Positions 1-64,000 of a DNA stretch of 64,000 nucleotides are shown piece after piece. Where the stretch lies: contig CM120646.1 of NCBI GenBank assembly GCA_051362555.1, positions 19,778,001-19,842,000 on the forward strand, written 5' to 3'. The position numbers were made by a program, and so were the translations under genes. Positions within the stretch are counted from its first letter, which is position 1; the number at the start of each line of letters is the position of its first letter. The notes beneath the pieces were generated by a model. The model saw only the letters and a program-made list of their open reading frames with translations, made no database searches and was not told the origin of the DNA. This DNA is from Lingula anatina. Taxonomy: Eukaryota; Animalia; Brachiopoda.

Positions 1-1964
1 TAAACCAGTTCTTTGTCCTCTTAAAACTGAGAGGTGAGAGTTAGCTAAAATAAGGGAGAGATAACTGTCAAAATATTCAAGGGAACAACATATCATCCAC
101 ATGTTTAGAGTTATGTCTAGGGACATTTAATAGGTTTACTTGCTTGGGATAACATATTGCATGTCCTGGGTTCCTGTCATGTCTAATATCAGATATACTA
201 ATCAAAAATTAAAAGTGTTGTCAAGGTTCAAAGTGGTGATATCTAAGACAGGAATGGGGGCAAAGACTAATCAGTGGAAAAATTTAGAAAAATATCTAAA
301 TCTAAATCTAAGACAGATCAAACACGCATTCTTAAAAAAAAAAAAACGTTATAAAAAATCACAAAAACTGTCATATTTGGCATGCGTGGAACATTTCTTA
401 ACAGACAGGTGCAAATGTAATGAAACACGATCCATAGAAGTCAAGAACACAATTCTTGAATCTCTTGGAAGTTTGATTACCGACTCAAAAACTGTTGGTT
501 TCCCTTCACCAGTTATATTAGTTCCAGTATACAGAGAAGAATAAATGTAAAAGCTTAAAAAGCATTGTGTCAGTTTTGTATAGAGGAACAATCACCTCAT
601 ATACTGACCAATTTTTTTCTGTAAATTTAAAAGGAATCAGATATATGTCATGTTGACAGGGCTCACTGCTGATATCTGAAGGGATGTTTAGACTGTGGAG
701 TTTTGATTCATATTTCCTGCTGGTGCTGGTGTTGGCGGTGGTGGTGGTGGTGGTGGTGGGGGGGGGGTGTCAAGTCAATTGTTATAAAATCATGCAAAAT
801 GGGAACACAGTAAAACACAGAAAAAAATTCTATACATTGAGGAAAAAACCTATTTAAACCATGCAGAAAGTGCTCAACTTTTTTTCAGACAAATTAATGC
901 AGTTTATCCAAACATTTTGCGATATTGCAAGTAGAAGAACTGTAAAATATTGCAATACAGATAAAGCATTTGCTTGAAGTTAAAAAAAAAAATAAAATAA
1001 AAAATAAAAAAAATCAAAAAAGCCTAGAACCCCTCATCTTGTTAGACAATAATTAACTAGACTGTAGCAAATATGAGGTATGATAATTTGTGTCAGAGGT
1101 AACTTTTTAGACAAAAGAAGCAATTTAGCTTTGACTGGAGTTGACAATATAAATATACACCAAGTATAAAGCTGTGTGTAAAATCTGGATTAGAAATGCA
1201 GTTGTCTTCAATTATTCTCTCTCATGGCCTACATTTGCAATTTCTAATTTCAGTATATAAACTGAACAAATTTTAGAGACTGTCTCTATTAATTATACTT
1301 ACAGAGATCATTTACTTCTAAGATATCCTTTCTCTAAATATCTTTGACTTCTTCCAACCTCCCCCCCCCCCAAACATATTTCTTTATCAGGTTTCCCAAT
1401 ACTTAAATCTATTCAAAAAAATCTATTCAAAATATTCTTGATAGCATTCAAAATTCAGATTTTACACTGAACCTGAACATTGCAGAGACTGCAGGTATGA
1501 AATATTAATTTGCAGAGTTTCAATTTATCATACCACTTTGGGTAACATATACATCCATATTGGTCACTTTACAAGCAGAGACATATTCAAGCTCTGATAA
1601 AAGTCATAGTAGTGTTCTTACTGGCTGCATAGATCAAACCATGAGCATATTTATAGAAGTTTTCGAGAAAAAAAAAATCTTAAACTTTTTATCTGGTGTT
1701 ATTAAAACTGCCTGGATTTTCCAAAATCACTTCCTATATTTGATCCATGCCAAATAAGGCAGCTGAGACCTAATAACTAACCCAAAAAGCAATACTTGTA
1801 TAGGCATAAATTGTTACATTGAGCACAGAAAGCCTAGAGATATACATCGTACAGTTTGGTAGACCCATATATCAATTGTCTATCACACTGGTAGCTGGAA
1901 TAATGCCATGCATTGGAAGCTTCTCCTGACAGTCATGTGTGCACAGATAAAGCCTGAATACACC

Positions 1965-2230
1965 TGGCATACTGCCTGGCATGTCATACTGCCTGGCATG
2001 TCACGACATGGGCATGGCATACTGCTTGGCATGTCACAACATGGACATGGCATGCTGCCTGGCATGTCATGACATGGGAATGGCATACTGCCTGGCATGC
2101 CAAGACATGGGCATGCCATATTTCCTGGCATGTCACCACATGAGCATGGCATACTGCCTGGCATGTTACGGCATGGGCATGGCATACTGTCTGGCATGTC
2201 ACCACATGGGCACACAGATTGACATGCCAT
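1965..2230. repeat. 33-bp minisatellite, about 7 copies (CATACTGCCTGGCATGTCACGACATGGGCATGG)
   Basis: Directly visible tandem unit; the overlapping ORFs show an 11-aa periodicity. Confidence 0.9.
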
Positions 2231-2289
2231 AACAGGAATATTTGGCATAACTCAGATCTATGCACAATGACAACACTATTCCGTCTTAC

Positions 2290-2364
2290 CGCATACACTC
2301 CACCTGGGCGGATGTAGTTGGCGTGCATTCGCGCACCAGAAACTCTCTCGTAGATCTCTAACAA
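2290..2364 (-). CDS. NDUFS2: NDUFS2 alternative exon 7b ([25 protein letters not shown])
   Basis: 75 nt, phase 0/0, acceptor GTTGTTTTTAG, donor GTAAGA; 19/25 aa identical to 7a, no stops. Confidence 0.9.
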
Positions 2365-5300
2365 CTAAAAACAACAGTTAAAAGATAAACGTGTTGTAAC
2401 TTTGATATTTGTTTTACTTGAGCGCACAGTGTGAAAGAGGCTCATGGTGATGATGTTGGCAATCAAGGTGTATATGCAAAATCATTTTGTAACTTCTCAT
2501 TAATTCCATGTTTTCCAATTTCAATGGCACTGTTTTGCCAATGCGCTTCCGAAAATCATATCATGTGGCAGTCTCTAAAAGTGATTTCGCTTCAAATATG
2601 TTCTTGAATCCAGCAGGATTATCCGATTAAGTCTTTTTCAAGTGAATTTATCTTTGAGGACAAACATTACACACCTTTTGCCAAAAACAACAAGCATGAG
2701 TCACTAGCTCAAGTCCCTTTCAACCATGTTGACTTCATCACACCTGTTTCATACCTGTGAGACACCACCTGGACGTACATAAGCTGCATGCATACGGGCA
2801 CCTGAAACCCGCTCATAAAACTCCATCAGCTGCAAGAGAGTAGACATCTATGTTTATCAGGCAAACAAGGTGAATTACGGTGAATTGTGTGTCAGCAATA
2901 TGGCTGCTGGTGGCTTTCACAAGTGTGTGTGTGTGTGTGTGTCTGTGTGTGTGTGTGTGCGTGCATATGTGTGTGAGTGATTTCATATGTGTAAAAGTAG
3001 ATGTGAGAATGTTGTATATAAATCATCATCTACATATGTTGTATATAAATCATCATCTACATACAATGTCATATGTTCTTTAAAACTATAAGTGCCCCAT
3101 AACATGAAGCAAACAAGTGTTAACATCAGATGCAACTATTAAGAAGTAATGGGTATGAAGCAGAATCCACCTTTGGAGTACCACTGTATGGTGCTGCAGT
3201 GTTCCTGCAACCTGAAATGATTACTCTGCATTTCTTTTTCTACATTCTTATCATAAACAGTCATTCAAGTCAATTAGTTTACTTCACAAAATAAATATTA
3301 AAATCAACTTTCAGATCTCTCTATAAAAAAAAAGTATAATAAGTTATTATTACAATAACTATAAAAAAATGCTGATAAATTTTACGAAATTACTTTTTTT
3401 CTGAATTCATTTCAGTAGGATTTTTATCTTGATATTCTTTACCTTTTCCCTTTCTTCAAACATCCAAAACAATGGTGTAAGTCCTCCGATATCCAAAATG
3501 TGGGTGGTTATTCCCATCAAGTGGTTCATTATTCTAGTTATTTCTGCAAACATTGCTGAAAAGGAAAAAGAATTACTTCTGCCCTTAAGATAACTGAAAT
3601 TAAAATATCTTGAGAGTAAAAAATAATATAAATTCTAAAAAAGCAAAACACACACCATTCAAAAAAAAAAAAAATTCAGGACCATATTTTTGTGAAGTTC
3701 CTTCCAACAATTGTGCTTAGAAAAATGGACACAAAATTGTCAAACTGATAATTTGTAAGAAGTATAAAGGCTTCTGTTAAATCTTTTTTTTTTTTTAATA
3801 GTTTTCCTGTTTCATTCCCAGAAAGCAAAGGGGCACAAAAACTCTTTTTTTAAATACATTCTCTTCTGTACTGTGACATTCTTTTCAGTAAAGTCCTACT
3901 CCACATAAAATTTGCCAACTCCATTTCTCCACTCATCCTCAAAGTACTTACTTCTAATATACTTTGCCCTGGGTGGGACATCTATATTCAGCAACTTCTC
4001 TACGGCTAAGGCATAAGCCTGCTCATTACACATCATAGATACGTAGTCTAGACGGTCGAAGTAGGGCAGGGCCTGAAAATAGTGCAGTTGATGACAAAAT
4101 TACACAAAACTACTGCTAAAGATTTGGCATTTTGCAGCATTTTATCTTATCACAGTCACCATATCATTGCAATAACTTCCAAGTTATAACATATTTACAG
4201 AATGCAATTTTCAAAACATTAGTTTTACAATATTACTAACTTGGACCCATTTGTCCCACACCTAAAAAAAATGCACTGCCATACCTTGCATATTCCACTG
4301 TCTGTGCCTGCCACATTCAACTAACACATTCTAATGTCACATCTAAAATAATACCCTTCCACATCAAACACGTTCTACTATTACATCTAGCACATTCAAC
4401 TGTACATCTAATTTAAATTCTACTGTTACACCCAACACATTCAACTATCACATTCTTATGTCACATCTAAAATAATGCACTTCCACACCTAACCTATTCT
4501 GTTACATCTAACACATTCAACCATCACATTCTTATGTCACTTCTAAACTAATGCACTTCCACACCTAACACATTCTTCTATTACATCTAACACATTCAAC
4601 TGTCAAAACACATTCCAATGTCACAACTAAATCTTCACTGCAAGCTTACTCACCTGGGTGTATGTTTTGTACTCTATCAGCTTCTCTGTCGCTCTATGAA
4701 GCAGACCTATGTGGGGATCGCAGCGTACTATGGACTGAATTTGCAATAACAAATCAATTTTATATTCTTGAAGTTGTAAGTTGAAATTGCCCATTTGTTT
4801 TTTAGAAAACCCGTGTCAGAATTCAAACATCTATCCCCTCACTTAAAGCAATAATAACTCTTCGTTTCGGCCAAAAAATGAATTTTCCTGGAGTAAACAA
4901 CAATTTTCCCATGCTTACCAATGGTTAATGAATCCATTTTTACATTCATAGTTAGTCCCTGGTTTTTTTCTAAAAAGTTTGGTTTTTTGTTAAAATCTCT
5001 TAAGAGATTTTAACAGAGTATAGACATCAATGGAGGTCACGTGGTCTAAAGACAAGTTCAAATATCAGAATAAAAGCTATAACTGCTGTTTTTGTGGTAA
5101 AACAGAATATATTATATTTCTATGAGTTATTCACAATGTTTTTATTGTGAAATATAGGTCTCATACAAAGAGTTATTATGACTTTAATTTGAATATGAAA
5201 TAAGCAGGTTTTCTCAACTTTTTTTTAATCCACCCTGATCCCGTAAATAAATTTAAAAAATACAGACATATTCATACATTTATATATAACAAAATACAAA

Positions 5301-6433
5301 AGAAAAAATTAATAAATTAAATGCCATTCATCTTGAAAATATTTACAAAAAGCAGTTTCCTGACAAAGTCTCTAAACACCCTAAGTTTCTAGGGTGACAT
5401 GTACCTCAGCATCCAGCATTATGATAAGCCTAAGCACACCATGAGCCGCAGGGTGCTGAGGCCCAAAGTTGAGCACCATATTCTGCAGATATCTGTCAGT
5501 CTGAGGCATTCTCTCTGAAAAGACAAAGAATAATAGATCTCCATTTTTTTCTCATGACATGATGAAGTTTGATCTATTTCTTCTTCTATGAGATACGCAT
5601 CGCAATTTGTTAGCTATGAATTCTTTGAATAAAAATGATATCATAGATACTCTTACTAATTGTAAGAATTATTTTCAAAATAATGATAATAATAATAATT
5701 AAAATAAAATATCAACAGGTAAAGCATTTCCTATTTAAACTTTTCATAACTCACTTGAAAGAAAAACATAAGAAAGAAAAAAATAGCAGCAGACTGTGCT
5801 TTTGTCAACCAAAATTCAGAGATAGAAATAATAGTATTTGGCAGAACAGATTTCAGTCAGCGATGATGAAGAATGCAATTCTTATTTTCAACTTATATTA
5901 TCATATTAGGACAATACAGCTTGTAAACCTAGAATGACCCTAAGAAAAACAAGTACTTACTGAACATGCTGTATTTACTGGTGTCTTGTATAACCTCAAT
6001 TTCGTCCACTGGAGTAGTTTCATAGTCTATATCTACTGCACTATAGTATATTGCTGGTTCGTCGTATCTTTTTAAAAATTCATTATCTGGTAGCCACATA
6101 GGACCTGCATATCTGACATAAAAAAGAATCACATCACCCTGTGTGATACAGTAACATCAAATCTGTATTGCAAAGTTTTAAAATAGTATATCTTCTCTGA
6201 AATAACTACTACTACTACTGACTATTCATGGAGTAAAAAGAACACCTTGATGTTACCTGCAAGTGACACTGTGACAGGCAAGCAAATAAACAATCAAGTA
6301 TTAAATCTGTAGCTCCATACCTTTTTGACAAAACAACTGGTTGAAAAGCGGTCTGAGCTGGGCTTTTTACGGCTGATAAACCGCGTGAAAGATGCCTTCC
6401 AGCTCCAAGAAGGCTCCTGGCGATAGCCGCCAT
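2290..6433 (-). CDS. NDUFS2: NADH:ubiquinone oxidoreductase 49-kDa subunit (NDUFS2), 5' part; gene continues beyond the left window edge
   Basis: GT-AG exons 6433-6321 (mitochondrial presequence-like [18 protein letters not shown]), 6112-5961, 5514-5405 ([15 protein letters not shown]), 4734-4654 ([22 protein letters not shown]), 4072-3952 ([18 protein letters not shown]), 3555-3443 (FWMFEEREK), then 2829-2755 or 2364-2290 ([10 protein letters not shown]). Phases are consistent. I found no further NDUFS2 exon in 1-2289. Confidence 0.97.
2755..2829 (-). CDS. NDUFS2: NDUFS2 alternative exon 7a ([25 protein letters not shown])
   Basis: 75 nt, phase 0/0, acceptor CTCTCTTGCAG, donor GTATGA; canonical RMHAAY type. 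Confidence 0.93.
4290..4630. repeat. degenerate tandem repeat (ACACATTCAACT/CACATCTAA units) in an NDUFS2 intron
   Basis: Recurrent cacatctaa / acacattcaac motifs. Confidence 0.7.
4847..5183. mobile_element. 337-bp non-autonomous TIR element, family A (TTAA TSD, Kolobok-like), copy 1
   Basis: TTAA on both flanks; slightly degenerate TIR related to AGGGATAATAACTCTTC; near-identical copies at 22907-23243 and 51000-51336. Confidence 0.88.
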
Positions 6434-6748
6434 TTTGGAAATGTAGCAAGCAAGATAATCCGCAAATCAGCCTCCTTTTCAATACAATCATTATGATATG
6501 AAAAGCACTCTTATAAACGAAATCGAGATCTAGCCTCTTGGAAGGAGGTCGAGGATGAAGGTCGTTTCGTAATATCAATTTGTGAATTATTTCAAATTGC
6601 TTTCGAATATTCATAATGTATGCTTTGAAATAAAGTTTCATGGAAAAATTCATATACATAACTGATATATATTAGATGTTGTTGAAAAAAATTAGACTAT
6701 TGAAATACATTGTTTTCGGACCTCCATTTTCCAAGACAGGACAACAAG
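6434..6748. promoter_or_regulatory. bidirectional promoter region, NDUFS2/RBM42
   Basis: Divergent ATGs 315 bp apart. Both start codons sit in YY1-like AA(A/G)ATGGCG motifs (AAAATGGCGGC; CAAGATGGCGTC). Confidence 0.75.
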
Positions 6749-9700
6749 ATGGCGTCGATGGGAGAAGATCGTAAACTCCAAGAAATGGAGGCCGAAATGA
6801 ACAGGTACCAGTTCATTTATTACATCTCCATGGGTCTGATTGCGAAGACGTTATTGTTTTCGATTTAATCATTCATTAAAATGGACACTTGCCATTAATT
6901 ACCAAAGGGTTTTTCCATACATGGGGGTAGCAGTAGGTAGTACGAAAATCGAAATTCATGCGTTTCTGGTAGGTACACTGTGGAGACGCATGAAAGCATG
7001 AAAGCAAAGGCCTCAAAATAATGTTTTAAAAAAAGTAAAGAGGCAACTAGCCTTCGCATCAACCCCGATGCGGAAGGTTTCAAATTCTTATCTTACCTCT
7101 CATCTGCTCAACTCACACACTCCAGGCTGTAATTTGCAAAGACGACCAGTTTTCGGTCGACAGGCCCATGAGTAAGCTGGGGTAGCGCTAACACTCGCCA
7201 ATTTAGCCAAATGCTAACACTGACTTAAATTGGCTAAAGAAAAAGGGCTAGATTTGACATGTTTTAGCCAAATTTTAGCCATGATCTTAATAACAAATTG
7301 ACAAAAGTGTGGTGATATGGCTAAGCGAAAAAAATTGCAAGCGCTACCCCAGGTAAGGTACGTTTTATCATAATATACTACTGGGGCGATCTACATAAAG
7401 TGGCCAGTACAGCGAAACACAGTGCAATGCACCAAGAAAACCAAATCCAGTTGCAAGTTAACACAGGAAAGGTCATTCTCAAGCAAACAGGTCTACTTTA
7501 TATATATATAAATGTGAAAAGATTGTATTACAAGAAGGTTAAGGTGGCAATGTACCCAAATATGGCTAAAAATCGTCATTTTGGGTTTTTATGTGTAATT
7601 ATTGAATAAATCTACCATTCAATTACTAGTACGAGAAAAGTGCGACAGTGTTTTGAATATTCGTGGGATTTGGCAGGAATCGCACGAATATTGTCAGGAA
7701 TTCAATACTATTTTTTGGAATCAGGAGTTCGTGGCCAAAATCTTGAACAGCTCAAAATTTTTGCCATGAATTCCCGATTGATCAAGAATTGCAAGAACTG
7801 ACTACGATTATATACGAATCTGCTAAGAACTTCACGAACTGATTACGATTCAACCATGAATCCTGAAATTTGTCAATTCCTGGCAATTCATGGGATTCGT
7901 GGTCTATGTGAAATAGGGGCATAACATGACCGTTTTTTCGAACCATTTTTCGCTCGGCGAATGTGGACAAGACTGCCTGCGATGCTGCTATTGTGTGCAC
8001 ATCCTAGAGCGCATCCCTAACACTTGTCCCGATGTCAATTGAGGTGATTGGTTGAGTGGTTAGAGCTTACTTGATTGCCTGTCATTCTTCTGGCAGTGCT
8101 AGTGTTAACTCCTTGAAGATACTAACAGGAGGTGAGATTGATACAAACTTAAGATTTTCTGACATCCAAATGCATGCAAACAAGCTAATTTCATCCGGCA
8201 ATAGAGTACCATCTTCGCGATCGTCAGAACGATAACAGGTAAAGCTGTCAACAATTTAATTTGCTATTTTGGACAATTAACCTCCCTGAAAGGGTTTTTG
8301 CTCGTTTTCTCCGCTTGCAAGATTGACGAGATAGTGTTATCGGATCGAGCTATAACTGTCTACCTGTACACCTGAGTGAGACCAAATTCACCATGCTAAT
8401 TAAGAAAAGTATGCACTAAAAGTGCTTTTTAAGAAATTTTGGTTTGTCCTCTCTTTTCCAATTTATTGACTTTGAAAGTGAAAATTCCTCAATATTTTGA
8501 TGTAATTTCACGTTTTTATAGATGAAATCAACAATAAGTCTCTAAAGAAAAATCCCTGACTCCATTTTGTAGTTCTTTTTTCAAGTGTTATAATACCATT
8601 AAAAGCATGTTTATAGCTGTCCAGGTGCCTGAGAAAATCAGGTGTTTAAAAGTGGTGTTTTTGTCCCCAAAATCCCAATATTAAATCACACGATGAAGTT
8701 GAAGCTGTGTTCCAAGCATAATTAGATGTTTTGAAGATACATTAAATGAATATGACAGGAATTAAAAAGCTACAACCTTTATTTTAAGAGAAAATCTATA
8801 ACCAACATTGCCACCTTAAGAAGGTTTATAAACCAAGGATTGTATTTTGGATGGAACATTTTAACCAAAAGGAATCTATTCTGAAGGGGAGGAACAGTGG
8901 GAGGGGGGGGGGGGGAGAGAATAATGGCCCATGAGAGTATCAGTGCAAGGATGTGTAGGGATTTAACCATCCTCCTGACATTAATGGAGAGCAAAAAAGG
9001 AGGGATGGCAAAAAAAAAAAAAAAAAAAAAATAATAATAATAAAATAAATAAATAAAAAAATGTTTCCTAAATAAGTTGCTTTAAAAAAATGACATGTTA
9101 CTAGCAAAAAAGGAGGGATGGCAAAAAAAAAAAAGAATAAAAAATATTTCCCAAATAAGTTGCTTTAAAAAACTGACATGTTCGTCAAAAGGAGAAGACC
9201 AGCTGATATTAGTTCTTTGTCAACACAGGTCAGTTCCCAATACAGAAGTTGAGAAGTGCAATGTAATGTAATCCCTAATGTAAAGGAAACCCACACTTGG
9301 CTTTCACTTTGGTCGGTGATAAGAACTTTGGTCAGTGATAAGAGTAAAAACTAAATGAAATGATCTTTACAATATCTGACTAGACAACCATAGTGTCCAA
9401 AAAAAAATAATAAGTAGAATGAATAAAAATGAGGAAATAAATAAAATGAACAAACAAATAAAAATAGATAATTGAATAAATGAAAAATTAAATGATTAAT
9501 GTGATAATAAGAAGGAATAAGATAAAAATGCAATGAAATATAAGAGAGAGAGAGAGACAAATTGATGTTCCAAGGTAGATTAAAATTTTTTCCCCTACTA
9601 GTAAACCAATTCCAACCATGCAGTGCTTTATTTGTATTTTCCCTCAAATCAAATTTTGAGACAGAATTTCTTAGTATCATGTATATTTGGCAAACATTTA

Positions 9701-12700
9701 TTTGAAAATGAGCCCCTGTTGGATGTCCATTTTTCTGGTCAAATAATCAAGTACTAGTAATGCATTCATGTTATAGTGTGGAGTACACATTTACTATTTA
9801 AACTGCAAATGCTGGTAAATAAGATTTTACAAGATGCTCAAAAACAGTGGAAATTCAGGCTAGGAGGAGAGATTTTCTTCTGTTTTTGGCATTCTTTATG
9901 ATTTTACTATTAAGCATCATGTAATATTGCATCAAAATTGACAAATTACCCTATTATCTGCATCATTATATCCTGCTATTCGACAATGTTGCTTCCTTGT
10001 TTAATATACTACATTTATAACAAACCAGGATGTTGATATATCAGGTTTGAACAGGAGATCCAGTCCCAGCCAGGCGCGGGGGGGGGTCCTGCACCCTCCA
10101 GGTTTATATACTACATAATGAACCAGGATGTTGATATTTCAGATTTGAACAGGAGATCCAGTCCCAGCCAGGGGCGGGGGGTCCTGCACCCTCCAGGTTT
10201 ATATACTACATAATGAACCAGGATGTTGATATTTCAGATTTGAACAGGAGATCCAGTCCCAGCCAGGGGCGGGGGGTCCTGCACCCTCCAGGTTTATACT
10301 GGGCTCCAACACCTACAGCAATGTCCAGGCCAGGTTGAGTGCCATTGCCAACCCAGGACAGAGCCTGGACCCTCCACCACCCCCTCCACAGGTGTTAACA
10401 TCTGGGAACTCCTCACTACCCTCAGCTACTATACAAGGTATGGGGAGGAGTCTAATCAATTTTCATTTAACACTTGTTTCGATAATTATTATCTTGATAA
10501 TGAATTCATTCTACACTTGTTTTGATAATTATTTGAACTAATTATTTGGAATTATAAATTTCCACGGTACAATTTGATTTGGTTAGTTAAACTTTAGTGT
10601 TGATTCAAAATTTTTGAATTAGTTTTATTAGTTGGCTTGTTGTTGGAAAGGACATACTGACTTTATGATTGATTGAAAATGATGTAACTTAAGAAAAATA
10701 AGATATTAGATATTAGAATTTGGCGTTTGAAAATTTTTCTGGACATATGGTATTGCTATTTTTAGATTTGGAATTTTTTGTTTTTCATTTCTGAAGATTA
10801 AAGGCAAAGTGATCTTTAATTCATTTTTTCCTCAGCATTAACACAGCTCATTGTTATGCTTGTAGGCATTGCAGCTGCGCCTCCACCTCCACCTCCTTCG
10901 GGCCCCCCTCCTCGCCCCCCTCCTGTATTCGTACCTCCACAGCTGCGCCAGAGACCCCCTGGTATGAGGCCTCAATATGGACCTCCACCTTCACAGCAGG
11001 GGAACATGAGACCCCCTTTTAACCCTGCAATGGGCTTTCCCCAACGGGGGCCTCCTCCACGCATGCCACCCCCAGGGTACCCCCCTGGCATGCAAGGACC
11101 CATGGGGGGCCCCCCAGGCGGGGGATATTATGGACATGCACACCCAGGCCCTTCTGTGCCTCAGCACCCTCCAAATGCTGCTACTATTGAGAAGCCAAAA
11201 GTTGTGTACAGTGCCCCTCCAGTGAGAAATGTTCCAAAGACAAACAACAGTATTAATACAGCTGATACAGGCAGTGCACAGGCTGAAAAACCTGCCGACG
11301 AGGAGGTTGGGTCAGTGGTGCCTGGGATACAGGTCAACGTGCCCGTTGAGGAGCCTCATTTCCAGCAGGAAGGGATGGTGCAGAACGTGGATGGCGAACC
11401 TATGGACATGATGACGGTGGCGGCACAGCAGACAAAGAAAGATAAGAAAGAGAAAAAGAAAAAGTTTTTGAGAACGGCGGCTGGTGATGTGTGGGAAGAT
11501 CCGTCTCTGGCAGAATGGAATCCAGGTATGGGGAGGTGACTTAAAGGCTCACAAGGTGCTTTGCTAGGGTAAAATAATGCCTCATTTCACTTTACAAATA
11601 TGAGTATATAGTAAACGAAGACAATTTTATTATAACATGGGCACATGGCTAAAAAAACTGAAGGAGGAGAAGGGGTCACTTTCAAAGTTAATTTGGGGGG
11701 AGGTATAGACTACTGTTGCCTCAGTGATATGCTGTTGCACCTTCATGTTCGCAAAGAAAAAAATTACCGCTGAATTGTTTTACCAAATTTTGAACAACTT
11801 TTGTTTTTTATGTTTTTCCAGATGACTTTAGGATATTTTGTGGTGATTTAGGCAATGAGGTCACAGATGAAATATTGGCAAGAGCTTTCAACAGGTGAGT
11901 GAGGAATAATTTGTGAAGATCCAAAGAAGACATGTAGCACATAATTACTAGTAAAAAATGAAAAAAAATTGGAAGATTACGGAATTTGATTTGTGGTGTA
12001 AGTGTACATGAAAGTCATGGAAATCTGAGATAGTCTAAAATGAGGCTTTTGACACATCTAAAGTATCTTTATATTCGTGATCACCGCAGTTGTTTGAAAT
12101 TTACTTCACGTTCACCACTCCACATTTTTAACTTTTAGGTTTCCAAGTTTTGTGAAAGCTAAAGTGGTGAGAGACAAGAGATCAAATAAGACCAAAGGTT
12201 TTGGTTTTGTAAGTTTTGGGGACCCTAATGACTTTGCCAGGGCCATGCGAGAGATGAATGGTAGGTAGTTTACGATATTACGATACAATTATTGACTTTG
12301 GCTGACATCATTATGTTGTCTAGCAGACATGGTTATATTGATATTGATTGACTGGTCACCTAAAAGTGAAGGTGAAACATGCTTTTTCATTACTCGTTAC
12401 ACACTTTACAAACACACACACACACGCGCCTGCCATAAGACACCATTGCACATTGTGAGATCGGATAGAAAGATTGGTTCACCACACAGTGATTTCATTT
12501 TATTAAATCATTTGCCAGCCTTTCTGTGGACAAACAAACAGCAGCTGTCCATGTAATACTGCCTTATCAATTATTGAACAATAAATTTAATTTAAAACTG
12601 ATAAAGTCTCCTTCTGCCATCTGATAGTTACAGCAAAGTTCACATGCCCCAATTCTTAAGACATGAGTGTTATATATTATTTTGTCTATCACATAAAAAC

Positions 12701-14580
12701 TACTCATGTTCTCGTGTCATTATTGTTCTATATCTGCCTTAACATGTTGCTGCACCATAAACAAGGGCAATTAATCTAGCGTGATTGCCTTGTTTTGAAA
12801 ATTAAGCTTCCTGTGGATTTAATTTGTTCGGAGAAGAGAAATAATATATTTGGCGAAAGTACCCATTACGTGTTTGATATGTCTGCTTCCACCCACTGCT
12901 ACCCTGCCACCATTTGGAATGAAGTCCTTAATTGATAAACTGATTTGTGAGTATCAGGGAACATTACTTGACTTGGTGATTGTCCTTAATAGAGTATGTG
13001 CATATATAATTCATATTTTAATACCGTAACTACGACGTGTTTGTTTGGGATATATGCAGTGTAATGTTAACAATCACATTTTGGGGGCGTGATTTTGCCC
13101 ATTTTTTTCCCTTATTGGAAATTGACTTTGATGCTGTCCTGAGAATAAAAGAAGGCTCAATCTGATTGAAATTCATAGTAATCTGTCTACCAGGCTTCTG
13201 CTTTTGTGCTGACAAAATTGTTGTTGCGCTTTCTTTTGTGAGAGTTGTAAACCCTTCTCTGCTGTCTGGATGAGGGAAAACCCCAGGTTTCGATCTTGTC
13301 CGTAGGAATGGTGTTATGGTATGTTGGCTTAGGGTCTGCAAATACATAAAAAAAGGTGAATTAAATTATTTGAAATGGAAAAATTTTATAAAGAATTAGA
13401 AGTCTTAAACCAATAAGATATAGAGCAGATGCTAACTAACAGTGATTCACAGCACAACATTCATTTTTCATAAGTAGAAGCAAAGAATCATTTCTCAGAT
13501 TTAACAGGAACATTTTGCATCTTAGAAAAGCTAAGAAAAAAAAACTGCAATAGTGACACCAGAAAATATTTTTCTTTCACTTTAAGTTTTATTTTTGCAG
13601 TTATTTCAATTTGTTAAGCCCAAAAGCACTGAGGATGGACTCAACAGATTTAAGTGAAGTATCTTGTACTGATTACCCCAAGTGTTGCTTTTTTGAGTCA
13701 ACAGCTACATAAGAATTTTGGTTTGCCCAATTTTTCAATAATGTGCACCATGATGATCAAACCTTTAGAAAAAAAACTTATTAAATCATTAATGCAACTT
13801 ACTTGGTAAGTACCATTTTGGTTTGTATGTCCTGTCTGAAACTTGGAAATCAAAATATTGAGGGTTATTGCTCGCAAATGGATATGACCTTTGGTGTTCA
13901 GGACTTGTATGCAGGTGCTTATTTATGGACCCAAAGATGTCTCTTCCTGAAATGCCCCAAAGTAGACTTAAGTAGAAGATGCACAAAACAAAAATGTGTC
14001 AGTCAAAAAAAAAAAGAACACAAGGGCTTGTAGAAATAACACCAATAACAAATACATTTTATGCAAACTTAAAACTGAGATGAAAACAAGTCCTCCTGTA
14101 TCTTATACTGCTTTTTGAAATATCTTTATTTTTAAAACACTTATAGTTTGAGCATAGATACTCACTGTAATATATTTAGCATTTTGACTGTACTTTTATA
14201 CAAAATATTTTTATAAAATACATAAACCACAACCAAGCATGTGTTGCAGGATTGTATGCTGACTTGTATAACTTTGTTTTCAGAGCCAAAAAGTCTTATC
14301 ATCCTCGTAAATTTTTTGTTTTGTAAGTTGTTTCCATATCAAGAACAAGTAATATTATTACCTCCAGTGGTACCCAAGAGGTAACTAGGATAACGTATCA
14401 GCTGCCATGGGTGATATACTGGTACTTGCTTGACACTTGAAAATGGCCGCTTACCAATGGGCCTCCAGCTACTGCTGCCTGTGTTGAAAATAAATGTAAT
14501 ACTTTCATGAAGCTTAGAATAAAAGTTCAAGAGCACTTGAGGCCCACTGGTTTTAAACTGAAATTGCTACAGTGTTGGCT

Positions 14581-14634
<54 letters not shown>

Positions 14635-17600
14635 TTAAAGTCATCTGACCAAGAATGGCACAGTGTTTATAATCCAAGAAATACCCCACAGCAACCTGCC
14701 TATTGATTTGTTGCTAATTATATAATGTATCTGAGGAGGGTTTAGAAAAATTAGTCTCCTTAGAAATCAATCATGGCTAACTTGCACCCAGTGGCACCAA
14801 GATTAAGGTAGTAAGAGCATGAATGAAATCTTTGTTGGACACTGAAATGTCCGTTCACTTCTTAGAATAGTTCCCCATTCCAAATATATCAGTGCTCTTT
14901 ATCTTTCTTATTATGGGTTGAAAAATGAGTGAAGAGGGAAATGGCTCAGAAACAATTGTGTGCATGTGGTAGCAGTTTTCCTGGATAATTGATATTGTTC
15001 AAATTTACTTTTTACTGCAAATAGCCCATTGTTTTTAATTTTAGAAATCTTCACAAGGCAACTGAATGGTTTTATGAGTTGAAAGAAAAGCACTGTTAAA
15101 ATCAGAATACTCTATTCAGTCAGTGCTTAAACTCCCTCTTTTATTCCTCCCTCTCTCCTTCCCTCTCTCTCTCTCTTACTCATTCTCTCATATCTATGAT
15201 TAATACAGGACTTGTTAATTGTGACTAGAAGCATATAACTCACAAGCAAGCAATAGGAGAAAGGAAATTGAATCACCACCCTATATTCCTTGGAGGATTC
15301 ATGTTATTTCTATAAGAAGTCCCCACCTTCCCATCTCACAGTAAGAGGTCATGAAGTCAGAAATGGCTTTCTACAATTGATATACTGATAGATATTAAGC
15401 CTGTATGTGCAGGGGTTTGCTGGAGAAAGCTTTGCATGTGATTTAAAGGCTACTGGGTTTTTTCAGAGAAGGGTATCGAGCCGTCGAGATCGACAATCTC
15501 ATGTGGTCATTCATAAAGAGAAAGGAAAACGTATCTGGTGCTGTGTTAATATGTTAAGTGAGATTGCTGTGTAATCACATTAATTACCTGAAGTGATGGA
15601 GAAATGAGTGGGCTCCTTTATTGTCTCATGTCTGGCTGAGTCTTGTCCACCGCTGTAGCTTCCTCTCTGACCACCACTGTTGGAGCTCACGGAAGGGTGC
15701 ACTTGGCCATTCTTTTGGCACCCGGCCCCCCAGCCCATGCAGTGGAATATGTACCGTTTGTTACTGCTGTCTGCACCATTCATCATCACAACTTGAAGAA
15801 TGAAAACATGAAGGATGAAACCTGGAATAAAGTGTTACAATAATTATAATAATTTTTGTATGATAACAGCTGTATTCCGTAAAGGTAAATTGTCTGGTTG
15901 GTTTTTTTGTGATTACAATTAGTCACCAATTATAGTTGTTGTATCATGGTACCCAGAATTCATACACACACATGCACGCACACACACACACACACAGGTG
16001 CTCGTGTATACAACGGTAAGGTGTGTACCATGTGGTTGGGAATCAGGTATACAGGATCCGGTAACTTTTCTAAAACCAAAACTTTGTTATCAGTTTTCAT
16101 GTTTTCACGTACAGATGCTTCTGCAGAACACAGAATCTTATATTTCTGAGCACGTCTTCTTGGCTGTGTGGGCTCTGGTGAACATTTATATCATAACTCT
16201 TACTGTCCTGCCTACATTCTCTCTCTGATATTCATACTGCAATACTGCTCTGAAACTTATCTGTTAGTTTCTTTTATAATGTTTTTTTTTCTTCCTTTTT
16301 TTTAGTATTCAATTACATAAACATATCACGTGGAATTTGTCTTCCATTGTTTTTAGATTTGGCTCATTAGATAACTCACACCAAATTATAGTGATTTGGG
16401 GCATTGTGCGTCAGCTTTGTGCGTCATCAACTTGTCTTTAAATTTGTGAAGATTAGCAAGTGATCCAACAGTAACCAACTTCATATTTATTTTGATTTTT
16501 AATATCTCATTAAAAGAATGCCTATACTTAATTGCAATAATTTCTTTGGCATGGATTTAAATACCCAAATCATGATTCTAAATACCCAAATCACTCAAAT
16601 TACTGTGATGTGTAGGCTTTAAAATTTAGAAGTGAAAGGATTGATCACTGATGAGAGAGAACCTTGTTCTCGTTAGTACTTTTACTAATGTTCATTAAGT
16701 TGAAGAAAAGTTTTGAGATGACACAGTACAGGTGCTGACAATTCTTCCCTCATTAATAGAGCTGATGAAGTCTAGCCTAAGTACAGGTGGAGTTAGCAGG
16801 GATACACTTTACCCCTGTAACCCCTCTCCCTATGCTATGGGCATGGTGCGTGATCTATTCTCAAAATGCTAAATACAGTTTTCTTTCTCATAAAATATGA
16901 AATAAGTTTTTAAAAAATAAGTATAGATATTTTTCATTGATTTCAAGCATTTAATGGGAAAATGTTTGAAGGACAAATGCAAAATCTACAAAATTGTTGG
17001 CATATTGCTATAATAGCTAAAGGTTGGGCCCTTGCACACGCACGCACGCACGCATGCACGCACACACACACACACACACTTATGATAATGGTAATAATGG
17101 ATTTTTACTGAAAATTTCCACAAATGAGATCATTTCAGATTCCATAAAGACCAAACAAATTGTAAAGCAGACTTATATCATATATCAAGGATACCAGCAT
17201 ATGGCAATAAAACATTTATTAGTACCATAGATTAAATGAGAATTACTTGATACCCAATTTATGCTGTCCAAATGTCCAGTAGTAGCCAATGAACTCAAGA
17301 AGCTGTAGCTTCAGATTTTTTTGTCTGATATTCTGCCTTTGATTACATTGTAAGTATTTGTAAATAATAACTACATCATCAACAACAAGAAACAACAAAA
17401 TTGTTTCAGCTTCCCTGGAATGCCTTCACTTTAAAAGAGTGTAAAATAAGAAAGGTACAGGATTGGAAACCAATCAATTTTAATTTTACAGTAGCTGAAT
17501 ATTGAATAATAATAAAAAAAACTTGAAAGATGTTTTTTATTTTGCTTTGTTTGACATTCCCACTTTCATTGAATTTTGTTAATATATAAATATATATGTC

Positions 17601-20600
17601 TATGGACAATTTATAGTTCAGTACGCCTTTGTTTTTCGTAAACAACCTGTTTTTATTCAAGACTTATCAAAAATCTTAAAATCTTACAATAATTTAAATT
17701 GAACATAATAAACAAAATGAAAAAGATAAATAAAGTAAATTATTCAAATAAATATTGAGTAATGGTAAGAAAATAAAGTGCTGTCAAACACTCACCTGAT
17801 ATGTGTGGGTACATCGTGGCTGAGAATCTCGGAATCTTATGAGATTGGTGTATGTTCTGTTCTCCTTATAAACTCTTGTGTGTAATTAATTTCTAACTGG
17901 GAGACCATTTATATAGAAAGCCTAGTGGCTGCTAGGCCAGGAGCCTGTATTTGCAAGAAGCTATGCTTGTATTTAATTGCTAACAGTGAGCACTCCCTAT
18001 GAATATTTCTTTGAAGAAAAAAACAAGAGAAAGATAAATAAATAAATAAATATATAAATATATAAGTAAACTTCAAGATTGATGACAGTTGAACCAAAGA
18101 ATATCATTGACTAAGGTTTGGTTTTCAACATTTTTACTATGATAAGACAAATATCCTACAGTACTACGTGTGCCATAAAACGTACTAGACAGACTGTGAA
18201 ATCAGGAAATTATAGTTTCGACCTGATGTTCCCAAACACCACCTAGTGCGAGGAAAATAAAAAAAAACAGGCTGAACCTTTGAATAGAAGGAATTATGGA
18301 GAAAGGCTAGGCAGCACCCATATCACAAAGGCTTAGGATATGTGCATGTGTCCATGTAACATTAGTAACAAAGACATAAACTAATGACTCAAGATTTTGT
18401 GTGGAACTGGAGCAAAGGCACATTGTTGAGAAAAAAGTGCTTATATGAAATGGAAATATATACTGTTACAATAAATGAGTAAAAGCACTATTAGACTGAA
18501 GTAGAATTCTTATGTTGAAGGTTCAACTGTGGTTTGGCTTTTTTTAATGGGGAAATTCTAATAAAGCCTAGAATCAGTGCCTAGAACTGCAGTTGACTTG
18601 AGCTAAAGAAAATGAGAGCAAAAAAAGAGGCAATTAAAATCATTGTTCTTTGTATTCCTGTACAATTGATCAGATAATGCAGCAGGCACTGAATTGATGA
18701 CTTATAGAGATGACGCTGGACACCTAGAATGTCCCAAATAAAAGGTCAGTAAGTTATAGCAGAGTGAAAAACAATTTGATAATTATATGATTAATTGTTT
18801 CTTTTTGAGGGTGTATTATTTTCATCATATGTCAAAGGCCAAGTTAAGTTGTCAGAGATGCTGTGATTGATAAACATGTTTGAGGCCTCCCTGATTTTTC
18901 TGTCCTTTTTTTTTTCTTCAAGTAAATCTTGTTAAGTTAGTCTCATGTAATTGTTTAATGGTAAAATTTTGACATATATGGAATAGATTTAATGTCAATG
19001 TCCCCCAAGACCATCACATTTTTGTTGTCTGATTGATATGTTTCCTTTTTTCTGATTGGCCAAAAAATAGGCTATGATGTCATCGGTCAATAGTGCGCTT
19101 TATCAGATCTCAAATTCATGTGTAGAAGGCCATTATAATCTATAATCTATAATAATTGCATGAGAATATGGGTTTTAATGAGGGTGATATCTTATATGTA
19201 GTTCCTAAGGTTAAAATATGACTTGTCTACCATCCTATGGCACATACCATGAACATTTCCAGGACTGGTTTCCCAAAAGAACTACAGGCTGAAAGATGGT
19301 CTTCAACTTTTTATATGTACAGTAATTGATTAAAACAGAAAAACTACTGGTCTTGCAAAATGGTAGCCATTACTTTTGTGTAATAAAACAGGCACGATAT
19401 TTTAAGCGAAGGACTACTGATCAATCTTGGATCTAAATTGACTAGATTTTTTTTTTAAACTAACTGATGGGTTAAAGTTCTTTTGTGAAAAAGTTCCCTG
19501 GGTTTGGTGAGAAACGCAGCTATGTCCATGATCAGGGTCGAAGTGACTGTGAATTATTATTTCCTTCCCTTTCTTTGACATATTGTTCAATAAAAGGAAT
19601 CACAGCAGAGTTAGTCATTCTGCCAAGAAAGATTCTCAAGTAACAATTTTTTGTCAGTGAAGGTTATTGATAGTGTCGGACATGCTGGCCGCTGACAGCA
19701 CCATTGTAGATTGCAGCAGAAATTTATTTTAACTGAAATGATATTCCTTTTCTTCATAGAGCTTGTGGTTTTGAAAGTATTCCTATGAAAGATATTACTC
19801 GTAACTTAACCTCTGAAGCAGTAATTTAAGCATTAAATCAGAGAGGAAATGCATCCTGGAGGTAGTTTGTTGAGGAAAGAAAAATCTGTTTCTCTTGAAA
19901 GCAAATATCGAATTTTCCCCCCACCCCCACATAGAAAGTCTGCCAAGCTTGCATTTTTTTTCAGTTATACTTGGTATTACACATGAGTACGATTTTTTTT
20001 TCTTGCCCACAGATTATATAATTGAAAAGAGCAGTATCTTTGCATTGTTTCCAGTTTTTTATATTAAAATATAAAAGAGTGCTGTATAAGAGACCATTCC
20101 CACAGATATTTGGATTGATCTATCCCCCTGGGGATTCTCACTAGAGTGCTGTCAGCTTAACCAGCTTAAATGTCTGTCCTGGCTACTACAAGCTGTAAGG
20201 GGGTAATTAAACGCGCTTGGCTCTCAGAAGCTGACAGCAATTTAGCTTGAACCCCCAGGGAGTTAGGTTGATCCATATGGATCGATCTAAATCTGTGGGA
20301 ACCCAGTCTTAGACATTGAAACTATTGCACTGGGTAGTCTAAACCTACTAGTTCCAACTAATTCTACATTGATTAGAATTCAGAAAAGCTGGTTATTATA
20401 GGAGTATGTTAGAAACAAGAGGAGGTGTGTTAAAGCTGTAAATCTGATTACATTCCTCAAGAGTCCTTGTGGAGTTCGCTTGAACCACCTTGTACGATAG
20501 TTTCACTGTAAACACACCCTAAAACATTCAACTGAGGGCAGAGGGTTGGCATCAAATAGCCATGGCTAACAAAGCTTATGAGTTACATTACTTTAATGTA

Positions 20601-21535
20601 CATAAGTATTTGAAACGGGTATTTAATAAACTGAACCAGAAAAAAAGAGGTTTCTAAATTTGCAAAATTGGGCCCTGGAATTTTGAATTTATAAACTACA
20701 TATTTAGCAAGAAGAGCAAATTTTTCTGCAGCATAGCGTTTGCTGCAAAGATAGCTTTAATTACACTAGACAACTGTTATAAATGGATTCCTCTTTATTT
20801 AGACCCTTATCTCTTTCTGCTTTTCTGACCTTTGGAGGCAGGGTTTACCAGGCAGAGCATGGGTAATAAAGTGTCTACTGCCTGCGGTAAAAACTAAAAA
20901 AAAAAAAAAAAATTCCGCTAAAACCTCAGTGTGTTTGTGCCTCCCTGTTTTGTGTGGGTATTTAGAGGAAGGTGTAGGAGAGCTGAACCAGAGATAACAT
21001 TCACATGACTGGAGGTTAATCAATAAAAGGCACATTTATATGTAACCAATGCCTTGGTCATCACTTTTTATCAGGCTTGGAGTGATCAACACATTTTTTC
21101 TGTGGGAAGCCGGGAAGAGATGGGGGTGATGATAAAATGTATTGCTTTTGTTTCAGTCAAGCAAGATTGTGCTCATTTAAAGAAAATGGCAAGATTTTCT
21201 CATTAGATTAATTACAAGAAAAGAAAACCAAAAACATGGCCTTGTTCTTGGGCAGAATCATAAACATTTATTTACTAAATCAAACTCTTTTTGGGATTCT
21301 TTTTGTGGATTATTGGCATGTCTCAAAAAATAAAAAGTATTCTTATTTTCCTGAAAGCACAAGTCATTAAGATGTCCAGCTTGACTGTATTTCTTTCTAA
21401 TTACTGCATTTTACTTTTCCAGGAAAATACGTGGGAAACCGTCCTATTAAGTTAAGGAAATCCAATTGGAAGGATAGAAGTATAGATGTGGTGAAGAGGA
21501 AAGAAAGAGAAAAGAAACGCTTGGGTTTAAGATGA
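6749..21535 (+). CDS. RBM42: RNA-binding protein 42 (tri-snRNP-associated RRM protein)
   Basis: Exons 6749-6804 (EMEAEMNR), 10238-10437 (FEQEI..GSNTY), 10866-11525 (Pro-rich; RTAAGDVWEDPSLAEW), 11822-11894 (DDFRIFCGDLGNEVTDE), 12139-12260 (KAKVVRDKRSNKTKGFGFVSF), 21423-21535 (GKYVGNRPIKLRKSNWKDR..LGLR*). All GT-AG with consistent phases. Confidence 0.96.
7177..7352. mobile_element. MITE family B, copy 1 (TIR CTGGGGTAGCGCT)
   Basis: 13-bp TIR; GTAAG on both flanks; second copy in the opposite orientation at 45263-45427. Confidence 0.8.
7543..8815. mobile_element. 1.27-kb non-autonomous TIR element (TTAA TSD, Kolobok-like)
   Basis: TTAA|GGTGGCAATGT ... ACATTGCCACC|TTAA; no transposase ORF. 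Confidence 0.78.
8990..9182. repeat. two-copy tandem duplication (GCAAAAAAGGAGGGATGGC...TGACATGTT)
   Basis: Directly visible duplicated block with variable A-tracts. Confidence 0.7.
10003..10298 (+). repeat. 95-bp tandem triplication spanning the RBM42 intron 1 / exon 2 boundary
   Basis: Three copies of ...GATGTTGATAT(A/T)TCAG|(G/A)TTTGAACAGGAGATCCAGTCCCAGCC...CCCTCCAGGTTTATA. Confidence 0.93.
14584..14632. repeat. (GT)n microsatellite
   Basis: Direct. Confidence 0.95.
20097..20301. mobile_element. MITE family C, copy 1 (TIR TTCCCACAGAT(A)TT..GATC)
   Basis: Long imperfect TIR with internal inverted CCCTGGGG/CCCCAGGG and GCTGTCAGCTT/AAGCTGACAGC; homologous copy at 26673-26883. Confidence 0.85.
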
Positions 21536-22290
21536 CCCAAAACTAAAACGGACTCTTATGTGGGAGGACAAATTTCTAGTAAACTCTTTCAAGTTTGTGA
21601 CTCTCAAACTCATTCAGTCCTTTATTTGCAATGGCATGTAGGCTGAATTATGACACGTTTCACGTCAGAGGATGATGTAAAAGGTAACAAAGCAAGGCAC
21701 TTTTTGTTAATGATGAGACCATGAATTAAAATATCTGACCTTGCAATAATTGTGGAACTAATGATCTATATTGTTACTGACGTCATTTGTGGTCTGAAAT
21801 TCAAGATGTTACTTTTTCTTATGCCTTGTAGTAATTTGGAGAGTGTAATGATGCCAGCATATAGCGTTAGTAGGATGAAAGGCGAATGAATTTGCAGATA
21901 AAAAGACCATTAATTACAACAGGCAGACACAAAAGCTGGTTTAATGGGAAGATCTTGTTTTGAAAACCAGTTGATGGAAAACACATTAATGCTATTTATA
22001 TTTTAAAATATGTATAGTGAACATAAAAAGAAACTTGTCATAACTTACAATTCTATCATATATCATCCTCTTTGGCATCATTCTAAAAGTAAAATTACAT
22101 ATAAACAATGTTTACTAATCTTTCATTGATGATAAAGAACAATAAACAATACATGGTTTTAATGAGATGAAAGAAATCCTGACAAAATCACTGAACAGTT
22201 TTGTAACACAGCAATTAAACCAAGGAGATTCCCAAAAAATCGAAACTGGCTAAAACAGTATTCCGTTTATTCAGACATTTTGACCACAGG

Positions 22291-22524
22291 TCAGTATCTT
22301 GTGTGTCCTCCCTGCACTTGGAGACATGCTGTGCACTTTCTCTGCTTGCTCTCAACCAGCTTTATGATCAATGCAGTATTGAGGGATCCTGTTCCACTCC
22401 TCCTGTTCCACTCCTCGTGCAGGACTTGATAAATCCTCTGACGAATATGTGCTGGTGGACTTCTTGGGCCACAATGGGGCCATTCAGAATGAGAGATCCA
22501 AGTATCAACTGGTCCAAGGCACAA
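22291..22524 (-). mobile_element. Tc1/mariner transposase C-terminal remnant
   Basis: LHEEWNR...IIKLVES.QRKCTACLQVQGGHTRY* resembles the typical Tc1 transposase C-terminus (EW...LI.SM.RRC.AVI.A.GGHTRY*); upstream part is degenerate. Confidence 0.7.
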
Positions 22525-22906
22525 ATATGGCAGACCCTACATAAAAGGAAGACCGCTTAATCCTGTAATGGTCTCTCTGCCTCTCACACACCTCCCCATG
22601 CGCCTGGTCCAATTGAGCTGAGATTTAATTACTGTGCCCCTGCAGGAACACATTCACACCATGAGACTGAAGGAAGTCAACAAGAATATTTATAAAGTAT
22701 ATTGTTAAGATTCTTTTGATGCTCAGTATAGTAGAGAATGCAGATCTCTATACAGTCAAAATGATGATAGAATAAATAAAAAATTTTGAAAATACTAGGA
22801 GACATATACAGTTGTAATTGTAAGCACGCCTTTCCCTCCAGAATAACTGTCCTGAAAATTTCATCAAAATTTGTGAAGAACTTTCCCATAATATCTTGTC
22901 CATTAA

Positions 22907-23243
22907 AGGGATAATAACTCTTCGTTTTGGCCAAAAAATGAATTTTCCTGGAGTAAACAACAATTTTCCCATACTTACCAATGGTTAATGAATCCATTTT
23001 TACATTCAAAGTTAGTCCCTGGTTTTTTTCTAAAAAGTTTGGTTTTTTGTTAAAATCTCTTAAGAGATTATAACAGAGTACAGCCATCAATGGAAGTCAC
23101 GTGATCTGAAGACAAGCTCTGATATCAGAATAATAGCTATAACTGCTGTTTTTGTGGTACAACAGAATATATTATATTTCTATGAGTTGTTCACAATGTT
23201 TTTATTGTAAAATAAAGATATCATATGAAGAGTTATTATCCCA
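22907..23243. mobile_element. family A TIR element, copy 2
   Basis: TTAA flanks, 337 bp, TIR AGGGATAATAACTCTTC with one terminal mismatch. Confidence 0.9.
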
Positions 23244-24900
23244 TTAACAATCAAACCAAAGTTCATGAAAACATTGTCCTCTTTGGTGGAGGTAGGGAAA
23301 TGTATGTTTACATATTTATGCAGAACTGCTTGCCTGCTATTACTAAACAGATTCAGCACATCCACACTGCACTATGCCATTGATTGCATTGCCTCAAGCA
23401 GACACCACTTCTGGGTGAAAAGTGAAGAAGTGTAACGTCATTCTGGGGGTTGGGAAAGATTTGCTTAACAGGTCTCCTTTTTATTTGCAGATTGCTGCAC
23501 TTATCTCAGTGGGGGACTATTTTTCAGTACACTCTGTGCTTTGACCCTGCAGGTTGTAGTTCAGTTCATTTTGCCTCATAGCACAGCACATACTGGGGGG
23601 TAGTTGCAAACATATGGAAATTGAAATGTGGGAAAAATTATTGGAACTTCCAAACCCAGGTTTTGTGGGACTTTTCTTTCTTTCTATCTCTTCCTTTTAG
23701 GGAAGTGGGGAGAAAGGGGTTAATATGACTTTTTTACTCTGTTTAGAGGGAGATAATATGGGAGTATCTTAATTCAGGAGAAGCTGAAGTAGGCAACTAA
23801 ATACATTTATTAAACAGATCACAGATCCTTGGTTATAAAAACAATAACATGTTAACATATTGGTGAATGGACAGCATCATAAGGACATACAAAAATACAT
23901 TAAAAACACAATGATAAAAATTCTACTTCTAATCAGTGAAATAAAGCTATAATTGTAATCATGTCTAACTTACATCTGATCACGTGTGAGACCAGGCACA
24001 ATAAATATCAAAATAATTATAATCGTGCAATGCAATTATGTAAAAGAATCAACCATTTTCCCCAATTTAAAACTACAATCTCACTAAACTCAACATTATA
24101 TTTTCAAATCCTCGTTACCTAGTGTTTCTGAAATGAGTAGGGCATGTTGCAATCTATATTATATCTATATCTACTATATCTATTCCTAACTCTTCCTGAA
24201 ATGCATATTACTTCATTTTTAACTAAAACATTCATGCTTAACATTTCTATATCTTGCAAATTAACTTGCTATTCTAAGAAGAGGAAAATTGTGTTACCTC
24301 AAGTACAGAATTTGAGAGATATGATCTTGCTTCAGCACTTTGTTCCGAGACTCATTATCTTTGGACACTAAGGCAAAGTGGACCAAATCACATCACAATC
24401 GCAGGCAATTTCACATCAAAAAAGTCTTTATTTAAAGGTTTGACCATTTTAATGTCTGGATTGTGAAAGATAGGTAGGCGAAGCTTTGCATGATATTTAG
24501 ATCTAAAAATATGAATGGGACTGTTCAAATGTGTTCAGGACACCCTAAAACTACTAGTAATTAACTCAGGACTGAAGTTATAGAAATGCCACTTGCATCT
24601 AACTGCAAATACTGAGCTTACAAAATGGAACATTGTTACAGTAACTCATAAAACTACCAGGAAAGATGCAAGTTTGTGCTAAGTTTTCAACTAAGCTAGT
24701 GCCCACAGACAAAAGGCACCAAAGTCCTTTAACAATTTTTCTACAGCGAAAAAGAAACATTGGAGGTAGCACAAAGATGCTGTCTTCTTTCAGAAAACTT
24801 CAACAATACTTTTATCCTGTAAAATGTTACATTAAAATGTTACATTAAATTTATCTAATTTATCTATCTTATATATTTGCAAACAAAACAAGCTTTCATT

Positions 24901-27463
24901 TTAACTCTCTTTCTTGGTGCCATTAGAATCCATTTTTCCATTACTTGCACCCTTCTTCTCCAGTTTGAGGATGTCGTAGAGGGGTCCTTCATTTGACCAT
25001 GCGCTTGGCACACGGAACGATCCTCCAAGACGATCCCACAGTGTGAAAAACTGCCCATAGTTGTAATTATACAAAACATGATGATCCATATGATGTGCTG
25101 AACCGTTCACAAATGGCTTCATCTTCTCTGGGACACGGAAGTCACCATCGTGAATTGACACTGTCCATATATTTACAAAAACAAATAAAATCAGATACAA
25201 AACTTTATGCAGGGGGAACAGGAATGGGTAGATGTGGTACGGGCAGCTCTGTAGAAAGCCGTCTGCAGGGTGAAAGGCGTGGCTGGCGTAAGGTGTGGGG
25301 ACTTTCCAGCGATGATGATCTTTGTGAATATATTTGTAGACTAGACGGTGGTGAAGGAAGCGATGTATCCAGTAGATGCACATGTCTGTGAAGAGGATGA
25401 ATGTCACAACACTGCCTAGTAAGTAGAACCAACCTGGAGAGAAAATCATAGTTGTTCTCATTTTTATCATATTTCATATTTATTCATAGCACCCTCAACT
25501 TTAGTTCTGATGAATGCCAACTTCTTCAATTTAATTTCAAATCCCACACATGGCCCAAGGAGGAGAGAATGTCTACAAACCAGTCTGAATCCAGTCCATA
25601 AACTTTCCAGCCAAATCAGGAATGAGACTCCCATATAGTAAAAAAAAAAAAAAAAAAAGTAAAATATTTGGGTCCAGGGGCCTGGTTGGCCAATGATATT
25701 TTTGGCTCCCAAAAAGTTGAAAATCTGCGGATAGTTTGAAAAATTTCATCCCTGTTAATGTAAACTGAAACTGAGACGCATGTGGAGGGCAGTTTATAAG
25801 AACCAATTTTTTTTTTCATGCCAGCTTATGGTCTCATTTAGCAGGAGATTTGAAAATGAGAAAGCTGACACACATCAGATATCTGGAGCTCAGGGTAATT
25901 TGTTTGAAAATAATCTGGAACTATTCCAGAAATGAAGGATTCTGGTGATACTTGTTTACTACAAAACAAAGCAGATATGGAAAAATTCTATCTCAAAAAC
26001 ATTCAATAATGCAGACTTAAATTTTGCGAAAGCACTTTTTCTAAAATCTGAAGCCTACAAAATTACTGAAAGACAGAGTCTGAATAATATGACTTTTAAA
26101 AAAATAAGTTTATAAATTTTACTTTTAAACATAGAAATACTTTTAATAGAATTCCCATTTTGGAAAATGGTGGCGTTTTAAGCAAACAAAAAAATATAGA
26201 TTTCAATATCATAACTTCTGTTCTTAGGTTAAAGGAAATAAGGCTTAAATCTACCTAATTTCATGTCTTCCACATTGTCATATAACCTGGAATACCCTTG
26301 TAACTCCAGGAAAAAAATGGCACATGTTGGCAGACTCATGTAAGGGATGGAACCCAGCGCATACTTGATTTCTTTCCACACTTGATTCTGAAGAGAAAAA
26401 CACAACTTAGTTTATAACTCTAACATGCACTCTCAACACTTCTGCTTACTCAAACAATTGAGTAATTTAGCTCAAAAGCTGACTTATTTGAGTAAAATCC
26501 AACTTTTAAGCAACTGTTACAGTGTGCCTATTAAATATTAAACTTGGGACACATTTCTTATGACGACTAAACTGGTACCACATCAAACAAACACATTAAG
26601 CACAATCCAATGTCACATCTAACACAATGTGTTTGAGATCTCTACCCAACCTGATTGCACGTTAGACCCCCATTCCCACAGATATTTAGATCGATCTATC
26701 CCCCTGGGGAGTCTCACTAGATTGATGTCAGCTTAACCGGCTTAAATGTCCGTCCCACCTACTAAAAGCTGTAAGGGGGTAATTAACTTTAGTGCGCACT
26801 CAGCTCCCGGAAGCTGACAGCAATTTAGCGTGAACCCCCAGGGAGTTAGGGCAATCCAGTAGATTGATCTAAATCTGTGGGAACCCAGTCATAGAGATAA
26901 CTTAGTATTTATGTTGCCACTGGGGTATTGATATTGCCACTGAACATATCAATTGATTACTAGTAATCTGTGACTTTTTTCTCAAGTTGTAATTAAAATA
27001 AATAAAAAGATGAAAATTTTGAGAGATTATTTCCAATTCAGCTCTATATTGAAGATTTGCACAGACATGCTCCTGAGTTTCACCCTCCTAATCCACCGAT
27101 TACTAGTAATCACATTTGGAAATAAGGTCTACATGGCTCACTCTACAGGTAGTTAAGGGGATAACCACATTTGTCTTCAAAGCAAATTTAATCTCTTGAA
27201 ACTGCTAAAGTTTTAACTTTAATTAAAACCTCAGCAAATATTCCTCAAGTCCATACCTCCAATATTTGAGGATGTTTCAAAAGCCGGTGGTCATAAATAA
27301 AATAATAGCTCAGAGAGGCTGGGATGATGTAGACGAGGAGTCCTCCAGTGTTGACCACAAGAAGAAGACTTATTATCTGACGCAAGGGGTCATCTCTTGC
27401 CCACCCTGTGGGGTAGACACTGTCCAGTACAAAGTGGTCAGCCACATCAAGGACAAGATCCAT
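24901..27463 (-). CDS. SC5D: sterol C5-desaturase / lathosterol oxidase
   Basis: Exons 27463-27257 ([18 protein letters not shown]), 26387-26255 ([16 protein letters not shown]), 25433-24901 ([45 protein letters not shown]). Three His boxes present. Confidence 0.96.
26673..26883. mobile_element. MITE family C, copy 2 (SC5D intron)
   Basis: Homologous to 20097-20301; same TIRs. Confidence 0.85.
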
Positions 27464-27499
27464 ATTGCTTTATATCTGGAATAAAGAGAAAATAAAATG

Positions 27500-27501
<2 letters not shown>

Positions 27502-27546
<45 letters not shown>
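27502..27546. repeat. (TA)n microsatellite
   Basis: Direct. Confidence 0.95.
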
Positions 27547-27549
<3 letters not shown>

Positions 27550-27919
27550 CACATGCATGCTTTCAACTTTTACCAAACAAAACCACTCAAGAAAATTAGA
27601 AAAAAAAAAAAAAGATACGGCCGCGAAATCATGGGTGAAAAAATGTTTGCGACGAATACCTCGACGATATGTTGTATATTGCCAGACACACTGACCTGCA
27701 ATTGAACTTATAACTCTATAAAAAAAATAATAAATATATAAACATACCTGGTGCTTGTTCACGGTTTTGTCAGTTACCGGATTTTTGCTGGCCTAGTTGA
27801 TTTTGATATTCCTAAGGAGTTCCTTATCGTCTGGCAGCTTTCTTAACTCACACAACAATGAAATTTCTACCTGACACTTTTGACGGACCGACCGCTGTGC
27901 AGCCAGACATCAGCTCATG

Positions 27920-27953
27920 GTGGCGTGATGGACATGACGTCACACCCGGAAGT
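27920..27953. promoter_or_regulatory. SRE-like + CRE + ETS motif cluster in the SC5D/LONP2 bidirectional promoter
   Basis: GTGGCGTGAT 27920-27929 (reverse complement ATCACGCCAC, 9/10 to SRE-1 ATCACCCCAC), TGACGTCA 27935-27942, CCGGAAGT 27946-27953. Confidence 0.62.
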
Positions 27954-28018
27954 AAACAAAGATCTGCGCAGATCCAAACGCGCAGGAGGAAGTCAGACCA
28001 AAGTGCAGAACCCTAAAC

Positions 28019-31000
28019 ATGTCTTCGACCATAACAATCCCTCGGCGGCTGCCGCTGCTTGTTGTTGCCGATAGTGTACTGTTGCCAGGGTCTTCTATGA
28101 GAATTCCTGTGCATTCCTTACGCAAGTAAGGTTATTTAAATATTTCTACTAGTTTTTTACATGGGTAAAATCTGTGTAAAGTTACATATTGTTCCCAAAA
28201 CGAAAGTTGGCAGAACCGATCTTTCTAGATTTGGCATTATGTGGATACGTCACAGTCTCAGGGTTTGGAAGAATAAAGTTAAGGTGCCAGATTTTTTTCA
28301 AGACGAAAATTTTGCCGGCGTACATTCATTTTCAGTTTTAGTATCGTACTTAAAAGAAGCAATGATGTGCTACCATGCATGATCATGTCTAATTTTTCTT
28401 CATATGAGGAGTTACATAAACATGATCCTTTAGACGTGGACGTTAAATTGCAGTAAGGAGGCTGTGCACACAAGTTTTATTACAGGTTGCAAATAAATAT
28501 TTGATGATTTTGTAAATAATATTGCCATCATCATTTCCATGTTACACAACAATTGCCTATAGTAAATATTTATTATTAATTTTTAATACCGTACTTTCTA
28601 TGCCAATTGCAAAGGCTACTAGATGTAAATTAAAAAAAAAGAAAAACTTGTCTTCCTGTCTGAAGGCCCTTAAGTGTTTTTTTTTTTTGTGTGTGTGTGT
28701 ACATTGATAATTTTCTTAAAGTAAAAGCAAATAGCTAGGGTAAGAAATGGGAGTCACAGAAAATTTGTCTTGATTTCTAGTCTGAACATTGTGAAATGTT
28801 TTTTTTTTAATGTTGAATTTTTTCTTGAATGCTTATTGCCTGGGTCATAAAAAGGGATTTAGAGTTAATGTATCTTATATTCCAGTCTGAACATAGTGAA
28901 GAGCCGTCTGCTATCCAGAAACACACTGAGCAGTACCATCATAGGAGTAATGCCCAGAGAACCTGGAGAGAGTGTAAGTGTCTCTGCATCTTCATTTTAT
29001 TTTTGGAGGGCATGTAGAGTTATGTTCATTAAATGTCATATTTAGTAGTTTGTGCCAATGCACTGTTGTCCAGTTGTATTTCAAGTGTACATGTTTGTGT
29101 ACATATATTTGGTTAATGTGCCATATTTAAGTTTAAATCATTGTGTCAGGTACATTGATAAGCACCACAAAGAAATTTTAGTTCTACTACTACTGCTACT
29201 ACTACAATAACTACTACTACAATGATAAGCCAAAGTTTATATTCACAGAAAGATGACTTGGCCACCATACACCCTGTGGGCACTGCAGCAGTAGTGGTTC
29301 AAGTCACGGGAACCAACTGGCCCAAGCCTTCCTATACCCTGCTGGTCACTGGATTGTGCAGGTAGGTCCTCATCCCCAAACCCCCACCCCCACCTGCACC
29401 CCCCCCCCCTCCACCCCCACCTCCACGCCCTTTGATGTGCAATCCACTTAAGTGCTGCTGAAAAGAGCAAAGTAATATTCATTGGTAGCATCCACTTGAG
29501 ATTAATTTGAGTGTGTTGCTTTGAGAGGGTACAGTTAATACTTAGTGTTTTTTAGTCAGCTACATCAAATTTAATTATTATTATAGTATGATTGATATGA
29601 TAAGTTTATTATTGTCAAAAGACATTTACATGTAGTTGAAACCATTGTTAGTTTATGCTATCTCTCTTCTAGGTTTCGTCTGGAAGAGTTGCTACAAGAG
29701 ACACCCTACCCCATAGGCAAGGTGACACAACTGGACAAATTACCAGGAGAGCAGGCAGGTAGGTTCAACAAGAAAAGGAAAAAAAAGGACAGTCTGGGAT
29801 AACTTAAAAAATTAGTTTGATTGTGGTTTTACTAAAAAGGTTAAATAAATGAGAAAGTCTGGTCTCCATGCTGTTGACTCTCCCAACATGTGCAAGTGCA
29901 TATACACAAAGCTCTAGCAAATGCTTTCAGTTACTTGTATTACTTTAGATGAAGATGTGATGAAGAACAGTGAGCTGCAAGTGCTGGCCCAGGACTTCAG
30001 GGATCAAGCAGCCAAACTAGTGACCATGCTGGACATCTCCATACCTATTGTGGCCAAACTTAGAGTAAGGGCCCATTCCCAATGAAACTGTCGTTCTACG
30101 TAAATTGCTCCAACTCTGCAGTTATTCTGAGTAAATTTTGGCTACCAGATGTTGTTACTTAATTGCAGAAACTTTACTCTTTGTGACTCCAAAATTTTAA
30201 CAAAAATAATCAATGTGCATTTAGATCTGCATTTTAGATTGCCGGATCAAGGATTTTACAGAGTTTGAAGACAGTGCTTAATTTGACGAATATTTGACGT
30301 TTTTATTTATTTATTTTTTTTGTAGAGAATGTTGGACAACCTTCCCAGCCATCACCTGCCTGATATATGTGCCTCCATTGTGAAGGCATCCTACTCAGAG
30401 AAGGTCCAAGTACTGGATGCTGTAGACTTGACAGAGAGGTTTAAAAAGACTTTACCTCTACTGATGAGACAGATAGAGGTAAACCTTTTGTCTCTTAGCT
30501 TGCTCCTCTATCCCCTGTTCATAAAATAGTTTCATTGGATCTATGAACAGTTATGATGAAAGATCTTTATGCTAATTAAACCCATAGTTATTTAGAATCC
30601 TGTTGAAAGTTTCAGTTGTAGGTTAGTGTAGGAGAGACATAGAGGAAACCGTCAACAGGATTCTAATTAAGTATGAATTTGCATTAAAATAGGTTCTTGT
30701 TGTCTCCATTGAAGATCATTTTAAAAGAGTTAAAATTTGTTTATTTGTCAAGCTTGGGTGAGACATTGTGGAAATTCCTCTTTTTACAAGACACCACTGA
30801 AGGCATTTGACTTTGTCTTATTTCAGGGTTTGCAGCTCCTTCAAAAGGCCAAGAAAAACAACATGGAGCTTGTCACCCAAAAGTCACCACTAAAATCTTC
30901 AGCACTCAAGAAAGCTTTTAAGCTTGGAGACGGGGACGATGATGATGAAAATGAGGCTGACGATTTGGAAGATTTACAGCAAAAAATTAGGTAAATACAC

Positions 31001-34000
31001 AGACATTTCATGTATGTATGATATTTTTTCAATCAACATTATTAGCATCAATTTTGTTTCCAAATAGCATTTTCAATGTTTCAACACTGTTCTGCTCACT
31101 CAGAAGTGTTCAGAATTTTATTGATTTTTTATATTAAAAATTCAAAATGTTGTAGGCTTTAGATTTGAGGTTTGGTTGAAAAGATACTGGGATAATGTGG
31201 TTCAGATTAGGATTCTACCCTCATTCTCAGATGATTGTTTTTCACTAGGGCTGCTAACATGCCTGACCAGCCACTGAAGGCAGCGATGAAAGAATTGAAG
31301 AGGTTGAAGAAGATGCCACAACAAATGCCTGAACATGCCATGATCAGGTGATTGTCACCACATATTTTCTGTCGCGGTTAATTAAATGTTAAAGCTTGTA
31401 CATTTGAGACATTCTGACAGTTATTTTGACTGGGATAAATTACTAGGCTTTTGTAAGATTCTAATTTCTCATTTTCCCTAGGCAATTTTTAAAGCCTCAA
31501 TATAAAAACTACTTTAGAAATGTGAAATTATTGGATCTCTTTATCCAGAATGAAAATGAGACTTTTTGTAGCTTAAGATAAAATTATCTCATTTAAGAGA
31601 AAACATTTCTGGGAACATTGTATCAAATGGCCTCCTCCATTACAGGAACTATTTAGAGCTGATGGTAGAATTGCCATGGTCTAAATCCAGTGTAGACTCC
31701 TTGGATATTATACAAGCAAGGTAGGGAGAAAAAGACTGTTGTTTTGTCAGATACTTCATGCTTATGTGCAAAAGATAAGTACAAAATTATGTGTATGGAG
31801 TTGGTTTTTCTTGTATAATAATGAAAATAAAGTGAATTGTTCCTAACATTGAGGAGGCAGACATGTGGTCAAGACCCTGTGATGAAGGGTTGAAGCATCA
31901 TGCCTCATAGGTAGGAAACATGTTTAATTAGTCATTTACTCAAATACAACTGGAATACGCCTATAAAAAGGCAATTATAGGTGTCATGATGTCAAATCTG
32001 ACAAGAAATCTGCGAAATCATAAAAATTAAGAAATGATAGTTTTTATAGTGATGGCAATATCTAGATATATTGATTTGTGGTCAAATAATACGTATAAAA
32101 TAGTATTATTGTTACATGTCCATTGGCATGCATAGTTCATTCTATTACAGGAAAGATTTAGATGAGGATCACTATGGGCTAGAGAAACTGAAGAAGAGGA
32201 TACTAGAATACCTGGCTGTTCGGCAGTTAAAAAACACCTTAAAGGGCCCCATCTTGTGCTTTGTTGGCCCCCCGGGGGTGGGGAAGACCAGTGTGGGAAG
32301 ATCTGTGGCTAGAACACTGGGGAGAGAGTTCCACAGGTTAGTGGGTGGCAGTTGAACTATTGATATCATTTTTTCATTGTAATTGTTTTGATAAATTGTG
32401 TATTGCATCTCTCAGTAAACTTTGGTAAGTCAACTAGCTAAGTGTAGTCGACTAGGGATCTTAGATTCTTTGTGAAACAGGGGCCAGGCCTAAAAGATGC
32501 AGGTCTATGAACACTGAGAAATGCAAACTTTTAGAAAAAAATTCCCAAGAGCTAAGAAAACTTGCAGAGGACAAGGCACAGCAAACTCAACTCGGATTGT
32601 GGATGTTTCTGCTACTACTGCTGTAACAACAGAACAGTCTACATCATCATCATCATCATCATATTTTTATGATTATCTTACTGTTATTATTGAACGAAAT
32701 GGATTTTATCCATTTTTTAATTGTGAAAAATCATTATAGTGATATTAATTCCAGGATCGCCCTAGGTGGCGTGTGTGACCAGTCTGATATTCGGGGTCAC
32801 AGGAGGACCTACATAGGCTCTATGCCTGGCAGGGTGGTACAGGGGCTCAAACTGGTGGGAACAAATAACCCAGTCTTCTTGTTGGATGAAATTGATAAAC
32901 TGGTATGGACTGTTTGATACATTTTTAAACATTTTTAAGACTTTAAGAGATTTCACTAGACTGAAAAATAAATAAATAAATAAATAAATGAAATAAATAA
33001 AATGAAATTTTTTAATTACTTAGCATGATCAGACTTGTGAATTTTTTTTTTTTGGAGTTGTTTTAGATTACTTTTCTATTATCTATAAATTTCAATCTAC
33101 TAATCTGCCAAATGTACTGATCGAAAGCAGAACAGTGGCCATTCACAGTTGAGCCATGCTGTATTTGCTTTTTTTTCTAGGGTAAAAGTCTCCATGGGGA
33201 CCCTGCTGCAGCTTTGCTTGAAGTACTGGACCCAGAACAGAATAATACTTTCACAGACCAGTATCCTTTCTATTGCTTTGTCTTTTATAAAGTTTTATCT
33301 TTACATATGAGGATTAAAAAGATTAAAAATCTAAAAGAGATGTGGTACGCTAAGGAAATTGTAACAAAGAAATGAATGACATTGGATTATTGCTGAGAGT
33401 ATATCATTGACAAGTAATACTAAGTTTATGAGATAATAAGATAACTGACATATATACTTCCAATATAAGTAAATTGACATTTTTATCACTTGAATGTTGA
33501 TATTGTGTACTTAATTGCAAAAAGTAAATAAATAAATAATTTTAAAAATAGACAAATAATTACCTTGACCAATTAACAGCTATCTAAATGTTCCATTTGA
33601 CCTGTCTCAGGTGTTGTTTATAGCAACGGCCAATGACACGGCCACAATACCTCCAGCCCTGATGGATAGAATGGAGATGATTTATATCCCAGGTAAACCC
33701 AGTGTTTCTTTATAGACTGGTACCTTTTTAATTGAAATCTCTTTGAGAAAGTTGTAAAGAGTACATCACAATTTATGGTGTGCCCTGGCATTCTTGATAA
33801 AATTTATATTGATATATATCCCAGGTTGGTTCTTTGACTACTTGCACAAAGTTAAAAGAAAAAGCTAGAGGAAGTATGTGGTATTGAGATTTAACAAAGT
33901 TATCAATAACTGTTGTACTACCATAGGTTACACTCAGGAAGAGAAACTACAGATAGCCACTGGTCATCTCATAAAGAAACAGTTATCTGAGCACGGCTTG

Positions 34001-36391
34001 ACCGAGGAACAACTGCAGATTCCAGAGGACACAATTCTGGCCATAAGTAAGTACTGACATATTAGGTTTATTGAGTATCAGGGGCAGTTTATGTTGTAGA
34101 TATTACAGTGGCATATCATAATATCGAGCTGCTGATAAGAATAAATGTGGAAGATACAAAGGGTGTGGATATGAGATATGTGACATACTGTCTGTGATAT
34201 TGAATTTAAGGAGGAATTCCATCTTCTATGTTTCCCCAAATAATGTGTGTTAATGTGTTAAGATGCTTCAAATAAGTTTACACGTGTGTGTGTATGTGCT
34301 CATGCATATATGCACATACTCTTAAAGCAAAATGTCTGGTTCCCAGTTTCCAGGTACACGCGTGAGGCAGGTGTGCGGTCGCTGGAAAGGAAGCTCGCTG
34401 CCGTGTGCAGGGCCATAGCGGTCAGGGTGGCAGAGCACAGCAGTGCCAAGAAAGAACTCAAATCTGTTGCCATACACCCTGAAGCTGAAGGGAAAGTATT
34501 AGACCACAGCACTGTGCCAGGGCAGAGATCCAGTGTGCACCCTGAATCCCGAGGCCAGGTGGTTGATGTTGATGTCCCAGAGACACATAATGTTGGATAT
34601 CTGACCCACCCTCTGGAGATGCCAATTTTCATTGATAAAGCATTACTGGAGGAGATATTAGGGGTAAGGGTTTCTGTGGAAATATGAAAAAAAAAAACCT
34701 GGAGCATTGAAAAGTGGGCAAGAGGTGCAATGTACACTATATGATCTACTGTAAAATATTTGTAAATTATAAAAAAATATTATAAGTATTGGTAAATTAT
34801 ATAAATAGTTGTAAAATTTTGGTAAGATGTATGGTAAGACCTAATCATAGTTTTTTTTAGATGTGTTTAATGAAAAAAATACATTATTGATCTGTATGAA
34901 AATGAAGTTTTTTAAAGTTACATTTTATACCCCCCCCCCCAAAAAAAAAAAAAAATGCAAGAAATATTTTAAGTCTATATCCATATTTGAATATAACAGG
35001 CACCTCCCTTTGAGAGCGAGATGTCCCAGCGGCTGAGTCGCCCAGGGGTGGCAGTGGGGCTGGCGTGGACCCCCATGGGAGGGGAGATAATGTATGTGGA
35101 GGCCACTAGGATGGAGGGAGAGGGCAAACTGGTGCTGACTGGACAACTGGGGGGAGTCATGAAGGAGTCCGCTACCCTGGCGTTGAACTGGGTCAGGTCC
35201 AATGCACATCTGGTAAGGTTTGGTTAATGTATTGGTAAAAAAGGGGAGGGGGGAATTATTTTCCTCCTCCCTGTTTGTGAACTGCATCAGGTCTGCTAAA
35301 GTTTATCAGATTTTTATACCTCAAGTGTGGAGGGAATTGGAAAGTGACAAGCCCAGGAGTTATGATAGTCTTAACCTACAACATATTGTGGTTACAGTGC
35401 ATTTCACATTGATAATAAAACTAAAAAAAGATTCTTTGAGATTCTAGAATTGTTTTTGGTTGTACATGTAAGTCAGCAAATGAATAATAAAGATAAACTA
35501 AAAATACAAAATACACATATAATTTTTATTTCAGCTTGGCATTGAACAGGGCGGCAACCTGTTAGAGAACACAGATATCCACATCCACTTCCCGGCAGGT
35601 GCCGTGGGGAAAGATGGTCCCTCTGCAGGTGTCACCATCTCTTCTGTCCTAGTGTCCTTGTTCTGTGGTCGCTGTGTCAGGTCGGACACCGCCATGACAG
35701 GGGAGGTGACGCTCCGGGGATTAGTGCTTCCAGTGAGTGTCTAGTATCTATAGGGTAATATTTAAATGTTGGGTTTGTAGCCTGATATCTATCCACAGGA
35801 CAATATTGTTTTTCCTGCAAGCACTCCAAATTGTCACAAAGACTTCAGGACAGTAACTGTTGGTTTACCTGAGCAAGGACATTTAACTAAGAGAACCCAC
35901 AGGTGACAAGGTGTCATCACAGTGTTATTAATATGTTTTGTAACCAGAAACGGATGCAAATTGTACAGTCACTGTAAAGTATTTTTATCCTCTTCATTGT
36001 CAATTTACAGGTGGGAGGTATAAAAGAGAAAGTTTTGGCAGCCCACAGAGCGGGAATAACAAGAGTTTTGTTGCCAGAGAGGAACATGAAAGACTTGCAT
36101 GAAATTCCTGCCAACGTCAGGGTGAGTTTTATCATAAAATGTTTGATTAGGAAGTGAATTCTTCATAATGAAAAAGGAGAATGAGGAGGTTACAGATCAT
36201 GATGATAATATAGTCGACAGTTTTTTTTATGTATATAATAAAATGATGAAATTGAAAATCCTTTTTCTGGTCCATTTCAGAGCAAGTTGTCTATAATTTG
36301 GGTAAGCAAGATGGAGCAGGTTCTGAACGCTGCATTTGAGGAACCTTTTCCTGGTCTCAGCTCAGATGACATTGTCCCTAGTAAGCTTTGA
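28019..36391 (+). CDS. LONP2: peroxisomal Lon protease homolog 2
   Basis: 19 exons: 28019-28125, 28886-28973, 29249-29361, 29673-29758, 29949-30064, 30326-30478, 30827-30990, 31249-31347, 31646-31720, 32151-32336 (Walker A GPPGVGKT), 32755-32902 (LLDEIDK), 33181-33260, 33580-33692, 33927-34046, 34347-34663, 35000-35212, 35535-35732 (KDGPSAG, catalytic Ser), 36011-36121 (GGIKEK), 36281-36391 ending SKL* (PTS1). Confidence 0.97.
33261..33579 (+). other. U12-type (minor spliceosome) GT-AG intron in LONP2
   Basis: Donor GTATCCTTTC; branch-like TACCTTGAC at 33561-33569 just upstream of the AG; no polypyrimidine tract; splicing restores [13 protein letters not shown]. Confidence 0.88.
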
Positions 36392-36800
36392 CCTCGGACA
36401 CTACTGGTGTGAAGTGTTTTATTGACATTATAGTTTCTGACACCAGCAAAATGAACATATTATTATTATAAGTGATCTATTTTACAAGGTCATGTGATTA
36501 TATGGTGGATAGCAAGATCAGCTATGAACAGCATATAAATTGATGTAAAAATATGAATTATGTGGTAAAATGTGTTGGTTATACGACAAAGTGAAAAGTA
36601 TATTTCATGTGGCTTATGTTATGTTATGTTATGTTTTGCTTGATTTTATTTGGTATAAAGCTCACAAAAAGTTATTTACAAATTTGTAATATGTTGGTTT
36701 GGCCTGAAGTAAAGAATGATTGTGAATACCAGTAACACTTGGGTTCCTACAGGCTAATAATATTTAAATCATAAGATTTTGGTGGAAGGTCATAGCTTAA

Positions 36801-38178
36801 GGTAGATCGGTCGTTACATGTTCCAACGTTCGAATTTTTAAAAAATTTTTTTTGTTTGAAGAGACACCCAAGTACATTAAAAATTTGCAAAAAAAATTGG
36901 GGGTCACCGACCAAATAAGAGAACTACGCCCAGATATGTTACACCCTGCATATCGCACTAGTCCCCATTCAAATCAATGGGAAAATGGGTATTTTTTCAC
37001 TAAAGCATTATTTTTTATGACTTTCTGACGTTTGAATTTTTTAAAAAAACTTTTTGTGTAAAGAGGCTTCCAAGTACATTTAAATTTTGCAAAAAAAATT
37101 GGGGGTCACCGACCAAATAAGAGAACTACGCCAAGTTGAAGCGCATTACACCCTGCGTGACGCACTAATCCCCATTCAAATCAATGGGAAAATGGGTGTT
37201 TTTTCACTAAAGCATTATTTTTTATGATTTCTTGTTTTGTGTGTGTGTGGAGAGACATCTAAGTACATTTAAAAATTTCATTATGTTTAACAGTTAAAGT
37301 GAGTATACTCAGCTATTTTCAGATTTGTCATACTGATGAGGTGTAAGCCATTAACTTTACAACAAAATTATTGAAGAGAGTAATAAGGGAAATACTCATG
37401 CATATGAAAATAGTTTATTGTTGTCGCTGTTGTTAATTAATGAATATAACATGAACGTGACATCGTAAACGCTGTGTTGTCAAGTAAAATGAAGCGTCTG
37501 ATACAAAGTATCAAATGCGGCATTCACGTGCTTGCTTGCGGTGCGTTCAGTACACTTTGTTTACACTGACAAGTCAAGGTCAGAAGTGCACAATTTTTCT
37601 GTATAATATAACGCAGTTTCAATTTTGATTAGTGAATTTTCTTCAAGCTGTATGGCCATTTTCTGAGCATTTGTATAAGCTACGAAATATTCCTCAGCCC
37701 AAATTTCTCTAAGTCCAAATGAGTGGCGTTACGACGCACTTCCGGTTTTCGTCGAAATCTAAGCTACGGTATGCAGCACATTCAGGGCGTTCTACCTCAA
37801 AATGTACGCAGCCGCTTTGATTGGAATTTACAACACTTATTCTTTACATGATATAGCACCTACTGCATAATTTGTGAGCTTTAGCTGTCGTACATTTTCT
37901 AGTGCCAAATCAAATTGGAGATGGAGCTATTCCGACGATTTCTTGAAAGGCAAGTCTATGAACGTGCTACAGTTGTCGTATAGAATCATAGTCGACAAAC
38001 GTTGTTGAAAATCTGTATCGATCATACAGAGTTACATACAAGTTGATAATGTGTGTTTATCTTATAGATAACTGTTTTATTCCCTCAAATTGATAAAACA
38101 GACCAAAGTGTCGTTAGAGACGATTGACGATGCGCTGAAATTGCGCAAATCGTCAAATTACGTAACGACCGATCTACC
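36801..38178. mobile_element. 1.38-kb non-autonomous TIR element (TTAA TSD, Kolobok-like) with internal ~200-bp tandem duplication
   Basis: TTAA|GGTAGATCGGTCGTTAC ... GTAACGACCGATCTACC|TTAA, a perfect 17-bp TIR; internal repeats at about 36827-37020 and 37028-37226. Confidence 0.92.
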
Positions 38179-39585
38179 TTAAGAACATAATATTGTTTGC
38201 TTAACATAAAGAATTCCTGAAACGATTATTCAATTTTTAAAAGTTTTATTTAATGCATTTTGTTTATGGTTAATTTAAGCAATTAGATGGAACTGAATTG
38301 GATTTTTAATATGGATAAGGTGAATGAAGTGGTGCTAATTTATTATATTATTATATGAATGCTTTATTATATACACTGTACATGGCCAATAATAAAATTG
38401 ATTACTCTTTTGATTTTTGTGTGTATTATTTTATTTAAACAAATCCAAAATTCTTGAATATGAAGAATGTTTATCTTGTGATTTATAAAAAAAAACATAC
38501 ACATACGAATACACAAAAAGAATAAAAGAATGATTGCCTATGTGTGTATATTAATTCTGTTTATTTTCAAGTCTATTTCAATCATGTTGAGAACTTCAGA
38601 CAATATTTTAAAAGAATTTGCTTACAAAAATAGCCACTATATTAGCACAGAAAGACTAGGTGATCTTTGAAATCTGACAAAAAAATAGTTGGACGGCAGA
38701 TATAATTATCACAAAGGTAGACATAATGTGCATGCGAGTTACGAAATACCTGTGTAAGTTCTCCAGTGTTTAAATACACTGATAGTCTATCATCAGACAG
38801 GTCTAATACATAGCAAATATATTAACACCAGAGTTTCTTGTTTAAAAACACTCTTGTAATCATGCAGTAAATGTTAACAGAGTACCAAAACTGGTTTGAT
38901 AGAACATATTTACCTATCACAGAAACTATCATACTTAAACGAATCAGGTGGTTGAGATATTTCAGCCACATATTTGTGAATTACATCAATGGATATCTGG
39001 CAATTCCCACATCTATATATAAAAACTGCTTATGAATTTTTTGTGCTATATATAAAACTATATACACAATGGATTTATACAATGGAATTCAGTGAGTGCA
39101 ACAGATGATACAATATATTTATATACAATACATTTAAGTCTTCACACAGCTTGAATGACTAGACTACTGCCAGTGTATATAATTTTTGTCATTTCACACA
39201 AAAACAAATAATAACAATGATGAAAACAAAATAAGAATCACAAAATTCTCTACTTGGGTTTTTCCATAAATTGTTCCATTTTCAATTTGGTGAAAATCTT
39301 TCTATGGCAAGTAAACACACTTATGACAATTTAAAATAAAATATATACAACGTACACAGAAGTCCACAACAATTCAGCTGTATTGATAGGGCTGTAGTAG
39401 GATTATTGCTTGACAGATTGATTGGAAGCCATAAATTGGATCAATTTAAATATGTGATGTACCAAGTGTTACAGCCCACCAGTGTGGTAGTTGTGACAAA
39501 TGTGTTACAGTCCACCAGTGTGTTAGATGTGACAACACAGCTGAAATGGCATTATTATGTTACATCCAGTGTTGTTCTGCCAACA

Positions 39586-42500
39586 TCACTGAACAGAGTC
39601 CCACTGCAGTCGGTAACGCAGGAAACCTTTCTGAGCCAATGAACTGTTCACGTTCCTCTCTACTTCCTCAGCGACCGCCTTCTCTTCCCGGTGACGCTCT
39701 TGTAATCTTTGTATATAACCATAATCCAGTGGAACTTGTCCATTCTGTTGTCCATTTCTGGGCGAGTATTCAACCTTGCCATTCAGCTGGCTCTGCTGGG
39801 GCCGAGATTTTGACAAACTATTAGTCAGACCATTTGAATGATTCCCACCATCAAACTGTCTGAAATTTTTCTTTTGTAATTTATTCTGGTACCTGTAGTT
39901 GCTTGGTTCTGGTGACTCCGTCACCGTGGGAAGGTTAGAGTTTCGTGGGGACCTATACACAGCGTTGTCTAGAACGTCGTTTTTCTCTTGCTGATGGCGG
40001 CTGTGGAGCTGTTCTACATGATTAATCTCCTGCACGTGGCTCTCAGCCTGGTTGTACAAGGCAGGAGAACTGACCTCTGGAGGAGTCTCTGAGTCCCCCC
40101 TGGTCATTACCTTTGGCTTGGGAACAGTCTTAGCATACTGCAGTGCCTGGGAGGAAATTTGAGCACAAAGACATGAATATAAACACTCCACTCCACACAA
40201 CAGTGCAGTATTATGTTAATTAATATTTAACGGCATACTGCTGTCACTAACAATAAATACCTCATATCAATACATACATAATATTTCTTGTATAAACATC
40301 TCATAAAATTTGTAATGCCTTAAAAATCTACATACTAAAAGTGTATGTATTGTTAAACAGTTGTCATGTTTTGAGTAGCACCAGCACCTTTCAATGTAAA
40401 ATGCAGAGCCAAAAATTAAGGAAAGAAAAAAAAAAACATAAAAATAGACCACCTTAAGTTATCAGTAGGTGCTACACATTTTTCATTACAGTTTTGTTTT
40501 TAAAAAAAGTATTATGCTCAATCTAATGTCACTTCTTATTTTCTAATGGGTTTTTAAAATGTAACCTTCCAATCATGAAGCAAGACACTTATATGGCACA
40601 ATATGGACACAGTGTTAGTGAGCAATATCATTTGTGCTAAAGCCGTTTGGTTTTGGCATGAGGACCAAATGGAAGTTTGCAAGGTGGTGAACTACATATA
40701 TCCCATGCCGGGTGAGAATCAATATGTGGGGAATGCTGAGTATGGAATCTTTACAGATTCCACAGTACTGATTCTTAATTAAGTCTGATGCTGTTTCAGT
40801 TCTGCCACCGCCCGGCGTTCGCTGTCATGACGCTCTTTTAGCCTCATTAAATCCTCCATCTCCTGTTCAGCTGTTTTAGAGCTGGCGGCTCTACTGGGAG
40901 ATTGCGGCTGCACGGATCCTGCCCTGCCTGCAGCTATTTCGTAGGAATTAAATTCTGTAGGATGCCTAGAAGCAACCTGGGGTTTGGGAACACTCTTTGC
41001 ATACTCCATAGCCTAGAGAGCCAAGGGAAAACAAAAACAGAGGGATAATGCACAACAACAAATGCACTCATAAATCGTAAATAAAAACATTTACTGACAT
41101 ATGTCTTAGATAATGCACACAATATTACAATATATTTTTAAGTCTGACAAATCAAAATATAAATCATTTCAACGGGCCAGTATTATTATTACAAAACAGA
41201 TATGTGGATGACAATATCTCTAAATGATGAAAGAAAGAAAAAGGAACAATAAAAAAAATAATAAATAATATTCTAATCATATCACTATAAATATATATAA
41301 AAAATAATCATATATAAAACAATACATAACATCTAAATCAAAGCTAACAAATATATGACAATAAAGGAAAAAAAAATCAACACCAGTGCACATGCAGTTA
41401 GGAACATTCTAGCTGTTTTTCCAGTACTTGTTCCAATGGTCTCTAACAAAAACCCCCATGTCTGTGCTGTCAAACTCTTCCATATTCCTTGCACGTCAAG
41501 TAGTCCATCCACCATTCTCAAATATATCAAACTGAGGCAGAGCTTTCACTCACATTAACAGATTAACACGCCTCCTCCTGGTGTTGAGTAGAATACTGGA
41601 GATTATATGAGTATGTGGGAAACAAGAGGAGGCATGTTTACCTGTTAATGTGATTGCATTCAGTGCAAGACCCCATGGAGCTCGATCTAGTTAGAACAAT
41701 AGCTTCATTGGGCATGGGCCGTTATACAGTGCCGTTTGTGGACATGACAAAACCAGAAAAAAAAAGACTCACCAGTTTTCTCCTGTTCATAATGTCCTCC
41801 TTTTCCTTATCTTCCGCAGTCCCTTGTGGACGAGGTCTTCCCGGTTTGAAAGTTTGTTTCTGTTGCTCCTTCACCTGCTTGGCATACTGTAACTGCTTCT
41901 GTCTCTTCTCCGTCTGAAATGTGTGCCACAAACATCCATCTAAAATCTTTCTTGGTACTAGCATTGAGTACAACTATATACATGCTTTTTTACAAAGCAC
42001 AGTAATATGACTACAAACTGCATATTGTGCACAGGTTGATTTCCACAATGTGAAAGCTGGCTAGTTGGCAGACTTCATATGAAAATACTGTCCATGTAAC
42101 TTAATACAGATACATAACACACACTTTGAGAGAGTAGCAAATTCCCCCCCCCCCTTGCCCCTCCAACCCACTCCTTATCGTTTATCTCTCTGGGTCTGAA
42201 TCTACTGCCCTTTGCTCTCAGGGTATACTTACCCTCTCCCTCAGGGTCTGGTTATCCAGATCAGGCCCCAGTCCTCCTAGCTGTATCTCTTTCTTGAGCT
42301 TCCTGTAGTCATTGATAGTGTAGGCCTTGTACTCCCCCTTGGGCTGCTTCTGTTTCTGGAAGGCCTCCATGTAACTGCCCTCATCACGGGGGGACTGCTT
42401 GTCTTCTGCTTCTTAAAAAACAATAATAACAGAAATTATAACAAGTTTTAAATTATACATATAAAAGAATAGATAAAGCTGTTAACTATTTAGCACTGAG

Positions 42501-43135
42501 AAAATAGCAGGATAAAGCAATCAGGTACAATTTTTACAAAATTATAATAAAAGAATGAATGAAGTATAACAAACTGTTTAACTTTTTATATTCCCCAATT
42601 TTTTCACATAACTATAATTCATGATCACTCTTCAACATCATTAATGGACAACAACAGACCCTCCCACCAAATACAAACTTACTTTTCCCGTGGCTGCCAA
42701 TAGGTGGCAGTGTTTCATAGTGGTGGGCACCATGGACCTCTGGGTGGGTGTGTCTCAGACGAGGAGGCTCATCATCGTAAAAGTCCCTAGGTGGTCCCTG
42801 GAAATGAAATATTATCTTCATAAATGACAAATATTTTTTCACTATGTGGCACTGTCAGTACCACAGCAAGCACTATAATGTAATAAACATATTATTATTT
42901 CATTAAGACCTGCTTACCACACACAAAACTTACTTCTAAGCTCTATCACATTTGTGTACAGATACTTTTTCTCACTTATCATTCCAAATGACTCAGGCAA
43001 TATTTTGTGTACATGATTTATTATTCAGTTACCAATGATTTATTATAAACACAATTGCTTTAGTGCAGTTCACAATAAATATGTAATGCTCTACCCTTGG
43101 CAACCATGGCAACATGTTAATAATCATGTAAAATC

Positions 43136-43176
<41 letters not shown>

Positions 43177-46100
43177 CTCTCTCTGTTTACCTGACTGTGC
43201 TGCCAGGCATACTGTCCATGTCTGGAGTCTGCATACTGCTGCCCAGGGGGGGCACCTTGCCTTGGAGTAGCATAGTGATACTGCTCTGTCTGCTCCTCCC
43301 AGCCTGGCTGTGGTACGGGAGGGGGTCTATGCTGGGGGTAGTAGCCTCCCTGGGGGCCTTGCTGGTACTGTGGGCCCTGCTGGAGAGGGCCCACAGGGGC
43401 CAGATGGGCCTGTGGGATGGGCCCCACTGGCTGATGTATTGCACGGTTGTGGGAGAACTGGTCTGAGAGATGGGACGGGTATGAAGGCAGGGGTCCCATG
43501 GGTCTGTCCCGGTTCTGGGATTGCACCAAAGGCCCAACAGGGGGAGGGGTGATCAGTTTGAGGTTTATATCCACGCTGACTCTTTGACCGTCATCTGTCC
43601 ACAGAGTCTGGGTGATGGGACGGATATCGAGAGAAACAGACTCCCGACTGCCAACCGATGCACGCCTCACTGGTACAGGCACTGGGTCAGGGTCCACCGT
43701 CGCCTCTTTAGGAACAGTGGGACGGTGCTGAAGTGGCTCAACAAAATGAGGCTTGGATTCCCTGAAATTTATCTTACTTTCGCTTGGGAACTTCCGCAGA
43801 CCATTTTTTACAGAACCTGTATTCTTACCGAGTCCTGCCGTGAGACTTTTCTCCTTTTTCTGTGACAGCATCTGAGATCTTTTTGACCATAAGTCTTCAG
43901 CTGAGGAAGGCTTTTGTTTTAGACTTTTAGGAGCATCCTCAGGAGTAGCTTTTACAGGTGTTACTTTGCTGTCTGCAGAGTAAGGTTTTGGCTTCAGGTT
44001 CTTTTTCACAGACTCAATTTGTTTGACTTTGCCAGATTGTGTTTTGCCCTCAGTAGGCGCTGAAAGTCTGGGTTTTAGTCTTGGCACTGGCATGACAGCC
44101 ATTTCTTTCTTTTCTTGAAATTTCTGTCCATAGGTCTTTTTAGGAGCTCCTTCATTTAAAATTTTCCTATTTCTTTCTATAAAATCAACTTGGTTTTGGT
44201 TCTTAGATGGACTCCTTTCTCCCCTTGATGGCTGACCTGACCTTTGACCTCCATCCATCCCATCATCCTCTGCCTGTGGATCATCAGCATACTGGTAATA
44301 CTGCTGCTGTTGTACAGACGAAGGGCCATTCTGTATGTATGGCCCTTGAGAAACATAGCCCTGACCTTGTGGGCCTGATTGGCCATAACCTTGACCTCCC
44401 TGGTCATAGCCTTGACCTTGTGGAGCAAACTGTCCATAACCTTGACCCTGTTGGTCATAAACTTGACCTCGAGGGTCATAAACTTGACCTTGTGGCCCAG
44501 GATGGCCATAAAACTGTTCCTGTGGTATGGACTGGCCATACTGATTAAGAGGTCTTACAGGTTGGCCACTGTAAGTCCCTGAATATTCTCTGTAAGAATC
44601 TCTTGGAGAGGGCTGTGGAGCCTCCCTGTAAGATTCTGGATAAGCAGCCTGAGGTGGCTCTCTATAAGAATCTCTAGGTGAGGCACCAATGGGTTCCCTG
44701 TACAAGTTCCTAGGAGAGGCCTGAGGGGGTTGGTTAGACTGGAACTGACCCCTGAACTGACCACCATAGCTGTGATCAGGGTTTGCATACATCTGTGGCT
44801 CATAGTTATTGTGTGACTGTGGAAGCATGGATTGTGGAGGTGGTGGACGTTGGTCACTGTAGAACTGGCCATCTGGGTGTGGCCTTTGATATGCTGGATG
44901 AGGTCTACGGTCATCTGGGTGACCCATTTGGACATAACGGTCATCTGGTGGCAGGTTTCTGTTGTAATGGTCAAGGTGTGGACTCTGGTAGTATTGGTCA
45001 TCTTGTGCTTGTCTCTGGTAATACTGGTCGTTTCTGCTATACCCATCATCTGGTGGCAATGACTGAAATAAAAAGAAATATTCACATTATGGAAAATTCT
45101 CACAAATATATGTTTGTTTTCATTTCAGAACAGTTCAATAATACAGGTCACAAGACATGACAAAGACATTACAGGACTGCTTTAGCTTACTACTGCTAGA
45201 TTATGATAATAAGAAAGCCCTAGCCAGCAATTTGCACAGCATAAGAACCAGGTTCATATATACTGGGGTAGCGCTAGCAATTTTTTTTGCTTAGCCAAAT
45301 CATCACTTTTTTTGTCAATTTGTTACCCAAATGGTTATAGTTTGACTAAAATAAGTCAAATCAAGCCCTTTTTGTTTAGCCAATTTTAGTCAGTTTTAGC
45401 ATTTGGGGAGTGTTAGCGCTACCCCGGATATATATATGACAGATGATTAAAGTATATATTGGCATTTTCTAAATACCAACAATATTTCTCAATAAGATTA
45501 AAAAAAAAAATCCAGCTGAGTACTCCTATATACATTATAACACTGACTTTCTTCTTTGTAAAGGGATTAAGTAAGCTGCAACATAAATCCATAAATCAAT
45601 ACCAAACAAACCTGATATTTATCAGGATTACTCCTGAGTGCATATTGGTCCTGCTCAAACTGTCTCTCATGCTGGTCTCGTCGTGGTGGCATGACATCCT
45701 CCTCGGGCTGTGAGCCACGGTGGTAACCACGGGAACGGGATATTCTACCTCCGTAGGTCAACTGTTCTGAAGAGGCATCCCTGACGGCGTCCTGACGCAC
45801 CATTCTCTGTGGGTGGACTGGCTGACCAGTGGCGTGACTCTGGCCAGTCTCCTGGACGGGGTGCCTCTGCTCATAATAGGCCTCTGTTCTTGACTGGTTT
45901 TGAGCCACATGTGGTGACCTCTGGTGGCCAAGGGATGACCTAAAGTCATGACTTTCCCCCATGTCGTCTATGCTGTCTCTACTAAAGTCTCGTTCTCGAA
46001 CATGACCTTGACCCTCATCTGGAAGCTGTTCATCATGATCCTGAGGGAACGGAGTCCTGCGCATTTGCCGACTCGTCCCTGTATCTTGAGTGTTAGGGTC

Positions 46101-47588
46101 ATAATGAACACGAGATGCTCGGCTAGTCTGACGTATATGGTCATCATCTGGATCATCCAGGCGTGAAAACGGAATAGGTGGTGGGTTTTTCCAACTAAGA
46201 TCATCTGTGGGTTTAGGCTCTTCCTTTCGATATGTGCCCCCACCCTGTTGGGCCTCAGCATCTAAAGAGTCTTGCAGAGCTTCACTGTTCCAAGTCTCCT
46301 GACCTCTGTCATCTCTCAAGGACAGGTCAAGGTCATCTTCCTGGTTAAAATCCAAAGGAGGTATTTGTGTGTCATGTAAAGACTTTTCCTGCTCATGAAG
46401 CCTCTGCTTCAACATTTGTTGGTATTCCTCCTCGCGTTGGAGATCAGCAGCATCAATGTCTAGTGAATCAGTGGGCCTGGCCTCATCATCATCTTCTTCA
46501 TCCTCTTCTTCCTCATCTCCATCCTCACCCTGGTCAAACTGTGACCTGCTCCCCCCTCTCTGAGCTGCATCCCCAAGTTGCTCATTTTGGAGTCCATTTC
46601 TATTAGACTGCCCATAATTATTGCTAGGGCTGTTTCTATTACTTCCATTGGCAGCTTGTATAGCTGACTGTCTTCTCGACTCTCTCTGATTGGCCGATGT
46701 TTGAGAGCCCTCTCTGTTAGTTTGTCTTCTATTGGCTGAGGTTTGTGTAGGCTGTCTACTAGGCTGTCTTTGATTGGCTGAAGTTTGTGTTGGCTGCCTA
46801 CTAGGCTGTCTCTGATTAGCTGAAGTTTGTGTTGGCTGCCTGCTAGGCTGCCTTTGATTGGCTGATGTTTGACTAAGCTGCCTTTGGTTACCCGCAGGCG
46901 AGAAGTCAGTCCTACTGGGAGTGAACTCCCCAGTATTTGTGGGTGTACCACCATGTTTAACAGGTATCCCACTGTGCTGCTCTCCCTCTACAATTTGTTT
47001 TGATCCAGGCCTGTCATTTTGGCTGTTGTATGTTGGGGTATTCTGACCTTGTCTGCTTTGTATTGGTCCAGCAGGAGTGACGTAAGAGTACTGCCTTGCA
47101 CCCTGGCGACTTCCAGTATTACTCAGCCGTGTATTCTGCCTAGACTGCTGCTGCTGCTGCTGCTGAATGTTACTCACATTCCGTACAGGCAGATCTTGTC
47201 CTCCGTTCTCAATGACACTGGGGTCTTTATGCAAAACTGACCCATTTTGAGTCATGCCATTTCTACTGTTAACACCTACTGTAAGGTTAGCTTGCTCAAT
47301 GTTTTCATCATCGTCATCATCATAATCCTCAATCCTACTGCTGACAAAGCGATACTGGTCATCCTCATCTTCATCCTCATCCTCAAGAACCACTCTCTTC
47401 ACAGGACTGCCTGACATTCTGGACGAGGACGATGTGGGATGCATTTCACCATTTTGTGTGCTGCTGACATTGTCATTACTGTCATTGTTGTCGTTGTTGT
47501 CATTGTTGTCATCTTGCAGTAGAGATGCTAGAAGTTGTGGGTTGCTTGCATGTATTGTGCCATGACTAGATGGAGGGCCGTCTCGCAT
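39586..47588 (-). CDS. JHY: JHY-like protein (jhy homolog / C11orf63 family), long low-complexity N-terminus, two possible last exons
   Basis: Exons 47588-45612, 45062-43191, 42797-42683, 42411(or 42405)-42233 (YRKLKKEIQLGGLGPD), 41913-41773 (KRQKQLQYAKQVKE), then 41012-40779 (AMEYAKSVPKP..LKERHDSERRAV*) or 40146-39586 (ALQYAKTVPKP..LQERHREEKAV). The C-terminal motifs match my recollection of the JHY domain. Confidence 0.8.
41555..41648. mobile_element. small TTAA-bounded inverted-repeat element
   Basis: TTAACAG.TTAACACGCCTCCTC ... GAGGAGGCATGTTTACCTGTTAA; a partial related sequence lies near 20395-20432. Confidence 0.55.
45263..45427. mobile_element. MITE family B, copy 2
   Basis: CTGGGGTAGCGCTA ... 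TAGCGCTACCCCGG, ATATA on both flanks; reverse complement of 7177-7352. Confidence 0.8.
46725..46875 (-). repeat. coding 42-bp tandem repeat (QTSANQRQPSRQPT x3+)
   Basis: Visible in DNA and in ORF 45567..47588. Confidence 0.85.
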
Positions 47589-50500
47589 TGTGGGTTATAT
47601 CCCATAGCATTAACTGAAAGGAAAAGAAAAAAAGACATTCTTTACAATCTAGTATGCATGTACTCATTTTTAAAAATCTACATCAGCAATCGCAAAGTAA
47701 ATTCCAAAATGCAGTTTAAATTGATAGTGAAAAACATTGTGGAAAAAATGTCAGTAAATTCATTGTACTTAAAGGTTTCACATATTCTTACTGATAAAGT
47801 AGTGTTTACTCAAAGCCATTAACAACGAAAAAATGCTCTGTTATAATTGAACACCTCACTTATCTTAGAAGTGCTCAATGCCATTTAAAAACCAAACTTT
47901 CCAGACTTAAGCTGAATTTCAAACAAATAGTACTAGACTGAGCAAACTTGAGACTTATTTCGAACAATTTTGAAATTTTACAACTGAATGCTTTTAAGTG
48001 TTATTTGTCTGCATTTAACTATCTAATGGAAAACACTTGAAAAATGTTGATTGTAAGCGTGCTTAATACTGCCATAAAACCATAATTATAGTTCTTATTT
48101 TCTCTTTAAGATCCATAATAGACACTTTCGGTCTCTGCTACACTTAAAGAGGGCAATGAATTACTAGTACCAAAACACACAGCTAATGCAAACAGTTTAT
48201 CATTCTTAATCTATCAGAACTATGTCCCAAAAGGCATGTATAGTACAGAAAACAGTCCATAGGTGCACATGAATCATAGCCAAGTGACCCATAGAAACCA
48301 CTAACATTACAAAATGAACACTTTTTATCATAATTTAAGTTTCAAAATAACAACTTTTGTATCTCACAGTACAAAATGCTCTTGCACAACTTACCATATA
48401 ACAATCTGTAAAGATATTAACACTTATGTGCCGCAATGTAATTCCCGAGACTTAGACAAATTAGTGAGTTGTTTGTTGGCAAGAACAACATCTCCACTCT
48501 CACCTTCCGACTGTGAATTATTTAGCAGAAGAGAGAATCAATAACAAACACTTTAGAAGAGGGGATAGATCAATCATATATCTAACCTACCATGGTGACA
48601 TTCTCCACTGAAAGGGGACATAGATTATACATACATGCATGGCTCTACTTAAATCTTGCAGTGCCCTACCATGCATAGCTAATATTGACTATTGATTATC
48701 CATGGCTGTGACTTTCATTGATCAATAAGAATACCAGAGAACATGTATGGTAAAGAGCAGAAGCCCTCCCTGAGATATCAATAACCATCCACTCCATTTC
48801 ACGTCAATGCATGGTGATCACGGTAACGATTATTCAGTTCGATACAACGGGACACGTTAATTAGAGTTATTCACCGGTATGACCACCGCAGATATTCCGG
48901 ACAAGGGACTGGCCTCCGTTATTGGTCTTCACAGTGCAGTCTCGAGGGAGACCCCCTCTGGGCAGTGAATACAGACATGTAATACACACCTTTGTCAACA
49001 GATACCCTTTTTTTCTATTTTGGTGAATAATCAATGATCAGAGTTCAGCACTGAATTATTCAGTTCACTGTCTAAAAGCTGAATAATTATCAATAGAAAA
49101 AACTTATATGAGCTACTGGAAAACAAACTGTAAATGAAATAAGCCATGCTTTAAAAGAGTGCTTGCTGGGAGGCTTTGAACCAATTCAACAGTAAGCACA
49201 CATGTATGAATTGCAAAATGAAATAGATAACTGGCAAAATGATATGAACTTCAACCTGGGAAAAACCTGCATAAAACAATAAGCTATGCCATGCTCTTTT
49301 CCACACTAATCTGGAAATGTATGACTGCAGAACAGAGCACAGCATGGCCTAGGCTTTTCTGCTAGGTTTTCTGCTCAAACCATGGTTAAATTTTTGTTTG
49401 AGCAAAACCAATACTTAACAGAAAAAAAAAAAAAATTTATACTGCAATGTACAATCAAATTCATCGACCACACAGTGTATATATTATATGCCAAGGTAGG
49501 TAAACATAAATGTCCAAAACAGATTTTTGCAGGACAAAAAAAAGAAAGGGATGTCTATTGTTAAAATGTAATAACATGTCTTCTATACTGTTACAACTGC
49601 ATGGCTTAAAATACTAAGAACAATATTTTTGTGCCTATTTGACATGGATTGAAAAATCTTTATGAAAACAAGACTATCAATACCTTTAAAAAAACCTTGC
49701 TCAAAAACAAATATTTATATCTTATTTCCTGACAATATCTTGATCAGTGGATTCTTTTTAAAATATTGATTCAGAAGGAAATCTTGATAGAGACATAGTC
49801 TTGTCTATTTACTTATTTATTCTTTCCCAGAAAATGGTTACGAAAAGAGAAAGATAAATAAACCTATAATATAATTACAAATGAGGCCTACTAGTAATCG
49901 ATTTGTAAGGAAGGTTATTGCTAAATGGAAAAGATTCTGCCACTGCAATTTTGATGAAAATTGCAAGAGTAAATATGAACAAGATATTGACTTATGAAAA
50001 GAGATTGGTGAGGGGGAATCCACCTCATTTTTGAGAGGAAGCATCCCAAAATATGTCACTTAAATACCACTGAACTCAATGGAGATTTTGCTTAATTGGT
50101 CCTTCAATGACAAAAATGTGTAAAAGAAAAATTACTGCCCTGACCTAGCAATTCCAATTGATGTACATATACCCGTATGCTTCAGGACTTTGCAGAAGGA
50201 AAAGAAGCTTACAAGATATTACATACCAACAGTCAACCTTGTTTATGAGAAACTCAAACATGCTTTTTAATTGATTTTACACACACAAGAATTACAATGG
50301 AATTGCACTTAGGAAATTGAAATTTAAATGAACCAGGGGTTTTACACATGGACTGCCAATTTCGTTTCCATTATAGTTATATTATACTTTCTATACCAGT
50401 TGTCCAAATTCTACGCAGATAGATACTGAACATTGCCATTTGATGAGATAAGAGAGAAAGGATCTTAATTGACACAGTGGGCCAAGATGGAGGCAAGGCA

Positions 50501-50999
50501 GAGAAAATGATTCAAGAAATGGGAGTTTAAAACTGCAACCCTTTGATTGCAATTGTAAAATAAATAATAATAATTGTAAAATAATATTTTTGTAGTTACT
50601 GAGTACTCCCTGTACTGTTTGTATAAATGTACCAATGCATTTACCCTAAACATAGTATTATAGAGGCTCACCCTTACCACTAATAAACAAATTATCTGGA
50701 TTGCTTATGGGTACTCTCCATGCATTTTCAAATCTCTCACTAGCATATTTATGCTCTGTAAAGCTTCTCATAAGTTACATTTCACAATCCAGACCCTAAA
50801 GATGATAAAACCCTTGAAATAAAACTTTTTAGAAGCATATTTAGTGTTATTATTACTTTCTCCTCAGCCTCCTTGGGTTACCATTGCCAGCTTGAAGCAG
50901 CTGTATTATACATGGCATAGGGCTGCAATACAAAACACCCTATCATACATGTACAGGTAGATGCCTTTCTATTTGACTGGCCAGTCATTTAAAACTTAA

Positions 51000-51336
51000 A
51001 GGGATAATAACTCTTCCTTTCGGCCAAAAAATGAATTTTCCTGGAGTAAACAACAATTTTCCCATACTTACCAATGGTTAATGAATCCATTTTTACATTC
51101 AAAGTTAGTCCTTGGTTTTTTTCTAAAAAGTTTGGTTTTTTGTTAAAATCTCTTAAGAGATTTTAACAGAGTATAGCCATCAATGGAGGTCACGTGGTCT
51201 AAAGACAAGCTCAGATATCAGAATAATAGCTATCACTGCCGTTTTTGTGGTAAAACAGAATATATTATATTTCTATGAGTTATTCACAATGTTTTTATTG
51301 TGAAATATAGATCTCATACGAAGAGTTATTATCCCT
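51000..51336. mobile_element. family A TIR element, copy 3 (perfect TIRs)
   Basis: TTAA|AGGGATAATAACTCTTC ... GAAGAGTTATTATCCCT|TTAA. Confidence 0.92.
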
Positions 51337-51340
51337 TTAA

Positions 51341-51341
<1 letters not shown>

Positions 51342-51409
<68 letters not shown>
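51342..51409. repeat. (TA)n microsatellite
   Basis: Direct. Confidence 0.95.
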
Positions 51410-51410
<1 letters not shown>

Positions 51411-51995
51411 CGTGATCCAAGTGCAGGGAAGGGTCAAGTTCCTATTTGCAAGTAAAAGAGAATTGCTCTTTACCCCAAGAATATTCATTTGGCGGGTAAA
51501 TCTCGTGGAGAGCATCTTTAATTTCAAATGCTACTAGTACCACATTTTCTTTTTAAACTACCTGATAGGAAACGGATAAACCCACTTATATACAATACAT
51601 GGTGCAAAAAGTGCGTCAAGGATTAGGAATTAACTCTGCAAAAACTTTCACACTGTTTCTATGGTTGGCAACAACTTTGCCAGTGACTGTCACAGTGTCA
51701 GCACCTTGACGTTGTACTACTGTCAGTGGGTGACAATAAATACACAAACTAATGAGAAAATGTTGACGTCGCTTTCAAAACGTTTCCCTTTTCACGAAAT
51801 ACCTTAAACCGATCGTGTAACTATTAAGTCGAAAGCCTTCGCATATTTATAAACTGTTGTATATTCTTTTTGTAAATATTTTCAGCCAACACATGATTTA
51901 AATTATTGAAAAAATTACATTGCCTATTTAATTTATACTCACGTACAGGATTCAACATGGCGTACACATATCCCAGAATGCCATATGATATTTAT

Positions 51996-52009
51996 GTTGT
52001 CATGATAAC
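51996..52009. promoter_or_regulatory. RFX X-box-like motif at the putative JHY promoter
   Basis: GTTGTCATGATAAC (consensus GTTGCCATGGCAAC), about 55 bp from a minus-strand GTGAGT donor near 51937-51942. Confidence 0.5.
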
Positions 52010-54135
52010 TGCCGTTAGATGGCGCTGACAATGACGTACCGGTTAGGACACTGATGCGTCATAGTTCTACCACCTGTAGGACTACTTGTTGGGCAAGAAA
52101 TCTTACAGCAAAAAATAGTTAAAGAAATAAAAAACAACATATAATTAAAAAAAGAGAGTAATTGGAATTTTTTTAGAAAACGCTTACTTTTCGTCATCGT
52201 TCACTGTTTAAGAAGAATATCAATAGGGAGTTGAACAGAGTCATGGTCTGCGTGGGGGTGAAGGGTGAGACAAGGTTGCCTCCCAGAGTTTTTTTATTTA
52301 ATTTTTTTTAAATTTTTTATATATGTTTTTTACTTTTTCATTCTTTTAACTTTAAAATTAGAACTTATCAGTACAATAGATTCAGAAAGAAATTATGGAT
52401 CAAAATGTATCTTAAAGGTAGCCTATCTTATCCGGAATTTATGTAGTCTACATTTTGTTAATTCTGGCTGCACATATGTAAGCGTAGCTTTTGGTATACC
52501 GGTATGGAGTGATTCAGATTAGGCATAATCTCTGCTGCTTTTTAAATTTAAATTGATTTGAGGTATAAAAATTGCATTACAAAAGTAAGGTCCTCTGTTC
52601 TTTTTCCTTTACAAGAGGGATAAAAATTGAACCAAAGTACATTTTAGTTCACTGCAAATTGAGCTGTTTATTGCCATATAAGAATTCAAATTATTTATAA
52701 AGAATATTACACAGCATACATATATAATATTTACAATTTTTCATAATGGAACAGACCACAGTTTGATTGACTCATTAAAAAAGATAACAAAGCCATGATA
52801 AAATATCACTACTATTAGATCGGTGCCATCCTGGAGATACATTTTTGCTTTATACCAGTATATAAAATTCACATATACAATTCTGTGTATTGGTTAAGAA
52901 GAAAAAAATAATAGAATCATTGAAATGCATTAAGTTTTTACTGGGATTATTATTTTTATTATTTTCAGGAATAACGGAGATCTCAATGTATACCCGATTT
53001 TATCTTTATAGAGATCAATACCTATGCGGCCTTGTCTTTCCGCGTTACTTTTACTGATGGAACTAAAACAGTTTCCTTATAAACTGCTCCTTGTTAGCAC
53101 CTAAAACGGAAGGGGAAATAGACACCGTCTTTATTAAGACAGCCTGACCATTTTAGGGCAGCACATTTTCATTTGTGTGTATATATATATATATATATGA
53201 CTCATGATGGCGCCCCGTCTCCTGGAAGACGACTAACACTGCACCACAATCACTGTCACAACTAACGCAATCTCAATATTTAACACTTAAACCTAATAAA
53301 TGCATCAACTAAAACAAGTCTGTACAAGATGATAACCGCCTTCACAGTCACTTCACTTCCTTAACAGAAATGCAGATAGTTCATAACTATAATATTCAAT
53401 ATAATACCAGTAGACTACTTACGTCATCAAATCATTACCAAACACTTCAATTTCGCCGCAGTTTAATTACAGTACAATCTTGTCTTTGACTTATATAATA
53501 TAAAGAGAGCAGGAATCCTTTTTTAAGTCGCTATCAACAAGAAAACAAAGAACAATGAAATATTTACAGTGCGGTGTCTCACTTTTCTACTGTTCTGGAA
53601 TGTTAACAAAAAACTCTTATTATTTACATCCTGGTTGTAAAACAACACGTGGTCCCGGAAAATACTCCGTGTGCTGGCAAGGTTTGAAGACAAACCACAC
53701 AGTGAACTGAGTGAAGTGTTACTGTTAGCACGTCTCTCTACGCGCCTTGCTAACTAACCGATATGATTTTTTTTCTGGGGGATGGGAAAATAAAAATTAA
53801 ATAGAGGCAATGCCTACACGTAGAAACATTTCACTGTTATGTATGCATAACCCTAAAAAAAGATTTAAAAAGTTGGCGTTTTGAGTTTCGATTAAAGTTC
53901 TAATGCCCTCTTCATATGTGAGTATTGAAAAAAATCAAAACATGAGGCAAATGTGGAAAACGGATAGTCTATTTTCAGTGAGATGATAACCATCGCACTC
54001 GCATTCATTTACGCTGTGATTGTCTTAAACAGAAACCATTTGATGTGAAACATGTTTAACTACAAAGGTAGGTAGGCCCTTGCTTCTAAACTTTGAATTA
54101 ACCACCTACTTCTTAGGTTTCTCGAGCTTAAAGAG

Positions 54136-56986
54136 TTATAAACATGTCCACGTCATGTCAGCCTTTTGTGAACAGTTGTCTTGGGCTGCGCGTGAGTACC
54201 CACACTGCTGAAGAGACACCGGAGTTGCACGAGGCAGAGCAAGCACTGTCTGATTCTGGAAGGTCGATGAAAAGACGTCCAAATTAGGCTGGGTCATATA
54301 GTTACGAGAAGCTTGTACATCGCAGTCTCCATACGTTCGTTGGTCCTGCACACAATTCGGCGAGACGTAACCGTTGGTAGTTTGGCGGTGGTTTTTACCA
54401 CAGTGAGACTGAGCAAAGTTTCCCTGAGAAGACGCAGTTGATAAATGCAGATTGTCCATTGCATTAGAGAAGACGCATTGCGGTTGCGGAGATTGGGTTA
54501 TATCTCCCAATAACTGCGTGTTGTTCGGGGAAGGGACTATTCCTGCCAGGGGACTTCTCCGCATGTTTTGAGTGTGGACTTCCATCGACCCGTAGAATCT
54601 GTGCGGTGAAGCGTGAGGGCTGTTTGCTGCGTTCGGGAAAACAGAATGCGGTGGCGGGGACAACATATTTGTGGAAGACACTTGTGGAGACGTCTGCGCG
54701 TTGCGGTGCGGAGATCTTTGGAACCTGCAGCTTGTCGCAACATCCTCGACTTTTATGTCAAGAGGCTGCTCGGGTATTTGGCACGTGAGTGGATGCCTCG
54801 CGCGATTAAGAGTCTCGGGGTCGACGGCAAACCGAGATGAGCTTTGAGCATATGCAGTTTTGAGATCTGGCAAAGCCTGAAGAGACGCTGACGCCGAAGA
54901 GCGAGGAGACGCCATTTGTCGACACTGTTCTTGAACTGCCTCATAATAACTCGGAGGGTCCCGTTCCGGAGCGCGGGCAGGCGACGCGGTCAAGGAAGAC
55001 GTCTGATTGGTCAGAGATTGTGGAGTTCCGGTTTTTGATTGGTCAGCGACTGGATTTCCTTCGTTCCCAAGGCAGCATGAATAAATGAATGAGATTGCTT
55101 CCGGATCTGCTTTCACTTTTGGTTTGAGGATAGTTTCAAAATTGAACTTGTAGGTATATCTTTTGCCGTGCACCTTGTTCATGATCAGCTTGTCGTAGTA
55201 GTACCTGGAATATGAAGGTCAATGCAATGTTAGTAAGACTTCACAAAGTGCACTTGTGACCAAATATCAACTTTAGTGTGGGAGACGCAGGTTTGTAGGA
55301 TGTAAATGTCCTTTAGATTCTTTAGCAAATTAAAATTTTCAGATGTTTCATTCGTTATTTTGAATTGGAAATGCGTATTGTCATCCAATTGTTTTCACGT
55401 AATACACGGCCAGTAGCCAGCTTTTCTGCTTATAGAAGAGCACAGAGTGGCTTTACACTGAGAATTATTCTTTGGCCTAATCAAAATTATACTGGGTATC
55501 GATCTACTGCCAACCTTCTCTAGAATTTTACCTGAGTGCTCGACTAAGCTTGTCATAGTTCATGTTGGGTTTCTTCTTCCTTAACCCCCACCGCCTTGCC
55601 ACCTCGTCCGGGTCGACCATTTTGAACTCTCCCTCGGAGCTGGTCCAAGCAATAAAGTGACGGTTCGAAGGATCTCCTAGCATCTCCAGTAAAAACTGCC
55701 ATAGCTGTATTTGACCCGTCGTTTCTCCCTTTCTTCCACTGGCCTGAATGTCTGGAGGTGACGTCACAGCTTTGGATTCGCACGGAATCTTTTCATCTGA
55801 AATTATAATAATTACCACAGTGCTTATTTTCCTTGACACCTCCATTTTTATACATTTGTAGGGTATGGTTTAAGAATGAAATAAGAAGGAGATACGTAAT
55901 TGACTGTGAAAATAAACAAGCATACGTTTATGCAGAATATGAAAACTGCGATACTTTTAGTAATATTGAAGGAAGATGAGGACACATGGTTAAACATTTA
56001 TAAGCTGCGTTATTATTAACGGAAAACAAATGCAACGTTTGCAAGTTGTGTGACGGAGATGTTTCATTGAGCCCATTCATTCTGTTACGACCTCTTCGAA
56101 TTTATAAATGTTAATGTTGGAGATTTAAATACAGCAAATTACTAATGATACGTAATTTAATTGATAAATGAATATTCATTAAAATAATTAGTTAGAATCA
56201 AAACTTGAGTCTACCTCGGTCTTTATTTTACGGAAATATCGCCACACTATTTCTATTTACCAAAAACAAACAGAATTTAAAAATAAAATAAGTGAATATA
56301 TTTTTGATAGTTTTAAAAAACTGAAACGGACTAGACGGCGTTCTCTCACCTTTACTTTCCTCCTGTAGTTTCTCTTGGATGATTTGATCAATGTCGTCGA
56401 TGTCGCTCAAGTCAGCCAGTGCGCAGTCTGTGGAGGGTCCCTGGGACAGGGGGCTGCCGACAGAAGATTCACCTGATAGATCGCATGAAGCCTGCGTTTC
56501 AAATATTCCTTCACGTGACGGACTGAAAATATAAGCATAAATGTATAATCTCGTATGTAAGCATTAGTGTATTTTCTTTAATGTTGAAAAAAGTTTAGGG
56601 TATGGAAACAAAAATATATATGGATACACAAAGAAATCAAAAATCAAGAAATGAAATATTAAATCTTTAAAAACACATTAAAGGAAGTATGCAAAAGAGA
56701 AAAAGAAAGAAAAGAAACGCAACTGAAAGTTTTAAATAAAGTTTTAAATAACTAACTTGATAGCCTGAAGTACTTTTTTACGGACGGGCGAAAATTATCA
56801 AATTATTTTTAAAAAAATAGATAACCTGCCAGCACCTTACCAGGTCTCTTCGCGGCGAGATGTGTCCGTGAGCTGGAGAAGAGTGTCAATGAAAAGATCG
56901 TGCTCGTCTGCTTGGGTCTCCATTGGAACTGCGCATGCGCTTGGCGAGAAGCCTCCTTTTATGAAGTACAGGTCGTAATCATACAT
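54136..56986 (-). CDS. ETS-domain transcription factor, ERG/FLI1/FEV-like, no PNT domain seen
   Basis: Exons 56986-56841, 56522-56350, 55796-55532 ([39 protein letters not shown]), 55204-54136 ([22 protein letters not shown] + S/P/Q-rich tail). Phases are consistent; an in-frame stop lies upstream of ATG 56986. Confidence 0.92.
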
Positions 56987-59900
56987 ATTTTGTCACCAGC
57001 GTTTTCTTTCAAAATATCTAAAATGAAATGGAGATAGTGTGTTAACACAGCGTTTGTAATTTAAACTGACATCTCAACAGACAGTTTCTGAGCGATATAT
57101 CAAAAGCAACCTTTGTAATAAATAGGCCTATAAAATATTTTATATTTAATATAAATGTTAAATGCAAAATCAAAAATAATTACATCAGTTACGAAAGACT
57201 AGTGGAACCTCTGTCAATATTTCCCGTATTTTACTTCATAGTCCATGCAATAAACAAACTAGAAATCACCCAAACTAAAGTGAAATTACTATTTTATTCA
57301 ACGTTCAAACATTAATACAAAAACTTGAGGCACTCAATCCCACCTCAGATAGCACCTTATAAACTAGCCCTAGCACATTCCTGGGCTTTGCCGCAGTCAC
57401 CTGCGTCTCAAGCATACTGGCATCTTAAATGAATTCGTCATCACGCCCATAAACACCATACTATTTAAAGGTTCGGCAAATTGGGATTATTTTCGGTCCT
57501 TTACCAGTAGCGCAAATACACTTTTTGAGCCTCGATGTGTGTGGCATAACTAACATGGAATGGAAAATCTCTGGTTTTACCAGACAAAACCATTTTTGTC
57601 CTCGACACAAAAGCTCTTCATTTGAGGAGATAAAGTGTCCTAGTCAGGCGGAACTTTGAGGTGCGACCTACAGCAGCCTTAAAAACGTATACTGAGGTAA
57701 TGCTTAATCAATAATAATAATAACTATACTAGGATAGCATTGAGAGCAAGTCAGTCAAATATTACGCCGTTTCTAAAACCTAAATATTTCAGTGATTAGG
57801 CTAACACATTCGAACGTAAGCAGATATGTGTCACGAGAATGATTTTTGTAAATTCAATTAATGAAAATCTAAACGCGGGTGGTCCTGATACTTGTATATG
57901 AAGCTGCACAGAAATATCGGTAAAGGAAATCAGTCAGTTGACTTATCCTTAAATGTCAGGAGAGTAATCTGCCGCCACTGACTTCATCGCAGATGTTGTA
58001 AATCCTTCTTATTATTACAATTAGGCAGCAAAAATAAAACCGCCTTTGATTTTGCACCATTGCAGGTCTAGCCGGAAGTGGCGGTGTTTCGTCAAAGGCC
58101 AATTTCACGTTTTCACTTTTATGTTACGCGTTTTTTATTTTTGCCGGTTGCTTTTTAAAGAGAAAAGAAATAAAAGAAAAAGGTAAAACGTTATCTACCG
58201 CAATCTTGGTAATCCATCTCAATTTATGAAGCTAGCATAATGTGATTATTACAGGACGTATCTGCCGAAATAATAAAAATGGCTAGTGGCACTTTTGAGG
58301 TTTGCTCCCTAATCATTGGCTTTTAAACGTTTTTCGGTCCTTTTGAAAAAACTATTACTGAAAACCCTGCTTTAGAGAAAAAAGATATTTTGTTTCACAC
58401 TGGCTCAGTTACATGCCGCGCTTTGATCATGGTAGCTGAGGAAAAAACTGTAATTGCCAGATGTAAGTTGACGCTCTTCTTCTAAATAGGCACTATCAAT
58501 TTTTTTAAGAATCAAAAAAACGAAACCTGTGAAATTATATACCTGAGACTTAGATGTGTATTTTTTTCCCTCTGTTGTAGTAGTCCGATTGGAGTATTGA
58601 AATAAACAAAAAATGTCCATTTCCGAAATCAATCATAATTTCCTTTTCTCAAGTCTCTACATTATCACGATAATATCAAATCTATAATTCAATTGTAAAT
58701 TTCCTTCAATTTATAGAAATAACATTTGGGTGACACAGGGGCCCTTCAAGGCAAAATATTTTTTATGCAAGGCTGTATAATTTCCACCTCGCTTAAATGA
58801 TATGAATATTGTGCCAATACGCAAGTCCTGTATTGATTTCAAACTTGACTGCTCAGTTGACAGCTTGACAGCAGAGAGATGTTTATTTGTGTACCCTACC
58901 GGTGTAAGTATGAATACCACGTGAGTCAGAGTTTAGACAGGGTCTTGTTCTCCATTGTCGGACACGGAATTCTTTGACCGCAGATTGTTCAAAGAGACAC
59001 GGGCGCTGACTCCGTCCTGCATGGTGCAGCCGGTGCGTCTCAGCGGACGCTTGAGATAAGACGTAGCTTTCAGACGCCGTACGCTAGTTGCTCGTAGCAT
59101 CTTTTTCGGACATGGCTTACCCACTCTTTAGTCCCAGCCCCCACCCCCCTCCCCCATGGCTTAGGTTTAACCTTGACATTAACAGCGCGTCACACCTGAC
59201 ATCGAGATGTGATGATCTTGTCTTGTAACTTGCACGTAACTTAATTTCTCCAGACAGATTTGTTATTAATATTGAAGTCTCCGTCGGACAGCGTTTTTGT
59301 CGCGTAACAGCCTCAAACTCTGCTGTATATGTTTTCACAAAATGGAATATTTCGGGGAAGAGAGTATACACATACATATGTATACACATACTACACATAC
59401 ATTATTTTTTCAACACAACTCTGTTTTTGAAAATGCTGTAAGACGAGAAGCATATAAAAAGTAAATATTTGGCACTAATGACCACACCAATACACGCATA
59501 ACTACAACCTCCGACTTAAAAAATTTACAACGGTGTAGACACAAAAAAATACATTGATGACCACATTTTTTGGTAAGACCATATTACATAATCATCAATA
59601 CCTATCGATAAAATCGCCAAATTGACATGAAATTATAATCACCAATAACAGACCCATGACAGCACTTCACATTACGTCACAGACCTACCTAACTGGAGAA
59701 TTCTCCTGTCTGTGTTGTTCAAGACGTTTGGCGTAATAGTGTAGCACTGCCGATCACGCTTGCTATATATATTAACTCGGTCAATTTGAACATCACGTAA
59801 AATAGAGGGGAACCACAGGTATAAATATTTGCCAACAGTTTATCGATTGACTTTGTCCAGGAATAATATCGAATAGTTTAACCGCCCACCGGCTGATTGT

Positions 59901-61263
59901 GACCTGAATAGCGATCAAATTAGTTTACAAATAAACAGATATTTGAATGGGGGACAGATAGCGTACGCTATAGTAAGGGATTACGAGAGGGACCTTTTAG
60001 GCGTTCCGATAACTGCACGAAGGCGTTGGATAAGTGCTTTCTATAGGAAGCCGAATTATTAAGTATACATTGACATGATTATCAAATTACAAGAAAGATT
60101 CCTTTATCTTCAGAAGAGTGTTTGATTCACAAGGATGACTTATATTCCTGTTTCGCACTCACTAACTTTATTTGATTTTCATCAAAACCAAACACGCCAA
60201 TGGGCTTCTGTGTGTTTTTCTTTGCCATCTACGGACTCATCCCAAAGTCGATTTACTCATTAGAAATTCTACACATACGCGCAAGTGCTTTGTAAACATT
60301 TTCAATGATCAGAAATAATTTGGGGGTCGATATTATATCTCATTTGAACAGTTATTTGTTTAATTTGAATTATCTGCACTTCATTTTGCGATGTTCCCGT
60401 CTTGAAGCGGGTTCAGTGCATGTATTACAAACTACCGACTACATAATGTAATCTTTATAGGCATGTTTTATAGACCCGTTTTACGTCACAGTTGTTTTTT
60501 TACAAATAAAATTTTACGCAGCGTTTAGCTAAAATCATAAAGACAAGATTCGATACATGAGACCAAATAAGAAACATTTTCTTGACAATTCTTTTTTTTT
60601 TTCTTTTCAATAACAAAGGATAAAAGTGAAAGCTTAAAACTGACGCTTTTTATTTGTCAAAATTGTAAGACTGGACTTGAAAACGACAGGAGGCGAAGGA
60701 GTGTCAGTTACGCTCTATACATGCAAAAAAAGTTAAACCTTGTATATAAAACAGATCGCTGGAAGAGGGGGGGCATTAATCTTCGGTGTTCTTTGATAAA
60801 TGGTTGAAAAACAGGATGGAAACGGGAAAACTAAAATATCTCATCTGAGCAAAGACTCCATATTTCTTTCCACATGTTGTATAAGTGAACTAGCGCCAGT
60901 AAGCATGAACACAAAGGACTAAAAAAATTATTTCAGTGAAAAGTCGCATGGGGTGCCCCTTGTTTACACAAATACAGTTCTTACATGAAATTCAAGGCTG
61001 AAATCAGGGTCAAAAATTAATGATACAAAAATCTTCGTGGAGGAGCTACACCTTTATTTTTTCATACTGACCCAAAATTCAGGCCCAAAAACAAGGATTA
61101 TAAATGAAATAATTACGCGGGCATAATCTCTGCACCGAATGCCCACGTCCCGCCGCACTTAACCTAGGACATGGGCCACTCAGTGTAGATATTATTATCC
61201 ACCTTGCGGCCTACTGGAACAAACACAACGAAACGTAGGCCGCATTCACATCCATTTAGTTGA

Positions 61264-61402
61264 TCCGCGGACTAGCAGATCCGTGTACGGCAGACCCACT
61301 TGAAAGTAATCCCGCGGGGTATCCATTCAGTGTCTATCAGGGAATTACGCGGCAAGCTTTCAAGTGGGTCGGTCATATTTGTTAGCTCTATTAGTCCGCG
61401 GA
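61264..61402. mobile_element. hairpin / MITE-like inverted-repeat element
   Basis: TCCGCGGACTA...TAGTCCGCGGA ends plus internal GACCCACTTGAAAG / CTTTCAAGTGGGTC. Confidence 0.6.
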
Positions 61403-61464
61403 CCAATTGGTTGTAAATGCACCCATAGCCTACAAGTCCCTTGTATGTTTCCTAACCTGTTGTG

Positions 61465-61513
<49 letters not shown>

Positions 61514-61907
61514 GGAGTTTCAGAGATGCTTGAAAAATCGCCACTTCGGTCAGCCTGCCTGCGCCGTTCCCAGTAACCTACAGAGGCAAACTGATAGCAG
61601 AAGTCAGTTTGCAGTAAACTTTAGAACTCTGGATGGGAAAAGGTGGGAATTAAAAAAGAAATTCTTCGCCAATGACGAATAGAAATAAAAAAGACACACC
61701 AGCCTGCTCAAGAGACTAAGAGACTACACAACGCGTACATAGTGAGTGGCACTGGCCGCCTGATTGGCTACTTGGTCAATAGTCAATAGGCCTCTTGTAT
61801 TTTCAACAAGGCATGTATTATCATACCCATTATCATGTTGGTAATCCTAATCAACTGAGCTATTGTTTCTTTTCTTTTTTTCGTAAATAAAAACGGCCGG
61901 TCACTGC

Positions 61908-61926
61908 AAAAAAAAAATAATAATAA

Positions 61927-61976
<50 letters not shown>

Positions 61977-62037
61977 AATAATAAAATAAAATAAAATAAA
62001 ATAAAATAAAATAAAATAAAATAAAATAAAATAAAAA
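61908..62037. repeat. compound (AAT)/(AAAT)/(AAAAT)n microsatellite
   Basis: Direct. Confidence 0.92.
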
Positions 62038-62779
62038 CTTATTAAGGGACTGAGTTTAACTGAACTTCTTACACCGCAGCAAAATAAACTTATTTCTTTT
62101 TTGTTTTAAGTTAATATGAACTTGAGCATTATTAACCTGTAGTTAGATGGGTCCTAAAGTGCACCATTGTGGTTCGCATCGTGGGTTACATACAATCGGG
62201 GTATTTTTTCATTACACTGAGAGCAATAGTGTAATGGTATTAAAATGGTATCAGACAGTGAGAGGGAGAAGAAGGGGGCGGGAGCGGGTTAAAAAAAGGT
62301 AAGACCAATGTCAACATCATTTCAAGAGCAGTGTACTTGGCTTATTTTCAGGACGTTTCCCCTTGATTCTATTGTGTGTATTTACATAGCTATAACAAAA
62401 AATAATAAACAATAATAACGGCAAGTTCCCAGGGTAGCAGCCATTGTTCGCGATCAGCCTTCAAATACAGGTATGACACATACTACTATTATAGTAATCA
62501 AGGCTTATTTTCCGTGTTTTAAATGTGTTACTTATGCACAGTCGTCCGATTTCTTATCTGACAGTGAGTCACCCTACCTTACACCGATACACAAGAGTAG
62601 TCTTATGTCTCAGGTTTTTCCTTGGGTTGCAGATCTATTACACAAAATCTAAATGGTTTAAGGTGCTCAGATCGAAACGTAGAGGCGAACAAATGATGAC
62701 ACTAATTTGCTGTATTTGTTACCAGTTTTGTGTTTTGTACGATATATAACAAATTTAGTGTCGTTCTTTCTTTCTTCCC

Positions 62780-62923
62780 TCATTCTCTCTCTTATACTTT
62801 CTCATACTCTCTCATTCTCTCTCTCTCACACACACACACGCACACACACACACACACTTTCTCTCTCCTGTCTCTCTCTCGCTCCCTCCTCTCTCGCTCC
62901 CTCCTCTCTCTCTCTCGTTCTCT

Positions 62924-62982
<59 letters not shown>

Positions 62983-63013
62983 TCTTCACTTTCTTCTCTC
63001 TCTCTCTCTCTCT
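62780..63013. repeat. compound (CT)n/(CA)n microsatellite
   Basis: Direct. Confidence 0.92.
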
Positions 63014-64000
63014 TGGTGACTCACTCCAAAACAGACAGACAGAGGGCCACCGTGAAAACCACAAAGGGTCAAGCGGATACAGAGCATTAAATGTAAACCA
63101 TGACTCAGAACATAGTTTAAATATTCGTTAATATACATATTCCCCCTTTATCACCATCTATCAGGGACCAACACGTGGATTATCAACTGCAGTCAGGCGC
63201 ACTATATCAAATATCTATTTGTAATGTGGCTTGTATAAGTCATTATACTTCTAAAATAGAGTAGATATCTATGCGTAATCGGTAAAACCCAAAGAAGGGG
63301 ATCTCCCTGGGTTCTAAGCCATATCTTGAATTAGGAAGCGTTTCAAGTTAGTTTTAATTTAATGAAACGACAGAATTATCGTCAAAAGATAATGCATACA
63401 TTTAACACTCGTTTAACGTGATAGGAGGTTCTCTTATCTGAAATATCAAAACATTTTGAACACCTGTGCAGGTGTAAGACAAACAAAAATCCCTCAGAGT
63501 GATAATCATTTTTTTAAAACTGCTTGCTATCTAATTTGATGACTGCCGTTTTCTTTCTCCAGAATGAGAGCTAGTACCTAAAAAATGTAGGCCCTGCTGA
63601 GCGCGAATTGGGACGTGTATATCTAATATAGGCGCACAACGTGAATAATTTACAGCAATAAATACATCGTCTGCATAACGAACAGCACACTTATCCGGTT
63701 AACTGTGTCGCGGGTAAATGAATGAAAACATATAGGGTTCAAGAATGCAGGAAGTGCAACAATAAATCGTCTACAAAAGGTCAGAGGTCGGCAGGGCACA
63801 CGTGCATTTTAACCCAACCAATACGAGACATTGAAAATATTTAGCAAGTAATTTAACTGGCACAATAAATAAAATGTCAAAATACCGGTGTAAGTTATAA
63901 TGGTATAGAACCAAAACAAAATGCTTTTGAAAATGCTCTTCGTTTCCACAATCACTGATTTATTGTTGCCGTTGTTATATTAGGAATCCCTATTGCCTGT

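What the first reader, a model, noticed from the sequence alone, without database searches (positions are those of the whole stretch)
2290..2829. Duplicated, probably mutually exclusive exons in the catalytic core of complex I subunit NDUFS2
Seen: two tandem 75-nt phase-0 exons with intact splice sites encode the same segment, 7a [25 protein letters not shown] and 7b [25 protein letters not shown]. Six residues differ (M>L, F>I, A>N, V>I, S>Y, Q>A), and 12 of the 19 shared residues use different codons. That pattern points to an old duplication with both copies under purifying selection, not a decaying copy or an assembly duplicate. Established: the His of RMHxxY is the redox-Bohr residue that tunes Fe-S cluster N2 next to the quinone site. 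Animals that use rhodoquinone (helminths, molluscs, annelids) switch UQ/RQ synthesis through mutually exclusive exons of coq-2, and C. elegans has two NDUFS2 paralogues. From memory, to be verified, nematode NDUFS2 has RMHANY like 7b. Inference: one gene makes two complex I isoforms with different N2/quinone properties, possibly an aerobic (UQ) versus anaerobic (RQ/fumarate respiration) or tissue-specific switch. I do not know of this having been described.
Basis: partly seen in the sequence, partly recalled or inferred. Interest (0 to 1): 0.95.

Follow-up and report, generated by a model that had tools for sequence, protein, structure and literature searches.

The report
Swappable exon in complex I core
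In the brachiopod Lingula, the gene for a core catalytic subunit of mitochondrial complex I splices in one or the other of two old duplicated exons, in shares that differ sharply between RNA samples, so the animal likely makes two versions of the enzyme, probably for different cell types; a link to life without oxygen is untested.

Summary
Observation confirmed and mutual exclusivity shown. The window holds exons 1-7 of Lingula anatina NDUFS2. Either 75-nt exon gives an exact match to a RefSeq model (X1 = 7a, X2 = 7b). In 4 RNA runs, exon 6 joins 7a/7b in 85/0, 12/56, 11/23 and 19/20 reads. No 7a-7b joint is listed, and both exons continue into the same exon 8. Synonymous sites are saturated (pS 0.86, pN 0.16); 7a is the ancestral state and 7b the derived one. 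The rhodoquinone reading is weak: the N2 histidine is the same in both exons, the quinone ligands lie in shared exons, the Asn of 7b occurs in nematodes and tardigrades but in 0 of 9 flatworm, mollusc and annelid genera, and no other animal examined showed the pair. New lead, found post hoc: Rbfox and MBNL-type motifs cluster downstream of 7b, pointing to a muscle/neuron switch. Sample identity is unknown, so tissue and oxygen cannot be separated. No paper found describing it; no earlier finding of this scan.

The parts
6321..6433 (-). NDUFS2 coding exon 1 (start codon, presequence)
   Evidence: exact match to RefSeq X1/X2 when joined
5961..6112 (-). NDUFS2 exon 2
   Evidence: AG/GT ends, exact protein match
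5405..5514 (-). NDUFS2 exon 3; holds His113 (= bovine H59, quinone ligand)
   Evidence: numbering offset
4654..4734 (-). NDUFS2 exon 4
   Evidence: joint to exon 5 in 4 of 4 runs (73, 64, 35, 29 reads)
3952..4072 (-). NDUFS2 exon 5; holds Tyr162 (= bovine Y108, quinone ligand)
   Evidence: joint to exon 6 in 4 of 4 runs (300, 72, 58, 41 reads)
3443..3555 (-). NDUFS2 exon 6, common upstream exon; holds Asp214 (= bovine D160)
   Evidence: joints to 7a and to 7b
2755..2829 (-). alternative exon 7a, ancestral type, residues 231-255 of isoform X1; contains a TGCATG at 2792-2787
   Evidence: joint from exon 6 in 4 of 4 runs; 25 of 25 identical to 4 of 43 named animal genera
2365..2754 (-). 390-nt intron between the two exons; never listed as spliced out on its own
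   Evidence: no 7a-7b joint; branch-like TTAAC at -17, next AG at -37
2290..2364 (-). alternative exon 7b, derived type (M232L, F234I, A246N, V248I, S254Y, Q255A), isoform X2
   Evidence: joint from exon 6 in 3 of 4 runs (0, 56, 23, 20 reads); continues into the same exon 8 as 7a
1907..2227 (-). candidate intronic splicing enhancer downstream of 7b: 33-nt minisatellite (1978-2212, 7.1 copies) with 5 GCATG and many YGCY motifs in and beside it
   Evidence: motif counts, repeat; function inferred, not tested

Best explanation
The Lingula NDUFS2 gene carries two old tandem copies of a 75-nt exon and splices exactly one of them into each mRNA, in shares that run from 0% to 82% 7b between samples, which likely yields two working forms of complex I chosen by cell type. 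Shown: the two exons, their splicing to the same neighbours, the lack of a listed 7a-7b joint, the difference between samples, and selection on both copies. Inferred: 7a is the default, and splicing factors of the Rbfox/MBNL kind, typical of muscle and neurons, would block 7a through its internal UGCAUG and promote 7b through the motif cluster downstream of it. Inferred: the six changes repack the helix end and loop that carry the N2-tuning His244, and would shift the cluster's surroundings or the contacts with neighbouring subunits rather than the quinone-binding residues. My odds by step: mutually exclusive splicing 0.97; regulated rather than inherited difference 0.85; both proteins work 0.9; the two enzymes differ measurably 0.65; Rbfox/MBNL-type control 0.4.
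For: (4 of 9 listed runs, 3 studies, 6-30% of each run read): exon 6>7a 85, 12, 11, 19 reads; exon 6>7b 0, 56, 23, 20; no 7a>7b row; the same 30-letter loose end follows 7a in X1 (166 reads) and 7b in X4 (62 reads) and reads as the start of RefSeq exon 8. In X4 and X9 the two joints sum to 68 and 39, close to the flanking joints (72/64 and 41/29). Counted by distinct read starts, usage differs between runs (chi-square p 1.5e-12; X1 against each other run p at most 2e-9). Introns around the pair carry depth of mostly 1-9 in the three runs that use 7b and 0 in X1, while the exon 5-6 intron has 0-0.2 in all four, which fits slower, regulated splicing when 7a is passed over (inference). pS 0.86 against pN 0.16. 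Among the 40 variant rows shown, 14 lie in the 390-nt intron and 0 in the 150 exon bases (Fisher p 0.014). 5 GCATG within 400 nt after 7b against 0-1 after the 7 other exons; 19 YGCY within 300 nt against 1-5. The Fox-1 map (repression through upstream or exonic sites, activation through downstream sites, use in mutually exclusive pairs) is from PMC2777236, passages; the MBNL motif is recalled. Model of isoform X2: 232 and 234 in helix 218-239, the other four in the following loop; fold matches solved NDUFS2 chains.
Against: Run identities are coded, so no tissue, stage or oxygen state is known; X1 against the rest could reflect population or library rather than cell type. X4, X7 and X9 do not differ from each other (p 0.14-0.79). 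The motif result is post hoc (7 motifs tried), 3 of the 5 GCATG lie inside one tandem repeat, and the TGCATG in 7a is a coding by-product present in 15 of 20 single-copy orthologous exons. The purifying signal for 7b alone is not significant in the variant table (p 0.14), and 178 of 218 variant rows and 241 of 265 loose-end rows were not shown. No protein-level or enzyme data. Changing H226 itself moves the N2 potential by 80 mV yet has little effect on activity (PMC8042128, PMC4893023, passages), so smaller changes nearby may do little. pLDDT over the loop is only 67-81 and the model gave me no distances.
Confidence: 0.55

Rival explanations
1. Oxygen switch: 7b makes a complex I suited to rhodoquinone and fumarate respiration, and is chosen under hypoxia or in tissue buried in anoxic sediment. 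It can overlap with the best explanation if the 7b tissue is the hypoxic one.
For: 7b gains the Asn that 6 of 6 named nematode genera have, and Ile248/Tyr254 as in Schistosoma and Opisthorchis. The segment carries the His that sets the N2 potential. Rhodoquinone users switch coq-2 by such an exon pair (PMC7434440, passages). Lingula burrows in sediment and tolerates low oxygen (recalled).
Against: Asn246 in 0 of 9 flatworm, mollusc and annelid genera, but in 3 of 3 tardigrade genera and in most of the 120 mostly non-animal proteins listed. No second exon form in the oyster, periwinkle or schistosome cluster members listed. Quinone ligands H59, Y108, D160 map to exons 3, 5, 6. Otero et al. found no common complex I change tied to rhodoquinone and no hypoxia phenotype of nduf2-2 loss (PMC6859908, parts 1-3 of 5); rescue by nduf-2.2 did not need rhodoquinone (PMC11265314, passages). 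Brachiopods are not among the listed rhodoquinone makers (PMC7434440).
Confidence: 0.2
2. Neutral partition: after the duplication each copy became the only one spliced in some cells, so both are kept intact, but the two proteins are functionally equivalent.
For: Four of the six 7b residues occur singly at the same place in other animals (L 1, N 9, I 19, Y 3 of 43 genera). Splice partition alone explains purifying selection on both copies. C. elegans NDUFS2 paralogues are interchangeable when driven from the same promoter (PMC11265314, passages).
Against: All six changes fell on 7b while 7a stayed identical to distant animals; Phe234 is kept in 42 of 43 genera and Ile or Ala255 appear in none. 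An unnamed marine crustacean-clade group reached L232, I234, I248 and Y254 together and independently, which hints at a coupled alternative state.
Confidence: 0.17
3. Inherited difference: use of 7b varies by individual, population or cryptic species, and X1 comes from animals that lack or do not splice 7b.
For: X7 and X9 differ from the window at many intron sites and X1 has no read on 7b or its introns. No DNA run was laid.
Against: X4 shows no listed variant in the introns around the pair and uses 7b most; X7 and X9, the most diverged, use both exons; three runs hold both forms at once.
Confidence: 0.07
4. Artefact or dead copy: an assembly duplicate, or a pseudo-exon.
For: None found.
Against: 65% DNA identity with unrelated flanks; spliced reads on both exons.
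Confidence: 0.01

Closest known systems
coq-2 exons 6a/6e (Tan et al. 2020, PMC7434440; passages seen)
   Same: two homologous internal exons, spliced one or the other, remodel the core of a mitochondrial quinone-related enzyme
   Different: coq-2 a/e is shared by helminths, annelids and molluscs with diagnostic residues and a shown effect on rhodoquinone; the NDUFS2 pair was seen only in Lingula, with no tested function
Nematode and flatworm NDUFS2 gene duplicates, gas-1/nduf-2.2 (PMC6859908, parts 1-3 of 5; PMC11265314, passages)
   Same: two forms of the same core subunit, used by stage or cell type (nduf-2.2 in dopaminergic neurons)
   Different: whole-gene paralogues under transcriptional or translational control; 3 of 3 Pristionchus pairs are identical over the segment that Lingula swaps
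Fox-1/Rbfox-controlled exon choices: alpha-actinin NM/SM, FGFR2 IIIb/IIIc, egl-15 5A/5B, ATP synthase gamma exon 9 (PMC2777236, passages)
   Same: motif layout: (U)GCAUG inside the upstream exon, several copies downstream of the second; one known target is an OXPHOS subunit
   Different: here only motif counts, mostly from one minisatellite; no binding or knock-down data
PKM1/PKM2, ketohexokinase A/C, SLC25A3 exons 3A/3B, and the long/short NDUFV3 forms (all recalled, not checked)
   Same: tissue-specific isoforms of metabolic or mitochondrial proteins made by alternative splicing, the first three from duplicated exons
   Different: none swaps a segment of a complex I core subunit next to an Fe-S cluster; NDUFV3 is an accessory subunit
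RefSeq models XP_013414127.1 and XP_013414128.1
   Same: the very same two isoforms
   Different: automatic annotation only; my searches found no paper on them

Membership tests
NDUFS2 / complex I 49 kDa subunit | PF00346 domain, conserved N2 and quinone-site residues, 49 kDa fold | tested here: met
   Pfam E 1.4e-122 for isoform X2; model matches solved chains at E about 1e-49; His244 aligns to Y. lipolytica H226
mutually exclusive duplicated exons | adjacent homologous exons of equal length and phase with intact splice sites | tested here: met
mutually exclusive duplicated exons | each exon spliced from the same upstream exon and to the same downstream exon | tested here: met
   joints; same loose end after 7a (X1) and 7b (X4); downstream rows for X7 and X9 were among those not shown
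mutually exclusive duplicated exons | no transcripts with both exons | tested here: met
   no 7a-7b joint listed in 4 of 4 runs (threshold 3 reads from 2 starts), against 42 exon 6>7a reads in the three runs that use both
mutually exclusive duplicated exons | no transcripts with neither exon | tested here: inconclusive
   exon 8 is outside the window; no such loose end among 24 of 265 rows shown; joint sums match flanking joints in X4 and X9
mutually exclusive duplicated exons | both copies under purifying selection | tested here: met
   pS 0.86, pN 0.16; 0 variant rows in 150 exon bases against 14 in 390 intron bases
mutually exclusive duplicated exons | both proteins made and assembled | not testable with these tools
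   needs proteomics
coq-2 a/e-type rhodoquinone switch | exon pair shared by rhodoquinone-making phyla | tested here: not met
   no exon-7 swap outside Lingula among the listed members of 30 clusters; sampling is thin and rests on annotation
coq-2 a/e-type rhodoquinone switch | alternative exon carries residues specific to rhodoquinone users | tested here: not met
   Asn246 in 6 of 15 genera of such phyla (nematodes only) and in 3 of 3 tardigrades
coq-2 a/e-type rhodoquinone switch | the organism makes rhodoquinone and switches isoform with oxygen | not testable with these tools
   no genome held, runs coded; no paper found on Lingula rhodoquinone
Rbfox-regulated exon pair | (U)GCAUG in or before the repressed exon and after the activated exon | tested here: inconclusive
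   layout present but post hoc, repeat-derived, and the exonic site is common in single-copy orthologues (15 of 20)
Rbfox-regulated exon pair | sites conserved in relatives and splicing responds to the factor | not testable with these tools
   no second brachiopod locus obtained
steric, NMD-, U12- or RNA-pairing-enforced exclusivity | short donor-to-branch distance, frameshift on double inclusion, mixed U2/U12 sites, or a conserved duplex | tested here: not met
   390-nt intron with branch-like site at -17; both exons 75 nt; all GT-AG; best duplexes matched by 51-169 of 200 shuffles; intron fold z -1.7 and 5 of 7 paired variants break pairs

The most novel reading that the evidence does not exclude
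Lingula retunes the catalytic core of complex I by splicing: a muscle-type splicing programme puts exon 7b into tissue that works without oxygen, giving an N2 environment fitted to a low-potential quinone and fumarate respiration. It would be the first splice switch in a core catalytic subunit of complex I and a natural six-residue experiment on N2 tuning.
Probability: 0.2. Interest if true: 0.87.

Novelty: new variant of a known kind. Interest (0 to 1): 0.62.

Why it matters
The core subunits of complex I are treated as the same in every cell of an animal, apart from a few whole-gene duplicates. Here one gene swaps 25 residues that carry the N2-tuning histidine and, in humans, the disease sites R228 and P229 (PMC8615828, passages), with everything else held constant. 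That makes a clean natural pair for asking what the residues around N2 do, testable by putting the six changes into Yarrowia, whose segment matches 7a at 24 of 25 residues. It also offers a way to ask whether complex I itself is adapted for low-oxygen respiration, a point left open for worms (PMC6859908). If the two enzymes prove equal, it remains a well-supported, lineage-restricted exon duplication of modest interest.

Tried and rejected
No whole genome is held, so exon 8, other NDUFS2 copies and Lingula coq-2 could not be read. No indexed RNA holder was listed; the nine runs came by species label, and only four of them were laid. The 7b-centred protein search returned mostly non-animal proteins. 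Splice-site duplexes: none beat shuffles; the 971-nt fold had z 0.37; local folds gave one window at z -3.0, over a 27-nt tandem repeat; the intron's long stem (z -1.7, 6 of 100 shuffles) is broken by 5 of 7 paired variants with none compensated. Two 12-nt inverted repeats touching the 7a splice sites are treated as chance. Steric block, NMD and U12 mismatch rejected. Search for a tandem pair in other animals: 20 intron-flanked copies of this exon in metagenome contigs, 0 of 20 with a second full copy; 5 of 20 span both neighbouring exons; these contigs are unnamed and none could be called a brachiopod relative. High-scoring odd proteins (P0121, P0286, P0287, P0289) repeat the whole gene or exon 8, not exon 7 alone. 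Isoforms of two bees and a periwinkle do not differ in this segment. The tree is the quick search only; the careful one did not finish. A PDB search meant to show bacterial segments showed plant ones instead. Paper searches with no description of this event, listings only: NDUFS2 + mutually exclusive exons, Lingula + rhodoquinone (27), Lingula anatina + alternative splicing + mutually exclusive (35), brachiopod/Lingula/fumarate reductase/anaerobic (40), complex I + core subunit + mutually exclusive + NDUF (48), Lingula + hypoxia + complex I (64). PMC8659336 (passages) has no mention of NDUFS2 under the terms tried. No complex prediction was run. Earlier findings of the scan: only unrelated bacterial nuo operons, nothing by place or words.
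Full report
What is there. The minus strand of window 6433-2290 holds coding exons 1-7 of NDUFS2, the 49 kDa core subunit of complex I. Exon 7 is present twice: 7a at 2829-2755 and 7b at 2364-2290, each 75 nt, phase 0, AG/GT, 390 nt apart. The flanking introns do not resemble each other (17 and 18 of 60). Exon 8 is outside the window.

Whose gene. Exon 5 matched one named protein at 100%, Lingula anatina isoform X1. Its cluster has two members, XP_013414127.1 (X1) and XP_013414128.1 (X2), both 484 aa, which differ only at M232L, F234I, A246N, V248I, S254Y, Q255A. The window's exons give the first 255 residues of X1 with 7a and of X2 with 7b, exactly. So the animal is a brachiopod, and the pair is already in RefSeq as automatic models.

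Splicing. Nine RNA runs were listed by species label; four, from three studies, were laid on 2188-4977, 6-30% of each being read. Exon 6 joined 7a in 85, 12, 11 and 19 reads and 7b in 0, 56, 23 and 20 reads (X1, X4, X7, X9), that is 0, 82, 68 and 51% 7b. No joint from 7a to 7b was listed in any run (threshold: 3 reads from 2 starts), although double inclusion would keep the frame. Reads leaving 7a in X1 (166) and 7b in X4 (62) carry the same 30-letter continuation, which reads as the start of RefSeq exon 8. Depth on 7b in X1 is 0 against 150 on 7a. By distinct read starts (44/0, 11/34, 9/16, 14/19) the runs differ (p 1.5e-12), all of it due to X1; the other three do not differ from each other (p 0.14-0.79). 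The introns around the pair have depth of mostly 1-9 in the three runs that use 7b and 0 in X1, while the exon 5-6 intron has 0-0.2 everywhere; I read this as slower splicing when 7a is passed over (inference). Limits: 241 of 265 loose-end rows and 178 of 218 variant rows were not shown, skipping of both exons cannot be excluded, and nothing is known of tissue or treatment.

Selection and age. Between the exons pS is 0.86 (saturated) and pN 0.16. I took one protein for each of 43 named animal genera from my searches: 7a is identical over 25 residues to four of them (a mite, a beetle, a hemichordate, a tunicate), so all six changes lie on the 7b side. Phe234 is kept in 42 of 43 and Ile occurs in none; Ala255 in none; Leu232 in 1, Asn246 in 9, Ile248 in 19, Tyr254 in 3. 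Among the variant rows shown, 14 fall in the 390-nt intron and none in the 150 exon bases (p 0.014; 7b alone p 0.14); the six shown in exons 4-6 are synonymous.

Spread. The 75-nt exon is an old unit: a pattern scan found 20 intron-flanked copies in unnamed animal-like metagenome contigs. None shows a second full copy, and five span both neighbouring exons. In the listed members of 30 protein clusters, among them oyster, periwinkle, schistosomes, nematodes and insects, I saw no same-species swap of this segment except in Lingula (at most 15 members listed per cluster). This sample is thin and has no other brachiopod, phoronid or nemertean that I could name, so the duplication is undated. Of 381 segments held, 17 share at least four of the six 7b residues: Lingula X2, three divergent unnamed proteins, and 13 from one unnamed marine group with L232, I234, I248, Y254. 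On a quick tree built without the segment, six of these form one clade (SH-aLRT 100) inside a weakly supported crustacean-containing group, far from Lingula. That looks like convergence.

What the swap touches. Position 14 of the exon is His244, which aligns to Y. lipolytica H226 and bovine H190. H226 hydrogen-bonds N2 and tunes its potential (H226M: -140 to -220 mV, pH dependence lost) with little effect on activity (PMC8042128 and PMC4893023, passages). It is the same in both exons. By the same offset the quinone-site residues H59, Y108 and D160 are Lingula H113, Y162 and D214, in exons 3, 5 and 6. Human R228Q and P229Q, disease changes (PMC8615828, passages), fall on shared residues 249-250. 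In a model of X2 (mean pLDDT 76) residues 232 and 234 lie in helix 218-239 and the other four in the loop after it, and the fold matches solved NDUFS2 chains. I could not measure distances. The inference is that the swap repacks the surroundings of the N2 histidine or a subunit contact, not the quinone headgroup site.

How one exon is chosen. Not by NMD (both 75 nt), not by U12 sites (all GT-AG), not by a distant branch point (branch-like TTAAC at -17, next AG at -37), and no duplex or fold stood up. That leaves protein regulators. Looking afterwards at motifs, I found 5 GCATG in the 400 nt after 7b (0-1 after the other seven exons; 6 of 1272 overlapping 400-nt windows reach 5, some being this site), 19 YGCY in 300 nt (1-5 elsewhere), and a TGCATG inside 7a that 7b lacks. 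Most of these come from a 33-nt minisatellite at 1978-2212. The layout fits the Fox-1 map, in which exonic or upstream sites repress and downstream sites activate, often in mutually exclusive pairs and in muscle or nerve (PMC2777236, passages). Against it: seven motifs were tried, repeat copies are not independent, TGCATG is not enriched in the window (43 found, 46 expected), and 15 of 20 single-copy orthologous exons contain it too. I give this step 0.4.

The rhodoquinone idea. Three Pristionchus paralogue pairs are identical over this segment. Otero et al. report no common complex I event tied to rhodoquinone and no hypoxia phenotype for nduf2-2 (PMC6859908, parts 1-3 of 5). Meisel et al. 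find nduf-2.2 in dopaminergic neurons and its rescue independent of rhodoquinone (PMC11265314, passages). Tan et al. list nematodes, flatworms, molluscs and annelids as the only known animal makers (PMC7434440, passages). Whether Lingula makes it, or has coq-2 a/e exons, I could not test. The idea is not excluded, since a muscle form could also be the hypoxic form; I give it 0.2.

Verdict. The feature is real and now has direct RNA support as a mutually exclusive, sample-dependent exon pair in a core catalytic subunit of complex I. It works like coq-2 a/e or PKM1/2 (the latter recalled) as a splice switch, but fails the tests I could run for membership in a rhodoquinone switch. New variant of a known kind; interest 0.62, held down by one lineage, existing RefSeq models and no functional data.

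Noticed in passing
P0291, P0293, P0295 and their clusters: An unnamed marine NDUFS2 group, placed near barnacles on a quick tree, has four of the six 7b residues (L232, I234, I248, Y254) as a whole gene. It may be a divergent paralogue or lineage that converged on the same state.
   Followed up: partly
L002:1261-1610 (minus strand): In another animal-like contig the 3' half of this same exon plus its donor site is repeated about five more times with a period near 55 nt, a small example of how copies of this exon end arise.
   Followed up: partly
window 6433 (minus) and 6749 (plus): A second gene starts head to head about 316 nt from the NDUFS2 start codon; its proline-rich exon at 10820-11539 has no Pfam hit and looks like RBM42 (recalled). 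Probably a shared promoter.
   Followed up: no
window 24901-25473 (minus): Exon with a fatty acid hydroxylase domain (PF04116), like a sterol C5-desaturase (name recalled).
   Followed up: no
window 34262-34687 (plus): Exon with a Lon protease lid domain (PF22667).
   Followed up: no
window 39586-47594 (minus): Large low-complexity exons (209, 649 and 675 aa open frames); the last carries a JHY domain hit (PF15261).
   Followed up: no
window 54136-55218 (minus): Exon beginning with the end of an ETS domain (weak hit, below the Pfam cut-off).
   Followed up: no
window 4843-4977: A highly expressed dispersed repeat in the exon 3-4 intron draws thousands of reads from other loci in all four runs; a similar stretch seems to recur near 22940-23096.
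   Followed up: no
runs X7 and X9, window 2232-3417: These two runs differ from the window at roughly 3-5% of covered intron sites, far more than X4, which suggests a diverged population or cryptic species under the same label; both exons are used there.
   Followed up: partly
P0121 (Toxocara canis, 843 aa): One predicted protein holds the NDUFS2 core twice, probably two tandem paralogues fused by the annotation.
   Followed up: no

What the first reader, a model, noticed from the sequence alone, without database searches (positions are those of the whole stretch)
2416..2714. Long-range RNA duplex closing the intron between NDUFS2 exons 7a and 7b
Seen: the two ends of the 390-nt intron are complementary in nested order: ACTTGAGC 2416-2423 / GCTCAAGT 2707-2714; AGTG 2428-2431 / CACT 2702-2705; CTCATG 2441-2446 / CATGAG 2695-2700; TTGGCAA 2456-2462 / TTGCCAA 2678-2684; AAGGTGTATA 2465-2474 / TACACACCTT 2668-2677. 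The single mismatch in the last helix is a G-U pair on the transcribed (minus) strand. The stem begins about 40 nt after the 7a donor and ends about 50 nt before the 7b acceptor. A second TTTTGCCAA near 2533-2541 offers a competing partner. Established: intronic pairings control mutually exclusive splicing in insect Dscam and 14-3-3. Inference: this is the cis element that enforces or regulates the 7a/7b choice. Some such mechanism is needed because both exons are frame-neutral, so NMD cannot remove double inclusion.
Basis: partly seen in the sequence, partly recalled or inferred. Interest (0 to 1): 0.8.

Follow-up and report, generated by a model that had tools for sequence, protein, structure and literature searches.

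The report
Intron stem between swappable complex-I exons
A lamp-shell (Lingula) gene for a core respiratory complex I subunit swaps between two either-or exons in different samples, and the intron between them is predicted to fold into a long RNA stem that likely helps tune, but probably does not alone enforce, that choice.

Summary
The five helices are at the stated coordinates. The gene is Lingula anatina NDUFS2; both isoforms are already in RefSeq. RNA reads show that 7a and 7b are exclusive and switch between samples: one run gives 86 vs 0 junctions for 7a vs 7b, another 12 vs 56, and no 7a-7b junction is listed. The stem is moderately above chance: end-to-end duplex p about 0.01-0.02, whole-intron fold z -1.7, gapped alignment p 0.10. 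In a roughly 6% diverged Lingula allele no listed change hits the arms and one adds a pair, but part of the 3' arm was not visible. It resembles the R3R4 helix of ATE1, but stops 51 nt short of the 7b acceptor and does not change that site's computed accessibility. Best reading: a real helper element working with splicing proteins, function unproven. The scan noted a similar intron-closing duplex in octopus CaMKII. The more striking fact is the exon switch next to iron-sulfur cluster N2.

The parts
3443..3555 (-). NDUFS2 exon 6 (constitutive in the two RNA runs laid)
   Evidence: junctions 3555/3952 and 2829 or 2364/3443; 100% identical to Lingula anatina P0002
2860..2875 (-). S_a: element 31-46 nt upstream of the 7a acceptor, 14/16 identical to the 3' core arm; weak candidate competitor for the 5' core arm
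   Evidence: repeat family D11; duplex -14.8 kcal/mol; similarity p about 0.09; weakened in X10
2755..2829 (-). exon 7a, 75 nt, [25 protein letters not shown] (Yarrowia NUCM 213-237, includes His226); holds an exonic UGCAUG at 2792
   Evidence: RefSeq isoform X1
2365..2754 (-). 390-nt intron between 7a and 7b
2668..2714 (-). 5' arm of the stem (helices 2714-2707, 2706-2702, 2700-2695, 2684-2678, 2677-2668), UG-rich
   Evidence: the only listed X10 change in 2659-2747 (2694) adds a pair
2476..2590 (-). inner extension: 9-bp helix 2590-2582:2484-2476 and weaker inner helices ending in the local hairpin 2540-2525; not conserved
   Evidence: X10 changes at 2484, 2488-2491, 2498-2499
2416..2474 (-). 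3' arm of the stem (2474-2465, 2462-2456, 2446-2441, 2431-2427, 2423-2416)
2290..2364 (-). exon 7b, 75 nt, [25 protein letters not shown]
   Evidence: RefSeq isoform X2
1978..2212 (.). 33-nt minisatellite (7.1 copies) just downstream of 7b, rich in GCAUG and YGCY on the transcript

Best explanation
Lingula NDUFS2 has two duplicated, mutually exclusive exons, 7a and 7b, whose use switches between samples, and the intron between them is predicted to fold into a long end-to-end stem that is likely kept by selection as a helper that tunes the choice rather than a lock that enforces it. Shown: exclusive use, the switch and the complementarity. Inferred: 7a is the default. The 5' arm, 41-87 nt after the 7a donor, is UG/U-rich and would act as an enhancer of 7a while single-stranded. 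Once the 3' arm is transcribed, about 200 nt later, the stem would hide this enhancer. In cells with an RBFOX/MBNL-type factor (exonic UGCAUG in 7a, GCAUG/YGCY cluster downstream of 7b) 7b is switched on and 7a off, and the stem lowers the chance that both are kept. The direction of the effect is the least certain step.
For: Exclusive, sample-dependent splicing: run X13 has 86 exon 6-7a junction reads, 0 to 7b, and 166 reads from 7a into exon 8; run X16 has 56 to 7b, 12 to 7a, and 62 vs 18 reads into exon 8. No 7a-7b junction is listed and no loose end points to skipping both. Duplex strength p about 0.01-0.02, absent from three neighbouring introns. The core 17-bp helix (-21.8) beats all 1424 background tiles, best -19.2 (core chosen after the fact). 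Random placement of the same changes did as well in 8-24 of 2000 trials and kept reference strength in 114-184 of 2000. The 5' arm has 6 UGU vs 1.3 expected; there are 5 GCAUG in 500 nt downstream of 7b vs 0.5 expected, 3 of them inside the minisatellite, so not independent (motif roles recalled, and UGCAUG near exclusive exons is noted in PMC4165533, passages).
Against: Single-sequence statistics are modest (z -1.7; alignment p 0.10). Sparing of the arms alone is not significant (hypergeometric 0.03-0.14, Fisher 0.16), and the gain rests on one change. No compensatory double change was seen. Only 40 of 117 difference rows were shown: 3 of 4 differences of the X10 contig over 2360-2476 and 6 of 8 of the X4 contig over 2240-2913 are unseen. 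Contig overlaps imply that X10's haplotypes differ near 2446, at a helix end. Unseen positions were treated as reference, which favours retention. Conservation of the 5' arm could reflect protein-binding motifs alone. Blocking the arms does not change the opening cost of the 7b acceptor. The UGCAUG in 7a comes from a CAT His codon shared by 19 of 24 other animal loci, so it is not specially evolved.
Confidence: 0.42

Rival explanations
1. The stem is incidental or neutral. Exclusion and switching are done by splicing proteins alone, and the complementarity arises from a UG-rich stretch meeting a CA-rich stretch.
For: p only 0.01-0.1 across tests, falling to z -2.2 when the composition of each end is kept; no effect on computed splice-site accessibility; protein-only control of exclusive exons is documented in C. 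elegans egl-15, let-2 and unc-32 (PMC4165533, passages).
Against: The arms are spared and extended in X10 while the loop diverges by about 9%; the three other introns show no such signal.
Confidence: 0.35
2. ATE1-type competing switch: the 5' core arm D (2668-2684) pairs either with S_a upstream of 7a, silencing 7a, or with the 3' arm upstream of 7b, silencing 7b.
For: Same layout as ATE1 R1/R3/R4 (PMC7797038, results and discussion read); S_a matches the 3' arm at 14/16; in a transcript ending at 2660 the S_a:D pairing has p about 0.78; S_a abuts the best 7a branch-point motif at -28.
Against: S_a:D is only -14.8, at about the 1% level of background tiles, against -43.7 for the closed stem; similarity p about 0.09; X10's change at 2868 weakens it without compensation and D then pairs elsewhere; freeing D does not close the 7a acceptor (9.6 to 7.4 kcal/mol); the 3' arm does not overlap the 7b pyrimidine tract as R4 does.
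Confidence: 0.12
3. Structure-assisted steric block: the stem collapses the intron so that the 7a donor and the 7b branch point are too close to be used together.
For: The stem removes 299 of 390 nt; a weak extension 2724-2717:2384-2377 (p 0.33-0.36) reaches the -14 branch candidate. The title of Yue et al. 2013 on Dscam exon 17 names steric hindrance combined with RNA structure (seen only in reference lists; paper not held).
Against: With the outer helix closed, 59-78 nt remain, above the roughly 50-nt threshold quoted in PMC7969005 (passages) and the roughly 40-nt minimal intron of C. elegans. The outer helix is closed in only about 60% of sampled structures. A stem of this kind could instead help removal of the intron.
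Confidence: 0.08
4. The stem is a relic of a MITE or other inverted-repeat element.
For: Interrupted inverted symmetry over 300 nt.
Against: Single-contig, flat depth over 2492-2754 in both DNA runs at 85% likeness, unlike 3563-3940; best second hit in the 64-kb window is 24 nt at E 0.02; no duplicated target site flanks 2416/2714; the arms are better conserved than the interior.
Confidence: 0.03

Closest known systems
Human ATE1 exons 7a/7b, helix R3R4 (Kalinina et al. 2021, PMC7797038; results and discussion read)
   Same: Two duplicated exclusive exons; a helix with both arms inside the intervening intron; an element upstream of the first exon that resembles the 3' arm.
   Different: ATE1's R1 and R4 overlap the 3' splice sites, are conserved across vertebrates and are proven by compensatory mutation. 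Here the arm ends 51 nt before the acceptor, the R1-like element is weak and not preserved in X10, and nothing is tested.
Dscam exon 6 and 14-3-3zeta/Mhc/MRP1 docking-selector pairing (PMC6071210, passages)
   Same: Long-range intronic pairing near exclusive exons.
   Different: Their docking site lies upstream or downstream of the cluster and exons are looped out; this stem encloses no exon.
Steric exclusion: OGDH 4a/4b distant branch points (PMC7969005, passages); Dscam exon 17 (Yue et al. 2013, title only)
   Same: Frame-neutral exclusive exon pair; for OGDH also a mitochondrial enzyme.
   Different: No AG-free zone (AGs at -78, -54, -37), so no distant branch point; the effective distance stays at 59-78 nt.
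coq-2 exons 6a/6e, the ubiquinone/rhodoquinone switch (Tan et al. 2020, PMC7434440, passages); nematode nduf2-1/nduf2-2 paralogues (PMC6859908, passages; PMC11265314, abstract)
   Same: Alternative versions of a respiratory-chain component in invertebrates; NDUFS2 versions that depend on stage or cell type.
   Different: Nematodes use gene duplication. Here one exon at the N2 loop is swapped, and no link to quinone type or oxygen is shown.

Membership tests
Mutually exclusive exon pair | Homologous tandem exons, each spliced to the same flanks | tested here: met
   19/25 aa identical; both join exon 6 and exon 8
Mutually exclusive exon pair | No double inclusion or double skipping | tested here: met
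   No such junction listed (threshold 3 reads) against 18 and 166 reads from 7a into exon 8; 2 of 9 RNA runs, about 6% of each read
Dscam/14-3-3 docking-selector | Docking site outside the cluster; pairing loops out exons | tested here: not met
   Both arms lie in one intron. In a scan of 1-6500 the two cores were each other's best partner (-21.8); shorter 3'-arm pieces scored higher with tiles at 5411-5450 and 6251-6290, upstream of exon 4, at background-extreme level. The rest of intron 7b and exon 8 are off the window.
Dscam/14-3-3 docking-selector | Two or more selectors of similar strength competing for one site | tested here: not met
   2533-2541 folds locally; S_a -14.8 vs -21.8
ATE1-type R1/R3/R4 | Helix within the intervening intron | tested here: met
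   Predicted only
ATE1-type R1/R3/R4 | Similar elements upstream of both exons, complementary to the central element | tested here: inconclusive
   14/16 match, p about 0.09, weakened in X10
ATE1-type R1/R3/R4 | Pairing hides the 3' splice sites | tested here: not met
   Opening energies unchanged or in the wrong direction (equilibrium model)
ATE1-type R1/R3/R4 | Cross-species conservation or covariation | tested here: inconclusive
   One partly visible diverged allele; no second exon 7 in 24 of 24 other animal loci, several of them short
ATE1-type R1/R3/R4 | Disruption and compensation change splicing | not testable with these tools
   Needs a minigene or antisense oligonucleotides
Steric exclusion | Donor-to-branch distance under about 50 nt | tested here: not met
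   59-78 nt with the stem closed; branch point only predicted
MITE | Many genomic copies, terminal repeats and a target-site duplication | tested here: not met
   the whole genome was not available

The most novel reading that the evidence does not exclude
Lingula switches the N2-neighbouring loop of complex I by regulated splicing. An RNA stem steers the swap of the exon that carries the N2 hydrogen-bonding histidine (HAAY to HANY), giving two complex I forms for different oxygen states or quinones (ubiquinone vs rhodoquinone): a splicing counterpart in complex I of the coq-2 switch.
Probability: 0.13. Interest if true: 0.82.

Novelty: new member of a known kind. Interest (0 to 1): 0.48.

Why it matters
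RNA pairing near exclusive exons is a known kind of control, so the stem alone would add a brachiopod case of an intron-internal helix, a layout whose action is poorly explained when it does not cover a splice site. The host event matters more: a core catalytic subunit of complex I with two sample-dependent versions of the segment holding the histidine that tunes the potential of cluster N2 (H226; PMC8042128, passage). Both isoforms are annotated in RefSeq, but I found no paper describing this switch (searches; listings only for 46 and 47). Six residues differ, so the isoforms can be tested directly in a Yarrowia complex I system.

Tried and rejected
The whole genome was not held, so no genome-wide copy search was possible. 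Cross-species covariation failed for lack of data: 24 metagenome loci with the 75-nt exon held no second exon 7; among 350 fetched proteins only a Toxocara fused duplicate had two exon-7 motifs; no look-alike stretch was found among earlier scan windows. No RNA holder was listed in the index, so raw-read runs of the same species were laid instead. Only 2 of 9 RNA and 2 of 12 DNA or unlabelled runs were laid, which leaves exons 1-4 and further tissues unread. A pairing of S_a with the 7a donor (-18.2) was rejected because two X10 changes weaken it (-15.3). Nested pairings of the 3' arm with 1546-1903 downstream of 7b (I4, I17, I19) are within the range of background tiles. A local hairpin 2748-2738:2699-2689 is lost in X10. 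A distant branch point at -99 was rejected because AGs follow it. No ADAR-type change was seen, but intron depth was at most 5, which is uninformative. Rfam gave no match over the intron. The Asn of 7b is not a rhodoquinone marker: it occurs in many bacterial proteins and in tardigrade and nematode proteins of a search biased towards 7b. Yue et al. 2013 and 2017 were not held. No supplements were read.

Full report
Identity and anatomy. The minus strand of 2290-6434 encodes the N-terminal half of NDUFS2; exon 8 lies beyond the window start. Exon 6 is 100% identical to Lingula anatina NDUFS2 isoform X1, a brachiopod. The cluster holds two RefSeq proteins, X1 with 7a and X2 with 7b. The exons are 75 nt each, 49/75 nt and 19/25 aa identical. 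Exon 7a aligns to Yarrowia NUCM 213-237 and so contains His226, which hydrogen-bonds cluster N2 and tunes its potential with little effect on activity (PMC8042128, passage). In Yarrowia numbering, 7b differs from 7a by M214L, F216I, A228N, V230I, S236Y and Q237A.

Observation. All five complementary pairs, their nesting, the G-U pair and the distances (40 and 51 nt) are correct. The predicted fold continues inwards with a 9-bp helix. The two core helices have pair probabilities of 0.92-0.97, the outer ones 0.47-0.65. The excess over chance is moderate. MFE z is -1.71 (6 of 100). The end-to-end duplex gives z -2.8 (4 of 500), with 4 of 274 GC-matched tiles as good, and z -2.2 (4 of 200) when each end keeps its own composition; three other introns of the gene show nothing. 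A gapped alignment score is not significant (501 of 5000).

Splicing. I laid two of nine RNA runs, about 6% of each. X13: 86 reads join exon 6 to 7a, none to 7b, and 166 run from 7a into exon 8. X16: 56 join exon 6 to 7b, 12 to 7a; 62 run from 7b and 18 from 7a into exon 8. The loose-end consensus translates to the start of exon 8 as in P0002. No 7a-7b junction is listed (threshold 3 reads) and no loose end points to skipping both. The pair is therefore exclusive and switches from 0% to about 80% 7b between samples of unknown tissue or condition.

Conservation. No orthologous intron was found: 24 of 24 other animal loci have one exon 7 in the stretch held. The only comparison is within Lingula. 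Run X10 differs by about 6.6% in intron 6 (19 in 289 nt) and 16 in 181 nt inside the loop, but by 1 in 89 nt at 2659-2747; that change (2694) turns a C-C mismatch into a G-C pair and lengthens a helix from 6 to 8 bp. Random placement of the same 18 changes matched X10's duplex energy in 8-24 of 2000 trials and kept reference strength in 114-184 of 2000. The hypergeometric chance of missing the arms is 0.03-0.14. Caveats: only 40 of 117 difference rows were shown; three differences of the contig over 2360-2476 and six of the X4 contig are unseen; contig overlaps imply a heterozygous site near 2446; unseen sites were treated as reference. The inner helices are broken at 2484, 2488, 2498 and 2499. 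The evidence suggests selection on the outer stem or on its sequence, but no compensatory pair was seen.

Not a mobile element. Depth is single-contig across 2492-2754 in both DNA runs, there is no second copy in the window, no target duplication and no Rfam match. The genome was not available.

Mechanism. Dscam- and 14-3-3-type pairing loops exons out from a docking site outside the cluster (PMC6071210, passages); this stem encloses no exon. ATE1 is closer, with R3R4 inside the intervening intron and R1 upstream of 7a (PMC7797038). An R1-like element exists at 2860-2875 and pairs with the core in a transcript cut at 2660 (p 0.78). But it is weak (-14.8), of borderline similarity (93 of 1000 shuffles) and weakened in X10. 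In ATE1 the helices hide the 3' splice sites; here blocking either arm leaves the opening cost of the 7b acceptor at 9.0-9.3 kcal/mol, and freeing the 5' arm does not close the 7a acceptor. Steric collapse leaves 59-78 nt, above the roughly 50-nt threshold quoted in PMC7969005. What remains is a helper role. The 5' arm is UG-rich (6 UGU vs 1.3 expected), 7a has an exonic UGCAUG that 7b lacks, and GCAUG/YGCY motifs cluster downstream of 7b, largely in a minisatellite. I infer that proteins make the switch and the stem hides a 7a enhancer; the motif roles are recalled and the direction is untested. An incidental stem is nearly as likely.

Novelty. Structure near exclusive exons is a known kind, and the scan noted a stronger intron-closing duplex in octopus CaMKII (unchecked). 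I found no paper on NDUFS2 exclusive exons: one search gave 0 papers; one search listed 13 whose titles and abstract starts concern vertebrate data sets; one search listed one annelid genome paper, whose passages concern COQ2. Nematodes vary NDUFS2 by gene duplication (PMC6859908; PMC11265314, abstract). A link to rhodoquinone is speculative: the Asn of 7b is common in many lineages, and neither oxygen state nor quinone is known for the samples.

Verdict. Observation confirmed; interpretation partly supported; new member of a known kind; interest 0.48, carried mostly by the confirmed exon switch beside N2.

Noticed in passing
P0001, P0105, P0106, P0107; L023:1194-1295: Another, unnamed animal has two tandem copies of NDUFS2 exon 6 (quinone-pocket segment) about 40 nt apart, read through by a gene caller; L023 carries the second type upstream of exon 7. 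Likely an independent exclusive-exon pair, with an intron short enough for steric exclusion.
   Followed up: partly
window 3443-3555: Lingula exon 6 ([13 protein letters not shown]) departs from the usual animal HALDxGAMTPFFW and resembles flatworm NDUFS2 (P0033 HILDIGGITPIFW, P0019 HILDCGALTPLFW), possibly a convergent quinone-site change.
   Followed up: partly
window 1978-2212: 33-nt minisatellite, 7.1 copies, starting about 80 nt downstream of the 7b donor, full of GGCATG/CATGCC palindromic units; opens a Cys/Met/Pro-rich stop-free frame on the minus strand (1886-2251).
   Followed up: partly
window 2429-2680: Run X16 shows a few intron reads on both strands inside the stem's loop (depth up to about 3); run X13 shows none. 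Too few to interpret.
   Followed up: no
window 3009-3063: Perfect 27-nt tandem duplication in intron 6, with one copy absent in run X10.
   Followed up: no
window 27248-27469, 35523-35741, 54139-55869: Other genes in the window, named from recalled motifs only: a sterol desaturase-like exon, a Lon protease C-terminal exon and an ETS-domain factor.
   Followed up: no
window 4811-5147, 23064-23207, 50961-51162: A dispersed repeat with near-identical open frames recurs in the NDUFS2 intron and twice elsewhere in the window; unrelated to the stem.
   Followed up: no
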